From contig JAGBAZ010000035.1 of the NCBI GenBank assembly GCA_018110905.1, forward strand, positions 20,767 to 84,766: a stretch of 64,000 bases of DNA, given 5' to 3'. This document shows positions 1 to 64,000 of the stretch, one piece after another. A program made the translations under genes and the position numbers. The DNA comes from Oscillospiraceae bacterium (GTDB lineage: Bacteria; Bacillota; Clostridia; Oscillospirales; Ruminococcaceae). How positions within the stretch are numbered: the stretch's first letter is position 1; each line of letters begins with the position of its first letter. The notes beneath the pieces are model-generated. The model searched no databases, had not been told where the DNA came from, and was given only the letters and a program-made list of their open reading frames with translations.

Positions 1-130
1 CTTTTCTCAAAACTTCAAGACCTGCGGCAGAAGCCTGGGGGCTGGAAGCATTGACCATTCCGCCTCTTGCATATATGGGATATCTCTGGGAAGGATATTT
101 CTGATAAGTTGGATTAAAAGGGGTTTCCAT
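1..130 (-). CDS. ggt: gamma-glutamyltransferase, N-terminal fragment (gene runs off the window start)
   Basis: Minus-strand ATG at 128-130 with GGAG 8 nt upstream. Translation METPFNPTYQKYPSQRYPIYARGGMVNASSPQASAAGLEVLRK resembles the conserved GMV(A/S)...AS..G..(I/V)L(K/R) N-terminal segment of GGT enzymes. Too short to appear in the ORF track. Confidence 0.6.
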   Translation of the reverse strand, partial: METPFNPTYQKYPSQRYPIYARGGMVNASSPQASAAGLEVLRK

Positions 131-142
131 ATAAAATTCTCC

Positions 143-1720
143 TTATTCCTGGCTGTAAAGATGGCAGGCAACAAAATGTCCCGGTTCTTTTTCAACGATT
201 GGCGGTTTTTCCTTTTTGCAGATTTCCATGCACTTGGAGCATCTGGTGTGGAAAGGACAGCCTTTCGGAGGATTCATTGCGCTGGGAACGTCGCCCTCGA
301 GAACGAATTCGGTGGAATGCTCCTGGTTAAGGGTAAGTCTCGGAACAGAAGCAAGCAGAGATTCAGTATAGGGGTGGAGAGTGTTATGGAAAAGAACTTT
401 GGAATCTGCGATTTCGCAAAGGTTTCCGAGATACATAACAAGGATTCTGTCGCAGAAATGTTTTACAACACCAAGGTCGTGGGTTATGAAGAAATAAGTA
501 AGTTCTTTTTCCTCACTGAGCTCGTTGAGAAGCTGAAGGATCTGTGCCTGAACGGAAACATCAAGGGCGGAAACAGATTCGTCAAGAACAACGAATTTGG
601 TATCGAGAGCGATTGCTCTTGCAATTCCGACACGCTGTTTCTGGCCGCCGGAAAGTGCATGAGGATAGGAATAATAATGCTCGCGTTTAAGACCGACCTT
701 TTCAAGAAGATCCATTGTTTTTTCCTTGCGGAGCTGTGCGGAATAATCGGTGTTGATTTTATAAACTTCCTCGATGGATTTACCAACGGACTGGCGGGGG
801 TCGAGAGATGCGGCAGGATCCTGGAAAATCATCTGCATTTCGCGGCGGAGTTCGCGCATTTCCTGTTTGGTAAGTTTACCGAGGTTGATACCGGTTTCAT
901 AGTTTCCGTCAAGTTTTTTCTGATATGCCGGATCAAGACACCTTTCGGTTATGGGAAGGATATCTTTGCCGTGGTAAGTATCCCAGGCTTCCTGACGGAA
1001 AGCTTTTGCGGCGGCAACATGTTCTTTGATCTGGTCGGTGATATCGTCCATTTCTTTTTTGATCGCCTCATTGGGAGTTCCGGCAACTCTGGATTCCTCA
1101 TAGCGGCGCTCAAGATCACGGTATTTATGGATTTTTTCAGAGGAGATAAGGGTTTCTTTCTGTGCCTTGGAGAAAAGTTCCTGAACAGCCGGAAGGTCCT
1201 TGCAAAGGATAAGGGAACCTACGGTTCTGGAACCTTCACGAAGCTGGCGGGAAGCGTCTTTTTTGAGTTCCTTGGATTTAAATTCAAGTGTGCTGAGTTT
1301 TTTCGCAAGGCGGGCTTCCTTTTTAACTTCCTTGTCGCTTCCGAGAGCGGAAAGAGCGTCTATCTCAATTCGGAGAGCATCGGCTCTTTTGTCAACTTCA
1401 AGGGATTTTTTGAAAAATTCATCAGCTTTTTTCTGATACTGAGGAAGTTTTGCAATTTCTTTTCCGAAATATTTGGGGCACATTTCGTCAAAAGTGCGTC
1501 CGTAATAGATGCAGGCACCGCTGGTCTGGGGATAAAGCTGGAGGATAACACGTCCAAGGGTGGATTTTCCGCAGCCGGATTCGCCAACAACGCCGAATTT
1601 TTCACCTTCGGTGATGGAAAAGGAAACGTCCTCGATCGCTTTGATATAAACGCCGCGGCGAACAGGGAAATATTTTTTGAGCTTTTTCAGTTCAAGCAGT
1701 GTTTTTCTTTCTTCGCTCAT
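143..1720 (-). CDS. oligopeptide/dipeptide-type ABC transporter ATP-binding protein (OppF/DppF-like) with a large internal insertion
   Basis: Walker A GESGCGKST, signature LSGGQKQR, Walker B FVVLDESVSALD, and the Cys-rich Opp-type C-terminal tail CPFHTRCSKCMEIC. About 200 extra residues lie between the Walker A region and the MQMIFQDP Q-loop region. Confidence 0.9.
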   Translation of the reverse strand: MSEERKTLLELKKLKKYFPVRRGVYIKAIEDVSFSITEGEKFGVVGESGCGKSTLGRVILQLYPQTSGACIYYGRTFDEMCPKYFGKEIAKLPQYQKKADEFFKKSLEVDKRADALRIEIDALSALGSDKEVKKEARLAKKLSTLEFKSKELKKDASRQLREGSRTVGSLILCKDLPAVQELFSKAQKETLISSEKIHKYRDLERRYEESRVAGTPNEAIKKEMDDITDQIKEHVAAAKAFRQEAWDTYHGKDILPITERCLDPAYQKKLDGNYETGINLGKLTKQEMRELRREMQMIFQDPAASLDPRQSVGKSIEEVYKINTDYSAQLRKEKTMDLLEKVGLKREHYYSYPHALSGGQKQRVGIARAIALDTKFVVLDESVSALDVSVQAQILQLLNELSEEKELTYFFITHDLGVVKHFCDRILVMYLGNLCEIADSKVLFHNTLHPYTESLLASVPRLTLNQEHSTEFVLEGDVPSAMNPPKGCPFHTRCSKCMEICKKEKPPIVEKEPGHFVACHLYSQE

Positions 1721-2694
1721 TTGCTCTGTTCCTCCTCAATTTTATGGCAATATACAAAGTGACCGGGTTCGGTTTCAAGCATTTCGGGAACTTCTCTTCT
1801 GCAGCGTTCGGTTGCATAAGGGCATCTCGGGTGGAAACGGCATCCGCCGATATCTTCGGTTATGTTCGGGAAAGTTCCGGGAATGGGCTGGATGTCGAAT
1901 TCGTCCAGATCGACGTTCGGAACAGCGTTCATAAGACCGATGGTGTAAGGATGCTGGGGTTTTGCAAAAATCTGTTCAATGGTTCCTTCCTCAACCTTGC
2001 GTCCGGAATAGAGAACGATTACCCTGTCCGCAATTTCCGCAACAACGGAAAGGTCATGGGTGATGAAAAGAACACCGGTGGAAACGTCTTTTTTAAGCTT
2101 GTTGAGAAGAACAAGAACCTGTTTCTGAATGGTTACGTCAAGAGCGGTTGTGGGTTCATCCGCAATAAGAAGGCTGGGCTGAACGGACATTACCATTGCT
2201 ATCATAATACGCTGGCGAAGACCGCCGGAAAGCTGGAACGGGAACTGTTTAAGACGTTCTTCCGGATTTGCAATACCAACTTTTTCAAGATAGTTCTTTG
2301 CGGTTTCCATGGCCTCTTTTTTGCTCATTCCGCGATGGAGCATAAGGCTTTCGGTCATCTGGCGGCCGATGGTAAGAAGCGGATTAAGAGCGGTCATGGG
2401 CTCCTGGAAAATCATTCCCATCTGTTTTCCGCGAAGGGCGTTAAGTTCCTTCGGGCTCATGGTGGTAAGTTCCTGTCCGTTAAGTTTGATGCTGCCGGAA
2501 ACGATTCTGCCGTTGTTGGGCAGAAGGCCCATTACGGAAAGGGTGGTAACGCTTTTTCCGCAGCCGGATTCACCAACCATGCAAAGGGTTTCGTTTTCGT
2601 TAAGATCGAAAGAAACTCCGCGCAGAACTTCATATTCTTTTTTATCGATTCGGAAGGTTGTAACAAGGTCCTTCACTTCAAGCACTTTTCCCAT
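1717..2694 (-). CDS. oligopeptide/dipeptide-type ABC transporter ATP-binding protein (OppD/DppD-like)
   Basis: GESGCGKSV, LSGGLRQR, LLIADEPTTALD, C-terminal GCRFHPRCPYATERC. Start moved to ATG 2694 (MGKVLEV) because AGGAGG lies 9 nt upstream. Overlaps the downstream ATPase gene by 4 nt. Confidence 0.9.
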   Translation of the reverse strand: MGKVLEVKDLVTTFRIDKKEYEVLRGVSFDLNENETLCMVGESGCGKSVTTLSVMGLLPNNGRIVSGSIKLNGQELTTMSPKELNALRGKQMGMIFQEPMTALNPLLTIGRQMTESLMLHRGMSKKEAMETAKNYLEKVGIANPEERLKQFPFQLSGGLRQRIMIAMVMSVQPSLLIADEPTTALDVTIQKQVLVLLNKLKKDVSTGVLFITHDLSVVAEIADRVIVLYSGRKVEEGTIEQIFAKPQHPYTIGLMNAVPNVDLDEFDIQPIPGTFPNITEDIGGCRFHPRCPYATERCRREVPEMLETEPGHFVYCHKIEEEQSK

Positions 2695-2823
2695 AAGAAG
2701 CATCCTCCTAAGTAATCATGGGTGTGTTTCAAGCTGATTTCTCCTTTTTGTTTCAAGAAGCTCTCAGCTTGGAACACACCCAAAGGTGTGTTCCAAAAAC
2801 CGGCAAAGCCGGAAGTTTTTTAA

Positions 2824-4422
2824 TTATTCTGCATATCCCATATCTACGAGATAGAACGTGCCGCCCGGATCACGGGTTACGCCGATGTAGTTGGAGTTGA
2901 AGCAGAAGATGTTGGTGCCGTTATAAATAGGCTGTACATATGCGTTTTCCTGAAGAGCTGCGTTGCAGAGCTGGAGGTTTTCAACACGTACTGCGGTATC
3001 GGAAGTGGTTTTGGAAGCAACGATGTAACCATCGATAACTGCTGCATCCTCTGCCGGGATTTTGATACGGCCTGCACCGTTGGTGGAATGGAAGTTCGGT
3101 TCCATAAGTTCGGTACCGTCACGGGTTACGTTGGACCATGCTGCAAGGGTGATGTCAAAGCGGTTTTCTGCTTTGGATTCGGTGAGCCATGCGGACCAGT
3201 CGATGCCTTCATATTTGATGTTGAAGCCGGCAGCAAGCATATTTGCCTGGAAATATTCGCCGAGTTTCTGGTAAACAGGGGTGGTGGGAACGAGGAAGAG
3301 GATCTCTTCTTGTTTCCATTCGGGATGTGCATCGAGGATTGCTTTTGCGCCTTCAAGGTCATAACCGATGTTTGCGCCTTCGCATTCTTCAGAATAACCG
3401 AAGATCTTCGGGCCGAGAACGGATTTTGCGGTGGTTGCATAACCTTCCATCATGTAGTTTACGAAACCTTCTTTATCGATGGACATTGCAAGAGCTTTTC
3501 TGAATTCGGGTTCAGCCATAACGGGGTTTACGTAAGAAGTTCCGCGGAGACCCATGTAATAGATCTGTGCTGCGTCGGAAGTTGCAACGGTTACGCCGTT
3601 GATGCCTTCAACACGGGAGATCTGCTCAACGGAAAGGTTGGGCATAAAGTCTGCTTCGCCGGTTTCCATACGTGCGATTGCGGTGGATTCTTCGGCGATG
3701 ATGGTCATGGTAACGTCTTTGATTGCGGGTGCGCCGTTCCAGTATTCTTCGTTAGCGGTAAGAACAACGTTGGAACCGGAGATGGAGCTTACGAATTTGT
3801 AAGGGCCGGTGCCGCAGGGGTTAACCATGAGGTCCTGAGCCTGCTGTGCGGTAGGAGATACGATTGCGGAGTTGGTGTGTGCAAATTTTGCAAGGATAAC
3901 ACCGTCTTCATAGTTGAGGTGGAAAACGATGGTGTTTTCATCGGGGCATTCCATGGTTTCGATGGAGTTTGCGATGGAAGCACGTGCGGAACCGAATTCA
4001 GGGTCTTTGATAAGGCTGAAGGTGTGCATTACAGCTTCGGAGTTGAAGTCGGTGCCGTCGTGGAATTTAACGCCTTCACGAAGTTTTACGGTAACAGTCA
4101 TGCCGTCATCAGAGAACTCGGGGAGTTCTGCGGCAAGAAGAGGATCATATTCACCGGTGGTGGGGTTGATTCTGTAAAGGGTTTCGTAGATCTGAGCGTT
4201 TACATAAGTGGAAGCGCTGTCGTTGGTACGAAGAGGATCAAATCCGGTGAAAGGTGCGGTAAGAGCGATTTGGAACATAGTTCCGATTTCGGGGTTGCCG
4301 CCTTCGGTTTCGCCGCCTGCGTTAGGGGTGGAAGGGTCAACGGGGGTGGTTGTGCCGTCGCATCCAGCAAGGAGTCCGAGGCACATTACCATTGCGATCA
4401 TGATGCAAAGCAGTTTTTTCAT
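2824..4422 (-). CDS. ABC transporter substrate-binding lipoprotein, family 5 (peptide/nickel type)
   Basis: Signal peptide with lipobox LLAGC, AAGGAGAA RBS, and length and composition typical of OppA/DppA-type binding proteins. Lies in an operon with Opp-type permeases and ATPases. Confidence 0.88.
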   Translation of the reverse strand: MKKLLCIMIAMVMCLGLLAGCDGTTTPVDPSTPNAGGETEGGNPEIGTMFQIALTAPFTGFDPLRTNDSASTYVNAQIYETLYRINPTTGEYDPLLAAELPEFSDDGMTVTVKLREGVKFHDGTDFNSEAVMHTFSLIKDPEFGSARASIANSIETMECPDENTIVFHLNYEDGVILAKFAHTNSAIVSPTAQQAQDLMVNPCGTGPYKFVSSISGSNVVLTANEEYWNGAPAIKDVTMTIIAEESTAIARMETGEADFMPNLSVEQISRVEGINGVTVATSDAAQIYYMGLRGTSYVNPVMAEPEFRKALAMSIDKEGFVNYMMEGYATTAKSVLGPKIFGYSEECEGANIGYDLEGAKAILDAHPEWKQEEILFLVPTTPVYQKLGEYFQANMLAAGFNIKYEGIDWSAWLTESKAENRFDITLAAWSNVTRDGTELMEPNFHSTNGAGRIKIPAEDAAVIDGYIVASKTTSDTAVRVENLQLCNAALQENAYVQPIYNGTNIFCFNSNYIGVTRDPGGTFYLVDMGYAE

Positions 4423-4493
4423 GATTCATTTCTCCTTTTAGTTTTGAATTTATTGCAGTGTCACGAAAGGTGGCAGAACAAACAAAAATTTAA

Positions 4494-5411
4494 TCAGTCA
4501 CGAAGGCTGGGGTCAAGAATATCTCTGAGCTTATCGCCGAGGATATTGAAGCAGATAACGGTGATCATTACGGCAATACCGGGAATGAAGATCATGCTGG
4601 GGCGCTGCCACATATATTCTTTTGCGGCGGCGATCATTCCGCCCCATTCGGGCATCGGAGGGGTTACGCCCATACCGAGGTAGCTCAGGGTGGAAATGGA
4701 GATGATGGAGGTTGCCATTCTCATGGTTGCGATAACAATGATGGTGGGAAGGCAGTTTTTAAGGATATGGATAAGAAGGATTCTCGCATCGGTTGCGCCG
4801 AGAGAACGGGTTGCCATGATGTAGTCCTCTTCTTTGAGCTGAAGAACTCTGCCTCGGACCATTCTTGCAAAGCTGGGAATGGACCAGATGCTGATAGCGA
4901 GCATTGCGTTGAAGGTACTTACGCCGAACATTGCAATGATGAGCATTGCAAGAAGAATTCCGGGGAAGGTGAAAAGGATATCCATAACGCGCATTATGGG
5001 GTTATCAAGCTGTTTGTAATAACCTGCAAGAAGTCCGCAGATTACACCGACCGCAAGACCCATAGCGGTTGAAACAAAACCAACCATAAGGGAAATTCTT
5101 CCGCCATAGAGAAGGCGGGAAAAAATATCGCGTCCGTAGTTATCGGTTCCGAGGATATGACCTTCGGCATAAATATCCTGGGGATTTACTCCGCCCATTG
5201 CCAAAGCTTCTTCCTCATGGATTCCCCAGAAGCCGGGACGAAGACGGATCGCAGGATCCTGTTCTTCATAGCCATAAGGTGCGATGACCGGAGCAAAAAT
5301 TACCATCAAGATTTCAACAAGAAGAATGAAGAAGCAAAGCGTTGCCATTTTGTTTTTCAAAAGCTTCTGGAACGCCGTTTTTATTGGATTTTTGCGTTTT
5401 ACGTTTTCCAC
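4494..5411 (-). CDS. ABC transporter permease (OppC/DppC-like)
   Basis: Six predicted TM segments and a binding-protein-dependent transport signature region (ATRSLGATDARILLIHILKN). GTG start preceded by GGAGGAGG. Confidence 0.88.
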   Translation of the reverse strand: MENVKRKNPIKTAFQKLLKNKMATLCFFILLVEILMVIFAPVIAPYGYEEQDPAIRLRPGFWGIHEEEALAMGGVNPQDIYAEGHILGTDNYGRDIFSRLLYGGRISLMVGFVSTAMGLAVGVICGLLAGYYKQLDNPIMRVMDILFTFPGILLAMLIIAMFGVSTFNAMLAISIWSIPSFARMVRGRVLQLKEEDYIMATRSLGATDARILLIHILKNCLPTIIVIATMRMATSIISISTLSYLGMGVTPPMPEWGGMIAAAKEYMWQRPSMIFIPGIAVMITVICFNILGDKLRDILDPSLRD

Positions 5412-5426
5412 TTTCTTCCTCCTCCT

Positions 5427-6368
5427 TTATTCGTATTTGATTCTGGGGTCAACCACGCAGTAAACAAGGTCAACGATAAGGTTAACAAGGATAAACATGG
5501 TTGCGATAATAAGAACGGTGCTCTGTACTACCGGGTAGTTATATTTTCTGATGGCATCGATAAGGTAAGTACCGATTCCGTTGATTACGAAAACCTGTTC
5601 GGTGATGATCGCACCGCCGAGAAGAACGCCGAAGCTGGTACCAAGCTGGGTGAGAAGCGGGATCATGGCGTTTCTCAAAGCGTGGATAAGAATTACGGTC
5701 GTTCCTTTAAGGCCTTTCGATTTTGCTGTTCTGATGTAGTCGGACTGGAGAACATCAAGCATTGCACTTCTTCCGATTCGGGTAAAGCTTGCGATGGTGG
5801 AAGTTGAAAGAGCAACCGCCGGAAGAATTGCCTGCTGGAAGCCGGTGGGAGTCCAGAAGAAATGGGTCATACCGCCGGAAGGAAGAAGTTTCAGAACAAC
5901 GGCAAAAACATAGATAAGCATGGTACCAAGCCAGAAGTTCGGGATCGAGATACCTACCATTGCGCCGGTTGTAAGAACGTTATCAACAAGCTTATCTTTC
6001 TTGAGCGCGGAAATGATTCCCGCCGGGATTCCGACGATTATCGAAAGAATCATTGCGGCGCAGGCAAGGTTCAAAGTATTGGGAAGTCTGACCAGAATTT
6101 CGCCGAGGATCGGCTGCTTTGTGGTAAAGCTTGTGCCAAGGTCGAGCTTAAGAAGCTTTTTAAGATATGTAATATACTGGGTGAAAAAGCTTTCGTTAAG
6201 ACCAAGGCTTTCCCTTACCCTTTCGATATCTTCTTCTGTTGCGCCAACACCCGCAACAAGTTCCGCCGGATCACCGGGAGCAATATAAAGGCTGGCGAAT
6301 ACAATGAATGTCATACCGATTACAAGAACCAGCATCATAAGTATTCTCTTCAAAACATATTTTCGCAT
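5427..6368 (-). CDS. ABC transporter permease (OppB/DppB-like)
   Basis: Typical OppB N-terminus (YVLKRILMMLVLVIGMTFIVF) and EAA-like loop (YIRTAKSKGLKGTTVILIHALRNA). ATG 6368 has GGAGG at suitable spacing, whereas TTG 6374 is too close to the RBS. Confidence 0.88.
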   Translation of the reverse strand: MRKYVLKRILMMLVLVIGMTFIVFASLYIAPGDPAELVAGVGATEEDIERVRESLGLNESFFTQYITYLKKLLKLDLGTSFTTKQPILGEILVRLPNTLNLACAAMILSIIVGIPAGIISALKKDKLVDNVLTTGAMVGISIPNFWLGTMLIYVFAVVLKLLPSGGMTHFFWTPTGFQQAILPAVALSTSTIASFTRIGRSAMLDVLQSDYIRTAKSKGLKGTTVILIHALRNAMIPLLTQLGTSFGVLLGGAIITEQVFVINGIGTYLIDAIRKYNYPVVQSTVLIIATMFILVNLIVDLVYCVVDPRIKYE

Positions 6369-6641
6369 GGTCAATGCCTCCGAAGAATCTGAATTCAGAA
6401 ATTGGGCAGCGCCAATTTCCGATAAAAAATTACTTTTATTATATCACCTTTTCTCGTTTCTTCAATACTTTAACGCGGTAAAACGATAATTTTTACGTGT
6501 TGCATAAACAATTGTTGAAAAAACATACATAGAGAGGACAATTTGCACTATAACATTAAAAAAATTATTCATTATTCTTGCAAAAAAACAAATAATTATT
6601 CGTTTTTGACGCTTTTCCTGCATCTTTTTTTCATTTTAAAG

Positions 6642-6669
6642 TTGACAGATTTTCATTTTTTGGTAATAT
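6642..6669 (+). promoter_or_regulatory. sigma-A-like promoter upstream of the chromate-transporter pair
   Basis: TTGACA (6642-6647), 16-nt spacer, TAATAT (6664-6669), about 50 nt upstream of ATG 6722. Confidence 0.45.
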
Positions 6670-6721
6670 AGTGTTTGTGTCTGCGGCAATGCCGCTTATT
6701 ATTTAAATAAGGAGTATATAT

Positions 6722-7267
6722 ATGAAAGAACTTTTGGAACTCTTTCTCGCCTTTGCCAGAATCGGAGGTCTGACTTTTGGCGGCGGTTATGCAATGCTTC
6801 CTATGCTTCAGCGCGAAGTTGTTGAAAACAAAGGCTGGGCAACCGAAGCCGAACTTATGGATTATTACGCTGTGGGACAGTGCGTTCCCGGCGTTATTGC
6901 GGTAAACACCGCTGTTTTTGTCGGCAACAAAGTAAAAGGACTTCTTGGCGCAATAGCAGCTTCTCTCGGCGTTGTTGCACCTTCCCTTGTTATTATTGTT
7001 GCCATTGCGGCTTTTATCCAAAGCTTTTCCGAACTTGAGATCGTTCAGAATGCTTTCGCCGGGATCCGCGTTGCTGTCTGTGTTCTTATCTTCACCGCAA
7101 TAGTAAAACTTTTCAAAAAAGCAATCGTCGATAAATTCACCTTTGTGCTTTTTGCAATCGTTTTCGCTCTTACCGTCTTTGTTGACATCAGCCCGATTAT
7201 TTTCGTAATCATCGCCGCAATTGCAGGCATTATAGTTAAATGTGTAAAGGAGGGCAAAGCAAAATGA
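6722..7267 (+). CDS. chromate transporter (ChrA) family protein, half-size subunit 1
   Basis: GGLTFGGGYAMLPMLQREVV motif typical of the chromate ion transporter family. Polytopic membrane protein with an AAGGAG RBS. Confidence 0.85.
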   Translation: MKELLELFLAFARIGGLTFGGGYAMLPMLQREVVENKGWATEAELMDYYAVGQCVPGVIAVNTAVFVGNKVKGLLGAIAASLGVVAPSLVIIVAIAAFIQSFSELEIVQNAFAGIRVAVCVLIFTAIVKLFKKAIVDKFTFVLFAIVFALTVFVDISPIIFVIIAAIAGIIVKCVKEGKAK

Positions 7268-7839
7268 TTTATCTCCAGCTTTTCTGGGAATTCTTCAAAG
7301 TCGGCCTTTTCACCGTCGGCGGCGGACTTGCTTCCCTTCCTTTCCTCTATGATATTTCCGACAGAACCGGCTGGTACACTCATGCTCAGCTCGCCGATAT
7401 GATTGCAATTTCCGAATCCACCCCCGGCCCTATCGGAATCAATATGGCAACCTATGTCGGTTTCACTTCCGCAGGAGTTGTCGGTTCCGTGCTTGCAACC
7501 CTTGGGTTTATCATTCCTTCCATCATTATTGTAAGCATTGTTTCCAGATTCCTCAAAAAATTCAGCGAAAACAAACTCGTCAAAGGCGCTTTCTACGGTC
7601 TTCGCGCCGTTTCCGTTGCACTTATCTGCGCAGCACTTGTTTCCGTTGTCAAAATTTCTCTTATCAACATTCCGCTTTTCCAGGAAACCGGTGCGATTCT
7701 TGACCTTATCAGCATTCCCGGAATCCTTCTCGCCGCAGCATGTTATTTCGTGCTCAAAAAGTGGAATCCCCATCCCGTTTTTGTTCTCGGCGGAAGCGCC
7801 ATTGTCGGAATTCTTCTTGGATTTGTTGGACTTATGTAA
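7264..7839 (+). CDS. chromate transporter (ChrA) family protein, half-size subunit 2
   Basis: FTVGGGLASLPFL motif. ATG 7264 overlaps the upstream stop (ATGA) and is preceded by AAGGAGGG. Paired short ChrA genes are a common arrangement. Confidence 0.85.
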   Translation: MIYLQLFWEFFKVGLFTVGGGLASLPFLYDISDRTGWYTHAQLADMIAISESTPGPIGINMATYVGFTSAGVVGSVLATLGFIIPSIIIVSIVSRFLKKFSENKLVKGAFYGLRAVSVALICAALVSVVKISLINIPLFQETGAILDLISIPGILLAAACYFVLKKWNPHPVFVLGGSAIVGILLGFVGLM

Positions 7840-7860
7840 TTTATTCCAATAAAAAATCAA

Positions 7861-7896
7861 CCCCGTGCTCGTTTGAGCATGGGGTTTTGTTTTTAT
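7861..7896 (+). terminator. rho-independent terminator after the ChrA pair
   Basis: Stem ccccgtgctc/gagcatgggg (one G-U pair), loop gttt, followed by ttttgttttt. Confidence 0.7.
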
Positions 7897-7999
7897 TAAA
7901 CTTTAACTCCGGGAAGGTGGTTAAAAGCCCCTTACTCATTTTGGAAATGAGCGCCGCGGCGGGAATTGCTTTTTGTTTCCTCGGGTTTATCCGATTTTT

Positions 8000-8033
8000 A
8001 AAATAAAAAAACCTTGTCCGTTTCGGACAAGGT
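8000..8033 (-). terminator. rho-independent terminator after the eutP-like gene
   Basis: Stem accttgtcc/ggacaaggt (8011-8033) flanked by A-run and T-run. Usable in both directions. Confidence 0.65.
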
Positions 8034-8034
8034 T

Positions 8035-8604
8035 TTATTTTTTTGCGATGAATTCTTCAAGCTGTTTATCTGTTCCCCAACCGGATTCTTTGAATTTCTC
8101 GAATTCTTCTTTGTTCATCCATTCGGGCTGCCCGCTCCATTGGCGGTCGACCGCTTCCTGCCAGGGAATTTTAACCGGATCCGCCTCGAGGTAAGCAAAA
8201 AGCTCCTCGATGCCCTCTTTTGTTACGTTGCTTATTTCAAAAACTTTTTCGCAGCCGGAATTTATCATCCAGTTACGCACCATCGGAACGTTAGCGAAAG
8301 GTGAATCCGTTTTTGTAATGATTCCTATAAGCGGGCGGTTTGTCCAACAGTTGCAGTTCGGTTCAAAAACCGCAAAGGGTTCGTCTGCCGCCATAACAAG
8401 AGCAAGAACGTCCGCCTCGAAGGAAAAACAGGCAAGACCGATTCCGCAATGTTTGGTCTCGGAATATTCGCCGGGGGAATCGATTATAAAATCGTCTGTG
8501 TTCGTATATTGAGTTTTGTGATAATGAAGTTCTTCACCATGCAGAATCTGGGTCAGAGAAGTTTTTCCTGCCTCGCTTCTGCCCATTAAAAACATTTTTT
8601 TCAT
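8035..8604 (-). CDS. EutP/PduV-family P-loop GTPase-like protein with a C-terminal extension
   Basis: N-terminal MFLMGRSEAGKTSLTQ (GxxxxGKT) and overall similarity to EutP/PduV. It has about 40 extra W/E/K-rich C-terminal residues. Sits immediately downstream of two BMC shell genes. Confidence 0.7.
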   Translation of the reverse strand: MKKMFLMGRSEAGKTSLTQILHGEELHYHKTQYTNTDDFIIDSPGEYSETKHCGIGLACFSFEADVLALVMAADEPFAVFEPNCNCWTNRPLIGIITKTDSPFANVPMVRNWMINSGCEKVFEISNVTKEGIEELFAYLEADPVKIPWQEAVDRQWSGQPEWMNKEEFEKFKESGWGTDKQLEEFIAKK

Positions 8605-8615
8605 CTATGCTCTCT

Positions 8616-9047
8616 TTACACCTCTGTTATTTCACAGACGGTGAATTTAAGTTTATATTCAAAGAATTCAATAACGCCTTCAAGGGCGCTTCGGACATTG
8701 GAACGGTCGCCTAAAATTACAACAGAACCGTTGAAACGGTCGAGAGTTCCGATTTCGACGTTACCGCTTTTCATCGCGATATCTGCAACGATTATCGCGG
8801 CTTCTTCCGGGGTAACGTGTATAAGACCGATGGATTCACCGGTGTGGTCTTCACCGAAATGGGTTCCTATATGCAACGCAAGGTTCTGATAAATTCTTGT
8901 TTCGGAAGAACCGATGAGCTGGGCAAGTGAAATTTCCTTGCCCTTTACTTTGATACGGACTATTCGAAGATCTTTATCTTTCAGTTCATCATATTTTTTT
9001 TGGAAAACCTTTTCAAGGAATTCCTCTCTGGTCATGCGTACTCCCAT
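8616..9047 (-). CDS. bacterial microcompartment shell protein, EutS/PduU (circularly permuted BMC) type
   Basis: Core GKEISLAQLIG...IGLIHVTPEEAAIIVADIAMKSGNVEIGTLDRFNGSVVILGD matches the EutS/PduU pattern (ITP.E..I..DIA.KSG.V..GF.DRF.G). AAGGAAG RBS. Confidence 0.75.
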   Translation of the reverse strand: MGVRMTREEFLEKVFQKKYDELKDKDLRIVRIKVKGKEISLAQLIGSSETRIYQNLALHIGTHFGEDHTGESIGLIHVTPEEAAIIVADIAMKSGNVEIGTLDRFNGSVVILGDRSNVRSALEGVIEFFEYKLKFTVCEITEV

Positions 9048-9059
9048 AACCGCACTTCC

Positions 9060-9422
9060 TTAACGTTTGGTAACTTCGCAGACTACGTATTTCATAACGT
9101 CATGGAAATACTGGCAAACCTCGTTGAGAGCAGCGGTAACGTCCGCAATATCGCCGGTTATGATCATTGAACCGGTGAAACGGTCCGCAAAGCCAAGATA
9201 TACGTTGCCGCTTTTAACCGCAATATCGGAAGCGATAACTGCGGATTCGGGCGGAGTCATATTCATAATTCCGATAGCGTTGGAGGTGTAATCTATGGAG
9301 GGGTTAAGACCCAGTTTCTGATATATGATAGGTGCAGGACCGCCGATTACGTGTGCAAAGGTTATTTCCTTGCCCGCAACGGTTTCCTGAACTATTCTTA
9401 TCTGTTCATGGGTGTCGTTCAT
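9060..9422 (-). CDS. bacterial microcompartment shell protein, EutS/PduU type (paralog)
   Basis: IRIVQETVAGKEITFAHVIG...IGIMNMTPPESAVIASDIAVKSGNVYLGFADRFTGSMIITGD. Start set at ATG 9422 (MNDTHE) with AGGAGGA 9 nt upstream. Confidence 0.8.
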   Translation of the reverse strand: MNDTHEQIRIVQETVAGKEITFAHVIGGPAPIIYQKLGLNPSIDYTSNAIGIMNMTPPESAVIASDIAVKSGNVYLGFADRFTGSMIITGDIADVTAALNEVCQYFHDVMKYVVCEVTKR

Positions 9423-9586
9423 AATTTCGTTTTCCTCCTGATTTTTCGTTTTTTTAGGAACCAAAAACCAATCTATGATAAAGCAAAAGCTACTTTTGCT
9501 TATACATATTTTTACTTAAGTATATACTATCACAAATCGTCAAAAAGGTCAACGGGTTTGTTGGAGCGGCGAACTTTAAAATTTTT

Positions 9587-9624
9587 GAGCACAAAAAAAT
9601 GAGCACGGTATTTTCGCCGTGCTC
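9587..9624 (-). terminator. rho-independent terminator after livF
   Basis: Stem gagcacgg/ccgtgctc (9601-9624), followed on the minus strand by a T-run. Confidence 0.65.
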
Positions 9625-9637
9625 AAAACTGTTTTTA

Positions 9638-10348
9638 TCAAACGCCGAGATATGCTTTTTTAACATCTTCGCTGGCCGCAAGTTCCGCTCCGGTTCCGGA
9701 AAGAACAATGCTTCCGGTTTCAAGAACATAAGCTCTGTCGGAAATCGCAAGGGATTTACCTGCGTTCTGTTCAACAAGAAGAATTGTTGTTCCGTCCTTG
9801 TTGATGTCTTTGATGATATCAAAAACTTCATCAACAAGAAGCGGAGAAAGACCCATTGAAGGTTCGTCAAGCATCAGAAGCTTCGGGCGGGACATAAGCG
9901 CCCTGCCCATTGCAAGCATCTGCTGTTCGCCTCCGGAAAGAGTTCCGGCGATCTGGCCGCTTCTTTCTGCAAGACGCGGAAAACGTTTGTAAACTTTTTC
10001 AAGGTCTTCCTTAAAGGTGTCTTTTTCCTTTATGGAATATGCGCCCATAAGAAGGTTTTCGTAAACGGTCAGTTCCTGGAAAACTCTTCTGCCTTCCGGA
10101 ACCTGGGACATACCGAGGTGAACGATTTTGTGGCAGGGCTGTTTTGTAATATCCTGTCCGTCATAAATGACCGAACCGCCGTTTTTCGGAATAAGGCCGA
10201 TTACGCTTTGCATTGTGGTGGTTTTACCTGCGCCGTTTGCACCGATAAGGGTTACGATTTCGCCCTCATTAACTTCAAAGCTTATACCTTTAAGAGCTTT
10301 GATAACGCCGTAGGAAACCTCAAGATTTTTAACTTCCAAAAGTGCCAT
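9638..10348 (-). CDS. livF: branched-chain amino acid ABC transporter ATP-binding protein (LivF-like)
   Basis: GANGAGKTT, LSGGEQQML, LLMLDEPSMGLSP. Last gene of a livJHMGF-type operon. Confidence 0.9.
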   Translation of the reverse strand: MALLEVKNLEVSYGVIKALKGISFEVNEGEIVTLIGANGAGKTTTMQSVIGLIPKNGGSVIYDGQDITKQPCHKIVHLGMSQVPEGRRVFQELTVYENLLMGAYSIKEKDTFKEDLEKVYKRFPRLAERSGQIAGTLSGGEQQMLAMGRALMSRPKLLMLDEPSMGLSPLLVDEVFDIIKDINKDGTTILLVEQNAGKSLAISDRAYVLETGSIVLSGTGAELAASEDVKKAYLGV

Positions 10349-10352
10349 CGAG

Positions 10353-11123
10353 TTATCCTCCTATATAAGCTTTAATAACTTCGGGGTCATTAAGGGCAAC
10401 TTCGGGTGTGCCCTGAACAAGAGAAGTTCCGAAGTTGAGAACAGTGATCTCATCGCAAAGTCCGGAAACAAATTTCATGTCGTGCTCGATAAGAAGAATC
10501 GTAACATTATATTCGTCACGGATCCTGCGGACAATTTTCATAAGGTCCTCGGTTTCGTGGGGGTTCATACCCGCTGCAGGTTCATCAAGGCAAAGGAGCT
10601 TAGGGTTGGTTGCAAGAGCACGGGCAATTTCGAGCTTTCTCTGTTTTCCGTAAGGAAGGTTGCAGGAAAGGTTGTTGCGTTCATCAAGAAGACCTACGAT
10701 ATCGAGGATTTTCTTTGCTTTGTCACGCATTGCGCGTTCAATCTTAAAATGTTTCGGAAGACGGAAAATGCTTGTGAAAACATTGCATCTGAATTCCGGC
10801 TGATTATGAAGGCCGACCATTACGTTGCGGATAACGGTCATGTTGTTGAAAAGGCGGATGTTCTGGAAAGTTCTTGCAATACCTTTATGGTTGATTGTTT
10901 CCTGACCTTTTCCGGTAAGGTCTTCGCCGTCAAGCCAGAATTTTCCGGTGGTGGGTTTATAAACTCCGGTTATCATATTGAAAACGGTGGTTTTGCCTGC
11001 ACCGTTGGGGCCGACAAGACCATAAAGCTGTCTTTCCTTGATTTCAAGGTTAAGGTTCTGTACCGCCTTAAGTCCGCCGAAGGAAATTCCGAGGTTTTCG
11101 GTTTTAAGAACGATTTTGCTCAT
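10353..11123 (-). CDS. livG: branched-chain amino acid ABC transporter ATP-binding protein (LivG-like)
   Basis: GPNGAGKTT, LPYGKQRKLEIARAL, LLCLDEPAAGMNP, and the LivG-type C-terminal region. Confidence 0.9.
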   Translation of the reverse strand: MSKIVLKTENLGISFGGLKAVQNLNLEIKERQLYGLVGPNGAGKTTVFNMITGVYKPTTGKFWLDGEDLTGKGQETINHKGIARTFQNIRLFNNMTVIRNVMVGLHNQPEFRCNVFTSIFRLPKHFKIERAMRDKAKKILDIVGLLDERNNLSCNLPYGKQRKLEIARALATNPKLLCLDEPAAGMNPHETEDLMKIVRRIRDEYNVTILLIEHDMKFVSGLCDEITVLNFGTSLVQGTPEVALNDPEVIKAYIGG

Positions 11124-12257
11124 TTATTTCCCCTCCTTTCCGGGTTTATCGGGAGTATAGGGAGAAGAAACCTGAAGGTCAACGGAAAGGACTTCGTCCA
11201 TTTTGATCTTGGTAGGAACACGGTCCCATTTTGCTTCGTCATCTTTGTGTTTGGAAGGATTATGGGGTCTGAATCTTCCGATAAATGTTTTGATGTTGTA
11301 TTTTTCGCGGAAAGGTTTAAGGGCCGGTGCGTTGTTATAGATAACGAGAACTATAAGGATAAGCGCATAGATAAGGTCCTGAAGAACCGCAAGGTTGCCG
11401 GTAAGAATGGTCTGGAGTTCAACATCAAGGAAAGTGATGAGGGTTGCGGCGATGATTGCGCCGTTGATGTTGCCCATTCCGCCGAGAACTACCATAACAA
11501 GAATTTCGATGGAATAGTTATAGCTGAATTTGGTGCTCTGAACGGTGAAGTTGGAATAGCTGTAAAGAACACCTGCGATTCCTGCAAAGAAAGAGGAAAT
11601 TGCGAAAACAAGAAGTTTATATTTGGTAACGTCGATACCGGTTGCTCTTGCTGCAATTTCGTTGTCGCGGATAGCGGTGATGGCTCTTCCGTGTTTGGAA
11701 CGGATAAGGTTCTGGGTAACCGCAAGAGTTGCAAGAACCATTACAAAAGCGATAATGAAAAGGATATCTTTGTTGAACCTCGGGGTATCAAGTCCAAGGG
11801 AACCGCCGAAGGATTCCTTGCTGGAGTTCATGAAAATCGAACGTACTATCTCACCGAAAGCAAGGGTTACTATTGCAAGATAGTCGCCGCGAAGACGAAG
11901 AGCCGGAAGACCGATTATTATTCCGAAAATCGCAGCAACAGCACCGCCGATGACAAGAGAAACGATAAGAGCAGGCCATTCGCCAAGCATGGGTTCAAGA
12001 ATTACCGCCGCTTTGCCGCCAAGATATGCGCCTATGCACATAAATCCCGCGTGGCCGAGGGAAAGTTCTCCGAGGAATCCTACGACCATGCTGAGAGAAA
12101 CCGCAAGGGTTATTGCGATTGCAATTTTTTCAAGAAGATATTTATCGGAACTTTCAAGAAAACCGGTGAGGGAAAGTATTGCAAAAATTATGGTAACAGC
12201 GGCAACAACTATGTAGTTGATGTAGTGGTTCCACTTTGCGTTTTTTAAATTGATCAT
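11124..12257 (-). CDS. livM: branched-chain amino acid ABC transporter permease (LivM-like)
   Basis: Polytopic membrane protein containing GELSLGHAGFMCIGAY and LRLRGDYLAIVTLAFGEI, both typical of LivM. Has a hydrophilic C-terminal tail. Confidence 0.88.
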   Translation of the reverse strand: MINLKNAKWNHYINYIVVAAVTIIFAILSLTGFLESSDKYLLEKIAIAITLAVSLSMVVGFLGELSLGHAGFMCIGAYLGGKAAVILEPMLGEWPALIVSLVIGGAVAAIFGIIIGLPALRLRGDYLAIVTLAFGEIVRSIFMNSSKESFGGSLGLDTPRFNKDILFIIAFVMVLATLAVTQNLIRSKHGRAITAIRDNEIAARATGIDVTKYKLLVFAISSFFAGIAGVLYSYSNFTVQSTKFSYNYSIEILVMVVLGGMGNINGAIIAATLITFLDVELQTILTGNLAVLQDLIYALILIVLVIYNNAPALKPFREKYNIKTFIGRFRPHNPSKHKDDEAKWDRVPTKIKMDEVLSVDLQVSSPYTPDKPGKEGK

Positions 12258-13129
12258 TATACTTTCTCCCTTCTCTTCTTGCCGAGGATTCCGGTGGGTT
12301 TAACAAGAAGTATGATGATAAGGATAAGGAACTCGATAGCATCTGTATAAGGAGCAATTGCCGGAATTTTAAGGGAAAAAGCTTCGATAACGCCCATAAG
12401 GATACCACCAAGCATTGCACCGGGAATTGAACCTACACCGCCGATTACCGCAGAGGTAAAAGCCTTGATACCCGGCATTGCGCCAAGGGTGTTGGAAAGG
12501 CTCGGGGATTTCATAAGCATGAAAAGTCCCGCAAAGGCTGCAAGTCCAGAACCGATTGCAAAGGTTATCATAATTATTCTGTTTACATTGATTCCCATAA
12601 GCTGTGCAGCGCCTTTATCTTCAGAAACTGCAATCATGGCTCGTCCGGTTCTGGTGTATTTTACAAAAAGACTCAGGGTTACCATTATGATAACGGAGCA
12701 GATAAGGGTTACAAGGACATATACCGGAATGGTAAGTCCGCTGAAGCTTATGCTTCCAAGATCCGCAACGGTCACCATTTTCGGTGCGGAACCGAAAATC
12801 ATCTGTGCGGAAGATTGGAGAAGATAGCTTACGCCGATGGCGGTTATAAGTACCGCAAGAGGTGAAGCTCCGCGAAGAGGACGGTATGCGATTTTTTCAA
12901 TGGTGATACCGAGAATTATGCAGGAAAGAACCGCCGCAATAAAACTTATTATCGGGTTTCCGCTTACGGTAAGCCCCACATAAATCATGTATCCACCAAC
13001 CATGATTACATCACCATGGGCAAAGTTGAGCATTTTTGCAATGCCATAGACCATGGTGTAACCAAGGGCTATCATTGCGTATGTACTGCCTATACTCAGA
13101 CCGTTTATCAGTGTTTCAATAAATTCCAT
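12257..13129 (-). CDS. livH: branched-chain amino acid ABC transporter permease (LivH-like)
   Basis: YGIAKMLNFAHGDVIMVGGY motif typical of LivH. 290-aa polytopic membrane protein. Confidence 0.88.
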   Translation of the reverse strand: MEFIETLINGLSIGSTYAMIALGYTMVYGIAKMLNFAHGDVIMVGGYMIYVGLTVSGNPIISFIAAVLSCIILGITIEKIAYRPLRGASPLAVLITAIGVSYLLQSSAQMIFGSAPKMVTVADLGSISFSGLTIPVYVLVTLICSVIIMVTLSLFVKYTRTGRAMIAVSEDKGAAQLMGINVNRIIMITFAIGSGLAAFAGLFMLMKSPSLSNTLGAMPGIKAFTSAVIGGVGSIPGAMLGGILMGVIEAFSLKIPAIAPYTDAIEFLILIIILLVKPTGILGKKRREKV

Positions 13130-13158
13130 AACAATTCCTACTACTTTTATTTAGCATA

Positions 13159-13192
13159 ATTTGCCGGGACAGAACTTCTGCACCGGCAAATT
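13159..13192 (-). promoter_or_regulatory. intercistronic stem-loop between the binding-protein gene and livH
   Basis: Perfect 10-bp arms aatttgccgg/ccggcaaatt separated by 14 nt. This position is typical of hairpins that raise binding-protein mRNA levels relative to downstream genes. Confidence 0.45.
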
Positions 13193-13232
13193 ATAGTTTA
13201 AGCTATTTTGTTGAAATAAGCAAGTAAAAAAA

Positions 13233-14378
13233 TCAGTTTGCTTCTTTAAGAACGTATTTTACTGCGCCTTTTGCTACATAACCGCTTTCATCCCAAGAGA
13301 TATCGTTGCCGGTTACGCCGCTGTAAGTAAAGCCGCCGTTGAACTGTGCTTTAAGAATTTCGCAAAGTTCGGAAGCAGAGATGGTAACATCAATGGTTTC
13401 GCCAGCTTCGATCGCTGCGTTCATTGCATTGTAAATTGCATAAATACAGTCGTATGCGGAAGCACCGAACTGGTTAAGAGTATCGGTTCCGAATTTTTCG
13501 GTATATTTTGCAACAAATTCTGCTGCAGCGCCTTCGGTTGCGTTGGAGTCAAAGTGAGAAAGCATGGAAACTTCCTGAGGAATTACGGAGAAATCTTCGA
13601 ACTGACCTGCAAGGCCGTCGAAACCGTCGCATCCGTAATAAACTGCATTATCAGCGATAATGCCTTTTGCCTGGGTCATGAAGATGGAAGCAGGCTGATA
13701 ATAAATAGGCATGAAGATGAAGGAGCAGTCTTTAAGGGTGGAAATCTGGGAGGAGAAGTCGGAAGCTTCGCCGGTGAAAACAGTTTCAACAGTTGCAATG
13801 GAAGGATCAAGGTTTTCTTTGAACTGTTCGAAAATGCCGTTGGAATAAGCGTCATCGGATTTATAGAAAACGCCGATTTCGGTAAGGCCAAGGGAGTTTA
13901 CATATTCTGCAGCAACTTTACCCTGGTTGCCGTCTGCGAAGCACATCTGATATCCGTTATCGAATTCAGGAATCTTATCACCGGAAGCGGAAGGGGTGAG
14001 GAAGAATACATTGTCTTCTGCGGAAAGTTTGCTGTATTCAAGTCCGGGGCCGGTGGTTACGGTACCGAGAGAAACCTGCATACCGCCTTCGAGCATGGAA
14101 GCATAGTTTGCAGCAACTTTGGTTGCATCGTGGGTATCGTCGGTTGCAATAAATTTGAACATAACGCCGTTAAGGCCGCCTGCTGCATTGATTTCATCAA
14201 CAGCCATCTGTGCGGAGTTCTGAACCGCTACGCCGTAAACTGCTGCGCCGCCGGTAAGAGGACCGGAAACACCGATTATGAACTCGGTATTGTTTTCAGT
14301 ATAGTTTGCGCCGCCGGAACATGCTGTCATTCCAATAATCATCATGGCCGCCATTACAAATGCAAGAATTTTTTTCAT
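13233..14378 (-). CDS. branched-chain amino acid ABC transporter substrate-binding lipoprotein (LivJ/LivK-like)
   Basis: Start set at ATG 14378 (MKKILAFVMAAMMIIGMTACSG, lipobox) with an AAGGAGGAAATAATC RBS region. Periplasmic binding protein type-1 features. Confidence 0.88.
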   Translation of the reverse strand: MKKILAFVMAAMMIIGMTACSGGANYTENNTEFIIGVSGPLTGGAAVYGVAVQNSAQMAVDEINAAGGLNGVMFKFIATDDTHDATKVAANYASMLEGGMQVSLGTVTTGPGLEYSKLSAEDNVFFLTPSASGDKIPEFDNGYQMCFADGNQGKVAAEYVNSLGLTEIGVFYKSDDAYSNGIFEQFKENLDPSIATVETVFTGEASDFSSQISTLKDCSFIFMPIYYQPASIFMTQAKGIIADNAVYYGCDGFDGLAGQFEDFSVIPQEVSMLSHFDSNATEGAAAEFVAKYTEKFGTDTLNQFGASAYDCIYAIYNAMNAAIEAGETIDVTISASELCEILKAQFNGGFTYSGVTGNDISWDESGYVAKGAVKYVLKEAN

Positions 14379-14837
14379 GATTATTTCCTCCTTTTGCGTA
14401 TTTTCAAACGCATTTTTCAAACATCGCCCGCGCTTTAGCACGCTACAGCTTTAAAACGATGTTTTTAAAAATTTAACCCCATTATAGTACTACTTTTACC
14501 AAAGGTCAAGAATTTTTTTAAATTTTTTGTATAAATATTCTTAATATATAACTTTATACCTATTTTAATTAACCTTGTCTTCGTTTTTTTGTTGTTTTTT
14601 TTCAAAACTGTGAATAATTGACAAACACAAATACCGTTTTTTATTAATCTTCCTCATTTATTAATATTTCATTAATTTTTTATCTTTAGTATTTTATATG
14701 GAATTTTTTGTGATATACTGTGTTTGAAGAATGTTGTAAAATTTTTTGTAAAAAAAGTAATTTTTTTGCAACAAAACGGCGTTTTTTGCGTACTTATATT
14801 ATATAGAATAAAAATTTACATAAAGCGAGGGGATTTT

Positions 14838-17351
14838 ATGAAAAACTTCAGAAAAATTTTGGCAATTTCTTTTGCGGTGATTATGCTTCTTTCCGTTTTC
14901 AGCGGATGCAAAAAGCCCGAGGATCCTTCCAAAAACATGCCTGAATTTGTTTATGTTCCCACATACGACAAATTCGATCTTCCAGAAGGAATAGAATACA
15001 TAAACCAGATTTTGCTTTCCGGAGACAGATTCTATTTTACTGCCGGCTGCAACGAGGAAATCGAACGCGTTGACGAAGCCACCGGTGAAACCTACACCGA
15101 ATTTATGTATTTAAACAAACTTTTCTCTTCCAATTTTGACGGAAGCGAAGTTACCGAACTTGCTGTTTTCGGAGCAAACAACAAATATACCGAAGAAATG
15201 CAGGTCGATGAATATGTGAACCGTATTTTCGCCGATGACGGCGAAGTTTACGTTCTTGTTTCCCGCAATACAACAACCTTCAACCTTCCTTCCAATTTCA
15301 ATCCGGAGACCCAGTCCCAGTGGGACTTTGCCGAAAGTTCCTCCGAATTTATCCTTTACAGTGTAGATAACACCGGCAAAATGGACGAAGGCAAAAACAT
15401 TTTTACTTATGACCCCGAAAACGATTTTTATCCCAATACCATTATCCGCGGAAACAACGGAAACTGGTATGTTGCTTCTTATCAGGAGATCCGCGTTTAT
15501 GATGCAGATTTTAAAGAGCTTTATAAAATCGAAAACCCGGACGGCGGAAGCAACCTTATCAAAATAAACGACGGCCGCATCGGCCTGATTTCCTGGAGCG
15601 AAAACGGCCAGCTTCTGAAGTTTATCGACGATTCCGGAAAAGTTCTCGGCGAAGAGATCGCTCTTCCTCAGAATGTTTATTCTTTCAGAGCCGGAAACGG
15701 AATTTATGACATCATTTATGATTCCGGAAACGGAAACGGCATCGGATATCTCGATATCGAAACCGGGGAAACCGGCGAAATACTCAACTGGATAGATTCC
15801 GACGTTGACAACAGCAGCATCTACGGTGAAAGAGTTGCCATTATTGACGAAGAAACCATTATCGCTCTTGAAGAAAGCTGGAACGAAACTGGAACCGAAT
15901 ACAACATCATAACTCTTAAAAAGACACCCTCTTCCGAAATTCCCGAAAAGAAGATCATCTCTCTTGCCTGCATTTATCTTGATTACGACCTCAGAAGAGA
16001 TGTTCTTGAATTCAATAAAACCAATACCGAATACAGAATCCACGTAACGGATTACAGCGAATATGCTTCCGGCGACGATTATTACGGTCTTACCAAGCTC
16101 AATACCGAAATCATCAGCGGAAACATTCCGGATATCTTTATCACCAACAACATGCCCATGGCAAGATATTCCGGAAAAGGCATTTTCGAAGACCTTACCC
16201 CTTATATTGAAAGAGATATCGGTTTTGACAATCTTATGACTCCTCTTTTTGATGCTTTGCGCACCGAAGACGGAAAACTTTACGAAATTTACGACACTTT
16301 CAACCTTTATACTTATGCAGGTCTTAAAAACGTTGTCGGCGATGGTTCCGGCTGGACTTTTGATGACCTTAAAGCCGCTTTTGAAAAACTTCCGGAAGGC
16401 GCGACCGTTTTTGAAAAATATATGACAAAAGCAAATGCCTTCAGCCTCCTTTTCAGCAACAACGTTGAAAATTTTGTAAACTGGGAAAACGGCGAATGCC
16501 GCTTTACCGATAAAGAATTCATCGATATCCTTGAATTCACCGAGCATTTCCCTCTTGAAGATCCCACAATAAACAACACTGACGGAGTTTATTACTACTA
16601 TTCTCCGATCGCTTCCGTTGCAAAAGGCGAACAGCTTCTTGCCAACATCTATTTCTATAACATTGATGATTTCCGCGCCAACACCTTCTACGTTCTCGGT
16701 GATAACATTTCCTTCGTCGGTCTTCCCACAAACGAAGGTTCCGGAAACTATTTTTCCGTTTACGGCGGATTTGCAATGTCCTCTTCCTGCGAATACAAAG
16801 ACGTTGTCTGGGATTTCATCAGCCGCATCCTTACCGAAGAATATCAGACATCGGATAATTATTACAGCGGAATCCCCACCAACAGAAATGTCTTTAACAA
16901 AATGGTCGAAAAATCCATGACCCCCGAATTTGACGAATTCTATGTTCCTTCCGAAAATCTTTATAACGGAAGCGTTGCGGTAAAACCCGCTCTTCCCGAA
17001 GGCGAAGCTCCCGTTGAGGAAACCACCGAAGAATCCCCGAGTTTTACTCTTCCGGAATATGCCAAAGGCCAGGTAAACGAAAAAGGCTGGCACGAAGCTC
17101 CCAAAACCTGGGGATGGATCGAATTCGGAACCCAATATTATGATTACCCGGTTTACGCAATGACAGAAGCCGAGTATAATACAATAATGGATATAATAAA
17201 TAATACAACAAGGATATCTCGCTATGATGAAAGCGTTATGAAAATCATCAATGAAGAAGTTGAATATTTCTTCAACGGCGAAAGAAGCGCTCAGCAGACT
17301 GCGGAATATATCCAGAGCAGGGTAAATCTTTATGTCAATGAACAAAGATAA
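14838..17351 (+). CDS. large extracellular lipoprotein: N-terminal repeat/propeller-like region fused to a family-1 solute-binding domain
   Basis: Start set at ATG 14838 (MKNFRKILAISFAVIMLLSVFSGC, lipobox). The C-terminal ~450 aa resemble clostridial extracellular solute-binding proteins. Two sugar-type permease genes follow. Confidence 0.75.
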   Translation: MKNFRKILAISFAVIMLLSVFSGCKKPEDPSKNMPEFVYVPTYDKFDLPEGIEYINQILLSGDRFYFTAGCNEEIERVDEATGETYTEFMYLNKLFSSNFDGSEVTELAVFGANNKYTEEMQVDEYVNRIFADDGEVYVLVSRNTTTFNLPSNFNPETQSQWDFAESSSEFILYSVDNTGKMDEGKNIFTYDPENDFYPNTIIRGNNGNWYVASYQEIRVYDADFKELYKIENPDGGSNLIKINDGRIGLISWSENGQLLKFIDDSGKVLGEEIALPQNVYSFRAGNGIYDIIYDSGNGNGIGYLDIETGETGEILNWIDSDVDNSSIYGERVAIIDEETIIALEESWNETGTEYNIITLKKTPSSEIPEKKIISLACIYLDYDLRRDVLEFNKTNTEYRIHVTDYSEYASGDDYYGLTKLNTEIISGNIPDIFITNNMPMARYSGKGIFEDLTPYIERDIGFDNLMTPLFDALRTEDGKLYEIYDTFNLYTYAGLKNVVGDGSGWTFDDLKAAFEKLPEGATVFEKYMTKANAFSLLFSNNVENFVNWENGECRFTDKEFIDILEFTEHFPLEDPTINNTDGVYYYYSPIASVAKGEQLLANIYFYNIDDFRANTFYVLGDNISFVGLPTNEGSGNYFSVYGGFAMSSSCEYKDVVWDFISRILTEEYQTSDNYYSGIPTNRNVFNKMVEKSMTPEFDEFYVPSENLYNGSVAVKPALPEGEAPVEETTEESPSFTLPEYAKGQVNEKGWHEAPKTWGWIEFGTQYYDYPVYAMTEAEYNTIMDIINNTTRISRYDESVMKIINEEVEYFFNGERSAQQTAEYIQSRVNLYVNEQR

Positions 17352-18261
17352 AACAGAAAAAAACAAAAGAACCTTGCGTGAACGCTGGCATGGGCTCAAT
17401 TATAAAACAAAGGATTTTATACAGAGCTGGATGTTTTCCGGCCCGAGCGTTCTCGGTGTTTCGGTTTTTTTCATACTGCCTTTTTTGGTGGTGGTATATT
17501 ATTCGGTAATAAAAAGTCCGCTTAATCCGGAATTCGTGTTTTTTGAAAACTTTCAGAACGTTATCGGAAACCAGGCTTTTAAAATCGCCGTTAAAAACAC
17601 CGCGGATTTTTCAATTGTCGCCGTTCCCCTTGCGGTAATCCTTTCCCTTGGTCTTGCGCTTATGCTTGAAGCAAGGATCCCTCTTAAAAGCCAGTTCAGA
17701 ACTTTCTTTTTAAGTCCGATGATGGTTCCGGTTGCTTCCGTCGTGCTCATCTGGCAGGTGCTTTTTGACCGCAACGGCGTGCTCAACGAAGTCATGCTCA
17801 CTTTCGGGCTTGATAAAATCGACTGGCTCAAATCCGAATGGGCAATCGGGGTTATCGTTGTGCTCTATCTTTGGAAAAACCTTGGTTACAACATGATACT
17901 TTTCATGGCGGCCCTTTCCAATATCCCGAAAGAACTTCTTGAGGTTGCCGATGTGGAAGGCGCTTCCGAAACATACAAGTTCTTCGAAATAAAACTCCGC
18001 TATCTTTCCCCAACGGTTCTTTTTGTAACCATTCTTTCCATGATAAACTCCTTCAAGGTGTTCCGCGAGATATACCTTCTCACCGGTGAATATCCGGTTG
18101 AAAGGCTTTATATGCTCCAGCATTTTATGAACAACACTTTTGAAGCACTTGATTACCAAAAACTTTCCGCAGCCGCGGTTATTCTTGCCATTGTTATGGT
18201 CATAATAATTGCCCTTCTTTTCAAAGTTGAGGACAGTTTCGGAAAGGATGTGGAAGGCTGA
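17332..18261 (+). CDS. carbohydrate-type ABC transporter permease (MalF/UgpA-like)
   Basis: Six TM segments and an EAA loop (KELLEVADVEGASETYKFFEIKLRYLSP). Overlaps the lipoprotein gene end. Confidence 0.88.
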   Translation: MSMNKDKTEKNKRTLRERWHGLNYKTKDFIQSWMFSGPSVLGVSVFFILPFLVVVYYSVIKSPLNPEFVFFENFQNVIGNQAFKIAVKNTADFSIVAVPLAVILSLGLALMLEARIPLKSQFRTFFLSPMMVPVASVVLIWQVLFDRNGVLNEVMLTFGLDKIDWLKSEWAIGVIVVLYLWKNLGYNMILFMAALSNIPKELLEVADVEGASETYKFFEIKLRYLSPTVLFVTILSMINSFKVFREIYLLTGEYPVERLYMLQHFMNNTFEALDYQKLSAAAVILAIVMVIIIALLFKVEDSFGKDVEG

Positions 18262-19142
18262 TGAAAAAGAAAAAATATTTTGGCAGAGCGGTCATGTTCA
18301 TTATTTCGGCGGTTTTCGCTTTTCTTTTCCTTATGCCGACAGTTCTTACCATAACGAACTCCTTTATGACCCAAAGCGAAATCAACGCCAACTACGGAAT
18401 GATTTTTTCAAACATCACCGGTGACCGGGGATATATTGCCGACAAAGTCACCCTTAAATTCATTCCGGATAAGGTAAGCCTTTCCCAATACATAACCGCG
18501 CTTATAAAAAGCCCCGATTATCTTTTCAAATTCTGGAACTCGGTGATCCTTGTTGTTCCGATAGTTGTGCTCCAGGTCGGAACAGCCGCCCTTGCTTCCT
18601 ATGGCTTTACAAGGTGGCGCGGAAAGTTCCGGAGTTTTATGTTCTTTTTCTATGTAATTTTGATGCTGATGCCGTATCAGGTCACTCTTGTTCCAAACTA
18701 TCTTGTAAGCGAATGGATGGGAATCCTAAACACAAGATGGGCGATAATTTTTCCCGGAATGTTCGCGCCGTTTTCGGTTTTTCTGCTTACAAAATCAATG
18801 CGCAGAATACCATCTTCGCTTATCGAAGCTGCAAAACTCGACGGTGCAGGCGAATGGCAGATTTTCACAAGAATATGCCTTCCCCAATGCCGAAGCGCCC
18901 TTTATTCCATTGCTATTCTTGTTTTCATAGATTACTGGAACATGGTCGAACAGCCGATAATCCTTCTTCCGGATCCGGCGCAGCAGCCGCTTTCGGTATA
19001 TCTTTCTCAAATCAACGCCGGCGAAGTCGGCATAGCTTTTGCTGTTGCAACAATTTATATGATTCCGACGCTTTTGCTCTTCCTTCACGGAGAAGAATAT
19101 CTTGTTGAAGGCATTGCACACCAGGGCTCGGTGAAAGGATAA
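18261..19142 (+). CDS. carbohydrate-type ABC transporter permease (MalG/UgpE-like)
   Basis: EAA loop SLIEAAKLDGAGEWQIFTRICLPQ. ATGA overlap with the upstream permease gene. Confidence 0.88.
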   Translation: MKKKKYFGRAVMFIISAVFAFLFLMPTVLTITNSFMTQSEINANYGMIFSNITGDRGYIADKVTLKFIPDKVSLSQYITALIKSPDYLFKFWNSVILVVPIVVLQVGTAALASYGFTRWRGKFRSFMFFFYVILMLMPYQVTLVPNYLVSEWMGILNTRWAIIFPGMFAPFSVFLLTKSMRRIPSSLIEAAKLDGAGEWQIFTRICLPQCRSALYSIAILVFIDYWNMVEQPIILLPDPAQQPLSVYLSQINAGEVGIAFAVATIYMIPTLLLFLHGEEYLVEGIAHQGSVKG

Positions 19143-19147
19143 TTATT

Positions 19148-20875
19148 ATGACAGAAGAAAACGTCAAAAAAAGAGAATGGGTCAAAAACGCCGCGATAAT
19201 TTTTCTCAGCGTTCTTCTTGTTCTGACCTTTTTTTCCAACACTTTCATGAACTATTCCCTTCCGGAAGTTTCAACCCAATATGTTATGAGCGGAAGCATT
19301 AACACAAAGATCCGCGGAAACGGAACTGTTTCGGCAAATGAAGAATATTCCGTTGAAACCGAATTCGGAAGAAAAGTCGAAACTGTCTGTGTCCAGGTGG
19401 GGCAGAACGTAAGCGCCGGAGATATCCTTTTTGTTCTTGGTGAAAGCGACAGCGATGAACTTGAACAGGCAAAGGAAACCCTTTACGATATGGAACTTGC
19501 TTACCAGAAACAGCTTCTTCAGGCTTCGCTTGAAAGCGGAAGCGACCTTGGAAGAGATGTTGATGAAGCAAGAAAAGCCCTTTCAAAAGCCAAGGAAAAG
19601 GCCGCGGAGCTCAAACCTTCCGCAACCGGTTCCGAAGCCGCAGTAAAAAGTGCCAAAGCGGTTCTTGACGAAAAAATCAAATACAAAGAAGAAAACCGCC
19701 TTGAAGAAAAATATAGTGAAGCCGCCGCTGCAATAGATACCCTTACCGGCGATGAAGCGGTTTCCGAAGAAATAAAAAGATATCAGCAGCTTTTTGACGA
19801 AGCGGAAGAAAATTTTAATTCTGCAAACGTTGAAAGAGCAAAATATCCCGCAGACAGCGAAGAATATAAAAAATATGACAGCGCCGCAACCGAATGGAAA
19901 AAGGCAATGGATAATTACAGCGCCGAACTTCTTCGTCTTTCTTCGGAATCTGAAAATCTCAAAAACGTATATAACAGTCTTTATGAAGACATGATCTCCG
20001 CAAAGGAGGCCCTTGATTCCGCCGATTCGGAAATTGCCGAAGCACAGGCCGCTTATGACACAGCCGTTTCTAACCTTGAAAATTATGAAGCAAAGGCCGA
20101 GGCTTATAAAAACGCCCTTGAAGAAGTTGAAAATGCCCAGAAAAATCTGAGCATTGCCCTTGATAGCCTTGAATCAAAACTTAAAGCGGACGAAATTGCC
20201 GAAAAGATCCAGGATCTTGATTTTTCCGATATGAAACGCGATATCGAAAAGCAGCGTGAAAAAGTTGCAGAACTTTCCGGCACCGGTGATGGCAACGAGA
20301 TCATAGCCAAAGTAGGCGGCAAAATCACCGAAATAAACGTTAAAGCCGGCGAAACCGCCGAAGCCGGAACTCCCCTTGCAATGATCGAACTCAGCGACCG
20401 CGGTTACACCGTGAGCATCCAGGTCACCGCCGAGCAAGCAAAAAAAGTTGCCATCGGTGATACGGCGGAAGTGAGCACCTATTGGTGGGGAAGCCAGATA
20501 AGCGCCGTGCTCACCGATATAAAAAACGATGCTCAAAGCGGCGGAAGAAACAAATTCCTTGTTTTCGATCTTTCCGGCGATATTGAACCCGGAATGAATG
20601 TTGATATTGCTGTTGGCCAGCGCAGCCAGAATTATGAAGCCATTGTTCCCAACAGCGCAGTAAGAAGCGACAGCAACGGAAGCTTTGTTCTTATCATCAC
20701 CACAAAAAACAGTCCCCTTGGCAACAGATACACCGCCACCCGTGTTGATGTCCAGGTTCTTGCCAAAGATGACATAAATTCCGCGGTTTCCGGAATCGGA
20801 AACGGAGAATACGTTATCACAACCTCTTCCGCCCCTATCGAATCCGGAATGCTTGTACGCATGGCCGAGGGTTAA
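19148..20875 (+). CDS. HlyD/membrane-fusion-protein-family periplasmic adaptor with a long coiled coil
   Basis: N-terminal TM, a lipoyl-like segment (VETVCVQVGQNVSAGDILFVL ... KITEINVKAGETAEAGTPLAMIE), and about 300 aa of coiled coil between the two halves. Confidence 0.78.
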   Translation: MTEENVKKREWVKNAAIIFLSVLLVLTFFSNTFMNYSLPEVSTQYVMSGSINTKIRGNGTVSANEEYSVETEFGRKVETVCVQVGQNVSAGDILFVLGESDSDELEQAKETLYDMELAYQKQLLQASLESGSDLGRDVDEARKALSKAKEKAAELKPSATGSEAAVKSAKAVLDEKIKYKEENRLEEKYSEAAAAIDTLTGDEAVSEEIKRYQQLFDEAEENFNSANVERAKYPADSEEYKKYDSAATEWKKAMDNYSAELLRLSSESENLKNVYNSLYEDMISAKEALDSADSEIAEAQAAYDTAVSNLENYEAKAEAYKNALEEVENAQKNLSIALDSLESKLKADEIAEKIQDLDFSDMKRDIEKQREKVAELSGTGDGNEIIAKVGGKITEINVKAGETAEAGTPLAMIELSDRGYTVSIQVTAEQAKKVAIGDTAEVSTYWWGSQISAVLTDIKNDAQSGGRNKFLVFDLSGDIEPGMNVDIAVGQRSQNYEAIVPNSAVRSDSNGSFVLIITTKNSPLGNRYTATRVDVQVLAKDDINSAVSGIGNGEYVITTSSAPIESGMLVRMAEG

Positions 20876-20886
20876 GGTGAAACTTT

Positions 20887-21957
20887 ATGGATTGGATCAG
20901 ACAGCATAAAAAACTTTTTATAATCAATCTGGTTCTTGTTTTTCTTTCCGTTCTTTGCTTTTTTGGTTTTGCTTCTGTTTCCGGAACTCTGGATCACACA
21001 AATTCTGCTGAAAGATGGACCGGTGAAAGCGAAATTTCTTATTCGCATATCGCCTGTTTCATGCCGGTGAATTATAAAATCGACGAAAATTCGGTTTATT
21101 CTTTTAAGCGGACGGTCGATCTTAAGATGGTCGAAGCTTCCATCGAAGCTTCCGAAAACGGAAACCTCTGGAACTTTGCATATTGCGGAAGCGGTCTTGT
21201 AAACGCTTCCACCGAAAGAGGTTCCGCTGAAATCTGCGCGGTCGGAATCGGAGGAGATTTCTTCTTTTTCCATCAGCCGGTTCTCCTTTGCGGAAATTAC
21301 ATAAGCGGAAACGATCTTATGCAGGACGGCGTTGTTATAGACAAGGACCTTGCATGGAAACTTTTCGGCGCAACGGAAGTTGCCGGAATGGAACTTCTTA
21401 TAAACGGAAACAGATATTATGTTGCCGGTGTTATTGAAGCAGACGATGATTTTGCAAGTTCAAAAGCAAAAACAGCCTCCGGCGGCCTTTATATGTCCTA
21501 CAGCAAACTTTCCGAACTTACCGATGAAGGGATAGATTTTTATGAAGCCGTTGTTCCAAGCCCGGTTTCCGGCTTTGCAGAAAATCTTTTCAGGGAAAGT
21601 TTTCCTCAGAAAGACTGCGAAATAATCGAAGTTAACAAACGTTACGGAATAAAGAATATGTTCCGCGTAATAACTTCCTTCGGAACCCGCTCCATGAGGA
21701 CCGACGGAATCATCTTTCCCGAATGGGAAAACGCCGCAAGGCTTACCGAAGATTATTGCGCCGCTTTTCTTCTCTTTGCAGTAATTCTCCTTATTTCGCC
21801 CCTTGTTTTCGGTTTTATTGTTTTGCGCAGATACGGAAAAATCGGTTTCAAAAAACTTTGGGTCTTTACAAAAGAAAAAGCAGAAAAACTTTACGATGAC
21901 CACAACCGAAAGATTTACGAACGGAATCTCCGGGAAAAAGAAAACAATAATCAATGA
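20887..21957 (+). CDS. MacB-like periplasmic-core-domain membrane protein (lacks the FtsX TM2-4 bundle)
   Basis: TM1, then an extracytoplasmic domain resembling the MacB PCD (VVIDKDLAWKLFGATEVAGMELLINGNRYYVAGVIE), then a single further TM and a charged tail. Confidence 0.55.
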   Translation: MDWIRQHKKLFIINLVLVFLSVLCFFGFASVSGTLDHTNSAERWTGESEISYSHIACFMPVNYKIDENSVYSFKRTVDLKMVEASIEASENGNLWNFAYCGSGLVNASTERGSAEICAVGIGGDFFFFHQPVLLCGNYISGNDLMQDGVVIDKDLAWKLFGATEVAGMELLINGNRYYVAGVIEADDDFASSKAKTASGGLYMSYSKLSELTDEGIDFYEAVVPSPVSGFAENLFRESFPQKDCEIIEVNKRYGIKNMFRVITSFGTRSMRTDGIIFPEWENAARLTEDYCAAFLLFAVILLISPLVFGFIVLRRYGKIGFKKLWVFTKEKAEKLYDDHNRKIYERNLREKENNNQ

Positions 21958-21961
21958 TAAA

Positions 21962-22000
21962 AGCGGAGCATTTTCAAAGGAAAATGCTCCGCTTTTTTTT
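21962..22000 (+). terminator. rho-independent terminator
   Basis: 13-bp perfect stem agcggagcatttt/aaaatgctccgct, loop caaagg, then a T7 run. Confidence 0.8.
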
Positions 22001-22066
22001 CGGCTCAAAAGATGCAAATTATGCCAAATCCTGTCGATTTTGCGATGATAATGTGATATACTTAAA

Positions 22067-23437
22067 ATGAAAAAAGTATGTACGAAAGGAATTTTAAAAA
22101 TGGCCGTTAAAATAACTTTCAAACAAATACTATCCATGTTGTTGGCTTTTCTGGCGGTACTGCCGCTGGCCGGATGTACAGACAGTGAAATATCCGAAAA
22201 CAGCCGGACCGACCCATTGGAAACGGTGACCATACTATATGAGCCCAAACCCGAAGTTCCTTCCGAGCCGGAAGTGCCGCCGGAACCGGAATATGTTTAC
22301 CGCAACACTTTTGAACAAAACCGCGAAGCCGCGGATGCAGCCGTTGACGAAATTGCAAAGTCCTACGGCGTTATGGGCTGCAGCGTGGCGGTTTTTGAAA
22401 AAAACAGCATAGTTTACACCCATTCCTATGGAATCGCGCGCTATAACGGCCTTGTCAAAGACGGCGAAAAGTGGTCCCACACTTATACAAAATCCTATGC
22501 CGACGAAAACACAAAGTACCGTGTGGCATCTATTTCCAAACTGGTCACAACTTTTTTGGCAATGCAGCTTGTGGATAAAGGCGAGCTGAACCTTGAGGAT
22601 GATATTGCACAGCTGATAAACCCTGCCCTTCAAAATCCCTATTACCCCGAAACCCCAACAACGGTTGAAATGCTTATGTCCCACACTTCCGGAATAGTTG
22701 ACGGAGGAGGCTGGGATTATGCCGTTTCTCATGTACCTTTTCCGTCGCTTGATAAAGTTATCAAACGCGGCGTTTTCAGCGGCGACCGCCCCGGAGAAAA
22801 ATACTGTTACAGCAACATCGGAATGGGTCTTGTTGCCGGAGCCATTGAGCAGGCAAGCGGGCAGCGTTTTTATGATTATGCCGATTCCGCCTTGTTTGAA
22901 CCCATGGGAATCGACGCTGCCTATATGACCGATTACATCGAAGACCGGGGAAGCATTGCGGAACTTCGCCAGGTCGATCCTCTTTCCTGGGGCAAAATGG
23001 AAAGATATTATACCGCAAACATTCCGCTTGGGCAGATGTATCTTCTTGGACAGGCAGAACTTTACATAAGCGCACCCGATCTTGCGCGTATTGCCATAAT
23101 CCTTGCCGGCGACGGAACTTATGAGAAAAAAACTTACCTCAGCCGGGAAAGCCTTGAAAGTATGCATAAAGAACATGCCTTTGATGCAGAAACAAACATG
23201 ACCCGCGGCCTTGCGGTGCAAATCACTCCGGATATTCTGGAAGGCGTAACATTATACGGACATCAGGGAAATGCCTACGGTTCAATTTCCTGCGTGTTCT
23301 ATGATCCAAAAACGTCCTGCGGCGTTGTATTTTTGACAAACGGCGCAAGTGCAATGAAAGAAAACAATATTTACAGCGTGAACGATGCAATTGTTAAAGA
23401 AATGTGGAAATATCTTCAACCGGAGGGAAAACAATGA
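22067..23437 (+). CDS. beta-lactamase-family serine hydrolase lipoprotein (class C / PBP4*-like)
   Basis: Lipobox LPLAGC, S-x-x-K motif (ASISK) and Y-x-N motif (CYSNIG). Confidence 0.82.
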   Translation: MKKVCTKGILKMAVKITFKQILSMLLAFLAVLPLAGCTDSEISENSRTDPLETVTILYEPKPEVPSEPEVPPEPEYVYRNTFEQNREAADAAVDEIAKSYGVMGCSVAVFEKNSIVYTHSYGIARYNGLVKDGEKWSHTYTKSYADENTKYRVASISKLVTTFLAMQLVDKGELNLEDDIAQLINPALQNPYYPETPTTVEMLMSHTSGIVDGGGWDYAVSHVPFPSLDKVIKRGVFSGDRPGEKYCYSNIGMGLVAGAIEQASGQRFYDYADSALFEPMGIDAAYMTDYIEDRGSIAELRQVDPLSWGKMERYYTANIPLGQMYLLGQAELYISAPDLARIAIILAGDGTYEKKTYLSRESLESMHKEHAFDAETNMTRGLAVQITPDILEGVTLYGHQGNAYGSISCVFYDPKTSCGVVFLTNGASAMKENNIYSVNDAIVKEMWKYLQPEGKQ

Positions 23438-24639
23438 AAAAAATGTTGCTGCGGTTTTTATCCGTGATTATCATTTTGGGCTGCTGCGGCTGTAACAGCC
23501 AGCCTTCGGCTCCAAAGGAAGAAAACCTTCCTTCACCGGAATCGGTTTCCGTAACGGAAGAAGCTCCTGCGGAAGAAGAAACTCCGGAGGATATCATCAG
23601 CGAAGCAACGCTGCTGGCCGTTGGGGATAACCTTATCCACGATGTGATTTATTATCAGGCCGCAAAGCGTACCGACGACGGCAGCTATGATTTCCTGCCG
23701 GTTTATGAACAGGTCCGGGAACAAATTTCTGCGGCTGACCTTGCTTATATCAACCAGGAAACACAGATGGCCAAAAGCAAGGAACCTTCCACCTATCCCA
23801 TGTTCAATACGCCCACCGAAATGGCAGAAAACCTTTCGGAACTCGGGTTCGATGTAATCAATCTGGCAAACAACCATATGCTTGATAAAGGTGTTTCGGG
23901 ACTTCGCGAAACAATAGAACTTCTTCACGCTACAGATGGCATTTCCGCTGTAATCGGGGCTTATGATGCTCCTGAAGGATATGGCGAACCTGTTGTTATC
24001 GAAAAAAACGGAATCAAATTCGGATTCGTCGGCTTTACCCAGCACACAAACGGTTTGCCTTTGCCCAAAGATAATTCCGGCATGATTGTTTATACCGATA
24101 ATACCGATGAAATGCACCGCCAGATACAGGAGCTTAAAGCCATTTCGGACGTTGTGATAGTTTCGGTGCATTGGGGCGATGAAGGTTCAAACAAACCGAA
24201 TGACTATCAGCGCGAACTGGCAAAGCAGTTTGCTGACTGGGGAGTTGATATCGTAATCGGAACGCACCCCCATGTTCTGCAGTCCGTCGAATATGTGGCG
24301 AACGAAAGCGGCGGCAAAACCCTGGTGTTCTATTCTCTTGGAAATTTTGTTTCCGCCCAGATTGACCCCGCCAACCTTATTGGCGGAATCGCACAGATCA
24401 CGGTTACCAAAAACCACACCACCGGCGAAGTTTCCGTTTCCGCTCCGGAACTAAACTTTGTCATCACCCAATATGGCTCCGGCTTCAGAGATCTGCATTT
24501 GGTCCCGCTTGAAAATTACACCGAAGAGCAGGCGGCCCAACATGGTATCGTTCTTAAATACGGAAAACGGTTTGATTTGGATTACATAAAAATTTTTATT
24601 GACCAGACCGTTGACAGCCGCTTTTTACCGCAGCAATAA
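23434..24639 (+). CDS. CapA-family (PGA_cap) metallophosphatase-like lipoprotein
   Basis: Start at ATG 23434 (MKKMLLRFLSVIIILGCCGC) overlapping the upstream stop (ATGA), with a GGAGGG RBS. Motifs AVGDNLIHD, NLANNHMLD, SVHWGDE, GTHPHVLQ. Confidence 0.82.
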   Translation: MKKMLLRFLSVIIILGCCGCNSQPSAPKEENLPSPESVSVTEEAPAEEETPEDIISEATLLAVGDNLIHDVIYYQAAKRTDDGSYDFLPVYEQVREQISAADLAYINQETQMAKSKEPSTYPMFNTPTEMAENLSELGFDVINLANNHMLDKGVSGLRETIELLHATDGISAVIGAYDAPEGYGEPVVIEKNGIKFGFVGFTQHTNGLPLPKDNSGMIVYTDNTDEMHRQIQELKAISDVVIVSVHWGDEGSNKPNDYQRELAKQFADWGVDIVIGTHPHVLQSVEYVANESGGKTLVFYSLGNFVSAQIDPANLIGGIAQITVTKNHTTGEVSVSAPELNFVITQYGSGFRDLHLVPLENYTEEQAAQHGIVLKYGKRFDLDYIKIFIDQTVDSRFLPQQ

Positions 24640-24670
24640 AAAACAACCGATCTTATCGGAAACAACAAAA

Positions 24671-24699
24671 AAGAACCGGAAATTTTCCGGTTCTTTTTT
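24671..24699 (+). terminator. rho-independent terminator after capA-like gene
   Basis: Palindrome aagaaccgg...ccggttctt followed by a T-run. Confidence 0.7.
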
Positions 24700-24972
24700 A
24701 TTGTCCGGAAGATAATCCTCCATTATATTTATCTGCTTGCTTTTCCGTTCCAATCATTTGCAGATTTTGGTTCACGCTCTTCTCTTGCAAAATTTTCTGT
24801 GAAAAATCGGATTTTTAATGCTGTTTTGCAATGATGGTGCATTTTTGGTGCACGTATCAGCTATCTGTTGGTGCGTTTTTGTCTTTATCGGGTTGTTTTT
24901 ATCCATAGATGTGCTAAAATTTACCCATAACCTCGGTTATGATGAGTTCATAACATAGAAAGAGGTGCTTTT

Positions 24973-26008
24973 ATGAACAGCTTTGATAACATCATCGGTT
25001 TCCGCTCCGTCCATCGTTTTCCTTGATGACATGGATAAATTCGCAAACGAAGATGAACTCCACCCCGATTCGGAAGAATATGTGGCTGTCCAGGCCTGTA
25101 TCGATGAAGTTAAAAAACACGACGTTTTCGTTCTTGCCACCGCTAACAGAATCCACCATCTTCCGGATTCCCTTCTCCGTGCGGGAAGATTCGACCGGGT
25201 CATTGAAATCGAAAGTCCTTCTGAAGAAGATGCAGTTAAAATAATCGGACATTATCTTAAAGATAAAAAGGTATCCAAAGATATCGATTTAAGATTCATA
25301 ACAAGAATTCTTAATGAAAGATCCTGCGCGGAACTTGAAACTATCATAAACGAAGCGGGAATCTGTGCCGGATTCGATAAAAGCCCAGTCATCACAAAAA
25401 AGCATTTTATAGATGCCTGCCTTAAAACAGTTTTTCATTCCCCGGTCGATGCTTTTGACGGAGAGAAAAACGACAGTTTTAAAAGAAAACTTGTGGCCTA
25501 TCACGAAGCGGGACACGCCCTTATAAACGAAATCCTTGAACCCGGAAGCGTTACCCTTGCTGTTATGTACAGAAACATAAACAAATACGGCGGATTTGTT
25601 TCCGCAAACTATCCGAAAGACCGGAACCCGATTCCTAAGCAGAAAAACAAAGCCATGGTAACTCTCGGCGGAATGGCTTCCATTGAACATACCTTCGGAA
25701 TCCACGACGGCGGCGCCAGCAATGACCTTGACCGCGCTTTTAACATAGTAGAAGACCTCATAAAAAATCAATGCATTTCCGGTTTTCATCTTCACGGTGA
25801 TTATGAAAATTCTCCGGATCTTCTGCACAAGCAGGAAACAGCTGTTTCCTCCGAAGTTGACAGACTTTACCGAAAAACCAAGGAAATCATCGCCGCAAAC
25901 AAAGAATTTCTCGACCGCCTTGCGGCAGAACTTCTGGAAAATGAAATTCTCGATATGTACGATATCGAGAGAATAAAAAACGAAATCAAAAAACAAAAAG
26001 CTGTTTAA
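24973..26008 (+). pseudogene. FtsH-like AAA+/M41 metalloprotease remnant lacking the Walker A region (internal deletion plus frameshift)
   Basis: ATG 24973 with an AGAGGTG RBS encodes MNSFDNIIG (AAA entry motif F-D-D/N-V/I-x-G) but stops after 17 codons. The +1 frame continues APSIVFLDDMD (Walker B), ATANR...RAGRFDR (sensor-1 and Arg finger) and HEAGHALI (HEXXH). No P-loop and no TM segments. Confidence 0.5.
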
Positions 26009-26021
26009 AGGAGGCTGCATT

Positions 26022-26396
26022 ATGGGATATTTCTCCGAACTTGAAACCATGAACGCAAATGACCGAATGGAAACCGAGCCCACTTATCTCGAAAAGCTCA
26101 AATCCCGGCTTTGCTATCTGGAAGATAAGCTCGCCTCTCTCGAATCCAACAGAGCTGCAGACATCTGGCACGATGAAATTTTTGCCGATGCTCTTCCTCT
26201 CTATGACTATGATGAACCCGATACTGCCTCCGGTCTTTGCAAAGCTATAAGCAATATCAAGAAAAAAATCGAAGCAGAATACGACAGAAACATGCGTATG
26301 CTCGAATGGCGTCTTTCTGTTCTTCTCAACGGAGAAACTCCCGAAGGTCAGCTTGCCTTCAGCGATATGTTTTCTTTTTCCGCAGATGCGGCATAA
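26022..26396 (+). CDS. hypothetical protein (124 aa)
   Basis: AGGAGG RBS, 13 nt downstream of the FtsH-like remnant. Acidic helical protein with no recognisable motif. Confidence 0.45.
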   Translation: MGYFSELETMNANDRMETEPTYLEKLKSRLCYLEDKLASLESNRAADIWHDEIFADALPLYDYDEPDTASGLCKAISNIKKKIEAEYDRNMRMLEWRLSVLLNGETPEGQLAFSDMFSFSADAA

Positions 26397-26401
26397 ATCA
26401 T

Positions 26402-26514
26402 AACCATTAGTAAACTAGTGGTTTGCTCAGACCCCAGAAGGGTCAGTACTTGCTGACCCCTCGAAGGGGCACTGAATATTACCATTCGCTTGCCCTGCTA
26501 CTGGTAAACCAGTA
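26402..26514 (+). other. cluster of four short stem-loops in mirror order (possible structured RNA or 3' UTR element)
   Basis: H1 aaccattag-taaa-ctagtggtt (26402-26423). H2 gaccc-cagaa-gggtc (26430-26444). H3 cccc-tcgaa-gggg (26457-26469). H4 tactgg-taaa-ccagta (26499-26514). H1 resembles H4 and H2 resembles H3. Confidence 0.3.
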
Positions 26515-26640
26515 ACATTCGCCTATTGCAAAAATGCAGTTGGTCTATAACTTTTATAAAAATCTCTTGTTTTTTCAGTTTTGCAACCGCCAAACCATTT
26601 CCGAAAATACAAGAATTTTTATGCCAAGGCTGTTTATCGA

Positions 26641-26665
26641 CCCCTGGCAGAACCAGGGGTTTTGT
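26641..26665 (+). terminator. terminator-like hairpin
   Basis: cccctgg-cagaa-ccagggg followed by ttttgtt. Confidence 0.5.
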
Positions 26666-26685
26666 TAAGCCTAAAGGCAACAATA

Positions 26686-26720
26686 ATAAAAAGCCCCGAT
26701 GGATATCGGGGCTTTTTATT
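26686..26720. terminator. bidirectional rho-independent terminator
   Basis: agccccgat-ggat-atcggggct flanked by an A-run and a T-run. Sits between convergent transcription units. Confidence 0.75.
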
Positions 26721-26727
26721 AATTTTT

Positions 26728-28284
26728 TCAGAACAGCTGATCAAGCCTTCCGCTTCTGCGGAAAAGCTCAATATAAAGAAGAAGTTCTTCTCTTGAACCA
26801 ACTTCAAGTTTCTGATAAATATTTGCGTTATGTTTTCTCACCGTATTTATGCTTATGAAGCAAAGTTCCGGAATTTCGTTTATCTCTTTGCCTTCGGCGT
26901 AATATCTTATTATTGTTTTTTCCGTTGGGGTAAGAGCTTTTGCCCTTTCAAAAAACTCCGCAAAAAGTTCCTCTATGTCTTCCGGAAGCTTTTGCTTGCC
27001 TTTATCCTTTTCTTTTTCGCGGATAAAAGCAAGAAGGGTATCTATTTCGGAAATTCCCGAAACTTTTTCGCTTTTGATATTTTCAAGGCTTTCAACGATC
27101 GGTTTGACAAATTTTTTTGTAAGGAAGAATGAAGCAAATATCAAAGTTATAAAAAGGATTACCGTGCTGATGATCCAGACTATTCTGCCGCTTTGTTCCT
27201 CCTTAAGATAATATTCTTCCGGAAGAAGAGTTACCGCATAAACTTCGCTTTCGCCCTCAAGTTTGATATCAAGTTTTTGATGAAGACCGATAAACGAAGA
27301 ATCTCTTCCGATATATGTATTAAAACTTTCGCCTTCTTTGATGATAAGGTCTTCGCCGCTGCGAAGGTTAGTTCCTTCAATTCCGCCGACCATGCCTTTC
27401 GAAACCATAAGTTCATCTTCTTTAATCGGCGCAATAACGGTGACAATTCCTCCGAATTCGCTTTCCATTGCCGGATGGAAAAGGCGGAAATAAAGTTCGC
27501 TTATTTCAACTCCGCAAACACCATATACAGAACCGTCTTTTCCGATTATCGGAATCCTTAAAAGAACCATATTTTCCCAGGTTTGCGGAAGGACAGTTTT
27601 TTCTGTCCAAAAGCATTCTTCAGATATTCTTGTTCCGGAACTGTTGAAAGCTGTTTCATATCCCGGAAAATTTGAAACATCAAATTCAAGTTTCCAGCGG
27701 TTATGAAGTTCGATATCATTTTTTCTTGCAACTGCCGGAATTCCTCTGAAAAGGACCAGATCGGTATCAATTTCATTTTTTCCGCTTATATTTACAACGC
27801 GAAGATATATTCCCGCTTTTGATTTTTCCGCATTCGGCGCTTTTGTATTCGTTGTTGCATTAAAAATTATATAAGCGCCGTTGCACGGACTTGAATTAAG
27901 GATCGTATCAAGTTCGCCATACAATATCGTCTGGATTATTTCAAGGTCCTTCGGAGAATTATCAAGGGATGAAATTCCTTTTGGAAAAATTATGTTTTCA
28001 ATTATTTCGGAAGATTTTTCCGAAAGGACAATCCCTTTTGCCGTAAGAGTTGAAAATTGCTCGCTTAATTCCGCATAAGAGTTTTTTTCCTGAAAGCTAA
28101 GAATCTGCAAAGCCTTTTCTTCTGCGTTTGAAAAAACACCCGCAAAGCTCAGAATCACAAGAATCGCCGCGAAAAAAGCAAACATCATAACTCCCCAATA
28201 AAGAAGCAGCCTGTTTTGCATTTTTACGCTGTGATTTTTCGAATTTTTGGTAAGCTTTATGATTTCTCTTAAAGTCAGCTTCAA
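26728..28284 (-). CDS. membrane-anchored LuxR/GerE-family transcriptional regulator with a large extracytoplasmic domain
   Basis: TM near the N-terminus, ~330-aa extracytoplasmic region, second TM (IVWIISTVILFITLIFASFFL), and a C-terminal LuxR-type HTH (TPTEKTIIRYYAEGKEINEIPELCFISINTVRKHNANIYQKLEV). Confidence 0.78.
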   Translation of the reverse strand: MKLTLREIIKLTKNSKNHSVKMQNRLLLYWGVMMFAFFAAILVILSFAGVFSNAEEKALQILSFQEKNSYAELSEQFSTLTAKGIVLSEKSSEIIENIIFPKGISSLDNSPKDLEIIQTILYGELDTILNSSPCNGAYIIFNATTNTKAPNAEKSKAGIYLRVVNISGKNEIDTDLVLFRGIPAVARKNDIELHNRWKLEFDVSNFPGYETAFNSSGTRISEECFWTEKTVLPQTWENMVLLRIPIIGKDGSVYGVCGVEISELYFRLFHPAMESEFGGIVTVIAPIKEDELMVSKGMVGGIEGTNLRSGEDLIIKEGESFNTYIGRDSSFIGLHQKLDIKLEGESEVYAVTLLPEEYYLKEEQSGRIVWIISTVILFITLIFASFFLTKKFVKPIVESLENIKSEKVSGISEIDTLLAFIREKEKDKGKQKLPEDIEELFAEFFERAKALTPTEKTIIRYYAEGKEINEIPELCFISINTVRKHNANIYQKLEVGSREELLLYIELFRRSGRLDQLF

Positions 28285-28316
28285 TTTTCAGACCTCCCTT
28301 GGGAGTTTATAAAAAT

Positions 28317-29672
28317 TTACATAAAATCTTTAAAAAGGATATAATTTTCTTTTATCGCCTCTTCCAGAAGTTCCGGAGTTTTCTCCCCTTCTATAAATTC
28401 ATTTCTTCCGTTATAAAGATATCTTCGGATTTCGTCCTCGAAAGTGGTTTCAATTTCAAGGTATGCATCAAATTTCGGTGCAGAATAAAAATCATATTTT
28501 TCCTGAGTTTCGATATACGCTTTATAAAGTTCAACATACATCGGCTCCGTAAGGTTTTCTATGGCTTTCGGAAGATAATCCGAAAAAGCTTCCTCTGTTA
28601 CCGGCATATATCCGGTACTTACGGTAAAACGGGTGTTGATTTCCGGAGAAACAAGCCATTTAAGGAATTCCACCGCCGCGGCTTCTCTTTCCGGAGTTGA
28701 TTTTACGGTACACATTCCCGCTCCGCGCTGCATTACAAGATTTGTTCCGTTTTCAAAAACCGGAACAGGACGCACTATCATTTCGATTTTTTCGCTTGTA
28801 TTGTCCGGATAGATAACCTCATCGGAAAAATAAAGAACGCTTGCGGAAGAAGCAACACTTACAATGGATTCGCCCGTGCGAAGAGGTTCGGTTGCATATC
28901 CTCCATAAAGCCACACTCCGCCTGAAAGGCAGGCTTTTGCATAAGGTTTCCAGACATTTTCAAAGGTTTCATCAAAAGCGATTTTTTCGTTTTCAAAGAA
29001 ATCTCCGCCAAGGGATTCTGTTCCCACCTGGAAATAGTTAAAATGGAAATCATGTACAAAAAGAGTTTTTCCGTCATTTTGAGTTTCCGGAGTCTGTAAA
29101 TCCGTCCATTCCGCATAGGCTGCTGCAGTTTCATAAAGGCCTTCCCAAGTATAAAGGTCTTCGATTTTTGCTCCGGTGCTTTCGGAAAAACGGTCAAAAG
29201 CGGTTTTGTTCACAAACAAAAGCTCGGTGGATTTTGCAACCGGAAGGCACACAAGCCTTCCTTCAACTTCGCCGTCTTCAACAAACGAAGGAATGAATTT
29301 TTCAATTTCCTCTTCGGAAAAACAATCCCGGTAATCGACAAGAATGTTTTCGTCCGCCATTGCCATAACGGTGCTTGGGTATGCCACAAAAATATCCGGA
29401 AATTCCGGCGCGCCGGGTTCATTGTTTGAAGCGGCAAGAATATCTTTGTGGATATTCTTGTTGTTGGAAACCATCGTAACTTCAACGCGGATTCCTTTTT
29501 CTTTTCCAACGGTTTCGTTGAATTCGCCGATAAGGTCATTAAGAGGAGAATCCGTTTGGGCGCCGTAAACATGCCAAATCGAAATTGTTACGGGTTGTTT
29601 TTCCTTTTCTTTTGTTCCGCAGGCAGAAAAAACAAGGCATATTGCCGCAAGAATAAGAACAAATTTTTTCAT
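28317..29672 (-). CDS. ABC-type extracellular solute-binding lipoprotein (family 1), no cognate permease nearby
   Basis: Start at ATG 29672 (MKKFVLILAAICLVFSACG, lipobox). Sugar-binding-protein-like. Immediately upstream of, and co-oriented with, the LuxR-type regulator. Confidence 0.82.
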   Translation of the reverse strand: MKKFVLILAAICLVFSACGTKEKEKQPVTISIWHVYGAQTDSPLNDLIGEFNETVGKEKGIRVEVTMVSNNKNIHKDILAASNNEPGAPEFPDIFVAYPSTVMAMADENILVDYRDCFSEEEIEKFIPSFVEDGEVEGRLVCLPVAKSTELLFVNKTAFDRFSESTGAKIEDLYTWEGLYETAAAYAEWTDLQTPETQNDGKTLFVHDFHFNYFQVGTESLGGDFFENEKIAFDETFENVWKPYAKACLSGGVWLYGGYATEPLRTGESIVSVASSASVLYFSDEVIYPDNTSEKIEMIVRPVPVFENGTNLVMQRGAGMCTVKSTPEREAAAVEFLKWLVSPEINTRFTVSTGYMPVTEEAFSDYLPKAIENLTEPMYVELYKAYIETQEKYDFYSAPKFDAYLEIETTFEDEIRRYLYNGRNEFIEGEKTPELLEEAIKENYILFKDFM

Positions 29673-29778
29673 GAATTCTCCCTCATTTCTCTTAAAATAT
29701 ATAATCAAATTATGTATTTTTGCCGTTTTCACTTTACGAAAAAGTTTTAATGTGCTATTCTTCAAATCAGAGGATCTT

Positions 29779-29787
29779 TGGTATAAT
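29779..29787 (+). promoter_or_regulatory. extended -10 promoter element upstream of the second LuxR-type gene
   Basis: tgGTATAAT (TGnTATAAT) at 29779-29787, about 120 nt upstream of ATG 29910. Confidence 0.4.
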
Positions 29788-29793
29788 TATATA

Positions 29794-29882
29794 CCTACAC
29801 CATTTTTTTGTCGACACACAATTCGGTTTAAAAAGTGTAGTATTTATTATTTTTTGTCAAAAAGTGTAGGTTTTTGGTGTAG
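29794..29882. repeat. four copies of a GTGTAG-core motif in the divergent regulatory region
   Basis: aaaaagtgtag at 29830-29840 and 29859-29869 (identical 11-mers), ggtgtag at 29876-29882, and an inverted copy cctacacc at 29794-29801. Confidence 0.5.
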
Positions 29883-29909
29883 TAAAACCCAAAAACAGGG
29901 AGGTTTGGC

Positions 29910-30965
29910 ATGAAAAAAAACGCTATTTTTTCTATTCTGATTATGTTATCAGTGTTTGTTTTTTCCGGCTGCGGAATAATCGGTGAAAAAGCAGCAAGCA
30001 TGTCCGTGATTTACGGAACAATTGCGTTGCTTTCCCTTGTTTTACTTATTGCGTATTGCGTGCTTGTTTTCAGAAAAAAGATTTGGTTCATTTTTCTTTT
30101 CACATCTGTTTTTGTCGTAAACAGCGGATATTTTCTTCTTTCTGTTTCAAAAACTCTTGAAAATGCTCTTATGGCAAACAGGATCTCCTATCTCGGCTCA
30201 AGTTTTCTTCCTCTTATAATGCTCATAATCATTATGGATGTATGTAAAATCAATTACAAAAAATGGCACATCTTCTGCCTTGGGCTTTTAAGTTTTCTTG
30301 TTTTCCTTCTTGCGGCAAGTCCCGGAATTCTTGATGTCTATTACAAATCTGTTTCTCTTGTTGAGTTAAACGGCGTTTCGGTTCTTGAAAAAATTTATGG
30401 ACCTTTGCACAGCGTTTATCTTTTCTATCTTCTTTTCTATTTTGGAGCAATGATTTTTATGATCATTTATGCTTCCGTTGAAAAAAGGCTTCCGAAAAGA
30501 ACCCATGCGCTTATTATTGCAGGCGCGGTTTTTATAAACATCTGCATCTGGCTTTTTGAACAGCTTGTTAAAATCGATTTTGAGCTGCTTTCCGTTTCCT
30601 ACATAATCACCGAACTTTTTCTTTTGGGAATACACCTTCTTCTTCAGGAAATTGAAGAAGAAAACACTTTTAAGGAAACAAAAAGAGACATAGAAACTGA
30701 ATATATCCCAAATCCTCCGGCCCTTGAAGAAATCAAAAATAATGACGAAGAACGTGAATTTTTTGAAAAATGCCTTGCTTCGCTTACTCATACCGAAAGG
30801 TTGATTTTTGATTTTCACCTTTCCGGAATCGGCACAAAAGAAATCATGGCGGAGCTTTTCATCACTGAAAACACCATTAAATTCCATAACAAAAACATTT
30901 ACCGAAAGTTCGGCGTTTCCTCTAAAAAACAGCTTATCGAACTTTGCAGAAAATATAAATATTGA
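29910..30965 (+). CDS. polytopic-membrane LuxR/GerE-family transcriptional regulator
   Basis: About 7 TM segments followed by a LuxR-type HTH (THTERLIFDFHLSGIGTKEIMAELFITENTIKFHNKNIYRKFGV). GGGAGG RBS. Confidence 0.78.
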   Translation: MKKNAIFSILIMLSVFVFSGCGIIGEKAASMSVIYGTIALLSLVLLIAYCVLVFRKKIWFIFLFTSVFVVNSGYFLLSVSKTLENALMANRISYLGSSFLPLIMLIIIMDVCKINYKKWHIFCLGLLSFLVFLLAASPGILDVYYKSVSLVELNGVSVLEKIYGPLHSVYLFYLLFYFGAMIFMIIYASVEKRLPKRTHALIIAGAVFINICIWLFEQLVKIDFELLSVSYIITELFLLGIHLLLQEIEEENTFKETKRDIETEYIPNPPALEEIKNNDEEREFFEKCLASLTHTERLIFDFHLSGIGTKEIMAELFITENTIKFHNKNIYRKFGVSSKKQLIELCRKYKY

Positions 30966-30974
30966 TTCTTTTAA

Positions 30975-31010
30975 AAAAAACCTTGAAACTTTTCAGTTTC
31001 AAGGTTTTTT
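30975..31010. terminator. terminator hairpin after the LuxR-type gene (copy A of a duplicated palindrome)
   Basis: Arms aaaaaaccttgaaac/gtttcaaggtttttt with loop ttttca. Confidence 0.7.
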
Positions 31011-31068
31011 TGTATACTGCACTTATATCTGAACATTATCAAGAGCGTTTGTGCGGCTGTCAGCACAA

Positions 31069-31174
31069 TTAATGTCTTATCAGTCAGACCTCTTGATTGC
31101 GCCGAAAGCATAAACCCCTCAAAAGCCTCGGAAATGCTTTCGTTATGCGCTTTTTTCATCATAATTCTTGCCAT
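31069..31174 (-). pseudogene. N-terminal fragment of a tyrosine recombinase/integrase (SAM-like core-binding segment only)
   Basis: MARIMMKKAHNESISEAFEGFMLSAQSRGLTDKTL resembles the start of phage-type integrases (..F..FL......GLS.KTI). Similarity is lost after ~35 aa and there is no catalytic domain. Confidence 0.35.
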
Positions 31175-32789
31175 AACTGTACCTCTTGAATGCTCTGAAT
31201 TTGGTACAAAATTCAAGCGCTGTAAAAGGTCTGTTTTTTGGCAATAAAAAAACCTTGAAACCGCATAGTTTCAAGGTTTTTTCGATATTTGGTGGAGCAG
31301 TTATCTGCAAAGATGAACACTCCCCAAAATCGCAGTTTTCCGCATCAAATGCCGCTTCAATATCATCAAACGGTATGTTCTCTATGTTTAATGGTTTTTT
31401 ACTGGCATTGATAATCAATGTAAAATATCCATCATACAAATAAATCGAGTGAACAAATATATTGATAATCGCCCTGCGTTTGTTTAAATCGTTTAGAGGC
31501 ATTTCACAAATATAATCAAGAAAAGCCAGAATTTGTGCTTCAGACAGACAAACTTTTTTATTGTTTTCAATGGCAAGCCGTTCCTCTAATTCTGCTTTTT
31601 CTGCCTGACGTTTATGAAGACGTTCTGTCAGCATTTCAACTGCTTGTCCTTTTTCAATTCCTTTCCAAAGATTCTCAATTGCTAAATCAACTTCTTTCAG
31701 AGCATTTTTGATTTCTTTTACGGAAATATTATCTGGATTTTTGCTGCATTCTTCTGCAATTTTCTCGGCTATATACTGAATTTTATCCTCCGTAAGCATT
31801 TTAAGACACTCTTTTACTATTCGATCTTCAATATATTCTTTTTTAATCATTTTCTTATCACATTGTTTTTTGCGTGCTTTCCTACACATATAATAATGAT
31901 ATTGTTTTCCGGATTTTCCGGTACCACCGTATCCTACCATCATTTCTTTGCAATATCCGCAAAAAAGTTTTGTAGTCAAAAGATATTCATTCTCTCCTCT
32001 TGTGCGTGCAGGAACAACTTTATTTTTGTTTAGAATATCCTGAACTTTATAAAATAAATCATCGTCCACTATTCTTGGCATTCCCCCCGGAGTTTCCATA
32101 TCTTTATACATATAAACTCCTATATAACGCTTATTTTCAAGTAAATGACTTAAGCTATTATATGTAAATACATTCCCAAGTGAAGTTTTAATTTTTCTTT
32201 GCTGCAAATCCTTTACTATCTCTGCCTTTGTTTCTCCTCTTGCATAACGTTCAAATATTTCACGAACGATTTTTGCTCCTTCTTCATCAACGGAAAAAGT
32301 TCTGTCTTTATTAACTTTAAAGCCAAGCCCCGGATTGCTTCCGTTAGATAAACATTTTTCGGCATTAATCAGCATGCCTCTGTGTATCTTCTGTGCAAGT
32401 TCCGCAGAATAATATTCTGCCATACTTTCAAGAACGCCCTCTATCAAAATTCCCGAAGCGTCATCGGTGATGTTCTCCCTTGCTGAAAGAACACGCACAC
32501 CGTTTTTCTTTAGCTTTGCTTTATAAATCGCACTGTCGTATCTGTTACGGGCAAAGCGGTCAAGCTGATAAACAAGTACGCCCTGAAAAGTATGTTTTTC
32601 ACTGTCTGCGATCATCTTTTGAAAGTCTGTACGATTATCAAACTTTCCGCTTTGAGCACGGTCTATATATTCACCGACAACCGTATATCCCATCCTTTCA
32701 GCGTAGGTATAACATTCTTTCAGCTGGCCTTCTATTGACTGTTCCGTCTGGCTGTGGCTCGAAAATCTGGCATAAATTACAACATTCAT
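31143..32789 (-). CDS. large serine recombinase (resolvase/invertase N-domain, recombinase domain, zinc ribbon, coiled coil)
   Basis: MNVVIYARFSSHSQTEQSIEGQ (catalytic Ser region), a Cys-rich zinc-ribbon segment CGYCKEMM...YYMCRKARKKQCDKK, and a coiled coil. The last ~45 codons read through palindrome copy B and into the integrase fragment. Confidence 0.88.
   Translation of the reverse strand: MNVVIYARFSSHSQTEQSIEGQLKECYTYAERMGYTVVGEYIDRAQSGKFDNRTDFQKMIADSEKHTFQGVLVYQLDRFARNRYDSAIYKAKLKKNGVRVLSARENITDDASGILIEGVLESMAEYYSAELAQKIHRGMLINAEKCLSNGSNPGLGFKVNKDRTFSVDEEGAKIVREIFERYARGETKAEIVKDLQQRKIKTSLGNVFTYNSLSHLLENKRYIGVYMYKDMETPGGMPRIVDDDLFYKVQDILNKNKVVPARTRGENEYLLTTKLFCGYCKEMMVGYGGTGKSGKQYHYYMCRKARKKQCDKKMIKKEYIEDRIVKECLKMLTEDKIQYIAEKIAEECSKNPDNISVKEIKNALKEVDLAIENLWKGIEKGQAVEMLTERLHKRQAEKAELEERLAIENNKKVCLSEAQILAFLDYICEMPLNDLNKRRAIINIFVHSIYLYDGYFTLIINASKKPLNIENIPFDDIEAAFDAENCDFGECSSLQITAPPNIEKTLKLCGFKVFLLPKNRPFTALEFCTKFRAFKRYSYGKNYDEKSA
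31247..31282. repeat. copy B of the 15-bp-arm palindrome, lying inside the 3' end of the serine recombinase ORF
   Basis: Same arms aaaaaaccttgaaac/gtttcaaggtttttt as 30975-31010, with a different 6-nt loop (cgcata). Confidence 0.6.
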
Positions 32790-32817
32790 ATATTTGACCT
32801 CCTTTTTATACCTGGTA

Positions 32818-32853
32818 ATATTTTACTTGAATTTTTTTCTTTTGGCGAATGTG
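32818..32853 (-). promoter_or_regulatory. promoter-like element CACATTCGCCAAA-N15-TAAAATAT upstream of the serine recombinase gene
   Basis: Minus strand reads CACATTCGCCAAAAGAAAAAAATTCAAGTAAAATAT. There are 18 nt between TTCGCC and TAAAAT. A second copy with the same architecture lies at 44280-44315. Confidence 0.45.
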
Positions 32854-32882
32854 CAGAGTTTGATTTTTCTGGCATATAAAAA

Positions 32883-32910
32883 CAACCCGTGTTCAAATGA
32901 ATACGGGTTG
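32883..32910. terminator. terminator hairpin after the SIR2 gene
   Basis: caacccgt/acgggttg arms flanked by A-runs and T-runs. Confidence 0.6.
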
Positions 32911-32946
32911 TTTTTAATTCGTAACTTGTATTAACCTAAATATATA

Positions 32947-35910
32947 TTAGCAAAAATACTCAACCAAAATTTTTGACAATCTTTTCTCATCAGTAGCCTT
33001 CATTCGTTCATTCATTAAAACATTACTAATATTTGAACGTATTTTGTTTCTTACGAAGGCATTCTTCAAAATTGATATGAGCACTGGTTTAGTAAAGAAC
33101 AACAACCAAGAAACATCAAATTTAGAAAAATCAAATTTATTGTACAAATAGAAAAAGTCAAACAGATTACTCTTACCTAAAAAACAAGAAAAGTTTTCCT
33201 TTTTAAGATTTCCCAAAAAGCACCAGTATGCCACTTGGTTCAATTCTTCATAACAATCTATCGGAGGAAACACTTGTATCGATTTTTTGCTTTGTTTGTT
33301 TTCAATTTGCTGATAAAGGAACATTTGCAATTTATTAATAACATCATCATTAATTTTTGCATTGTAGCCAATCAGTAAAGACAATAGCTGAAAATCGAAA
33401 TTCTTTTCCAAAGATTTTTTGGCCAGAGCAATGACTTTAGCTCGTTGATAAAAAGAAACATAGTTAATATAGTATTTTGCTACGTGATTTAACATAGTTG
33501 TGTCCTTCAGTTTAATTATTTTTGATACACGCAACGAAAGTCGTTTGGAATGGAACTCTTTTTCTGGTGAAATATACTGAACCAAATTATAATAGTTAAT
33601 GCCACTTGTCGCTGAAAAGACTTCAAACTTTCTCCCTTTTTCAATGGACTTTATGTGCATATCAATATAATCAATCAAAGCATCTTCCACTATTTTTCTT
33701 GTAAAACAACTATATTTTCTCTTTTTGTACAGTTGTTTATCTAAGAATAAAATTTTATCATCTATTAAAATGTCTCTAAAATCATATGAAAAGATGAATT
33801 TACACACCTTATCCACTATTTCTTGTGGAATGTCAATATATCTTAGAAGCGTTAAGCATTTCTTAATTTTTACTTGATATTCAATTTTCTCAAAAACACT
33901 ATTCGATTTCAAAACAACTTTCTCATAATACTCTATTAAATTATTAATTGCTTGACAAATTTTATCCATATTTTCGAATTCTATCGTATCTATATCATAT
34001 TTTTTAAAAAGTTTTATCATCGAATCGCTATTAAAATATTCAATAAAACAATAAAAATCTATGTCATCAAAAACAACTTTTCCTGAAGAAAACTTCAAAA
34101 AATCTTCTCCCGCAAGTTTCTTTTTTTCTTGTTCTGAATATTTATAAATTAGTAAACTCATCAGATTGCTTACCGTCTTCCTAAATTCTTCATATGAATC
34201 CAGAAACAACCCATTAGCCACAAGAAAATTTAAGTATTCATTAATTCTACATACAGCTTTTCCGCCACTTGATAATCCAAATTCTAATGAATTCGATTCT
34301 ATGGCGTTTTGTAATTTTTGTCCATCTACAAAAGCATTATATGAATATTTATACAGTAATGAGGATGAATTTAAATCTTTTAAGCTATCATACTTATTTT
34401 TAAATTCCACAGGAAGTCCATCAAAAAGTTTTCTTATTTGTTCTTCACTTAATGCGCTTTTTTCTATTTCTTTCAAATTAAAGCATCCATAGTACTGATC
34501 AGCATGTTTTATCGCATTACAAAGATTATTGCAATTCACTTGTGCCAGGTAATAAAGCAAATAATTTTTTTCTTTAAATGCATCTTTTGCTACTTTCAAG
34601 AACAAAAAATATGCCTCTTCAAACCTCATTAATCTTGTCAAATAATACGCTTTTTTATACAATTCAAATTTATTTGTTGTTTTTATCTTACAATAGCTAT
34701 CCATTTTCATATAATTAAAGCTCGTGCAATATAAATCAGCAAATTCGCAAGTCCCATCAATTTTAATAAAAGATTTATCAAATTCAATATTTGTAATTCC
34801 TGCTTTTAAAAATACTGTGGAAATAATTTCATACTTTTCTAAAACACTTTTTTCTATTTTTTCTCGTTCTTCTCTCTGAAGGCTGCTTATTTCTATGAAT
34901 TTTTTTAATACATTTTCGTTATATGGCAATGGAGATATTACACCATCATCACGAATATAAACATATTTTCCTATTTTTTCACGAATATCCTGTATCCTTA
35001 ACGCTCTTAATTGGTTTAATGGCCTTAAAAACTCACAAATAATTTCAAAAGCCTCTACATCACTTTTACCGTCAAACGAATACATGGAATAAGAATTAAT
35101 TGCCTGCAATACACTTATATATCTATCTATGTACGGCGTATCTTTATTAAAACCCTTTATAAAGTTTTTACATTCAATTACTTTCAGCCCTTTTGATTCG
35201 TGGTATAATAATGTTTCTTTACTTAATTCATCACTATCGGTATAAATGAAAATAGGCTCGTTAAATTGGTCCTTTAACAAAGTTTTTGCCCAATTTAATA
35301 CAAGTTTTATGTTATAGTCATTCAATCCATATCCAATAAATACTACTGTATTCATTGAAAAAACTGCTTTTAATACTGTTTCAATCAATTTAAAATTTTC
35401 ACTATAATTAAGGTAATCTTCTTCTTTTAAAACAATATTTTTGTGTTTTAAATCCCCATGTAATTTAAGAATATATTTATCACCATTAATTGATGATATT
35501 TCAGAATCACACGCAATTGATTTAAAGCTCTGAGCATTTTGAATTGCAGCTTCTTCGAGCAATTCATCAAAATTTGTTGTTACAAATGAACATGGATTAA
35601 ACCGCAATAACATCTTATGTATATCGTTGGGTAACAGTTTTACCTTTTTTAAACTTTTAGAGACAAAAGAATAATATTTTTTGTTATCTTGATTTATTGA
35701 ATAGTAATACATTTGAGGTATACGTAAACATTCATCAGACGTATATTTGCCTTTTGGTGTATCACCTAATTCCAAACACATAGAATCAATAAGATCAGAC
35801 CATTTAGGTGCACCAGAAACCGCAGATACCCCTGCGCCTACAAAAAAAGTCAAAGAATTATTTTGGGCCGCTTCTGTAATTCGTTTAAAAATTTCTTCGT
35901 ACATTTTCAT
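32947..35910 (-). CDS. SIR2-family (SIR2_2-type) protein with a ~700-aa helical C-terminal region; DSR1/DSR2-like defence architecture
   Basis: N-terminal LTFFVGAGVSAVSGAPKWSDL, TTNFDELLE, LKLHGDL (catalytic His context), VVFIGYGLNDYN. The rest is K/N/I/Y/F-rich and helical. The gene is strongly AT-rich. Confidence 0.78.
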   Translation of the reverse strand: MKMYEEIFKRITEAAQNNSLTFFVGAGVSAVSGAPKWSDLIDSMCLELGDTPKGKYTSDECLRIPQMYYYSINQDNKKYYSFVSKSLKKVKLLPNDIHKMLLRFNPCSFVTTNFDELLEEAAIQNAQSFKSIACDSEISSINGDKYILKLHGDLKHKNIVLKEEDYLNYSENFKLIETVLKAVFSMNTVVFIGYGLNDYNIKLVLNWAKTLLKDQFNEPIFIYTDSDELSKETLLYHESKGLKVIECKNFIKGFNKDTPYIDRYISVLQAINSYSMYSFDGKSDVEAFEIICEFLRPLNQLRALRIQDIREKIGKYVYIRDDGVISPLPYNENVLKKFIEISSLQREEREKIEKSVLEKYEIISTVFLKAGITNIEFDKSFIKIDGTCEFADLYCTSFNYMKMDSYCKIKTTNKFELYKKAYYLTRLMRFEEAYFLFLKVAKDAFKEKNYLLYYLAQVNCNNLCNAIKHADQYYGCFNLKEIEKSALSEEQIRKLFDGLPVEFKNKYDSLKDLNSSSLLYKYSYNAFVDGQKLQNAIESNSLEFGLSSGGKAVCRINEYLNFLVANGLFLDSYEEFRKTVSNLMSLLIYKYSEQEKKKLAGEDFLKFSSGKVVFDDIDFYCFIEYFNSDSMIKLFKKYDIDTIEFENMDKICQAINNLIEYYEKVVLKSNSVFEKIEYQVKIKKCLTLLRYIDIPQEIVDKVCKFIFSYDFRDILIDDKILFLDKQLYKKRKYSCFTRKIVEDALIDYIDMHIKSIEKGRKFEVFSATSGINYYNLVQYISPEKEFHSKRLSLRVSKIIKLKDTTMLNHVAKYYINYVSFYQRAKVIALAKKSLEKNFDFQLLSLLIGYNAKINDDVINKLQMFLYQQIENKQSKKSIQVFPPIDCYEELNQVAYWCFLGNLKKENFSCFLGKSNLFDFFYLYNKFDFSKFDVSWLLFFTKPVLISILKNAFVRNKIRSNISNVLMNERMKATDEKRLSKILVEYFC

Positions 35911-36000
35911 CCCCCATTTTAAAAAACTATTGTTTCAGTTGCGATTAAAGTGTTTTCTAATAAACCAATTATTCCATTAAAAGTATACATCTTCACTTAT

Positions 36001-36028
36001 ATTATAACAACTGACTTTTTATTTGTAA
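36001..36028 (-). promoter_or_regulatory. sigma-A-like promoter for the SIR2 gene
   Basis: Minus strand has TTACAA, a 16-nt spacer, then TGtTATAAT (extended -10), about 90 nt upstream of ATG 35910. Confidence 0.5.
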
Positions 36029-36067
36029 CAGCTTTCTATAAAATTTTCTCACGGCAAGTTATAGACC

Positions 36068-36095
36068 CCCCTGCAAATCTTTCGATTTGCAGGGG
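36068..36095. terminator. 12-bp stem hairpin downstream of the 64-aa gene
   Basis: cccctgcaaatc-tttc-gatttgcagggg. The T-rich tract is on the plus strand only. Confidence 0.45.
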
Positions 36096-36112
36096 CTTTC
36101 TTTTGTCCTTTT

Positions 36113-36307
36113 TTATGTCGGATGTACTAACTCAAGTTTCTTTTCTCCGTTATATTCCGGATGAGCACCGAGCCAATGCTCGAAATATTCTTTGCCTTTG
36201 TCCGTGCTATAAAAGCTTCGGATTTCCGGCACAAGCGACTTTGCATAGAGGTCAAAAAGCTCTTTTTCAATTTCAATTTTCTGATAAATATTTCTTTCAT
36301 ACTCCAT
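36113..36307 (-). CDS. hypothetical small protein (64 aa)
   Basis: Follows the ParB-like gene after a 9-nt gap, same strand. No motif recognised. Confidence 0.4.
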   Translation of the reverse strand: MEYERNIYQKIEIEKELFDLYAKSLVPEIRSFYSTDKGKEYFEHWLGAHPEYNGEKKLELVHPT

Positions 36308-36316
36308 GCTTTCACC

Positions 36317-37183
36317 TCACCGTTCTCGCTCTTTCTGCTTGATGAGATGTTTTGCGTAGTATTCGCAGGCCTTGAGCACGAAGTCTTCGAGCTGTTTGCG
36401 GCTTCCTTTAGGAACATATTTTTCTATTTTTGCAACCGGAACTTTGAACATTTCCCGCTGGTTTGCCTTTTCTTCGGACATGATTTTCTGTATTTCTTCG
36501 GAAGTGAGCTTGCCTTCCTGCGAAAGTTTTTTCATGCGGTTCGCCTGTGAAAGGGAAGGAGTGCAGTCATTGAGCACCACATGCTCAAGCAAAGTTCTCT
36601 GTTCCTGCTCGGTCAGAAATGAAAGTTCAACAGCCGGAGTGAAAGCGATTTTTCCTTCGTCCACAAGTATCAGGAGTTCGCCGATAAGCTGGGTAAGGCG
36701 GATATATCTGCGTATCTGTTCTCTGCTTTCGCTGTTTTGTTCGCCTACCATTTCATTTGTACGGAACTTCGACCCAACTTGTGTCGAAGTTAGGTCAGAG
36801 CGGTAACCCTGCCGGTTCATAGCTTCCAGCTTCATTTTGTAGGCGAATGCTTTTTCCGAAGGAAGAACATGTTCCCGGAAAAGGTTGCTGTCCACCAGCA
36901 TAACAATAGCGTCTTCACGGCTGATGTCATAAACTATCACCGGAACTTCTTTAAGCCCAAGCCGCCTTGCGGCAAAAAGTCTGCGGTGCCCGGATATTAT
37001 CTCGTATTCTCCTTCCGCGTTTTCCAAAGGACGAACCAACAGTGGCATGGCGATGCCTTGCTCACTTATGCTTTCTTCAAGGCTTTCCATATCCGCATCG
37101 TCCCGGACTTTGTATGGGTTGCCTTCAAAAGGGTGAAGTTTCGTTATCTCAATGTTCTCTATAAATCTTTCTGTATTTTTCAT
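36317..37183 (-). CDS. ParB/Sulfiredoxin-domain (ParB-like nuclease) protein
   Basis: GNPYKVRDDADMESLEESISEQGIAMPLLVRP...YEIISGHRRLFAARRLG is the ParB N-terminal domain signature. Confidence 0.82.
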   Translation of the reverse strand: MKNTERFIENIEITKLHPFEGNPYKVRDDADMESLEESISEQGIAMPLLVRPLENAEGEYEIISGHRRLFAARRLGLKEVPVIVYDISREDAIVMLVDSNLFREHVLPSEKAFAYKMKLEAMNRQGYRSDLTSTQVGSKFRTNEMVGEQNSESREQIRRYIRLTQLIGELLILVDEGKIAFTPAVELSFLTEQEQRTLLEHVVLNDCTPSLSQANRMKKLSQEGKLTSEEIQKIMSEEKANQREMFKVPVAKIEKYVPKGSRKQLEDFVLKACEYYAKHLIKQKERER

Positions 37184-37188
37184 GTATA

Positions 37189-38565
37189 TTACCTCTCTCT
37201 CGATCGTTGTCTGATTTTTTCTTTTTCCAAAACGGAAACTTCCATTTCCATTTCCGTTTTTAAAAGTTCTTTGATTTTCGGAATGTTTTCCGCTATTTCT
37301 TCTGCGGTTTTCTTTCGTTTTCGTAAAGGCGCTATCTCTGCGGAAATATCTTTTGCTCTCTGTTTTAATTTTTCCTCTTCTTCGGGCGTTTTAACCCTCC
37401 GGATTTTGTTATAGATTTTCTGACGCTCGTTTTCGAGATTTTTTATCTTTTCTTCCGTTTCTTCGATAAATGAAAGAAGCTCCTCACCGGTTTCGATTTC
37501 GAATCCGGCAAGAAGCCTTATCTGCTCATTGTATTTATCCAATTTTCTGACCTCATCACGCAGTAGCGGCGAAACGGGTCTTTTCCTTTCCGGCGCATTA
37601 AGGTTCAGCGCATGCAGGAGCATATCTATGAATATCTGCATCAACAGCTGAATCGCGTCCATCTGCATGGCTTTTCTAAATTCTATCTCAATTTCATAAA
37701 GCGGAGTCTTCGGTTTCTTAATCCAGTTCCGCGGTTCAAATTCCGGGTGGTTGGGATTTTGCAAAATACGCTTTTTGATATTTTCCTCGGTATATTTTTC
37801 TCCGAGAGAATCTATGCGGACAGCTCTTTTCCAGCCAGGTGCGATGATTGACGGGTGCGCATAGTTTCCGTTTCTCACATATCGGTAACCCAGCATCATA
37901 AGCTGATGATCGAACTGCTGCCTCGTCATCGCAACGGAAAGTGCCTCATCAATATCTCTTTTGAGCATATCTCTGTGGGTCATGCCGCCGTTCTTATGGA
38001 TCCAGTATTCTTTCTTTTTGCCCTTGCCGTAAAAGTTTGAACCCTTCAGAACGGATTTTCCGTATTCCTTGCATATCTCGTCCGATTCTTCCCGGAGCGC
38101 AATATGGTCGCGGATATGGTTTTCGTATTTCTTTCCGTCAACGAATGATACAGAATTTATGACTATATGATTATGGATATTGTCCGTATTGAGATGGGTG
38201 GTGACTACTATCTCGAATCTTCCTCCCCACATTCTTCTTGCGGTTTTGACGCCGATTTCGTGCGCTTCTTCGGGAGTGACTTCTCCGGTTTTAAAGCTCT
38301 GATAACCATGATATGCAACGTTTCCGCCCTGTTTTCCGAATCTCGCTTTAGTTGCGCTCATCTGTTCGTATGCGGTTTTCGGTGAGCAGTTTATGCCACT
38401 TACATACATCTTTTTATCGGTTTTACTGTCATTTTCCGCATAGCGGATAACATACCACAAATCCTCATCGACACATTTTTTATCAATTGTCTTATCCGGG
38501 TTTTCGGCATAATCTATCACATCTTTGAGCCTGCTTTTAACAGGCCAGAATCCCGTTGTTGCCAT
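37189..38565 (-). CDS. relaxase/mobilization nuclease (MobA/VirD2-type relaxase domain)
   Basis: HLNTDNIHNHIVINSV histidine triad (HxDxxxxHxH-like). Long C-terminal coiled coil. Start overlaps the mobC stop. Confidence 0.82.
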   Translation of the reverse strand: MATTGFWPVKSRLKDVIDYAENPDKTIDKKCVDEDLWYVIRYAENDSKTDKKMYVSGINCSPKTAYEQMSATKARFGKQGGNVAYHGYQSFKTGEVTPEEAHEIGVKTARRMWGGRFEIVVTTHLNTDNIHNHIVINSVSFVDGKKYENHIRDHIALREESDEICKEYGKSVLKGSNFYGKGKKKEYWIHKNGGMTHRDMLKRDIDEALSVAMTRQQFDHQLMMLGYRYVRNGNYAHPSIIAPGWKRAVRIDSLGEKYTEENIKKRILQNPNHPEFEPRNWIKKPKTPLYEIEIEFRKAMQMDAIQLLMQIFIDMLLHALNLNAPERKRPVSPLLRDEVRKLDKYNEQIRLLAGFEIETGEELLSFIEETEEKIKNLENERQKIYNKIRRVKTPEEEEKLKQRAKDISAEIAPLRKRKKTAEEIAENIPKIKELLKTEMEMEVSVLEKEKIRQRSRER

Positions 38566-38894
38566 TATCCGCCCACCGATTTCTTTATCTCGTCTGCGTT
38601 TTCTTTTCCCGGAGAGAGAAACTGCAGACGCATATCTTCGATAAGGGAATCAAGTTTTCTTTCCGCTTCCGGGGAATTTTTATCGAGCTTTTCATTTATT
38701 CGGTAGAGATGATTCATAATGGAATACCATTCAACCGGAGGAATCTCTCTCGGAGAAAATCCCAAAGCCCTTTGCCTCATATATTCCGAAACGGATATTC
38801 CGCATTTCTTTGCGGTGGATTCAATCTTTTTCTTTTCCTGCGGCGATACCCTTAAATCCAGCCGCATTGTCCTTTCTTTTTCATTTCTGTTCAT
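38565..38894 (-). CDS. mobC: MobC-family relaxosome accessory protein
   Basis: RLDLRVSPQEKKKIESTAKKCGISVSEYMRQRALG (ribbon-helix-helix MobC signature), immediately upstream of the relaxase gene. Confidence 0.78.
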   Translation of the reverse strand: MNRNEKERTMRLDLRVSPQEKKKIESTAKKCGISVSEYMRQRALGFSPREIPPVEWYSIMNHLYRINEKLDKNSPEAERKLDSLIEDMRLQFLSPGKENADEIKKSVGG

Positions 38895-38923
38895 TAAAAT
38901 CAGCTCCTTTCCAATTCGGGGTT

Positions 38924-38973
38924 TCAGGGGTTACCCCTGACAAGCGGAACTTGCCGTACAAGTTCCCTGCTTG
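38924..38973. promoter_or_regulatory. candidate oriT: two adjacent inverted repeats just upstream of mobC
   Basis: tcaggggt-t-acccctga (38924-38940) and caagc-ggaacttg-ccgta-caagttcc-ct-gcttg (38941-38973). Confidence 0.4.
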
Positions 38974-39294
38974 TTATTGCATAAGACAGGAATTCTCCTC
39001 TCCCTGTCTTTCAACCTTTCGGAGATATGGGATTCCCTTTTTGTTTTTCTCAAAAGTGATTAAAAGCTTTGCTCCTTTCTCAATATCCTGGATTCCGAGA
39101 TAATTATCTTTCTGCCATGCGGAAGCGATAATTTTTCTTCCGTCAGAAAGAGTGAAAAAGGCAAGAATGTTGATACTGTTGCCCCAATATCTGTCATCAA
39201 GAGTTGCTTCAAAAGTGCCTTCCCGGTCAATGTACTGATATTCATCGGTGCACATTCCGTTATAATAAGATTTTCTGATAGAACAAGTTTTCAT
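38974..39294 (-). CDS. hypothetical protein (106 aa)
   Basis: Start at ATG 39294 (MKTCSIRK) with an AAGGAGGAT RBS. No motif recognised. Confidence 0.45.
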   Translation of the reverse strand: MKTCSIRKSYYNGMCTDEYQYIDREGTFEATLDDRYWGNSINILAFFTLSDGRKIIASAWQKDNYLGIQDIEKGAKLLITFEKNKKGIPYLRKVERQGEENSCLMQ

Positions 39295-39524
39295 AAATAA
39301 ATCCTCCTTAAAAAATGTAATGCCAAAATGATGCCGCCTTGATTTTTCTGCATCAAAAAACGGCATCACTTTGATGCCGTCAGTTTCCGAGAAACATATC
39401 AACCGAATCCAGAAGATCGTTTTCTTCCGAAAGTTCCTCGGTTTTAATAATGTATAATGGTTTTAACCACCTCTTTTCTGAATTTTTGCATAAAAATAAC
39501 ACCTGCCGAAAATAACAGGTGTTA

Positions 39525-40451
39525 TCATATGATTTTTCTGCTTTCAAATCCGAAATCTTCGCCGGTAAACTTTTGGTAAGCCAAACCGATTTTTCGGATT
39601 CGCTTCAAAACTCCGGAATGGTTTTTATACCCGAGTTTTTCCGCAATGCTCTCTAGCGTATATCCATCCATACGCATTTCGAGAATTTCAAGATCTTTTT
39701 TGCCGAGGGTTGCTTTGAAATTATCCACCAGAATTTGAGATGTTACATATTCCTCAACATTTTCATCAATGTTCCGGCTTTCGTCCTCCACATCCCACTG
39801 TATGCCGTCATGGTTTTCTTCATAGGTTTTTCTGAAATCTTCAAGCGATATCATAGGATGCTTTGTTCTTGTGTGATACCAATTTCTGAAGAAATTTCTT
39901 ATCTCATAACTTCCCTGTCTGAAATCTTCAAAACACGGCATTTCTTCTGACAGTTTTTTGATTTTGCTGAATTTATATTTTTCATCGACTTTTCGCATCA
40001 TTACGTAAATTGCTTCTTCAACCTCCATAGCAGAAGGGTAATAAACAATATTAAACGGATGCCAAATCATCATATCCTGCAGGGTCGGGATAAAGCCCAT
40101 TTCTGTCAGCTCTTTAGCCCAAAGCGGAAAGCAGCTTAAAAGATATTTTGTCGGTTCATATGGTGAAAGAGCTTCATAGTTTTTTCCTCTGCAAAACAAA
40201 GGCCAGATCATCGCCGCATATGAATTCATAAGGAAATTCAAAAAAATATCGCTTTCTATTATTCGTCGATATTCTTCGTTAAGAACAAGTTCCGCCGGCA
40301 CTCTCGGCAATTTCAGAATATCGTTCCAGGTTCCTTCAAACAGTTCCTTTGGTATGGCGAAGAACGCCGGTATATATTCCATATGCCGTAAGAGTGGTAC
40401 ACCAACAGCAAAAAGATCATTTTCCCGGTCTATTATTTCGTTATCTTCCAT
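39525..40451 (-). CDS. sigma-70-family-like protein (region 4 HTH) of mobile-element type
   Basis: C-terminal LEILEMRMDGYTLESIAEKLGYKNHSGVLKRIRKIGLAYQKF resembles sigma-70 region 4. The N-terminal ~230 aa are divergent. Confidence 0.6.
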   Translation of the reverse strand: MEDNEIIDRENDLFAVGVPLLRHMEYIPAFFAIPKELFEGTWNDILKLPRVPAELVLNEEYRRIIESDIFLNFLMNSYAAMIWPLFCRGKNYEALSPYEPTKYLLSCFPLWAKELTEMGFIPTLQDMMIWHPFNIVYYPSAMEVEEAIYVMMRKVDEKYKFSKIKKLSEEMPCFEDFRQGSYEIRNFFRNWYHTRTKHPMISLEDFRKTYEENHDGIQWDVEDESRNIDENVEEYVTSQILVDNFKATLGKKDLEILEMRMDGYTLESIAEKLGYKNHSGVLKRIRKIGLAYQKFTGEDFGFESRKII

Positions 40452-40655
40452 GATTTCTCACCTCCTTAATATTAAATGGCATATAAAGCACAAAATTGTT
40501 CCTGTTTTTACAAAATAAATTTAACATTTTTATTTGTCTAAAAAACATATATTTTGTGAACAATAAAAATTTTATATAAGATTTTGTATTTTGTTAGAAA
40601 AACTATATATTTTTTCTTACAAAACTCAAAAAACGTGTATAATATTTTAATTTCT

Positions 40656-40715
40656 GGCTAAAATACGATTGCATCGTATTTTAGCCTTGACAATGTACAT
40701 GCTTTTTATTAAAAT
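40656..40715 (+). promoter_or_regulatory. 31-nt perfect palindrome abutting a consensus-like promoter of the ATPase gene
   Basis: ggctaaaatacga-ttgca-tcgtattttagcc (40656-40686), directly followed by TTGACA (40687-40692), a 17-nt spacer and TAAAAT (40710-40715). Confidence 0.45.
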
Positions 40716-40750
40716 ATATGTAGTATATAAGCGAACGAAAGGAGATGTTC

Positions 40751-41974
40751 ATGATGTACATCAAACGAGATATTGAGGAAAAAATCATCGCGCTTTCAAA
40801 AGAATATTCCTGCGTTCTGATTACCGGTCCGAGACAGGTTGGCAAAACAACCGTGCTGAAACAGCTGATGAATGATGACCGTGAATACGTAACTCTTGAT
40901 GACCTTGAAGAGCGCAGACTTGCAAAAAACGATCCGGCTCTCTTCCTTCAGCTTCACAATATTCCAATTCTTATTGACGAAGTCCAGTATGCTCCGGAAT
41001 TATTCTCGTATATAAAAATCGCCATTGATAACGGAGCCGCTCCCGGCTCTTTCTGGCTTACCGGTTCCCAGGCTTTCAAGATGATGGAGCTTGCACAGGA
41101 ATCTCTTGCCGGACGCGTTGCGATTCTTCATATGCCTTCCCTTTCTCAGCATGAAATATACGGAAAAGGTAAAAATACACCTTTTATCCCTGACCTTGAA
41201 CTTTTGAAAGAGCGCAGAAAAAATGGAAGTCCTGTTGATTTGAATGAGATTTACGAAAGGATCTGGAAAGGTTCTCTTCCCGGATATGTAAGTGAAAAGT
41301 TCAGCGACAGAAACGTATTCTATTCGAGCTATATCCAGACTTATATTGACCGCGACGTAAGCGAACTCATTTCCAACGTTGATAAACTTGCGTTCAGAGA
41401 TTTTATCAGGGCAGCAGCATGCAGAGCAGGACAGATGCTCAATATTCACGATATCGCACAGGATGTGGGCGTTTCCGATGACACGGCGAAACGCTGGCTC
41501 CAGGTTCTTGAAAAATCCGATATTATTTTCTATTTGCGTCCGTATTCGAACAATCTTCTTAAAAGAACTATCAAAACACCTAAAATGTACTTTTTCGATA
41601 CCGGACTTATCGCATATCTGACGCGATACTCTTCTCCGGAGATTCTTCAAAACGGTGCAATAAACGGAGCAATTCTTGAAAACTACGTTGTTTCCGAAAT
41701 TATTAAGAGCTATCACAACTGCGCCGAGGAATGTCTTATCTGGTATTACCGCGACAAAGAAAGCAACGAAATTGATATGGTTATGGAAAGCGACGGAGTT
41801 CTTAATCCTCTTGAAATTAAACGTTCCGTAAATCCCGGCAGCGAGCTTATCGGAGCATTTTCAATACTCGACAAAGGTTCCGTTCCCCGCGGCAAAGGCG
41901 CGATTCTCTGTATGCGTCCCGAACTCTCCGCAATTAATGCAGACAACTTTATTGTTCCTATCTGGATGATTTAA
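40751..41974 (+). CDS. AAA-family ATPase of the AAA_14/DUF4143 type
   Basis: Walker A ITGPRQVGKTT and Walker B ILIDEVQYAP. The C-terminal region is typical of DUF4143 proteins (FFDTGLIAYL). Start chosen at ATG 40751 for RBS spacing. Confidence 0.78.
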   Translation: MMYIKRDIEEKIIALSKEYSCVLITGPRQVGKTTVLKQLMNDDREYVTLDDLEERRLAKNDPALFLQLHNIPILIDEVQYAPELFSYIKIAIDNGAAPGSFWLTGSQAFKMMELAQESLAGRVAILHMPSLSQHEIYGKGKNTPFIPDLELLKERRKNGSPVDLNEIYERIWKGSLPGYVSEKFSDRNVFYSSYIQTYIDRDVSELISNVDKLAFRDFIRAAACRAGQMLNIHDIAQDVGVSDDTAKRWLQVLEKSDIIFYLRPYSNNLLKRTIKTPKMYFFDTGLIAYLTRYSSPEILQNGAINGAILENYVVSEIIKSYHNCAEECLIWYYRDKESNEIDMVMESDGVLNPLEIKRSVNPGSELIGAFSILDKGSVPRGKGAILCMRPELSAINADNFIVPIWMI

Positions 41975-41982
41975 GACAAAAA

Positions 41983-42006
41983 AGCTCCCCGAAAAATCGG
42001 GGAGCT
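41983..42006. terminator. bidirectional rho-independent terminator
   Basis: agctccccg-aaaaat-cggggagct flanked by an A-run and a T-run, between convergent genes. Confidence 0.75.
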
Positions 42007-42033
42007 TTTTTATATACTTACGAAAGCAAATTA

Positions 42034-42942
42034 TTAGTTTTCATTATATGCACGGTTGATTAAATGCTGGGCTTTCTCAAAATCCTCCGTGCTTTTTATG
42101 ATAATTCTGAGGTCGCCGGTTCCCCAGTGTCCCTTTGTTCTGACATCTTCAACAAATCCTGGAATCAGATCTACCGTATCAGGATTAAGCTTCAAATGGA
42201 GTAAAACCGAACTCTGATAAACTTCTACGCAAACAACATTTTTTGATTTTTTAAACGCAACATAAAGTTTCAATTGGTTTTCAGTAATATCATCACCAAG
42301 AGAAAGAATGTATTCTTTAATTGTATAAAAAAGATTTTGATTTTTTTCGCCGGCTTCTGCAAGATACTGGTTAAAATCTTTATCTTTCCAACCACTTTTC
42401 TTTGCCGGTTGAGAAATCGTATCATCAGTTACCGGCTGAACATGAGGAGCGTTCAAATGTTCCAGAGCAATCAAATCATCACCAAATTTACGGTAACGAA
42501 CAAGTTTTATGTTCCTTTGCATTTGGTTAACTGCATGTTCATCAAATTTAGTAAAATCATTGGCGATGCAGATAACGCAGGGCATACTCCAATCTATTAA
42601 ATCTGCCTTTTCTGGCCCGAGCACTTCCATAACCAAAAGTTTAAAATCTGCTTTATGGTCAAGTAACCAATCAAGATAAAACAAGCCCTGATTTATAACG
42701 TTCTCATTCATGCTACGTTTGTATTCAAAAATAACCGGGCAATTGTTTTCATCTATACCAATACTGTCCATACGGCCATTGGTAATACGATACTCGGATT
42801 TCAGAAAAGTAACTCCGAAAAAGGTTGACATATTTTCTTCAAGTAATTTCTGCAGTTCTTTCTCTAAAGTTACTTGTTTGGAAGGCAATTCTTCAACTTT
42901 TCCTTTTATGCTAAAGAGTTTGATGTCAGCCATTTCTTTCAT
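42034..42942 (-). CDS. PD-(D/E)xK nuclease-like protein (NucS/DUF91-like N-domain plus DUF5655-like C-domain)
   Basis: GRMDSIGIDENNCPVIFEYKR fits the D...E-x-K restriction-endonuclease-fold motif. The C-terminal half resembles DUF5655-type domains. Confidence 0.55.
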   Translation of the reverse strand: MKEMADIKLFSIKGKVEELPSKQVTLEKELQKLLEENMSTFFGVTFLKSEYRITNGRMDSIGIDENNCPVIFEYKRSMNENVINQGLFYLDWLLDHKADFKLLVMEVLGPEKADLIDWSMPCVICIANDFTKFDEHAVNQMQRNIKLVRYRKFGDDLIALEHLNAPHVQPVTDDTISQPAKKSGWKDKDFNQYLAEAGEKNQNLFYTIKEYILSLGDDITENQLKLYVAFKKSKNVVCVEVYQSSVLLHLKLNPDTVDLIPGFVEDVRTKGHWGTGDLRIIIKSTEDFEKAQHLINRAYNEN

Positions 42943-43237
42943 CCTCCGAATTTATTTTTGCAAGTTTTGATGTCAAAAAATCGATTTGAAACTGGACATT
43001 ATTTATTATCGTATTGTTATCTGCCATTTGAAGAATTACCGTACCGCTTTCAGCTTGTTTCAAAGCAGTTGCTGCTACTAATTCTATATTTTTGCTTCGT
43101 ATTTCATTTATCTTTTGGATAGCATAATTACAATCAAGAAAACCTGTTGTATTGAATATGGCAACAATGTTTTGCAGTTCCAAAATATCTTTAGTGATTT
43201 CAGTTTTATCAAATTCCTTTTTTATAGAATTACTCAC
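42926..43237 (-). CDS. hypothetical protein (103 aa)
   Basis: Overlaps the start of the nuclease-like gene by 17 nt. Helical, with no motif recognised. Confidence 0.4.
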   Translation of the reverse strand: MSNSIKKEFDKTEITKDILELQNIVAIFNTTGFLDCNYAIQKINEIRSKNIELVAATALKQAESGTVILQMADNNTIINNVQFQIDFLTSKLAKINSEDERNG

Positions 43238-43404
43238 ATTGTTCGCTCCTCTCGTCTACAAACTATTTGTTTTCCGTTTGAAAGCAATTTTATGCTTTTG
43301 TTAAAAACAGCATATTCCTTTTTAAGTAAAATAGCAATAGCTTTTTATAAAAACCGCCTGAATAGAAAAAGGACTCTCAAAATTTAATAATGAGAGTCCT
43401 TTTC

Positions 43405-43782
43405 TTATTTACAAATTATTTCCCGGTTGATTATTTCTTCGGCCCTATTGCGTATATTGTTCATTCTTTGAACCCATTCCATTTGATTTCGCTCTTTGAG
43501 CATCTCGTTTACACCCTCGTGCTCGTATATTTGTTTAATGAGCATAGCTTTCATATTTTGAGCACGCTCGTCAATCTCCACAAGGTATGCATTCAATTTT
43601 CCAGTTGTCAGCAGATTTGTGTAACGCACTTTTTTGTGCTGTTTTATATATCTGAGGTGCCGCATACCCCAAATACCTATTTCTTTTTCTTCAATTTGTA
43701 GTGGAAGAAGATTTGGGAGATAATATTCTCCGCAAAGAGTGTAATCAAGTCCGTTTTTCTTGTTATAAATTGTCAGTTCCAT
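43405..43782 (-). CDS. tnpV: TnpV-like transposon-encoded protein
   Basis: MELTIYNKKNGLDYTLCGEYYLPNL...IGIWGMRHLRYIKQHKKVRYTNLLTTGKLNAYLVEID is characteristic of TnpV of clostridial mobilizable transposons. Start at ATG 43782 with an AGAGGTGAG RBS. Confidence 0.72.
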   Translation of the reverse strand: MELTIYNKKNGLDYTLCGEYYLPNLLPLQIEEKEIGIWGMRHLRYIKQHKKVRYTNLLTTGKLNAYLVEIDERAQNMKAMLIKQIYEHEGVNEMLKERNQMEWVQRMNNIRNRAEEIINREIICK

Positions 43783-43786
43783 GTGC

Positions 43787-43969
43787 TCACCTCTTTGCAA
43801 ACCATTTTATTTTCGGCTTGGTATCTATAATCTTTATCATAAGATCATCCACCGCATCCGTATATCGACCTTGCTGAATAAGAGAATTTCTTAAAACATT
43901 CAGAGCATTTATTACTATTCTGTATTCATAGCCATCAAGTTCCAGACAATATTTTTTCTCCATGCTCAA
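43787..43969 (-). CDS. tnpW: TnpW-like small transposon-encoded protein
   Basis: 60 aa, LELDGYEYRIVINALNVLRNSLIQQGRYTDAVDDLMIKI, located directly upstream of tnpV. Confidence 0.55.
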   Translation of the reverse strand: MSMEKKYCLELDGYEYRIVINALNVLRNSLIQQGRYTDAVDDLMIKIIDTKPKIKWFAKR

Positions 43970-44259
43970 TCCTCCTTCAGCATACCGTTTTCCGGCAGAA
44001 CGAATACATCATAAGTAAATCTTGCCCCTAATCTGAATCCAGTAACAAAGCTATCAACAACTGATTTTCCGTCAACGATTCCCCAAGCATCGACATATTC
44101 GAGGAATAATTTCTTGTCTTCCAACGGAAGCTTTTCCAAAAGCACGTCCTCATTTTCATATAATACTTTCATTTCTCTGCTGTAATTTCTGCTTTCTTTC
44201 CGCTTTTTGTTTTGCGGTTCAATGTTCCCATAATAAAGCTCTTCAATAAAATTTACCAT
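43966..44259 (-). CDS. small conserved mobile-element protein (97 aa)
   Basis: LYYGNIEPQ N-terminal motif seen in small proteins of clostridial transposons. First gene behind the 44280-44315 promoter-like motif. AAGGAGG RBS. Confidence 0.5.
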   Translation of the reverse strand: MVNFIEELYYGNIEPQNKKRKESRNYSREMKVLYENEDVLLEKLPLEDKKLFLEYVDAWGIVDGKSVVDSFVTGFRLGARFTYDVFVLPENGMLKED

Positions 44260-44279
44260 TATTTTCGCCTCCTTTGACC

Positions 44280-44315
44280 ATATTTTAGCAAAGGAATTTT
44301 TATTTGGCGAATGTG
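44280..44315 (-). promoter_or_regulatory. second copy of the promoter-like element CACATTCGCCAAA-N15-TAAAATAT
   Basis: Minus strand reads CACATTCGCCAAATAAAAATTCCTTTGCTAAAATAT, with the same 18-nt TTCGCC to TAAAAT spacing as at 32818-32853. Lies 20 nt upstream of the RBS of gene 43966-44259. Confidence 0.45.
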
Positions 44316-44327
44316 TGAAAACAAAAA

Positions 44328-44356
44328 AGACATTGCTACATATGAGAGCAATGTCT
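44328..44356. terminator. rho-independent terminator after the 169-aa gene
   Basis: agacattgct-acatatgag-agcaatgtct flanked by an A-run and a T-run. Confidence 0.7.
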
Positions 44357-44364
44357 TTTCTTAT

Positions 44365-44874
44365 TTATCCATTTTCAATAACCATATCCAACAGTTTCTG
44401 CCATTCATCAAACGATACAAAATGCATAAATTTCTCTTTATCAAAATCAGATGCTGCCATAAAACCGATGAACCCTTTTTGCTTATCAGAACCAACCATG
44501 CCCCAAACATATGAATGTACAATACAGTTGCACAACTCTTTTGTTTTTAGTGTAATGTTTTTTCCGTTATCGTAACTGAAAGCACATACTCTTCCACGGA
44601 AAGTCCAGCATTCATCACCGATGTAAGGAAATTTTATTGCAGAGATTGTAATGTCTTTAATGTTTTTACCTGGAAGAGTTATATTTTTGTCTTTTGCCAA
44701 TTTCTCCAACTCTATTTCTTCTTCAATGGCCTTCCGTATTATGACAGCGGAATATAGAATTGCACGGTCTAATTGGTGTCTGCTGTATTCACTATAAGCA
44801 GATGTTCTTTTCCAAAAAGATATTGCCCACGATAATTTTTTAAGTTCCCATTTCCATCTTCCGTCAAGAACCAT
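44365..44874 (-). CDS. hypothetical protein (169 aa), third gene of the TcmP operon
   Basis: 52 nt downstream of the three-Cys gene on the same strand, followed by a terminator. No motif recognised. Confidence 0.5.
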   Translation of the reverse strand: MVLDGRWKWELKKLSWAISFWKRTSAYSEYSRHQLDRAILYSAVIIRKAIEEEIELEKLAKDKNITLPGKNIKDITISAIKFPYIGDECWTFRGRVCAFSYDNGKNITLKTKELCNCIVHSYVWGMVGSDKQKGFIGFMAASDFDKEKFMHFVSFDEWQKLLDMVIENG

Positions 44875-44926
44875 AGGTCACCTCATTGCACAATGGTAAA
44901 ATCTTTTTCTGTTCATAAATTAGCAC

Positions 44927-45709
44927 TTATCTTATATCCTTCTCACACATATCTGTGACCGTTCCTTCTTTTATATGGCATTTCTTATTATTTTCTTTAC
45001 AAAATTCTTCAACTGTCTGCGCGCATGAATTAAAAAATTGTTTGTAGTTTCTATATTCTGACACTTTTTTGTTGTAATTTAGCCTTCCGAAAATAATTTT
45101 ATCGCAAAAGCTAATTGCTTCAAGAATTGTTTTTATATCTTGCTCAATAAAGTTCGGAGTAGGATATGGTTCAATACTAACCCATGTTTTACATCCTTTA
45201 TCATGCAAATTTTTTAAAGCTTGGATTCTTTCTTCAATGGGTGCAGCATATGGTTCAAAATTATTAATAAAATTTTTATTTAAAGAAACTAATGTTATAC
45301 CATATTCATTTTCCAACGACAAATCCGCAAGATTAATTGGCAAAATTCCTTTTGTTAGAACAGTACACTTAATACCTGCATTATTTAATTTTTTTATAAT
45401 CAAGTACGACATTTCTGAAACCTCTTTATATCCATACATAAATGGATCTGAAGTAAAACAAAGATGTACCGATTTAATTTTGTTTCTATATTTTGGAATT
45501 TCTTGATCAATTATGTCAAGAGCATTTTCAACTAGCTTTGGTTCGCACCACTCTTCGTAAGTCCTTGCCTTTCCAAATCGTTTTGCCATTGCCATCGCAT
45601 AGCAAGGATATTTGCAACCGTGGGAACACCCCTGAATATGGTTAATTGTATAATCTCCGTATTCTACGCCAGTCTTATACAACAATGATTTTCGTTTTAT
45701 ATGTTTCAT
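44927..45709 (-). CDS. three-Cys-motif radical-SAM-like protein (SplB/COG1533-like)
   Basis: NHIQGCSHGCKYPCYA is a CX3CX3C variant of the GC.HGC.YCYA motif of SplB-like radical SAM proteins. ATGA overlap with the upstream TcmP-like gene. Confidence 0.65.
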   Translation of the reverse strand: MKHIKRKSLLYKTGVEYGDYTINHIQGCSHGCKYPCYAMAMAKRFGKARTYEEWCEPKLVENALDIIDQEIPKYRNKIKSVHLCFTSDPFMYGYKEVSEMSYLIIKKLNNAGIKCTVLTKGILPINLADLSLENEYGITLVSLNKNFINNFEPYAAPIEERIQALKNLHDKGCKTWVSIEPYPTPNFIEQDIKTILEAISFCDKIIFGRLNYNKKVSEYRNYKQFFNSCAQTVEEFCKENNKKCHIKEGTVTDMCEKDIR

Positions 45710-46578
45710 CCTATTTTCTCCGCACTTTTTATAATACCTTTTACAAGTTTAGACGCCAAACTTTGGGCTTTCGCACTTTTATTTGTCATCATAAAGCAAA
45801 GCATAAACATAGGCGCATTCTTGCTTTTGTTTTTTAACAATTTTGAATCCGGTGAAACAAATGGAAAAATGGTAGAAAACCTTGCTTTTATATATTCTAA
45901 TACTTTTTCATATTCAACCCTTTCATACTGAGGCTCATCAAAGAAACTCATCTGCGGAGATTCAACAAACAATTCGTCAAGCCAATTTTGATTTCCCAAA
46001 ATTGAAGATATTTTCTCCTTATTAGTGTCCGATATGTCTTTATTTTTTGCCATAAGTCTAACAACTGAAAGAGGAAACAGATACCATAAGTCAACTCTGT
46101 TGCATTTGGATATTTTTTCAAGCGTCTCCCATTTTAATTCCAATGCATATGGATCTAAAAACATCAAACATCTATCATATATCGTAGTTCGCGCCAGAAC
46201 TTTTGTCAGCTCTTCGTTACAATCCCCACTAATAAAATGAATTTTATCAATTTTTTGAGGATATGAGTTTTCTACATTTTCTTCCAATAGCTTTATTCTA
46301 TCCTCATCAAGTTCTAAAAAATAATATTCGTCGAAATCATATTTTAAAGACAACAATGCTGAACCATCTATAATGGCTGCACATTGTTCTCCACTCTTGC
46401 TTTCATGTTTTAATTCGGTTTTCCCACTTCCTGCAAAACCATCAATGTATATCTTTCTAACTTTTTGATTTTTTAAGGCTATAAGATAAGTTTTAGCATA
46501 TTCTTCAATAATATATAATTTTTGTATAGTCCATTCACCGCCAAAATGACTGCCTTTTTGTTTTGTTTGTTTTCCCAT
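45706..46578 (-). CDS. tcmP: three-Cys-motif partner protein TcmP-like (methyltransferase-fold)
   Basis: GGEWTIQKL...YIDGFAGSG (SAM-binding motif I-like) and MFLDPYA (DPPY-like motif IV, as in RlmJ-type enzymes). Family name recalled from NCBI/TIGRFAMs annotation, not verified here. Confidence 0.65.
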   Translation of the reverse strand: MGKQTKQKGSHFGGEWTIQKLYIIEEYAKTYLIALKNQKVRKIYIDGFAGSGKTELKHESKSGEQCAAIIDGSALLSLKYDFDEYYFLELDEDRIKLLEENVENSYPQKIDKIHFISGDCNEELTKVLARTTIYDRCLMFLDPYALELKWETLEKISKCNRVDLWYLFPLSVVRLMAKNKDISDTNKEKISSILGNQNWLDELFVESPQMSFFDEPQYERVEYEKVLEYIKARFSTIFPFVSPDSKLLKNKSKNAPMFMLCFMMTNKSAKAQSLASKLVKGIIKSAEKIG

Positions 46579-46635
46579 AGCTTATTCCTTTCGTTATATT
46601 TGTTTTATATGTCAAGCATTGTAGTAATCTATTTA

Positions 46636-46664
46636 TATTATATGACAACACCATCACATGGTCA
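46636..46664 (-). promoter_or_regulatory. sigma-A-like promoter of the TcmP operon
   Basis: Minus strand has TTGACC, a 17-nt spacer, then TATAAT, about 58 nt upstream of ATG 46578. Confidence 0.55.
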
Positions 46665-46693
46665 AGATAAAATTCGAACATATGTTCATCATT

Positions 46694-46722
46694 AAAGCTG
46701 GAGGCTTTTTGCCTCCAGCTTT
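46694..46722. terminator. 12-bp stem hairpin after hsdR
   Basis: aaagctggaggc-ttttt-gcctccagcttt, 11 nt downstream of the hsdR stop. Confidence 0.55.
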
Positions 46723-46732
46723 AATAGCGCAT

Positions 46733-49700
46733 TTACGCAACCTCTTTATATCGAGTATAGACATACTCATAAATCTTCTGGCGATATTCAGAGATACTTA
46801 ATTCATCATAGCATTCCGGAAGTTCGGCCCAAAGAGTATCACGAATAAGATTATCGACAGCTGCCTTCGTTTCCTGTTTATCAGTCCAGTGATCCAATTC
46901 GGAAATTTTATCCTTTATTTTTTGGAGCAACGTAGAAGCAACCATTTTTATTTTTTTGATATCATTTTTCCCTAAATCTTCACGGAACAGCATATCGTAG
47001 AATGAAAGCTCTTCATCGCTTGCAAAGCCTTCACGGACATAACGCTGTTCTTCCTGAGTCATCTGGTTGGCCAAATCCATCAAATCCATAAAAGTTTTTT
47101 CTATGGTTGCTCTGTTTTGTTCACTATTATAGTCGTCTATAATCTGTTGATAACGTTCATAATAGTTAACTCGTTCAGAATTTGCAAACAGCATCATATC
47201 AAGTTTTTGTTTGATAATCTCTTCAAGATCTCTCAGTACAAGATTCTTTTTATTTAATCTCGCAAACTCTCTGCGAAGCAAATCAAAGTCTATAGCACTT
47301 ATATCAAATCTTTTGGATTCTTCGTTTTTTTCTGCTTCGTCATGCTGAATTTCCACATAAGAGCTTATAATTTCATTGATTTGTACCATTAAATCTGTTG
47401 TATCTACATGTCTGCGTTTTTTCTGAAGTTCAGAATAAATTGCTGCGATTGCTTCGTATTCTTTACGAGCATCTGCCGTAATGTCGTTGCGGTCAATATA
47501 TTTCATGAGACGATTAAGTTCAGAAGCATATGTTGTAAAGGTTTTCTTTTCCTCAAGTGTTTCACAAGCCGCATTGGCACCTTCCTGAAGACAAGCAATC
47601 TTTGCAAAATCGTGTGCCTCAATAAGCTTCTGCAAATCAAATCCTTTGTTTTCTAAGAAGGCTTTTGCTTTACCGGTAGTTTCTATAATTCTTTCTATAA
47701 GTTCTTCTTTATCAACAGTCGGATCATTTCCGCCGCTTCCACCAATATTTGCAGTATAGTCTGCCAAAGCTTTTCGGAGAGCTTTTACAATACCGATATA
47801 GTCAATAATCAAACCGTTGCTTTTACCTGCACTGACACGGTTAGCACGAGCAATAGTTTGCATAAGAGTGTGTGCTTTAAGCGGTTTATCGAGATACAAA
47901 CAGGACAAACATTTAACATCAAATCCGGTAAGCCACATCGCACAAACAAAAACGACTCGAAGAGGATTTTGAGAATCTTTGAATTCCTTATCCAGCTCGC
48001 GTTTTTCCATCTTGGTGCGGTGATACTTTATATCCAGATCCCATTTTTTAAAAGTTTGTATTTCATTCTGTTCCTGGCTGATAACAACAGCCATTTCCGT
48101 ATCCTGCATCCATTTGAGTTTTCGTCCAAATTCCTGTGCTTCCTGCTGAGTTGCGTGTTTGATTCTTTCTTTCAGTTTTTCGATTTCTTCTGCCCAATAT
48201 TCCTGAACATAGTTATACATACGGACACAGGTTACTTTGTTAAGGCAAACGAACATAGCTTTACCGCTTGTCCACAAATCCGAATAATGGTTTACAAAAT
48301 CGTGGGCTATGGATTTAAGCCTTTGCTCCGCTGTAAGTAAATGTATTTCTTTAGCAAATTCTGCTTCAAGTTTATCCTGCTGGTCAACGTCAAGATCGGC
48401 GTTTTCAATAGCATCGAGAATCTGTTCTGTAATTTCCGGGTTATGTAAATCGACGATTTTTTCGCCGCGGTTTTCATAATAAAGCGGAACTGTCGCACCG
48501 TCTTCCACTGCACGTTTAAAGTCATAAACAGAAACATATCCGCCGAAAGTACGCGCAGTTATATTGTCACTCGACAACAGTGGTGTTCCGGTAAATCCGA
48601 TTCGTGCCGCAGTGGGCAGCAATTTCATCATATTATCCGCAAAGATTCCGTACTGACTGCGGTGCGCTTCATCGGACATAATGATTACGTCGTGGTCAGG
48701 ATAAATCGGTTCTACATCAGATTTATTGAATTTTTGTATAAGCGTGAAAATGAAACTCGGGTTACCTTTGAGTTTTTGAATAAGGTCGTCCCCGCTCGTG
48801 GCAATGAACTGAGATGCTTTATTTTTGCCAAGTAAACCACAGTTTTCAAAAGTATCGCTGATCTGCGAATTAAGCTCGTCACGGTCAGTTAGAATTACAA
48901 AAGTAGGTGAACCTTCAAATTTTCTGCGCACTTTCTGTGCAAGAAATACCATGGAATAGCTCTTGCCGGAGCCCTGTGTATGCCAGAAAACGCCGAGTTT
49001 TCCGTCATTAAGTTTTCTTGCGGCGTAAGCTTTCATTGCTTCGTTTACGCCAAGATACTGGTGATTACGGGCAAGAATTTTTGCTGTATGGCCACCGGAA
49101 TGGTCGTACAGAATAAAGTTTTCGAACAAATCGAGAAAGTTTTCTTTCTTGCAGATACCACGGAGCATTGTTTCGAGCGCAACGCTGCCCTGATCATCTT
49201 CCGCAAGGCGTTTCCATTCATGGAAAAATTCAAACTTACTGCCGAGAGTGCCGACCTTAGCTTCCGTACCGTTGGAAAGCATGAGGAATGCATTGTAATA
49301 GAACAGATGGGGAATGGTATCCTGATAATCTGTATAGTTATCGTCATATGCATTTCGTACATCAACAGAGGTCTTTTTAAGTTCCACAAACAAGAGCGGG
49401 ATTCCGTTTACAAAGCCGACAATATCTGTTCTGCGACGATATAAATCTCCGTGGATTTTCAGTTCCTTGATTGCAAGAAAATAGTTATTCACGGGATTCT
49501 GAAAATCAATGACGGCCGCTTTCTTAGTTTCCGTTTTGCCGCCGGGTTTCTTTACAGTAACAGGAATACCGTCGCGGATGAGAAAATATTTTTCTTCATT
49601 TACCTGCAAAAGGGAGGAGGTGGAAAGTCTGTTTTCAAGAAGTTTTTCCGCTTCCGAAATCTGAGCATCGTTTATCCAGGGATTCAGCTTTTTAAGAGCT

Positions 49701-49873
49701 TCGTGGAAATAGCGGTGGAGCAGAATTTCCTTATAGCTTTCTCTTCCGAATGTGCCGTCTTTGCCCAGAATTTCTGTATTATAAGCAAACCGGACATCCC
49801 AGCCCAGTTCATCTTTGAGCAGATTACCGGCACTTTCCTGAACAAGTATGTTTTCGGAATAATCATAGCTCAT
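46733..49873 (-). CDS. hsdR: type I restriction enzyme R subunit
   Basis: 1046 aa. Helicase motif I HTQGSGKS, DEAH box MSDEAHRSQ, motif VI QTIARANR, and N-terminal nuclease region. Confidence 0.92.
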   Translation of the reverse strand: MSYDYSENILVQESAGNLLKDELGWDVRFAYNTEILGKDGTFGRESYKEILLHRYFHEALKKLNPWINDAQISEAEKLLENRLSTSSLLQVNEEKYFLIRDGIPVTVKKPGGKTETKKAAVIDFQNPVNNYFLAIKELKIHGDLYRRRTDIVGFVNGIPLLFVELKKTSVDVRNAYDDNYTDYQDTIPHLFYYNAFLMLSNGTEAKVGTLGSKFEFFHEWKRLAEDDQGSVALETMLRGICKKENFLDLFENFILYDHSGGHTAKILARNHQYLGVNEAMKAYAARKLNDGKLGVFWHTQGSGKSYSMVFLAQKVRRKFEGSPTFVILTDRDELNSQISDTFENCGLLGKNKASQFIATSGDDLIQKLKGNPSFIFTLIQKFNKSDVEPIYPDHDVIIMSDEAHRSQYGIFADNMMKLLPTAARIGFTGTPLLSSDNITARTFGGYVSVYDFKRAVEDGATVPLYYENRGEKIVDLHNPEITEQILDAIENADLDVDQQDKLEAEFAKEIHLLTAEQRLKSIAHDFVNHYSDLWTSGKAMFVCLNKVTCVRMYNYVQEYWAEEIEKLKERIKHATQQEAQEFGRKLKWMQDTEMAVVISQEQNEIQTFKKWDLDIKYHRTKMEKRELDKEFKDSQNPLRVVFVCAMWLTGFDVKCLSCLYLDKPLKAHTLMQTIARANRVSAGKSNGLIIDYIGIVKALRKALADYTANIGGSGGNDPTVDKEELIERIIETTGKAKAFLENKGFDLQKLIEAHDFAKIACLQEGANAACETLEEKKTFTTYASELNRLMKYIDRNDITADARKEYEAIAAIYSELQKKRRHVDTTDLMVQINEIISSYVEIQHDEAEKNEESKRFDISAIDFDLLRREFARLNKKNLVLRDLEEIIKQKLDMMLFANSERVNYYERYQQIIDDYNSEQNRATIEKTFMDLMDLANQMTQEEQRYVREGFASDEELSFYDMLFREDLGKNDIKKIKMVASTLLQKIKDKISELDHWTDKQETKAAVDNLIRDTLWAELPECYDELSISEYRQKIYEYVYTRYKEVA

Positions 49874-49886
49874 GTTGTCATCCCTT

Positions 49887-51245
49887 TCATTTTATTATTT
49901 GCAAAACTTCAATGAATTTTTTCAATTCTTCAGCATTTTTCTTGTATGGCTCATACACTCCGCCCCATGTGTACTTAAAACGAATCAATCCGCCTTTATT
50001 ATTATGAACATTATACCATGTAAATAAAATCGCTGACGGAAGACTTAATGTTTCTGGGAAAGTATAAACTGTGGAGTCGTTTGCATAAGAACTACGATTT
50101 ATATCAAATTTTATTTGATTAAACCTTTTACTAAAAAATTCAACAAATGGTGGTTTTGCAGCGTTTGAATATTGTACAAATATACTATCAAAAGAATTTA
50201 CATTTATTTTATTAGTACCTACAAATGCTCTATACCCATACTTATAATACATTACTATAGCCAATAATTCCACGCACATAAAAGAATAGTCTTTTTTATC
50301 CGTATATAAAAGTTTATGTATAAGCATCGCTCTATGCATCAGTTCTTCCTGTGTTCTTGGTTCTATATCTTTAAATATTATTTGTAAATACTCTTCTATA
50401 GGTTCATCAAAAAAAACAATATCTTTGTCGAACAGTTCTACGTAGTCCGCATACTTCTCTGTTATTTTTTCTGATACCTCACCTTTATCAAGTTTGATTT
50501 CAAAATTGATAAACTTTTCAAGATATTTATTCCCTTCAGCAAAACCAAAAAGATGTTTGACACTACACTCAAGCTGCTTTTTATCTGTCGCAATAATTGT
50601 TATTATATTGCTTTTTTCTTCTGTAAGATGGTGGAGGCGTTCAAGCACTTTAATAGCATATTCGGGTATGCACCTATCAAGCTCATCTACGATAATTACA
50701 ACTGTGTGTTCATCTGCAATTTCTTGAAGAAGATTAGAAAGTTTCTCTATAACCTTGTTAAGCCCAAGATATGTATCATACGCATGGTCTTTTTCGTATT
50801 TTTCGGCTCCTTCTTTTTCACCTTTAATTACGGTTTCAACTGCGCTTTTAATATCAATACCCGTTTCAGCTTTAATTGCAGTATTAGCCAATGACAGCAA
50901 CGAAACTCCTGCCGCTTTAAGCATACCGATTATTTCCTGCTTTTCTTTCTCATCAGAAAATAGAGCTGTTTTTTTCTCAATCTCTGCAATTATTGTTGAC
51001 ACTATGGCTATGAGCGGTTCTTCATAATAATCGTGTTTCCAACTGTTATATCTAACAACAAAATATTTTTCAGAATAAAGGCTATTCAGTTGTTCTTCAA
51101 TCATATCAAGAACAAAGCTTTTACCTGTACCCCATTCACCATCTATTGCAAAACAAGTTGAAACTTTATTGTCAGATATATTCTCAAGCAAATTTATAAC
51201 CTGTTCAACAAATGCTCCGCGATTTAATATATCCAGCTTGTCCAT
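49887..51245 (-). CDS. KAP-family P-loop NTPase embedded between hsdS and hsdR
   Basis: KAP-type Walker A DGEWGTGKSF and Walker B VVIIVDELDRC. Start at ATG 51245 with a GAGGTG RBS inside the hsdS 3' end. 13 nt upstream of hsdR. Confidence 0.82.
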   Translation of the reverse strand: MDKLDILNRGAFVEQVINLLENISDNKVSTCFAIDGEWGTGKSFVLDMIEEQLNSLYSEKYFVVRYNSWKHDYYEEPLIAIVSTIIAEIEKKTALFSDEKEKQEIIGMLKAAGVSLLSLANTAIKAETGIDIKSAVETVIKGEKEGAEKYEKDHAYDTYLGLNKVIEKLSNLLQEIADEHTVVIIVDELDRCIPEYAIKVLERLHHLTEEKSNIITIIATDKKQLECSVKHLFGFAEGNKYLEKFINFEIKLDKGEVSEKITEKYADYVELFDKDIVFFDEPIEEYLQIIFKDIEPRTQEELMHRAMLIHKLLYTDKKDYSFMCVELLAIVMYYKYGYRAFVGTNKINVNSFDSIFVQYSNAAKPPFVEFFSKRFNQIKFDINRSSYANDSTVYTFPETLSLPSAILFTWYNVHNNKGGLIRFKYTWGGVYEPYKKNAEELKKFIEVLQIIK

Positions 51246-51249
51246 AAAC

Positions 51250-52452
51250 TTACACCTCAATTTCCCCGCTCATCAGTTTTGGCAACAAACGATCACGAGC
51301 CTGCTGAAGTAAAATAATTTGCTTTGCCAATCCGTTTATTTTTTCTATAATTGGTTTAATCTGCTGTCCAAAATCCTCTGCTTTATCCTTGTTTGGAATA
51401 AGGATTGGCATGTTTTTAAAGTCTTTCCAACGCACATATGGCATCGTTGTGCCAACCGAGATTTGCGTTGCGTAATCAACTGTATCGGTAGAAAACAGCA
51501 GCATAACAACATAAGCCCAATATTCACTTTCTTTGGCATTAAGCACAAAGCATGTTGTTCTCGTAATACCGCTATCCCGTGCAACCGCTACTTTGTGGAA
51601 ATACGGACGCATTGCACCAAATATGATGTCTTTACCGGCAAAAGCAACTAATGAACTTTCTGCTAATGCCACACTATTAGTATCAACATACCCCAATGAC
51701 TTTTTGGGAATACAATCTATCGGTAAATAGTAAGTGTAGTTCCCTCGTTTTTCTTTAGATATCTTTTTTCCGGTTTCTGCTACAACATCACCAAGCGCTC
51801 CAGGTTTCCACCCTTCCGGCACGCCATCTACTATTGCCACATTTTCATGCCCCGGGAAACGCAAATCCACAAACCATTCCTTATAAAGGCGTTGTGCAGC
51901 TTCTTCAAGAAGTTTGATTTGCTTCTGGTTGTTTTCTATAAGAGAATCATAATTAGATAAAATATTCGATACTTTTTCTTGTGTTTTTCTGTCTGGGAAA
52001 TTAATTTCTAATTCCCCTATTTGTCTTAAATTGATATTAGGTTGTGCCGATTGACTTTGTACCGTATTTACTTTTTTTATTAATTCCGGGAGGTTCAAAT
52101 AATAATACACAAACTCATTAGAACATTTTTCATTATCGACTCTTATAAGTGCCGTTGCTTGATTTGTGTTTGCAGGAACATCTTCGGAACGAACCATTGC
52201 TGTTTTTCCCAAATATGCTCCTGCCATTGAAAATAAAATATCCCCTTCAATCAGTTTTGAGCGTTTTAATTTTTCATTTGTTTCTGGAGAAATATACAAA
52301 AACTCTCCAGTAACATATTTAGATGCAGTTAGCATTTCTGAACGAATGTATTTAACGCCAGATTCAGTAAAAGTTTCTCCGATATTCGATGGGGTTGTCC
52401 CTTTTGTTATTACAGTACATACGTCTGCCAACTTTACTATTTCCCAGCTCAT
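51250..52452 (-). CDS. hsdS: type I restriction-modification system specificity subunit
   Basis: Two target-recognition domains separated by conserved helical spacers (QKQIKLLEEAAQRLYKEWF and AKQIILLQQARDRLLPKLM). ATGA overlap with hsdM. Confidence 0.9.
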   Translation of the reverse strand: MSWEIVKLADVCTVITKGTTPSNIGETFTESGVKYIRSEMLTASKYVTGEFLYISPETNEKLKRSKLIEGDILFSMAGAYLGKTAMVRSEDVPANTNQATALIRVDNEKCSNEFVYYYLNLPELIKKVNTVQSQSAQPNINLRQIGELEINFPDRKTQEKVSNILSNYDSLIENNQKQIKLLEEAAQRLYKEWFVDLRFPGHENVAIVDGVPEGWKPGALGDVVAETGKKISKEKRGNYTYYLPIDCIPKKSLGYVDTNSVALAESSLVAFAGKDIIFGAMRPYFHKVAVARDSGITRTTCFVLNAKESEYWAYVVMLLFSTDTVDYATQISVGTTMPYVRWKDFKNMPILIPNKDKAEDFGQQIKPIIEKINGLAKQIILLQQARDRLLPKLMSGEIEV

Positions 52453-54470
52453 AATCCCATCTCCTTTATATTTTTAGAGATAGTTTCCATCAAATCGTTG
52501 GATTCTACCTGCAAGGATAAAAGTTCACGGTGGATTTCTGCCATACGTTCTTCAAAATCAACGCCATCATTTTTAATTTCTTCGACTCCTACATAAGCTC
52601 CCGGAGTAAGTGAATAACCTTTTTCACAGATTTCAGAGCGGGAAGCGCATTTGCACAATCCGAGAATATCTCTGTATTCTCCTTCCCCGAATTTATCCAT
52701 AAGCCAGCGGGCTTCTTTTATAACCTCTCGCAATTCAGCAAGCCGTTTAAAATTACTTTCAACATATTCCTCAAGTTCTTTTCTGTGGCGTTTCCATTTG
52801 CCTTTTCCAAGTTCTTTTGCCCAACCTGCCCATTGACTTTCGGGTTTGTTTTTGAACTGATCTTCTGTGCTTTTTATGAAGTTTGCAACCATTGCCTTCT
52901 GCAATTCCATAAATCCATTAATCTCAGAATCGCAAGACATACAATCCCAAATATTATCAAGTTTTCTTCTATCAAAATCGCTTCCGTTAACAAAAGTTCT
53001 AAGCGGAGAATAGAATTCCGGATCCATTCTTCTCGCAAGCATTTTTGCTTCGAACTCAAGTTCCCGCAATTCGCTTTTTATAGCTTTGCAATATTCATTT
53101 TTCAAATTTTCAAATTTCTCAGTTTCTCCGCGATAAAGCCAGACGATTGCATTAAGGTTTTTAAGCTGCCATTCTGTCCACTCGTTAAGGGTGCGGTCAA
53201 CCACGGTATAATAATTTCTTGCGTCGATGAACAGAACCTTGTCCTTGATTTCTTCATTTTTTGCTTTATCGAAGAACCAAAGAGAGCAGGGCAGAGATTT
53301 TGTATAGAAAAAGTTATTTCCTACACTGATCATTACATCAACATCGCCGGTTTCAACCAATTTCTGACGGATGTCTTTATCTTTTCCCTGGCTGTCTGTT
53401 GCAGAAGATGCCATAACAAAACCTGCACGGCCGTGTTCATTAAGGTAGCTGTAGAAATAGGAAATCCAAAGATAGTTTCCGTTGCCCACTTCTTTGTTTT
53501 TGTTGATTCCGGGCATGCCGAAAGGAAGGCGTCCTGCGTTTTCGCAGGATTCCGCTTTTACTTTATCCACATTGAAAGGCGGGTTTGCCATAACATAGTC
53601 ACAGCAACCATTGAGGTTGTGAGCATCGTGATAAAAGCTGTTTGCTTCATCGCCGGATTTGATAACACCGGTAAGTCCGTGAACAGCTATGTTCATAAGG
53701 CAAAGCTGAGCATTATACTCAACCTTTTCCTGACCATAGAAGGTCATAGTGTCATTGGCGTTCATACCGGAACGGTTTACAAAATCTCCGGATTGGATAA
53801 ACATACCGCCGGAACCGCAAGCCGGATCCAGCAAGATTCCGCCTTTGGGTTCAATGATGTTTACAATCATTTTTACAAGGGATTTCGGGGTGAAGAAAAC
53901 GCCATCATCGGATGCAATGTTTTTAGCGAATTTATTGAGGAAATATTCGTAAATTCGGCCGATAATATCTCCGCCAACTTCATCAAAAGCACTGTTGTTG
54001 AAAATGCGGAGAAGCTCGGAAAGAAGTTCATCGGAAAAATCAGTATAGCTTTTAGGGAGTACACCGATGAGCTGTTCGCTCTGGTCTTCAATAAGCTGCA
54101 TTGCGTTGTTTACAACTTCTCCAAGGCTGTTCATGGTGTGGCCGTCTTTATTGGTCAATCCTGCAGATGCAATATCATCCGGAAGATTGAGCAAATAATC
54201 ATACTGTGCTTCTTTCGGCAAAAAGAGCGCACTTTTAGCAGCAAAGTCGCTTGCTTCAACAGGCATTACTCTTCCGCCGCGAGCGGGACGATTTTTTTGA
54301 ATTTCTGCTTCCACCATTTTAAATCTGCTGTAAGCGTAACGCAGGAAAATAAGGCCGAGCACCGGCATACAATACTGGTTCGATGTAAGTTTTGAACCTG
54401 CACGGAGCAGGTCAGCAGATTCCCATAATTCTGCTTCCAATTTACGAATGTTGATCATGATTTTTTCCAA
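52449..54470 (-). CDS. hsdM: type I restriction-modification system methyltransferase subunit (long form)
   Basis: N-terminal HsdM domain (LWESADLLRAG), motif I DPACGSGGMF, motif IV NPPF. About 150 extra residues lie before the conserved C-terminal GYSLTPGAYVGV tail. Confidence 0.9.
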   Translation of the reverse strand: MEKIMINIRKLEAELWESADLLRAGSKLTSNQYCMPVLGLIFLRYAYSRFKMVEAEIQKNRPARGGRVMPVEASDFAAKSALFLPKEAQYDYLLNLPDDIASAGLTNKDGHTMNSLGEVVNNAMQLIEDQSEQLIGVLPKSYTDFSDELLSELLRIFNNSAFDEVGGDIIGRIYEYFLNKFAKNIASDDGVFFTPKSLVKMIVNIIEPKGGILLDPACGSGGMFIQSGDFVNRSGMNANDTMTFYGQEKVEYNAQLCLMNIAVHGLTGVIKSGDEANSFYHDAHNLNGCCDYVMANPPFNVDKVKAESCENAGRLPFGMPGINKNKEVGNGNYLWISYFYSYLNEHGRAGFVMASSATDSQGKDKDIRQKLVETGDVDVMISVGNNFFYTKSLPCSLWFFDKAKNEEIKDKVLFIDARNYYTVVDRTLNEWTEWQLKNLNAIVWLYRGETEKFENLKNEYCKAIKSELRELEFEAKMLARRMDPEFYSPLRTFVNGSDFDRRKLDNIWDCMSCDSEINGFMELQKAMVANFIKSTEDQFKNKPESQWAGWAKELGKGKWKRHRKELEEYVESNFKRLAELREVIKEARWLMDKFGEGEYRDILGLCKCASRSEICEKGYSLTPGAYVGVEEIKNDGVDFEERMAEIHRELLSLQVESNDLMETISKNIKEMGL

Positions 54471-54558
54471 CCTTTAAATAATTATAAATATCCATTTTCA
54501 TTATATAGCGGATACAGTTTCAAATCAATTATTTCCCATATAATTTGTATTTTTATGC

Positions 54559-55500
54559 TTAAAATATATCCACATGTCCTTTAACCATTTCCCGGAAATT
54601 GCCAACTTCTGTTTTATAATTGCACCGAATAAGTTCACTGGAAATTATTTCATACACTTTTCTATTTCTGTTATTATCAGAAAACGCTTCAATAACAGAA
54701 ATACCGTTTTTGGTAAGCCTTGTTTTTATTCTGTACATTATTCCGCTAACATAAAGCTGAAGAGGCAGCAGAGTATGTTCCAAATAATCTTTTTCTATTT
54801 TTCTCAGTTTAGAGTAATACGCAAATCTTAAAGCATCATCGGATGCAGTAGTACGTTTTTCAACTTTAAAAACGCTATCAGGATATAGACCACGCATTTC
54901 AACTTTGCAAATTCCAAATCTGTTTCTTCTTTCCCAAATGTCAGTCTCCGCAAGTTCTTTCATGTTTTGCGCAAGTTCTTTTGAGATTTTCAGTTTATAA
55001 ACATGTCCATTATCCTCGTGCAAAGTTACGATATTTTCGCCTACTTCTTTAGCCCTGAGATTTTTTAATACACTTAAATCATCGTTATAAACTCCCTCAT
55101 AAATACACTGGAAAAGTGTACGATAATATAAGGAATTAAACTCTTCATAAACATCAATATCATGTAAAATTTGTTTGTACATTTCGTACCCTACAAACTT
55201 CTTTTTACATATTGGTTTAACTTTTTTCCAAATGGCTTTTTTATCAATTCCTTTTACAGCCTCCAAAAAAGTATTGTCCGCAAGACCTTTTTCATTTAAC
55301 CATTTTGCATAAAGGTTTAAAACATAGCAATGCGTAACTATTGTTTTCGGGCTATTAGGTTTTAAGTCAAGTATATATTTTTCAAGGTCCTCAGTGCTAT
55401 ATTTTTCTATATTGTCATCAAAATTTTTAAGAACATGTTTTACAACTTTTGCAGTGTTTGGGATTTCTATAGAATCAATAAAATCTTTTGTTTTGCTCAC
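54559..55500 (-). CDS. hypothetical protein with tyrosine-recombinase-like layout but no clear catalytic residues
   Basis: N-terminal SAM-like segment (SPKTIVTHCYVLNLYAKWLNEKGL). A later LFQCIYEGVYNDDLSVLKNL and DDALRFAY resemble degenerate integrase boxes. R/H/Y catalytic positions could not be assigned. Confidence 0.35.
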   Translation of the reverse strand: MSKTKDFIDSIEIPNTAKVVKHVLKNFDDNIEKYSTEDLEKYILDLKPNSPKTIVTHCYVLNLYAKWLNEKGLADNTFLEAVKGIDKKAIWKKVKPICKKKFVGYEMYKQILHDIDVYEEFNSLYYRTLFQCIYEGVYNDDLSVLKNLRAKEVGENIVTLHEDNGHVYKLKISKELAQNMKELAETDIWERRNRFGICKVEMRGLYPDSVFKVEKRTTASDDALRFAYYSKLRKIEKDYLEHTLLPLQLYVSGIMYRIKTRLTKNGISVIEAFSDNNRNRKVYEIISSELIRCNYKTEVGNFREMVKGHVDIF

Positions 55501-55519
55501 TTTTATCCCTTCTCAATAA

Positions 55520-57253
55520 TCATTTTTCATTGAATACTGTCTGAAGTCTTGCTTTTGCGTCTTCAATCTGTTTTTTCAGACTTTCAATTTCATCTAATAT
55601 TTCCTGATATCTTTTGGCAATATGATTTTGTTCTTCCATTGAAGGTAACGGAATATTAACTTTTTTGAGTTTATCTACACCGATGTTTGGAATAGTTGCG
55701 CCGACCGTAATACTTTTCAAAACAGCAATTCCTTGTTCGCTTTCAAAGAAAGCCTTAACGTAATACGGATTTGCTTTAACCCCGTCCAACTCAATTATGT
55801 AGAGATTTCCGTTGGCCAAAATCTTCTGACCTTCAATTACAGAAGCAACTGCGACTTTATAGGGATACCCATTTTTTGAAAGGATGAGATTTCCATCCTT
55901 AAGACAGTATTTATCAAGTTTTGAATCTATTTCAGACAAATGCGGAAGATCCTTGTCAATGATTCCATCCTGAATATTCGAAAGCATGAGATATTGCATA
56001 TTTGTTTCTTCTTCAGTAGCAATCTCATCAAGCTGTGTAGCCGTGCATTGTGCGCCTCGAGTAATACTCTTTATCACATCCTCGAAAGGCACGGCATTTT
56101 CAAACTCAATATCTTTTTTAAGATATCTGCTGAGACTAAGTGCATATTCATTCTCCATAAGTTCGTTTACGGAAATCGTTCTGCTGTTATCAGAATCATT
56201 TTGGAAAAGTTGAAGAATTATATCTATGTCTTCATTACTGAATGTGTTTTGTCTACGGCCTTGCTGACAGATTTCTGTAGCATCGATCATTCTTACACCA
56301 GTATTACCATAGCTGAAAACAACCATTGTTGTGGAAATAGCTGTGAAGTTGAACATTTTAGCTGGAAGAGAAATGACACTTTCTATCATCCCTTTTTCAA
56401 CAAAATGTCTTCTCATCGGCATATCTATGCTATTCCAAGTACTTCCGTTTGTCATAATTCCTATTGCTTTTCCGTTTTCTTTTAATGAATCGCAGATGAG
56501 AGCAGAAAAAATCCAGTCGGAAGAAGTTGCTTTTGAAAGATCGGGATATTTTTGGGTAAGATTTTCAAAATATTTTGCGCCTGAATCGAGGTTTTTCAAA
56601 TGAAGGCCAAAAGGATAATTAGAGAATATTTTATCAAATTTATAATTGCCTTCCACTAAATCAAAAGCATCAATGCACTTAAAAACAATGTCTGCATTTA
56701 AAATATCGGCTTTAATCTCCGCAAAGGTCTTGTTTCTTTCGTTGATTTCATATCCGTAAAGTTCTGCACTATGTTCCTCAAAACTTTCAGAAATCAAATA
56801 AGTACCCGTTCCGCAGCAAATATCTGCAACTTTTTCTCCTCTATTTACGCCAAGAATTTTCTTTGCAAGATTGACTACAGAATCCGGAGTTGCAACGTCA
56901 TCAAAAGAGGGGTATTCATCAATTAAGGAAAGTATTGTTTTTGCAAAATCTTTACTGCTATATTTGAAACTAAGTTTTAACAGCTCAAACCATTTCTTTT
57001 CATCGAGGAATTCTTTTGCAAAATTTGTCACGAATTCATTGTCCGTAACTTTGCCAAAAATAATTTCTTCAAAAGACACAGTATGGGGAGCATTGAAAAA
57101 GCTGATTTTGTAAAGAAGATATGCTGCAACAATAGAACAATAAGGATTTTTGCTAATTTCTTCTTTCAAGCATGCTGCTATTTCAGACGAAATCTGTTTT
57201 GCAATTTTTTTGTTTTCTTTATCGTCAATGGAAAATTCTTTTGGATAGTTCAT
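55520..57253 (-). CDS. N6-adenine DNA methyltransferase fused to a single HsdS-like target-recognition domain
   Basis: TPDSVVNLAKKIL..GEKVADICCGTGTYL (motif I), FDKIFSNYPFG (motif IV-like, NYPF instead of NPPF/Y), and a C-terminal TRD ending in the HsdS-type helix EEQNHIAKRYQEILDEIESLKKQIEDAKARL. Confidence 0.78.
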   Translation of the reverse strand: MNYPKEFSIDDKENKKIAKQISSEIAACLKEEISKNPYCSIVAAYLLYKISFFNAPHTVSFEEIIFGKVTDNEFVTNFAKEFLDEKKWFELLKLSFKYSSKDFAKTILSLIDEYPSFDDVATPDSVVNLAKKILGVNRGEKVADICCGTGTYLISESFEEHSAELYGYEINERNKTFAEIKADILNADIVFKCIDAFDLVEGNYKFDKIFSNYPFGLHLKNLDSGAKYFENLTQKYPDLSKATSSDWIFSALICDSLKENGKAIGIMTNGSTWNSIDMPMRRHFVEKGMIESVISLPAKMFNFTAISTTMVVFSYGNTGVRMIDATEICQQGRRQNTFSNEDIDIILQLFQNDSDNSRTISVNELMENEYALSLSRYLKKDIEFENAVPFEDVIKSITRGAQCTATQLDEIATEEETNMQYLMLSNIQDGIIDKDLPHLSEIDSKLDKYCLKDGNLILSKNGYPYKVAVASVIEGQKILANGNLYIIELDGVKANPYYVKAFFESEQGIAVLKSITVGATIPNIGVDKLKKVNIPLPSMEEQNHIAKRYQEILDEIESLKKQIEDAKARLQTVFNEK

Positions 57254-57313
57254 AAGTTATATCTCCTTTTTAGTTTTTTGGTTTTTTATAACCATAATTC
57301 GGATTACAACTAG

Positions 57314-57342
57314 AGTATAACACCCGTCAAGCAGCTTGTCAA
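57314..57342 (-). promoter_or_regulatory. sigma-A-like promoter upstream of the methyltransferase-TRD gene
   Basis: Minus strand has TTGACA, a 17-nt spacer, then TATACT, about 60 nt upstream of ATG 57253. Confidence 0.55.
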
Positions 57343-57526
57343 TGGTTTTTCTAAATCTTTAAAAAATATTTTTGGTTATTCATAACCTTTTGATGCAAAA
57401 TGTTGGGCGATTACGTTCTCTCTTTCCTTATTTACATATTTTTCTATAAGGAGAATTATAGTTTTATAATTTGATTCTAATCTAATTTTCATATATTTTC
57501 TTTAATAAGCAAAATATAATAAAAAA

Positions 57527-57554
57527 ACACCGTCTTGCTTTCGCAAGACGGTGT
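57527..57554 (-). terminator. rho-independent terminator downstream of tRNA-Ala
   Basis: 12-bp stem acaccgtcttgc/gcaagacggtgt, loop tttc, followed on the minus strand by T7. Confidence 0.7.
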
Positions 57555-57631
57555 TTCTGTTTTATGTATCAGATCATCACCTTTGCGGCGAAACCGCCGC
57601 AGAAAAAGAAGGTGTTCGTCCAATACTGTTC

Positions 57632-57707
<76 letters not shown>

Positions 57708-57737
57708 AAGTTTACCGCTGATCTATCAGCGGTAATT

Positions 57738-57766
57738 ATTATAGCACAGAACTTTGTTTCTGTCCA
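57738..57766 (-). promoter_or_regulatory. sigma-A-like promoter of tRNA-Ala
   Basis: Minus strand has TGGACA, a 17-nt spacer, then TGcTATAAT (extended -10). An 8-bp hairpin (57714-57733) lies between the promoter and the tRNA. Confidence 0.5.
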
Positions 57767-57784
57767 TAGTTTTCAGGAAATTTT

Positions 57785-58729
57785 TTAATCAGTACTGATA
57801 AGTTTACCCATAATGATAAATCTCTGGTTTGCACCAAGACCGCTGTAATAACGGGTGCAGGTGGAAAGAGTGATTATCTTATCGCTATCACCAACGTCCA
57901 TTCCGAAATCAAAAAGGCTCATCTTCATAGCTTTCGATGCAACGGAAGAAACGTCGATGTTGTTGCAGTTGATATAGAAAGAAAGGTCTTTTGTAAAGCA
58001 AACCGCAAAAACTTTAAAGGTGTGAACGCCTTCGTTGGTGGTAAGGTAAATATATTGGTTCTCCGCTACGAAATCTTCATAGGTGTAAGCCATAAGGGAT
58101 TCGAACTGGCTTCCGGTTTTTTTGAACGGAACAAAACAGTTGTTCCAGTTATGGCCGTAAATAACAGTGTTCTGAGAAAGTTCGCCGCTTCTTAAATGTG
58201 CTGTTTTAGCTGCCCATGCAACGCTGCTGGGTTCATAATAGGTTGTCGAGGTGGAACATTGCCAGATGGCTTTGTCCTGAATGCTTGTTCCCTGGACAGT
58301 AAGATGGGCCGCAACACTTTTATCAGAAAGTGAATATTTTCCAACAGAACCGCTGAATCCCGGATCTGCCGCAGAACCGACGCCGACCTGCCAGTTTCCG
58401 CCGCCGGAACCGGAAGGTGCAGTATTTTCCACGATTGGTTCTTTGGGTTTTATGGTTTCCACAAGATTTGTGTATTTTGTCATATAAAGGTTTTTATAAA
58501 GCGTTCCGCGAAGATAGGTATAATCTCTTTTCGGTTCGCAAACCGCAGAGGAAAGTCCTTCTGTTTCAAATATTTCTTCCGGAGCTTCCTGTTCATTTTC
58601 GTTTTTTTCTTCTGCCGAATTTTCCTGAACAGGTTTGTTCGCAGCCATAAAAACACTTGCAAAAACAGTTGTTGCCGTTACGATAATAATAAGCAAAGCC
58701 GCTAAAATCACGATCAGTTTCTTATTCAA
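57785..58729 (-). CDS. srtB: class B sortase with an N-terminal membrane anchor and long linker
   Basis: VIYGHNW, catalytic TLSTC, and a downstream conserved Arg (NQRFIIMGKL). N-terminal TM KLIVILAALLIIIVTATTVFA. Confidence 0.78.
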   Translation of the reverse strand: MNKKLIVILAALLIIIVTATTVFASVFMAANKPVQENSAEEKNENEQEAPEEIFETEGLSSAVCEPKRDYTYLRGTLYKNLYMTKYTNLVETIKPKEPIVENTAPSGSGGGNWQVGVGSAADPGFSGSVGKYSLSDKSVAAHLTVQGTSIQDKAIWQCSTSTTYYEPSSVAWAAKTAHLRSGELSQNTVIYGHNWNNCFVPFKKTGSQFESLMAYTYEDFVAENQYIYLTTNEGVHTFKVFAVCFTKDLSFYINCNNIDVSSVASKAMKMSLFDFGMDVGDSDKIITLSTCTRYYSGLGANQRFIIMGKLISTD

Positions 58730-58887
58730 AATATCGCCTCCTTTTCCAATTTTATATTATAGCAAAACGCAGGAACTTATTCAATATTTCTTTCATTCTG
58801 TTTTCACATATTTTTAATTATCTTGACCTATTGAAGATAAAGTTATATGATATGATTAAGAAATTCCGAGAAAAGAGGACATTGAAT

Positions 58888-59961
58888 ATGAAAAATTTTG
58901 GTTTCGGGCTCATGCGCCTTCCCATGAACGGCGAAGAAGTTGATATTGAGCAGGTCAAAAAAATGACCGACCGTTTTATGGAAGAGGGCTTTACATATTT
59001 TGATACCGCTCACCCTTATATCAAAGGAAAAAGCGAAACCGCAATCCGCGAAGCTCTTGTAAAACGCTATCCCAGAGAAAGCTTTGTTCTTGCCGATAAA
59101 CTCAGCTCCAGCACCTTTGAAAAAGAGGAGGATGTCCGTCCGATTTTTGAAACCATGCTGGAAGCCTGCGGTGTTGAATATTTCGATTATTTCCTTATGC
59201 ACGCCCAAAGCCGCAATAACTATCCCAAATATTGTGACTGCAACGCTTATGAAATCTGCGCCGAACTTAAAGCCGAAGGAAAAATAAAACATCTCGGAAT
59301 GTCTTTCCACGATTCCGCCAAATATCTTGAAAAAATCCTTACCGAAAAGCCGATGGTTGAATTTGTCCAGCTCCAGTTCAACTATGTTGACTATGAAGAT
59401 GACGAAGTCCAGGCAAGAAAATGCCTTGAGGTCTGCCGCAAATTCGGAAAAAGCGTTATCGTAATGGAACCTGTCCGCGGAGGAAGCCTTGTTGCTCTTC
59501 CGGAAGAAGCGAAAAATCTTCTTGAATCCACCGGAAAAAGCTGCGCCGAATATGCCGTACGCTATGCCGCTTCCCACGAAGGAATTTTCATGGTTCTTTC
59601 CGGAATGAGTTCCATTGAACAGCTCGAGGAAAACATCGGTTTCATGAAGGATTTCCAGCCCCTTAACGAGGAAGAATTTGCCCTTCTTGACAAAGTTGTT
59701 GAAATCGTAAATTCTGTTGAACAGATCCCCTGCACTTCCTGCAAATACTGCACTGAAGTCTGCCCGAAGAATATCGCCATTCCCGGAATTTTCGGCATTC
59801 TTAACGAGATCCGCCGTTATGACAAAGAACATACCTGGATCCCCGGTTTTGGTGAACGCAGTGCTTCCAACTGCATAAAATGCGGAAAATGCGAAAAAGC
59901 ATGTCCCCAGCATATAGAAATCAGAAAATATCTCGAAGAAGCCGCAAAAACCATTGAATAA
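58888..59961 (+). CDS. aldo/keto reductase with a C-terminal 4Fe-4S ferredoxin-type domain
   Basis: Start at ATG 58888 (MKNFGFGLMRLP). AKR motifs are present, plus two Cys clusters CTSCKYCTEVCP and CIKCGKCEKACP. Confidence 0.82.
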   Translation: MKNFGFGLMRLPMNGEEVDIEQVKKMTDRFMEEGFTYFDTAHPYIKGKSETAIREALVKRYPRESFVLADKLSSSTFEKEEDVRPIFETMLEACGVEYFDYFLMHAQSRNNYPKYCDCNAYEICAELKAEGKIKHLGMSFHDSAKYLEKILTEKPMVEFVQLQFNYVDYEDDEVQARKCLEVCRKFGKSVIVMEPVRGGSLVALPEEAKNLLESTGKSCAEYAVRYAASHEGIFMVLSGMSSIEQLEENIGFMKDFQPLNEEEFALLDKVVEIVNSVEQIPCTSCKYCTEVCPKNIAIPGIFGILNEIRRYDKEHTWIPGFGERSASNCIKCGKCEKACPQHIEIRKYLEEAAKTIE

Positions 59962-59967
59962 TTTTTT

Positions 59968-60000
59968 GAGCACGGAAGTTTTTCCGTGCTCGTTTTGTTT
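59968..60000 (+). terminator. rho-independent terminator
   Basis: gagcacgga-agtttt-tccgtgctc followed by gttttgttt. Confidence 0.75.
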
Positions 60001-60080
60001 TCCTGTTGAAAAACAAAACGAAAGGTGATAAGATTAAACCAAATCAAACTTCTGTTTTATAACGAAAGGAGAAAGAAATC

Positions 60081-60449
60081 ATGGGAAAATTTGCAGTTAA
60101 AGAAACCGCCACCGGCGTTAAATTCAATCTTCTTGCCGCCAATGGCCAGATCATCGGCGTTTCCGAAGTTTATTCCGGAAAAGAAGCCTGCCTTAAAGGC
60201 ATCGAAAGCGTAAAGAAAAACGCAGAAGCCGCAAACCTTGAAGACCAGACTTCCGAACCTATCGAAGCAGCAACCTGCCCCAAATTCGAAATTTATACCG
60301 ACAAAGCCGGCGAATTCCGTTTCCGTCTTAAAGCACGCAACGGCGAAATCATTCTTTCTTCCGAAGGATACAAAGCAAAAGCTTCCTGCGAAAACGGAAT
60401 CGAATCCGTCCGCAAAAATGCTCCGGAAGCGGAAATTGTTGAAGAATAA
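60081..60449 (+). CDS. YegP-family (tandem DUF1508) protein
   Basis: Two repeats: FNLLAANGQIIGVSEVYSGKEACLKGIESVKKNA and FRLKARNGEIILSSEGYKAKASCENGIESVRKNA. Confidence 0.85.
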   Translation: MGKFAVKETATGVKFNLLAANGQIIGVSEVYSGKEACLKGIESVKKNAEAANLEDQTSEPIEAATCPKFEIYTDKAGEFRFRLKARNGEIILSSEGYKAKASCENGIESVRKNAPEAEIVEE

Positions 60450-60464
60450 ACAAAAATATATAAA

Positions 60465-60487
60465 AGCACGCCGCGGCGTGCTTTTTT
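60465..60487 (+). terminator. rho-independent terminator
   Basis: GC-rich palindrome agcacgccgcggcgtgct followed by a T-run. Confidence 0.7.
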
Positions 60488-60548
60488 ATTGCTAAAATAC
60501 GGCAGCAGTGGTAAAATAATTATATCATTTTAATGACGAGGTGTTTTT

Positions 60549-61415
60549 ATGGAAAAAGCAAAAGTTTATTTCACCCGTGATATAAGTCCCGAAGGTCTTA
60601 TGAAAGTTTATGAAGCACTTTCTCCGGAACTTCCGGGAAAAGTTGCTGTAAAAGTCCATTCCGGCGAAACCGGAAACCAAAACTTCCTTCGCCCCGATTT
60701 CTGGAAAGAACTTATCGAAAAAGTCGGCGGCACCGTTACCGAATGTAACACCGCTTATGAAGGCACCCGCAACACCACCGAAAAACACCTTAAAACCATC
60801 GAGGAACACGGTTGGAACAAATATTTCCCGGTGGATCTTCTCGATGCGGAAGGCCCGGATCTTGAACTTCCGATTCCGGAAGGAAAAGTTATCAAAAAGA
60901 ACTTTGTCGGCAAGAACATCGTAAACTACGATTCTCTTCTTGTTCTTTCCCATTTCAAAGGTCACCCTATGGGCGGTTACGGCGGTGCGCTTAAACAGCT
61001 TTCCATCGGCATTGCTTCCTCTTTCGGAAAAGCCTATATACACGGCGCAGGTGAACCGGAAAAAATCTGGAGTTCCGACCACGATTCTTTCCTTGAATCC
61101 ATGGCGGACGCCGCTTCCTCCGTTGTAAAATATTTCGGCGGAAAGGCCGCTTATATCAACGTTATGAAAAACATGTCCGTTGACTGTGACTGCTGTGATG
61201 TTGCGGAAGACCCCTGCATGAAAGATATCGGCATTCTCTGCAGCCTTGACCCCATCGCCATTGACAGAGCCTGTCTTGACCTTGTTTATGCTTCCGATGA
61301 CCCGGGCCGCGATCACCTTCTTGAAAGAATTGAAAGCCGCAACGGCGTCCACACTATCGAAGCTGCCGCTGAACTCGGTTTCGGAACACCCGAATATGAA
61401 CTTATTGAAATCTGA
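60549..61415 (+). CDS. DUF362-domain protein
   Basis: KVYFTRDISPEGLMKVYEAL...KVAVKVHSGE N-terminus and a Cys-rich SVDCDCC segment, typical of DUF362 proteins as recalled. Not verified by search. Confidence 0.65.
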   Translation: MEKAKVYFTRDISPEGLMKVYEALSPELPGKVAVKVHSGETGNQNFLRPDFWKELIEKVGGTVTECNTAYEGTRNTTEKHLKTIEEHGWNKYFPVDLLDAEGPDLELPIPEGKVIKKNFVGKNIVNYDSLLVLSHFKGHPMGGYGGALKQLSIGIASSFGKAYIHGAGEPEKIWSSDHDSFLESMADAASSVVKYFGGKAAYINVMKNMSVDCDCCDVAEDPCMKDIGILCSLDPIAIDRACLDLVYASDDPGRDHLLERIESRNGVHTIEAAAELGFGTPEYELIEI

Positions 61416-61425
61416 TTTTAAAAAC

Positions 61426-61457
61426 TAAAAAAAGCCGCCCACCGGGCGGCTTTTTTG
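61426..61457. terminator. bidirectional rho-independent terminator
   Basis: agccgccc-acc-gggcggct flanked by A7 and T6, between convergent genes. Confidence 0.8.
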
Positions 61458-61466
61458 TTTTTATAT

Positions 61467-61841
61467 TCAGGGCTGCTGTTTTCCGCAGTTAAGACAGAAT
61501 TTTGCGGTTACGTCAAGTTCTTTTCCGCAATAGGGACAAAATTTTGAACCGCTGTCTTCCGCAGGAGCTTTCGGTGCTTTAAGGGATTCTATCTCCGCGC
61601 GCATTTCGGTAATTTTGTTTCTGCTTGCAAGAACACCTTCATAAATTGCCATAACCTCTTCGTCAAGGGTTTCTCCCGCATCTATTCTGGCTACGTAATA
61701 TTCGCCGATTTTTCTGATTATATCGTTAAGAGTGCGCTGTTCGGAATCGATTTTTGCCGAAAGTTTTGTGGTTTCAATGGCGTTGTTCGTTTTTTCCGTT
61801 GCGGTTTTTGCAAAATCGTTTATTTTATCTAAAAATGCCAT
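61467..61841 (-). CDS. zinc-ribbon domain protein with an N-terminal coiled coil
   Basis: C-terminal CPYCGKELDVTAKFCLNCGK (CxxC...CxxC). Confidence 0.6.
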   Translation of the reverse strand: MAFLDKINDFAKTATEKTNNAIETTKLSAKIDSEQRTLNDIIRKIGEYYVARIDAGETLDEEVMAIYEGVLASRNKITEMRAEIESLKAPKAPAEDSGSKFCPYCGKELDVTAKFCLNCGKQQP

Positions 61842-62019
61842 AAAAATTCCTCCTTTTTATTACACATTTTTATTTTACTATATTTTATCGCAAAAGTCAG
61901 CGAAAATTGACTGCTTTTTTAAAACAAAATATTAATATTTTTTTAATTCTGACCCATGCAGCCCTTTTTTCATATTTTGATAATGGGTAAAAACCACATT
62001 TTTCTGAAAGGAAGATTTT

Positions 62020-62253
62020 ATGAAAAATTTTTCACTTTGTGATATGAAAAAAGGCGACATGGCTTTAATAGAAAAAATCAAAACAAAAGGCGCTCTTCGG
62101 CAAAGGCTGTTCGATCTCGGTTTTGTGGAAGGAACAAAAGTCAAATGCGTAAAAACAAGTCCTTTTGGTGACCCAAAGGCTTTTCTTGTCCGGGGTTCCG
62201 TAATTGCACTGCGGAATGAAGATTCTTCGGGTATCCTGGGGGTGAAACTTTGA
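62020..62253 (+). CDS. feoA: ferrous iron transport protein A
   Basis: 77 aa, SH3-like FeoA pattern (RQRLFDLGFVEGTKVKCV...GDPKAFLVRGSVIALR). Immediately upstream of feoB. Confidence 0.85.
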   Translation: MKNFSLCDMKKGDMALIEKIKTKGALRQRLFDLGFVEGTKVKCVKTSPFGDPKAFLVRGSVIALRNEDSSGILGVKL

Positions 62254-64000
62254 TTTCCGGAACAATAGCCCTTGCGGGCAACCCAAATGTAGGCAAAAGC
62301 ACGGTTTTCAATTCCCTTACCGGTTTGAACCAGCACACCGGAAACTGGTCCGGAAAGACCGTAGGCGCCGCTGAAGGCATTTTGAAAAGGAATGGAAAGG
62401 AAATAAAGCTTATCGATCTTCCGGGTACATATTCTCTTTCTGCCGATTCCGCCGAAGAAGATGTGACACGGGATTTTCTTTGCTTTGAAAAATTCGACGC
62501 TGCCGTTGTTGTCTGCGATGCCTGCTGTCTTGAACGCAATCTTATTTTTGCGCTCCAGGTTGCACAGCTTGTACCGAAAACGCTTATTTGCGTAAATATG
62601 ATCGACGATGCCCGCAAAAAAGGCATTGAGATAGATACCGATGCTCTTTCAAAAGAAACCGGTCTTCCTGCAATCAAAATTTCCGCCGCAAATTCCGAGG
62701 GAATAGAAGAACTTGAAAAATCGATTTTTGAACTTGCAAACGGAAAAATCAAAACAGATTTTATACCTTTGCGGTACCCGAAAAACATTGAAAAGCCTCT
62801 TGACGAACTTTCCTCTGTTTTAAAAAGCGAATTTGGTTTCCGGGGTATATATCCTGCTCTGAAAATACTTGAAAATGATAAAGGTTTTATCGGTGAATTC
62901 GAAAAACGTTTTGGAAAAATTCCCGAAAACAAAACTTTGCATTCCTTGCTTGATAGTTTTGAAATACCCGATGATGTTTCCGAAAAAATTTCTGCCTGCA
63001 CTGTTTTTCGTGCAGAGGAAATCTGCCTTTCGGCAGTAAAATTTTCCGATAAAAATAAAATTTGTAAAGATGATAAAATCGACTCCGTGCTCACCGGAAA
63101 AATTTTGGGTATACCTCTGATGCTTTTGCTTTTTGCATTTATTTTCTGGCTCACAGTTTCGGGAGCTAATTATCCTTCAGAATTTCTTTCGTCTCTTTTT
63201 GCAAAAATCGGTGAATGGCTGAACTCCGCTTTTTTAAAAATCGGCGTTCCGCATTTGCTCAAAAGTCTGCTGCTTGATGGGATATGGAAGGTTCTGAGCT
63301 GGGTCGTTGCGGTAATGCTTCCGCCAATGGCAATTTTCTTTCCGCTTTTCACTTTCCTCGAAGATATCGGCTATCTTCCCCGAATTGCCTTTAACCTTGA
63401 CAAAGGATTCAAATCCTCCGGCACCTGCGGAAAGCAAGCGCTGACCATGTGTATGGGAATCGGCTGCGGTTCTGTCGGTGTAACCGGCGCAAGAATTATC
63501 GATTCGCCCCGGGAAAGGCTTATTGCAATTATCACAAACAGCTTTATGCCCTGCAACGGAAAACTCCCGGCAATAATAGCGCTTATTTCAATGTTTTTTA
63601 CTGATTCCGCCGTGCTCGGAGCCGTAATCCTGACTGCTCTTGTGGCTTTTTCCGTGCTCATGACTCTTTTTGCCTCAAAAATCCTTTCAAAAACCGTGCT
63701 CAAAGGAATTCCCGCCAGCTTTACTCTTGAACTTCCGCCCTACCGTCTTCCGAAAATCAAAAAAATCATAATCCGTTCCGTTCTGGACAGAACCCTTAAA
63801 ATCCTTGCAAGAGCTGTTATTGTTGCTGTTCCTGCCGGCATTATAATCTGGTTGTGCTCAAATGTCCTGATCAACGAAAAAACCATGCTCGAAATATTTT
63901 CTTTGTTTCTTGATCCTTTTGCAAGAATTTTCGGGCTTGACGGAAACATTCTTTCCGGTTTCATTCTTTCTTTTCCGGCAAACGAAATTGCGCTTCCGAT
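62250..64000 (+). CDS. feoB: ferrous iron transport protein B (partial, continues beyond window end)
   Basis: TTG start overlapping the feoA stop (TTGA). G-domain IALAGNPNVGKSTVFNSLTG, then polytopic membrane region (GIPLMLLLFAFIFW..., CGKQALTMCMGIGCG). Not in the ORF track because no stop codon is reached. Confidence 0.88.
   Translation, partial: MISGTIALAGNPNVGKSTVFNSLTGLNQHTGNWSGKTVGAAEGILKRNGKEIKLIDLPGTYSLSADSAEEDVTRDFLCFEKFDAAVVVCDACCLERNLIFALQVAQLVPKTLICVNMIDDARKKGIEIDTDALSKETGLPAIKISAANSEGIEELEKSIFELANGKIKTDFIPLRYPKNIEKPLDELSSVLKSEFGFRGIYPALKILENDKGFIGEFEKRFGKIPENKTLHSLLDSFEIPDDVSEKISACTVFRAEEICLSAVKFSDKNKICKDDKIDSVLTGKILGIPLMLLLFAFIFWLTVSGANYPSEFLSSLFAKIGEWLNSAFLKIGVPHLLKSLLLDGIWKVLSWVVAVMLPPMAIFFPLFTFLEDIGYLPRIAFNLDKGFKSSGTCGKQALTMCMGIGCGSVGVTGARIIDSPRERLIAIITNSFMPCNGKLPAIIALISMFFTDSAVLGAVILTALVAFSVLMTLFASKILSKTVLKGIPASFTLELPPYRLPKIKKIIIRSVLDRTLKILARAVIVAVPAGIIIWLCSNVLINEKTMLEIFSLFLDPFARIFGLDGNILSGFILSFPANEIALP

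Follow-up and report, generated by a model that had tools for sequence, protein, structure and literature searches.

Our analysis of a 64,000-nt stretch of DNA from an Oscillospiraceae bacterium (here referred to as the window) revealed a two-gene mobile module, encoding a TcmP-family protein and a radical-SAM (rSAM) protein, that on balance probably serves as an accessory DNA-modification or DNA-processing unit of restriction-type immunity; the third gene that follows it is an unrelated passenger. The pair is found repeatedly within, or immediately next to, restriction-modification (R-M) operons of type III, MmeI type and type I, and an accessory R-M module is therefore its most likely identity. 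A sequence-only reading of the same DNA had proposed an orphan, undescribed system of three genes for nucleic-acid modification that works as or with an anti-phage defense. The proposed function is strengthened here by the genomic context and would still be a defensive one, and both the composition and the novelty of the system had to be revised.

Layout of the locus

Calling of open reading frames (ORFs) in the window confirmed three co-oriented genes (Table 1), referred to here as genes 1, 2 and 3. Genes 1 and 2 overlap by the ATGA sequence at positions 45706-45709, which is visible in the sequence and by which the two genes are predicted to be translationally coupled. The locus was also said to have its own promoter and its own terminator. 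The promoter sequence TTGACC-17-TATAAT is indeed present and is the top match of a consensus scan of positions 43800-47000, although it lies one base away from the position originally given. Since promoter-like sites as a class were not enriched in comparison with shuffled sequences (15 versus 14.7 expected), it represents a plausible consensus match only. The terminator was borne out by folding, which revealed a strong hairpin followed by a T-run, but it was seen only by folding, as the region gave no hit with a consensus-based terminator scanner. Another strong hairpin, located 3′ of the hsdR stop codon, sets the TcmP unit apart from the type I R-M operon, and the unit is thus bracketed by hairpins on both sides. 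The GC content of the locus is 0.33, compared with 0.42-0.48 in the left part of the window, in agreement with the AT-rich block noticed before. Downstream of gene 3, a Pfam search identified DUF6809 (E value of 6e-22) and TnpV (E value of 9e-43).

Table 1. Features of the TcmP-rSAM locus and its surroundings (positions within the window)
Feature	Position	Strand	Support
hsdM	52449-54470	(-)	Pfam
hsdS	51250-52452	(-)	Pfam
KAP NTPase, embedded in type I R-M	49887-51260	(-)	Pfam
hsdR	46733-49873	(-)	Pfam
Adjacent type I R-M, whole	46733-54470	(-)	Pfam
Hairpin 3′ of hsdR stop codon	about 46694-46722	(-)	-26.9 kcal/mol, z = -7.05 (folding)
Sigma-70-like promoter TTGACC-17-TATAAT	46637-46665	(-)	11/12 consensus match, predicted
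Gene 1, TcmP short form, 290 aa	45706-46578	(-)	TIGR04474 and PDC-M41A matches
Gene 2, radical-SAM protein, 260 aa	44927-45709	(-)	PF04055 match
Spacer between genes 2 and 3, 52 nt	44875-44926	(-)	blastn homology breaks
Gene 3, 169-aa protein	44365-44874	(-)	ORF, without family or fold match
Intrinsic-terminator-like hairpin and T-run	44328-44356	(-)	-19.6 kcal/mol, z = -6.33 (folding)
DUF6809 (43966-44259), 60-aa ORF, TnpV (43405-43800)	43405-44259	(-)	Pfam

Gene 1 encodes a TcmP protein with a predicted RlmJ-like fold

As anticipated, gene 1 matched the TcmP family TIGR04474 with 160.4 bits (E value of 7.8e-47, cutoff of 53) over model positions 1-253 of 263. It also matched the PADLOC profile PDC-M41A (PDLC04635) with 241.9 bits, and the similarity to the PADLOC profile of mad2 was very weak (18 bits). 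Both motifs highlighted previously, the motif I YIDGFAGSG and the motif IV-like FLDPY (within MFLDPYA), are present and conserved. When the AF2 model of gene 1 (pLDDT of 88.5) was searched with Foldseek, RlmJ/DUF519 ranked on top (E value of 2.2e-7, moderate TM of 0.46-0.53). In support of this, HHalign matched the diverse TcmP profile (A3) to E. coli RlmJ with a probability of 93.8% (E value of 1.8e-7), although the narrow TcmP alignment (A1) yielded an unconvincing probability of only 4.4%. HHalign paired the TcmP region from motif I to motif IV with RlmJ and placed motif IV opposite the DPPY of RlmJ. The models and profiles together indicate that gene 1 is a TcmP with an RlmJ-like class I SAM-methyltransferase fold, the fold that its motifs had suggested.

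The glycine-rich loop of motif I through the motif IV loop is common to both families, but TcmP shares only about 11-12% identity with RlmJ at a TM of about 0.5, and it has a short loop of variable length after motif I where RlmJ carries an insertion of about 45 residues. Furthermore, TcmP contains DP-Y in place of the DPPY of amino-methyltransferases, the two motifs being aligned by HHalign with a gap of one residue, and methyl transfer by TcmP is therefore only putative. The near-invariant TcmP residues comprise only K29, Y36, D57, G63, D159, P160 and R193 (numbered as in the first sequence of A3), only the SAM-binding DxFAGxG and the base-pocket DP-Y are retained as motifs, and a C-terminal winged helix-turn-helix (wHTH) was detectable in 7 of 74 TcmPs. 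RlmJ, which represents the closest solved structure, acts on rRNA, not on DNA, and is a stand-alone housekeeping 23S rRNA m6A2030 methyltransferase, whereas TcmP is hypervariable, mobile and coupled to a three-Cys enzyme.

Gene 2 encodes a radical-SAM protein with an expanded cluster motif

The Radical_SAM match predicted for gene 2 was recovered as well (PF04055, 44.4 bits with a gathering score of 29.5, residues 22-198), and its relatedness to SPL/COG1533 proved weak. The cluster motif GCSHGCKYPCYA is conserved but non-canonical, with the spacing C28-x3-C32-x3-C36. This CX3CX3C arrangement (CxHGCx[YF]PC) was present in 81/81 relatives, and the canonical CX3CX2C was found in 0/81. Alignments to a PA0069-family protein (GCEHGCIY-CFA) and to a TcmP-linked rSAM of Halopiger (GCRHGCKF-CY) both required one gap, which falls precisely on the Pro residue, as expected from the one-residue expansion that had been proposed. 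Given this non-canonical spacing, cluster binding and SAM cleavage by gene 2 are only predicted. Gene 2 scored below the cutoffs of the SplB-like PA0069 and Rv2578c families (45.3 versus 360 and 38.7 versus 430 bits), of the equivalog radical SAM mobile pair protein B (TIGR04470; 55.3 versus 410 bits) and, narrowly, of DUF5131 (PF07505; 27.3 versus a gathering score of 28.9, model positions 2-85 of 243). Its match to the DUF5131-like PDC-M41B amounted to only 27.8 bits (residues 12-91, positions 3-81 of 241), and a sequence search against PDB chains yielded nothing significant for any of the three proteins or for the rSAM profile.

These matches define gene 2 as a predicted radical-SAM protein that is distantly related to SPL/COG1533 (PA0069, Rv2578c). 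Gene 2 can be aligned with these members of the radical-SAM superfamily over about 190 residues at 25% identity and shares their GCxHGC-aromatic-C-[YF]-A loop, but it differs by the Pro insertion in this loop, by its shorter length (260 aa) and by its obligate pairing with TcmP. SPL, which acts on DNA, is to our knowledge the sole characterized enzyme in this neighborhood, and we know of very few characterized examples of radical-SAM chemistry on DNA. The pair could serve DNA repair, gene 2 being an SPL-like lyase and TcmP its lesion-recognition partner, with damage possibly arising from restriction or from the transfer of single-stranded DNA. The weak relatedness to the "DNA repair photolyase"/PA0069 families is consistent with such a role. 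However, gene 2 falls far outside the SPL-like families, and neither a hypervariable partner nor the tracking of R-M operons of three types would be expected of a repair enzyme, so that we regard repair as the least probable of the explanations considered here.

The TcmP-rSAM pair is widespread and already catalogued

Members of the rSAM subfamily are encoded by at least 574 species genomes, ranging from Clostridia to Nitrospirota, Coriobacteriia, Parcubacteria and Spirochaetes, and the pair can hardly be called an orphan. We surveyed the 80 best-matching genome loci out of at least 574, a set that is thus biased to close relatives, using genes called by a greedy ORF heuristic, and the pair was in addition carried by 69 IMG/VR contigs. 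In 75/79 genome loci and 60/65 IMG/VR loci, the gene directly upstream of the rSAM gene was a TcmP gene of the same orientation, and 73 of 74 upstream partners passed TIGR04474 at E<=0.001. In archaeal and cyanobacterial plasmids, TcmP is likewise paired with an rSAM, and in proteobacterial plasmids it is paired with DUF5131. A single species (five loci, L001-L005) carries the pair between TrkA and genes for cell-surface repeats, with a partner that lacks motif I.

Within the same loci, the two proteins diverge at very different rates. The median identity of rSAM is 66% (5-95% range of 60-75), and that of TcmP is 29% (5-95% range of 23-51), with a Spearman rho of 0.065. A constant rSAM is hence combined with a hypervariable TcmP. 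This asymmetry bears on the alternative that the pair modifies RNA, with rRNA or tRNA as its target, and could, for instance, be a transferable determinant of antibiotic resistance or translational fitness comparable to Cfr. Cfr is a radical-SAM rRNA methylase, and Tn4451-family elements carry resistance genes. The top structural and profile relative of TcmP, RlmJ, is an rRNA methyltransferase, and the strong conservation of rSAM across phyla would fit a recently spread trait. Nevertheless, a target conserved as universally as rRNA or tRNA is difficult to square with the hypervariability of TcmP, a wHTH is present in some TcmPs, and the neighbors of the pair are R-M and defense genes, not resistance genes. 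Moreover, the rSAM belongs to the SPL/COG1533/DUF5131 neighborhood and not to the RlmN/Cfr class. RNA modification thus seems improbable to us.

The system is not undescribed, either, as the co-occurrence of TcmP with a three-Cys partner is already catalogued under the family name TIGR04474 and as the PADLOC candidate system PDC-M41. PDC-M41 has the status of a candidate (bioRxiv 10.1101/2024.01.29.577857), and gene 1 is a full-length member of TIGR04474/PDC-M41 that is likewise coupled to an N-terminal three-Cys protein in a defense and mobile context. In contrast to PDC-M41, however, the partner in the window is a Radical_SAM-domain protein with CX3CX3C spacing and not DUF5131 (Gp37/Gp68), its likeness to PDC-M41B is limited to about 80 N-terminal residues, and the gene order is TcmP->rSAM compared with Gp37/68->TcmP in proteobacterial plasmids. 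The sequence-only reading had described TcmP as a mere co-occurrence name with no assigned function, and our search for a published function agreed: literature searches on TcmP, DUF5131, PF07505, PDC-M41 and radical SAM in combination with anti-phage recovered annotation-table mentions only, and they yielded no function and no biochemical or phenotypic data for any TcmP or partner.

The pair accompanies R-M operons and travels on a mobile element

The defense-island setting assumed for the locus was substantiated by the adjacent type I R-M operon and by a Tn4451-like mobilizable element as the carrier. This element encodes a serine recombinase, TnpV, a relaxase and ParB, and the pair constitutes its cargo, directly behind the type I R-M operon. 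Because no element-end repeats were identified, the element boundaries are approximate. The hsdR -> TcmP-rSAM order of the window recurs in another locus (L016). We also considered a phase-variable hsdS shufflon around an integrase-like 313-aa gene, but the search yielded no more than one weak inverted repeat of 33 nt (79% complementarity), and the idea is therefore unsupported.

Across the surveyed loci, R-M probes matched 7.8% of the genes at a distance of 1-2 from the pair, 2.0% at 3-4, 0.3% at 5-7 and 0% at 8 or more, an enrichment whose control is internal only and which refers to close relatives, the best 80 of at least 574 loci. R-M genes on the same strand lay near the pair in 17/80 loci, with the shortest gaps being 4-26 nt; 10 of these loci were type III, 3 were MmeI and 4 were type I-like. 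When 120 random neighbors were compared with Pfam and PADLOC, they were mostly ResIII, DNA methylases, integrases, Fic, HipA, HNH, mad2 and PDC-S11, with mad2-like genes accounting for 3 of the 120. About half of the 80 loci revealed no R-M, mobile-element or defense marker with the limited BLAST probes used. The homologs neighbor R-M genes in variable islands, as had been proposed, and not housekeeping operons. Being located within R-M operons of type I, type III and MmeI, or immediately next to them, the pair resembles the embedded R-M accessory genes recovered by guilt-by-embedding (Payne et al. 2024). Unlike such accessory genes and MADS, it contains no nuclease or sensor component of its own, and the likeness of gene 1 to the MADS DNA N6-methyltransferase mad2 stays at the level of a generic methyltransferase fold.

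The mobile carrier suggested another explanation, namely, that the pair modifies the DNA of the element, or incoming DNA, to escape restriction in the recipient and is an anti-restriction device rather than a part of host immunity. Recombinases lie within 10 kb of the pair in many loci, and the cargo position described above as well as the IMG/VR contigs would also fit such counter-defense. In addition, distant rSAM relatives occur in phages (phrog_13321 and Bacteroides phage genes), and the partner family DUF5131 takes its name from phage Gp37/Gp68. On the other hand, TcmP has no PHROG family, close homologs are essentially missing from isolated phage genomes and sequenced plasmids, and the pair repeatedly shares an operon with complete R-M systems and is not just a neighbor of transfer genes. 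The PADLOC authors furthermore found the related pair to be embedded in defense systems (bioRxiv 10.1101/2024.01.29.577857). Overall, we consider self-protection of the mobile element rather unlikely, yet the most serious competitor of host immunity.

Gene 3 is a passenger of the TnpV block

The sequence-only reading had counted the 169-aa protein as the third component of the system and had recognized no relatives. Accordingly, gene 3 had no match in Pfam, NCBIfam, PADLOC, PHROGs or PDB sequences, and its AF2 model (pLDDT of 84.9) found no fold match (best PDB E value of 0.33, best BFVD E value of 0.2). It has 286 relatives among 1.84 billion representatives. Gene 3 lies on the same strand as the pair at a gap of 52 nt, has a good ribosome-binding site (RBS; GAGGTG) and is followed by the terminator, with no terminator between it and the pair; it is therefore probably co-transcribed with the pair at this locus. 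This arrangement would suit an effector, a regulator or an immunity component of a three-gene system. However, the gene 3 family was found in 0/149 pair-bearing loci (0/80 genome and 0/69 viral), and its homologs follow other cargo, such as a RES/HEPN-like gene set, hsdM or a serine recombinase. A gene of about 280 aa precedes gene 3 homologs in two loci (L006 and L089), but the two proteins are mutually unrelated and do not constitute a conserved partner.

The DNA itself points in the same direction. By blastn, the homology to two other TcmP-rSAM loci (L009 and L011) stops at 44950, and the homology to a second group of loci (L006, L008 and L093) begins exactly at 44874, the ATG of gene 3, and continues into DUF6809-TnpV, with 89% DNA identity between 44874->43405 of the window and positions 8001-9469 of L006. 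In the junction alignment, the sequences upstream of the gene 3 ATG had nothing in common but an ATTGT pentamer and the RBS region, and no recombination site was recognized. As judged from these homology blocks, the 52-nt spacer is the junction of two independently derived DNA modules and a site at which the cargo of the mobile element has been swapped, and gene 3 belongs to the downstream DUF6809-TnpV block of the Tn4451-like element and was joined to the pair by chance. A three-gene system is hence very improbable, and gene 3, which has no promoter of its own, would be transcribed by read-through from any upstream cargo.

Possible function and implications

Within an accessory unit of restriction-type immunity, TcmP would bind SAM and would select and present the target, and gene 2 would subject the nucleic acid so presented (most probably DNA) to a constant radical chemistry. 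The translationally coupled pair, equipped with its own predicted promoter, travels as cargo of the Tn4451-like element behind the type I R-M operon. We know of no established role of radical-SAM enzymes in restriction-type immunity, viperin-like enzymes with their nucleotide substrates aside. More tentatively, the pair may embody a new restriction-associated DNA chemistry, in which TcmP would flip a base in a sequence-specific manner and the rSAM would either introduce an epigenetic mark or damage invader DNA. In this case, the mark would be a previously unknown one used for self/non-self discrimination, and the module would be an add-on to R-M operons of type I, type III and MmeI type.

Collectively, our results define the pair as a target for a new DNA modification or a new R-M-linked layer of defense: it consists of two genes, occurs in hundreds of species of different phyla as well as in Archaea, bears the signature of a constant enzyme with a hypervariable partner, and is repeatedly joined to R-M operons of three types. 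They also correct the unit to be cloned from three genes to two and identify the 52-nt junction as a site of cargo swapping in the mobile element.

The conserved unit is a TcmP-radical-SAM pair

ORF calling recovered gene 1 (TcmP), gene 2 (a radical-SAM protein, rSAM) and gene 3 (a 169-aa protein) at the coordinates at which the sequence-only reading had placed an orphan three-gene operon, and the ATGA overlap that it described between genes 1 and 2 is present; these two genes form a translationally coupled pair. The GC content is 0.33 in the three-gene unit, whereas the left part of the window has 0.42-0.48. The proposed terminator was confirmed as a hairpin (-19.6 kcal/mol, z = -6.3) with a T-run on its 3′ side, and a stronger one (-26.9 kcal/mol, z = -7.05) lies 3′ of the hsdR stop codon, so that the unit is bracketed by hairpins at both ends. 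The promoter-like site TTGACC-17-TATAAT scored highest in the region, where such sites as a class were not enriched over shuffles. Because genes 2 and 3 are separated by only 52 nt, with a GAGGTG ribosome-binding site within this spacer, and no terminator-like structure was found in the interval, co-transcription of all three genes is plausible.

Features of the window and of two comparison loci carrying gene 3 relatives (L006 and L092); neighbour genes in the window were identified by Pfam
Feature	Position	Strand	Remarks
Large serine recombinase	31143-32789		Pfam
SIR2_2 protein	32947-35910	-	987 aa; Pfam
ParB-like protein	36317-37183		Pfam
MobA/VirD2 relaxase	37189-38565		Pfam
AAA_14/DUF4143 ATPase	40745-41974	+	Pfam
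DUF5655/NucS-like protein	42034-42942	-	302 aa; NucS-like nuclease N-terminal region, DUF5655 C-terminal domain
Gene 3	44365-44874	-	169 aa; ORF
Gene 2 (rSAM)	44927-45709	-	260 aa; ORF
Gene 1 (TcmP)	45706-46578	-	290 aa; ORF
Promoter-like site	46637-46665		11/12 consensus match
Type I R-M genes hsdR, hsdS, hsdM			Pfam; embedded KAP NTPase
KAP-family P-loop NTPase	49887-51260	-	457 aa; between hsdS and hsdR
N6_Mtase+S fusion protein			Pfam
Integrase-like protein	54559-57253 (region)	-	313 aa; phrog_5830, E 6.5e-7
Gene 3 family side loci, L006	4278-4796; 7136-7978
Gene 3 family side loci, L092	4848-5405; 6110-6646

A scan with one genome per species revealed close gene 2 relatives in at least 574 genomes. 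The best 80 of these (61-79% identity), a set skewed to close relatives, come from Clostridia, Christensenellaceae, Coriobacteriia, Actinomycetota, Nitrospirota, Parcubacteria, Firestonebacteria, Sphaerochaetaceae, Parasutterella and Deltaproteobacteria, and this host range implies that the rSAM subfamily has spread by horizontal transfer. With comparison-locus genes called by a greedy longest-ORF heuristic, a same-strand, tightly coupled gene preceded the rSAM gene in 83 of 85 loci, and of the 74 partners that were 200 aa or longer, 73 matched TIGR04474. A broader HMM placed TcmP immediately 5′ of the rSAM gene in 75/79 genome loci and in 60/65 loci of an independent IMG/VR set, whose contigs may not be phage genomes, while the gene on the 3′ side differed at nearly every locus. 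The gene 3 family was absent from all 149 other pair-bearing loci (genome and IMG/VR), which argues against the three-gene system originally proposed, as do gene 3 homologs that occur elsewhere without TcmP or rSAM. The conserved unit is the pair, not the trio.

In one gut species (L001-L005; e.g., L001 7175-8011), the partner encoded 5′ of an rSAM with 78% identity is TcmP-like and 278 aa long. It lacks the N-terminal motif I, starts close to FVDPY and weakly matches a GMT-like wHTH; it may be a degenerate or repurposed TcmP. This pair is flanked by TrkA genes and WG-repeat surface proteins, an arrangement seen in 24/24 contigs read for the L001-type protein, five of which are shown.

Gene 3 belongs to a separate DNA module

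As the sequence-only reading had noted, gene 3 matched nothing, here in Pfam, NCBIfam, PADLOC, PHROGs and PDB sequences. Its structure was predicted with confidence (pLDDT 84.9) as a long helical hairpin packed against a sheet of five strands, plus a C-terminal helix, and fold searches against PDB and BFVD returned no relative (best E 0.33 and 0.2, respectively). Among 1.84 billion representative proteins, a profile search yielded only 286 relatives, nearly all of them stand-alone proteins of ~170-190 aa. Homologs were located after a RES/DUF4145-like/280-aa gene set behind Type I R-M genes (L006), in truncated form immediately 3′ of hsdM (L093), downstream of a serine recombinase (L089) and behind a Type IIG methylase (L092); neither TcmP nor rSAM was found beside these four.

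Comparison by blastn located the junction. The window and L006 share 89% identity from the gene 3 ATG (44874) through DUF6809 and a 60-aa ORF to the end of TnpV (43405), and homology to L093 starts at the same point (44874). With L009 and L011, which carry the pair, homology is limited to 46583-44950. Two DNA modules are joined inside the 52-nt spacer 5′ of gene 3, and gene 3 is best seen as a promoter-less gene located at the cargo-proximal end of the TnpV block, transcribed by read-through from any upstream cargo.

Distant gene 3 paralogs (172 and 185 aa; 24-27% identity, E ~1e-7) adjoin R-M genes in L006 and L092. R-x4-H (HEPN-like) motifs were read by eye beside the gene 3 family, as RSSAVH in the 280-aa protein of L006 and RNSLLH in a 178-aa protein of L092, and a 312-aa protein of L006 has a weak DUF4145 match; the family may partner with HEPN-type proteins.

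The low-GC block at ~31-57 kb, which also holds TnpV, DUF6809, gene 3 and the pair, looks like one Tn4451-like mobilizable element with defence cargo, the ends of which were searched for and not identified. Its relaxase/ParB region (37102-39447) shares 92% DNA identity with positions 12030-14378 of L093, a metagenomic contig that carries an RdRP-like 971-aa gene and Fic where the window has its cargo, and which appears to be a sibling element with other cargo. The SIR2_2 gene, in the lowest-GC stretch of the window (0.28) and adjoining the serine recombinase of the element, is probably further defence cargo. The DUF5655/NucS-like gene lies between TnpV and the AAA_14/DUF4143 ATPase gene. The KAP NTPase is the kind of "embedded" gene that Payne et al. 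2024 used to nominate defence candidates. The integrase-like gene is flanked by the N6_Mtase+Methylase_S fusion gene and hsdM; a phase-variable specificity shufflon at 54559-57253 was not supported, the region having a lone weak 33-nt inverted repeat (79% complementary).

A constant radical-SAM protein and a diversifying TcmP

As predicted from the sequence alone, gene 2 matched Radical_SAM in Pfam, above the gathering score (44.4 against 29.5), and its matches to DUF5131, PA0069, Rv2578c and "mobile pair B" were sub-threshold. By these profile matches, gene 2 is a distant relative, not a member, of the four families, and is shown to be related to the SPL/COG1533/DUF5131 part of the radical-SAM superfamily, in which RadicalSAM.org assigns DUF5131 to Megacluster-5-2 and SPL to Megacluster-5-3 (PMC9477430). 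All 81 relatives have the cluster loop CxHGCx[YF]PC (CX3CX3C) and none the canonical CX3CX2C. The claim that this loop is expanded by one residue was borne out by alignments to a canonical PA0069-family protein (GCEHGCIY-CFA) and to the rSAM preceding TcmP on a Halopiger plasmid (GCRHGCKF-CY), each with a lone gap exactly at the Pro.

The TcmP-family match predicted for gene 1 was found (TIGR04474, 160 bits against a cutoff of 53), and gene 1 also matched the PADLOC candidate component PDC-M41A (242 bits); Pfam gave no family and PDB sequences no relative. In PDB, the AlphaFold2 model (38 homologs; pLDDT 88.5, pTM 0.86) most closely resembled E. coli RlmJ and LPL1258, a DUF519 protein (E ~2e-7, TM 0.46-0.53); other class I SAM methyltransferases came next. 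In HHalign, a profile of 74 diverse TcmPs matched E. coli RlmJ with 93.8% probability, from the motif I loop (YIDcFAGxG versus YLDTHAGAG) to motif IV (DP-Y versus DPPY); the narrow alignment A1 alone remained below significance. Because model and diverse profile agree, the RlmJ-like methyltransferase fold proposed for gene 1 is supported, catalytic competence aside. TcmPs fall into two size classes, short (~290 aa; 17 loci, the window among them) and long (~390 aa; 57 loci), and a C-terminal GMT-like wHTH is detectable in 7/74. Only K29, Y36, D57, G63, D159, P160 and R193 are near-invariant, some of them located in the motif I and DP-Y loops. The loop that follows motif I varies in length among short TcmPs and was modelled with low confidence; RlmJ has a large insertion at this site.

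Across the same 74 loci, the median pairwise identity was 66% for rSAM (5-95% range 60-75) and 29% for TcmP (23-51), and the two were almost uncorrelated (rho 0.065). A constant rSAM with a diversifying TcmP would be expected if TcmP determines specificity or is subject to arms-race pressure.

Linkage to restriction-modification operons and proposed role

Besides the pair, no neighbour family occurred in more than 10 of the 80 loci. Type III Mod (10), Type III Res (7-8) and MmeI-type genes (3) recurred, as did serine and tyrosine recombinases, Fic, Schlafen/AlbA, TnpV and DUF6809 (four other loci each, five with the window) and AAA_14/DUF4143 (four other loci). R-M probe matches fell with distance from the pair, from 7.8% of genes at distance 1-2 to 2.0% at 3-4, 0.3% at 5-7 and 0% at 8 or more; the R-M/MGE probe set undercounts, and the control is internal (near versus far genes). 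Same-strand R-M genes were present at 17 loci, with gaps down to 4-26 nt and tight junctions of Res to TcmP (L012, L032), MmeI to TcmP (L056, L073) and rSAM to Mod (L069); the hsdR-TcmP-rSAM order of the window recurs in L016. Physical linkage of the pair thus extends to three kinds of R-M operon (Type III, MmeI and Type I). Among 120 random close neighbours, ResIII, DNA methylases, integrases, Eco57I/MmeI, Fic, HipA and HNH ranked highest, and by PADLOC Type III, II, IIG and I methyltransferases, mad2, DrmMI and PDC-S11. Homologs were therefore not found mainly in housekeeping operons, with the exception of the L001-L005 species, whose motif I-less partner and rSAM are flanked by TrkA and surface-repeat genes; the limited probe set detected no marker at about half of the loci.

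The partner of TcmP and the gene order differ by lineage. On a Nostoc plasmid (L168), TcmP and a divergent rSAM adjoin BREX brxL/brxA; on the haloarchaeal Halopiger plasmid NC_015667 (L095), rSAM precedes TcmP and a second divergent rSAM lies nearby; and on alphaproteobacterial plasmids (Leisingera, L169; Acetobacter, L170), the Gp37/Gp68 (DUF5131) gene precedes that of TcmP and overlaps it by 4 nt, with Abi genes alongside in Leisingera.

The co-occurrence of TcmP with a three-Cys partner is already captured in a curated family name, as the sequence-only reading had stated, and in the searchable literature we found TcmP only in annotation tables, for example as SMa2243 adjoining hna in S. meliloti (PMC12445080). 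TcmP with DUF5131 is one of 145 "guilt-by-embedding" candidates added to PADLOC (bioRxiv 10.1101/2024.01.29.577857). The window locus would not satisfy this system, PDC-M41, because its partner is a true radical-SAM protein of another family, one with a CX3CX3C loop, whereas the B component of PDC-M41 is DUF5131. New here are the correction of the unit to two genes, the number of genomes and range of phyla in which the subfamily occurs, the asymmetry between a constant rSAM and a hypervariable TcmP, an association with Type III, MmeI and Type I R-M that depends on distance and reaches the operon level, and the module junction at the start codon of gene 3.

We propose that TcmP would bind SAM and flip or present a target base, on which the rSAM would perform radical chemistry. 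RNA modification would be an alternative, and the hypervariability of TcmP is the strongest argument against an rRNA or tRNA target; the pair might also act in DNA repair or in counter-defence by the mobile element. In our preferred reading the substrate would be DNA, and the pair would serve restriction-type immunity as an accessory layer of modification or processing.

Follow-up and report, generated by a model that had tools for sequence, protein, structure and literature searches.

PrrC, encoded in the E. coli prr locus, combines an ABC-type ATPase with a HEPN anticodon-nuclease domain in one fusion protein, and its latency through binding to the Hsd proteins of a type I restriction-modification (R-M) system has been shown. 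RdrA, the ATPase of the RADAR system, is a ring-forming defence protein of about 830 aa that works with the deaminase RdrB. The gene for PrrC lies between hsdS and hsdR in the published order hsdM-hsdS-prrC-hsdR (PMC3014915). Other accessory defence genes carried in hsd operons, TgvAB of Vibrio VPI-2 and the Campylobacter Rlo genes, are HsdR-independent (PMC11411939); they belong to protein families unrelated to KAP NTPases, TgvAB being a GmrSD-like type IV restriction system. For KAP proteins related to the one described here, defence has been shown experimentally: enterococcal EF_KAP requires Walker B and the C-terminal region, and three tested proteins came from human gut metagenomes (Faecalibacterium, Lachnospira and one unclassified contig) (PMC13552941). 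Candidate phage-defence families embedded in BREX, DISARM or type I R-M loci have been collected as PDC families under the principle of 'guilt-by-embedding' (Payne et al. 2024, bioRxiv 10.1101/2024.01.29.577857).

The window, the whole stretch of 64,000 nucleotides of Oscillospiraceae DNA that was analysed, contains a type I R-M operon in which a gene for a KAP-family P-loop NTPase occupies the slot of prrC (Table 1). The host is a gut Clostridia bacterium, in which the operon lies on a mobilisable element. Like prrC, the KAP gene encodes an NTPase and is an accessory gene of a type I R-M operon. An earlier note on this DNA had given the order hsdM-hsdS-KAP-hsdR, with coordinates, and had likened the slot to that of PrrC; the order was confirmed from the sequence, with all operon features on the minus strand at those coordinates, and the slot agrees with the published prr order.

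Table 1. Features of the operon and regions of the KAP protein (positions in the window).
Feature	Coordinates	Strand	Basis or remarks
hsdM, type I methyltransferase subunit, 673 aa	52449..54470	-	Pfam N6_Mtase 3.6e-71 + HsdM_N; PADLOC MTase_I 1.4e-290
hsdS, specificity subunit, 400 aa	51250..52452	-	Pfam Methylase_S, two stretches
KAP-family P-loop NTPase, 452 aa, PADLOC candidate family PDC-S20	49887..51245	-	Pfam KAP_NTPase 2.9e-32; PDLC04957
hsdR, restriction subunit, 1046 aa	46733..49873	-	Pfam HSDR_N, SWI2_SNF2, T1R_D3-like, T1RH-like_C; PADLOC REase_I 4.2e-161
Promoter-like site TTGATT-17-TATAAT upstream of hsdM	54500..54528	-	Consensus scan; weak
GAGGTG ribosome-binding site of KAP gene, within last hsdS codons	51253..51258	-	Sequence read
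12-bp GC-rich hairpin directly past hsdR stop	46694..46722	-	Sequence read
Walker A GEWGTGKSF, residues 36-44	51114..51140	-	Translation
KAP-specific insert between Walker A and B, residues 96-165	50751..50960	-	Soluble, variable; pLDDT 33-57
Walker B IIVDELDRC, residues 184-192	50670..50696	-	Translation
Conserved helical lid-like region, residues 256-335	50241..50480	-	Alignments; R297, Q299, H310, D319, E326 conserved
C-terminal orphan alpha/beta domain, residues 336-452, 117 aa	49890..50240	-	Aromatic-rich, mildly basic, fast-evolving

The junctions were read directly. An ATGA is shared by the hsdM stop and the hsdS start, and the 3′ end of hsdS reads ...GAAATTGAGGTGTAA; the GAGGTG precedes the KAP ATG (51243-51245) by 7 nt, and this ATG begins 4 nt past the hsdS stop. 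After the KAP TGA, 13 nt (AAGGGATGACAAC) are followed by the hsdR ATG. This bears out the ribosome-binding site within the 3′ end of hsdS and the 13-nt gap described previously. Because the KAP gene is so tightly coupled to the hsd genes and has no strong internal promoter or terminator, it is probably co-transcribed with them, as had also been claimed. At the outer ends, a stronger promoter-like site than that preceding hsdM was found by consensus scan at 57314-57342, upstream of an M-S fusion gene, and the hairpin past hsdR, which has no T-run and is absent from the terminator-scan output, coincides with the blastn breakpoint at which homology with locus L001 stops and is likely the operon end. 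Shuffled sequence gave at least as many sites in the promoter and terminator scan, which therefore lends the operon boundaries weak support.

Residues 11-254 of the protein match Pfam KAP_NTPase (PF07693) with 112.6 bits against a cut-off of 20, and 2311 homologues were found at E below 1e-5. Both motifs by which the KAP family is recognised, Walker A GxxGxGK[ST] and Walker B hhhhDELDR, are present, as previously noted, and are invariant or nearly so in 61 aligned homologues (invariant residues: G36, W38, G41 and K42 in Walker A; V186, D187, E188, L189, D190, R191 and C192 in Walker B). The insert between them is 16% to 84% identical to its counterparts in homologues. Transmembrane helices in the P-loop domain, which are typical of many KAP members (not of all), are absent from this protein: the highest 19-residue Kyte-Doolittle mean was only 1.42 (residues 105-124), so that no transmembrane segment is predicted and the NTPase is soluble by prediction, in agreement with the earlier statement that it has no membrane-insertion segment.

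The NTPase domain is common to QatA and to PifA. The matches (PADLOC QatA 4.5e-25 and PifA 1.2e-21; NCBIfam QatA 7e-27) are confined to the NTPase region, approximately the first 230-290 residues. The NCBIfam QatA score of 94.3 bits against a cut-off of 600 is below equivalog level, and none of QatB, QatC and QatD is among the neighbours, which are hsd genes; the 720-position model of F plasmid PifA matches only residues 25-254. The whole-protein structure model matches RdrA and ORC/Cdc6 over the ATPase plus lid, with RdrA as the best structural match (8hr8, E 1.4e-6, TM about 0.45). RdrA differs in its C-terminal part, which is unlike that of the window protein; no sequence match to RdrA was obtained in PADLOC or PDB searches, and there is no RdrB or other deaminase near the KAP gene. 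The ABC-type ATPase domain of PrrC and RloC is absent, Pfam and PADLOC giving KAP and AAA-type matches only and the fold being that of RdrA/ORC, and their HEPN anticodon-nuclease domain was not found with Pfam or PADLOC.

The C-terminal region of about 200 aa, treated in the earlier note as one motif-less unit and a possible output domain, proved to consist of two parts. Residues 256-335 are helical and belong with the ATPase; residues 336-452 form a separate alpha/beta domain with an orphan fold. The model of residues 330-452 is well determined (pLDDT 91.8, pTM 0.85), and Foldseek returned no match for the domain in the PDB (best E 0.89) or among viral structures in BFVD (best E 0.64). A winged-helix or nuclease identity was therefore dropped, there being no match better than E 0.6 in either collection. 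PDB sequence searches with the protein alone and with the 61-sequence profile gave nothing meaningful. An exhaustive HMMER search with residues 256-452 over 1.84 billion representative proteins detected the domain in this KAP subfamily and nowhere else, never fused to another module; that it is a portable effector domain shared with other proteins was rejected on that basis.

Mean conservation of the C-terminal domain is 0.54, compared with 0.75-0.80 elsewhere in the protein, and its conserved positions are core hydrophobic residues only; no conserved residues of catalytic type were seen in the alignment of homologues. The proposed output domain shows no effector-like features, with neither a PDB or viral fold match nor conserved catalytic residues. 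Identity in this domain is 25-35% where the ATPase shows 60-80%, and the domain is mosaic: region scores for the N-terminal, middle and C-terminal parts were 88, 100 and 97 against L001, and 80, 64 and 29 against L004.

The earlier note had asked how often KAP genes occur in hsd operons. In a KAP-based scan of species-representative genomes, 23 of 31 homologues (74%) lay within type I hsd operons, in nearly every case as the gene immediately preceding hsdR, and the recurrence spans many gut Clostridia. The KAP-in-hsd arrangement is far beyond chance. It is also already catalogued, since PDC families are defined by embedding and the protein aligns end to end with PADLOC model PDLC04957 of PDC-S20 (E 2.1e-143), its residues 1-451 covering positions 1-445 of the 446 in the model. 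By this match the KAP gene is assigned to PDC-S20, with nothing structural setting it apart, and the embedding in a type I R-M, BREX or DISARM locus that characterises the family is found in the window operon and in the 23 embedded homologues. The link to phage defence that had been suggested is therefore in line with PADLOC, where the family is a listed phage-defence candidate; the name 'PDC-S20' had no occurrence in the searchable literature.

About a quarter of the family, eight intact homologues among the 31, lies outside hsd operons, next to type II R-M, Schlafen helicase, Fic, ParB and housekeeping genes. PrrC, in contrast, is almost exclusively embedded (bioRxiv 10.1101/2024.01.29.577857). 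The non-hsd copies keep the same type of C-terminal domain; when identity was compared by region between embedded and non-embedded copies, no region differed and no Hsd-docking segment emerged. Plasmid and phage collections yielded only distant matches to the NTPase domain, with the exception of one Treponema relative, 31% identical, in the tail of an hsd operon, and the family is not evidently phage-borne.

The hsdS-hsdR junction was then considered in its own right within the same R-M lineage. Among 73 operons found via HsdR, the junction holds the KAP gene in eight, nothing in nine and other cargo, from at least 15 families, in 56; these frequencies are rough because the contigs are metagenomic and were not dereplicated. 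Other occupants include PDC-S19, PDC-S51, PDC-S56, PDC-M59, AbiJ_NTD4 and an OLD-like ATPase, and several cargo families match no Pfam, PADLOC or NCBIfam family. HsdR remains 83-90% identical while the slot is empty or differs in cargo; KAP-bearing operons are scattered over the HsdR tree with cargo types interleaved, and cargo turns over between close HsdR relatives. The cassette borders are exactly the hsdS stop and the hsdR ribosome-binding site. The KAP gene appears to be one among many interchangeable pieces of cargo that this junction can hold.

On balance, the KAP gene is probably accessory, single-protein defence cargo of the hsdS-hsdR slot, encoding an autonomous NTP-driven sensor. 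The protein would act on its own as an NTP-driven switch, in which the variable C-terminal domain, and perhaps also the insert at residues 96-165, would recognise a phage-derived trigger. Nucleotide-dependent oligomerisation, suggested by fold similarity (TM about 0.45), might then give an antiviral output; candidate outputs are unchecked consumption of NTPs, the trapping of a phage factor and an effect on some host target. Embedding in the operon would provide co-expression and co-transfer with the R-M system, and the protein may back up restriction by acting on phages that get past it, without obligatory control by R-M. The identity as PDC-S20, the non-hsd copies, the modularity of the slot, the low GC, the divergent, mosaic C-terminus, the experimental precedent of the tested KAP proteins and the structural match to RdrA and ORC/Cdc6 support this reading; the 74% of homologues in type I operons, nearly always directly upstream of hsdR, count against it. 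With linkage to hsdR this strong, a functional connection to HsdR would also fit.

Alternatively, by analogy with PrrC, the KAP protein could be held latent on HsdM2S/HsdR, be released or activated when a phage anti-restriction protein disables the R-M enzyme, and then abort the infection. The shared slot (PMC3014915), the tight coupling to hsdR across 13 nt, the 23 embedded homologues among 31, nearly all of them adjoining hsdR, one homologue that comes after a type II R-M system and the Treponema relative all agree with this. It is nevertheless unlikely, given that the same R-M lineage has the slot empty or filled by many other cargo families, with turnover between close HsdR relatives, and that intact homologues exist away from any R-M system. 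No nuclease or other toxic domain was found by Pfam, PADLOC or PDB fold search, PrrC and the KAP protein are not homologous, and embedded copies show no selectively conserved region. The variable regions of the KAP protein fall to about 30% identity, while high conservation is kept in HsdR, in HsdM and in those parts of HsdS that are not variable. A docking module would be expected to be conserved, so the contrast between about 30% identity in the C-terminal domain and more than 83% in the Hsd partners counts against Hsd docking. A non-homologous PrrC analogue that docks on HsdR or HsdM2S and fires once a phage anti-restriction protein has disabled restriction, with the C-terminal domain reading the phage inhibitor, is rated quite unlikely; if the protein were such a guardian, the hsdS-hsdR slot would serve interchangeable guardians of R-M systems as a common docking site. 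The PrrC analogy drawn in the earlier note is supported by slot, apparent co-transcription, recurrence and listing as a defence candidate, and is not supported by the lack of effector features, the swappable cargo and the copies outside hsd operons.

An ATPase that modulates assembly, restriction alleviation or HsdR activity, for example by shielding the host when specificity changes or once the mobile element has been transferred, would suit co-transcription immediately ahead of hsdR and an ORC/Cdc6-like ATPase-plus-lid, which is typical of loaders and assembly factors. Swaps of hsdS specificity domains, as seen between close relatives such as L001 and the window, create a risk of self-restriction. 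Against this, most operons of the lineage have no KAP gene and some slots are empty, homologues are present without nearby R-M, and the alternative occupants are defence candidates or Abi-type genes (AbiJ_NTD4, OLD-like ATPase, PDC-S19, PDC-S51, PDC-S56); the fast-diversifying C-terminus also suits phage conflict better than housekeeping of a conserved enzyme, and a role as R-M accessory factor is very unlikely. That the gene is a selfish or decaying passenger, kept only through linkage to a successful R-M cassette and without a part in defence, is highly improbable. Its GC of 32% is below the 37-41% of the hsd genes and remnants do exist (L031, a 132-aa relic; L049 and L023, truncated or frameshifted), but the family is large, reading frames are intact in 29 of 31 genome loci, the ATPase motifs are strictly conserved in over 60 full-length homologues, including those with as little as 54% identity, and defence has been shown experimentally for related KAP proteins.

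The slot bounded by the hsdS stop and the hsdR start in this one R-M lineage may be more useful than the KAP gene itself, as a ready source of defence candidates and as a natural experiment for asking if embedded genes rely on the host R-M system. If the KAP family is validated, a compact soluble KAP NTPase would be added to the single-gene defence repertoire of gut Clostridia, and a tractable case, because no effector domain is attached to the ATPase, would be available for how KAP ATPases turn recognition into immunity.

The KAP proteins with tested activity (PMC13552941) are likewise single-gene KAP NTPases with a C-terminal region of no known fold. EF_KAP differs in having transmembrane helices and in the size of its C-terminal region, 322 aa, the window protein being predicted to be soluble with a 117-aa domain. 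The tested genes adjoin small serine recombinases outside hsd operons; a WYL protein plus a small resolvase are among the neighbours of the non-hsd copies described here, and one homologue, L019, adjoins a small resolvase.

The 452-aa protein encoded between hsdS and hsdR belongs to the KAP NTPases and to the PADLOC-DB family PDC-S20 (PDLC04957), whose model was matched over its full length (E 2e-143, residues 1–451 against model positions 1–445 of 446). Walker A (GEWGTGKSF, residues 36–44) and Walker B (IIVDELDRC, residues 184–192), located in the translation, were invariant or nearly so in an alignment of 61 homologues, and no membrane segment was predicted (highest 19-residue hydropathy mean, 1.42), as the earlier note had read them. 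The family contained 2311 proteins at E < 1e-5, of which the best 120 were all ~450 aa, and the hosts, among genome-scan loci with a taxon name, were animal-gut Clostridia and relatives. PDC families consist of genes embedded in type I R-M, BREX or DISARM loci (bioRxiv 10.1101/2024.01.29.577857); thus both the family and the hsdS-KAP-hsdR arrangement noticed earlier are already catalogued. The name PDC-S20 was absent from the searchable literature. Matches to the QatA and PifA models (PADLOC, NCBIfam) were confined to the NTPase domain, with an NCBIfam QatA score of 94 against a cut-off of 600. Membership in the PrrC/RloC, QatA and RdrA families was rejected because their defining features were tested and found lacking; likeness to PrrC is limited to position.

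Gene order was derived from the ORF map and domain scans, and junctions were taken directly from the sequence, all features lying on the minus strand. The junctions agreed with the earlier reading: hsdM and hsdS share an ATGA overlap, hsdS ends in GAGGTGTAA, the KAP ATG lies 7 nt downstream of the GAGGTG ribosome-binding site and begins 4 nt past the hsdS stop, and the hsdR ATG follows the KAP TGA after a gap of 13 nt. A scan of the hsdS, KAP gene and hsdR intervals found no strong promoter-like or terminator-like site, making co-transcription of the KAP gene with hsdS and hsdR plausible. A TTGACC-17-TATAAT site was found beyond the hsdR hairpin, ahead of the next gene, by sequence reading and promoter scan. 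GC content was 32% for the KAP gene versus 37–41% for the hsd genes.

Features of the window and of the loci compared with it
Feature	Coordinates	Strand	Annotation or context
Mobile-element genes	window 31143–32789, 36317–38565, 43405–44259		large serine recombinase, ParB, MobA/VirD2 relaxase, TnpV, DUF6809
SIR2_2 protein, 987 aa	window 32947–35910	−	SIR2_2 N-terminal
TcmP (three-Cys-motif partner), radical-SAM, 169-aa ORF	window 44365–46578	−	just downstream of hsdR hairpin
GC-rich hairpin, 12-bp	window 46694–46722		3′ of hsdR; sequence read
hsdR	window 46733–49873	−	HSDR_N, SWI2_SNF2, T1R_D3-like, T1RH-like_C; PADLOC REase_I 4e-161
KAP NTPase, 452-aa ORF	window 49887–51245	−	Pfam KAP_NTPase 112.6 bits
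hsdS	window 51250–52452	−	Methylase_S, two stretches
hsdM	window 52449–54470	−	N6_Mtase, HsdM_N; PADLOC MTase_I 1e-290
577-aa methyltransferase fused to single specificity domain, then 313-aa protein	window 54559–57253	−	upstream of hsdM; N6_Mtase, Methylase_S
Replaced second hsdS target-recognition domain; extra 180-aa gene in L001	L001:6788–8000; window 51246–51805
hsdM-hsdS-KAP, hsdR lost	L008:5914–9233		runs straight into ABC transporter permease genes
KAP relic, 132 aa	L031:8001–8396		in slot between hsdS and hsdR
Type I operon with KAP relative, Treponema saccharophilum plasmid pTS1	L034, NZ_AP025289.1 297007–314179		KAP relative in hsd operon tail
Slot cargo examples	L099:6144–6989, L023:7287–7985, L085:4585–5406, L060:4521–5603, L061:5702–6418
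Non-embedded KAP, L024			after type II R-M with Vsr-Dcm, HpaII, Dcm genes
Non-embedded KAP, L021			adjoins Schlafen-type helicase
Non-embedded KAP, L019			adjoins WYL protein and small resolvase
Non-embedded KAP, L010			adjoins Fic and tRNA synthetase
Non-embedded KAP, L012			adjoins ParB
Non-embedded KAP, e.g. L017			adjoins housekeeping genes

The AlphaFold2 model of the whole protein had a mean pLDDT of 79.6, confidence being low in just two places, the first four residues and residues 120–160, inside the KAP insert. Its top PDB fold matches were RdrA, the ring-forming RADAR ATPase (best match; E 1.4e-6, TM ~0.45), and ORC/Cdc6, so the model indicates an AAA+-like ATPase with a helical lid. 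The ~200-aa C-terminus described earlier as motif-less was so only in part: residues 256–335 are helical and conserved (R297, Q299, H310, D319 and E326 nearly invariant) and are grouped with the ATPase, while residues 330–452, modelled on their own with very high confidence (pLDDT 91.8, pTM 0.85), matched no fold in the PDB (best E 0.89) or a viral structure library (best E 0.64). The profile search that had been proposed alongside these structure searches, an exhaustive HMMER run with residues 256–452 against 1.84 billion representative proteins, gave 112 matches; full-length matches were all ~420–650 aa, most 440–490, with the matching region starting at a similar point, downstream of the ATPase. 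The C-terminal domain (residues 336–452) is therefore confined to this KAP subfamily. Conservation within it falls almost wholly on hydrophobic core residues (Y336, P365, F367, W410, L441, F444), the only conserved polar residues being N437 and K443, and conservation analysis revealed no catalytic-type constellation.

Region-wise identities (N-terminal, middle, C-terminal) of the window protein were 80%, 64% and 29% to the homologue at L004, 88%, 100% and 97% to that at L001, and ~65%, ~80% and ~58% to those at L002 and L003. By these comparisons the protein is a mosaic, and its C-terminal domain changes far more rapidly than the ATPase; the insert (residues 96–165) is a second variable region. 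Non-embedded copies kept the same type of C-terminal domain, and region-wise comparison found no region selectively less conserved in them than in copies embedded in type I operons.

Recurrence of the arrangement was borne out by a KAP-based scan of GTDB genomes, one for each species, with the window Hsd proteins then mapped onto the loci. The scan recovered 31 real KAP homologues, 23 of them same-strand members of type I hsd operons, with hsdR directly downstream in 21 of the 23; one embedded locus was cut by a contig end. Two loci, one with hsdR lost (L008) and one retaining a KAP relic (L031), are decay states of the arrangement. Eight intact homologues lay outside type I operons. The 31%-identical relative on pTS1 occupies a heavily loaded type I operon (ATP-binding protein, wHTH regulator, ORF6N, Fic, HNH, KAP-like NTPase and Abi-family protein), an example of similar gene embedding from a distant phylum.

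A metagenome scan with HsdR yielded 80 operons of the same lineage (L035–L114; HsdR 83–90% identical), 73 of which had both hsdS and hsdR. Their slots held KAP in 8, nothing in 9 (hsdS stop, ~15 nt, hsdR ATG) and other cargo of at least 15 families in 56, these frequencies being rough as contigs were not dereplicated. Annotated cargo included PDC-S19 (DUF3644), PDC-S51 (DUF3800), PDC-S56 and PDC-M59A, and some KAP-bearing slots also carried an OLD-like ABC ATPase or an AbiJ_NTD4 protein. The commonest cargo, a 281-aa family (17 loci), and four other families had no Pfam, PADLOC or NCBIfam match and may be uncatalogued defence candidates. The cassette is bounded exactly by the hsdS stop on one side and by the hsdR ribosome-binding site on the other, with conserved flanks (hsdS 3′ end, hsdR 5′ end). 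In this R-M lineage the slot thus works as a cassette site. Cargo types, KAP included, were interleaved on the HsdR tree; by this and the census, cargo is often exchanged, and we infer that the exchange takes place by recombination in the conserved flanks. The goat-gut Oscillospiraceae MAG at L001 carries a near-identical operon (94–96% DNA identity; HsdR 99%, KAP 93% identical) with the second hsdS target-recognition domain replaced and an extra 180-aa gene (weak SLATT-like match) between hsdS and the KAP gene, differences that indicate recent recombination at the slot.

Our favoured reading, held with moderate confidence, is that the protein is operon cargo acting as an autonomous, NTP-driven sensor switch. 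In this reading a phage trigger would be sensed by the variable C-terminal domain, perhaps in combination with the insert; oligomerisation of the RdrA/ORC-like ATPase would yield the output, and a place in the operon would let the gene be expressed and transferred along with the R-M. Experimental precedent, by analogy, comes from EF_KAP and other tested KAP proteins; enterococcal EF_KAP needs both Walker B and its C-terminal region, and does not act by abortive infection (PMC13552941).

The PrrC-like guardian of type I R-M proposed earlier is favoured by the slot, which is identical to that of prrC, and by the strong linkage of the KAP gene to hsdR. However, the comparative data do not support it: empty and other-cargo slots, interleaved on the HsdR tree, show that the R-M does not need the KAP gene, and the divergent C-terminus is at odds with docking on Hsd proteins, whose high conservation would be expected in the docking module too. 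Rapid mosaic change better suits recognition of variable phage factors, and we consider a guardian unlikely. Still less probable than either the sensor switch or the guardian are an accessory factor of the R-M and, slightly behind it, a mere passenger gene. The KAP gene lends itself well to experiment, having no attached effector and showing clean natural variation.

Mobile-element genes near the operon place it on a mobilisable element, and the whole defence cluster rides on this integrative element. Its other defence-type genes encode the SIR2_2 protein, a DUF4143 ATPase, a TcmP and radical-SAM pair (PDC-M41) and the M-S fusion methyltransferase. The M-S fusion and the following 313-aa protein, which had no Pfam, PADLOC or NCBIfam match, may together make up a further modification or restriction module of an unusual kind. 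The ThsA-like PADLOC match of the SIR2_2 protein covers residues 5–233 only, the other ~750 residues being unannotated. TcmP matched PDC-M41A strongly and the radical-SAM protein PDC-M41B weakly; the block has its own promoter-like site and is missing from the otherwise near-identical L001, and is thus a separate insertion.
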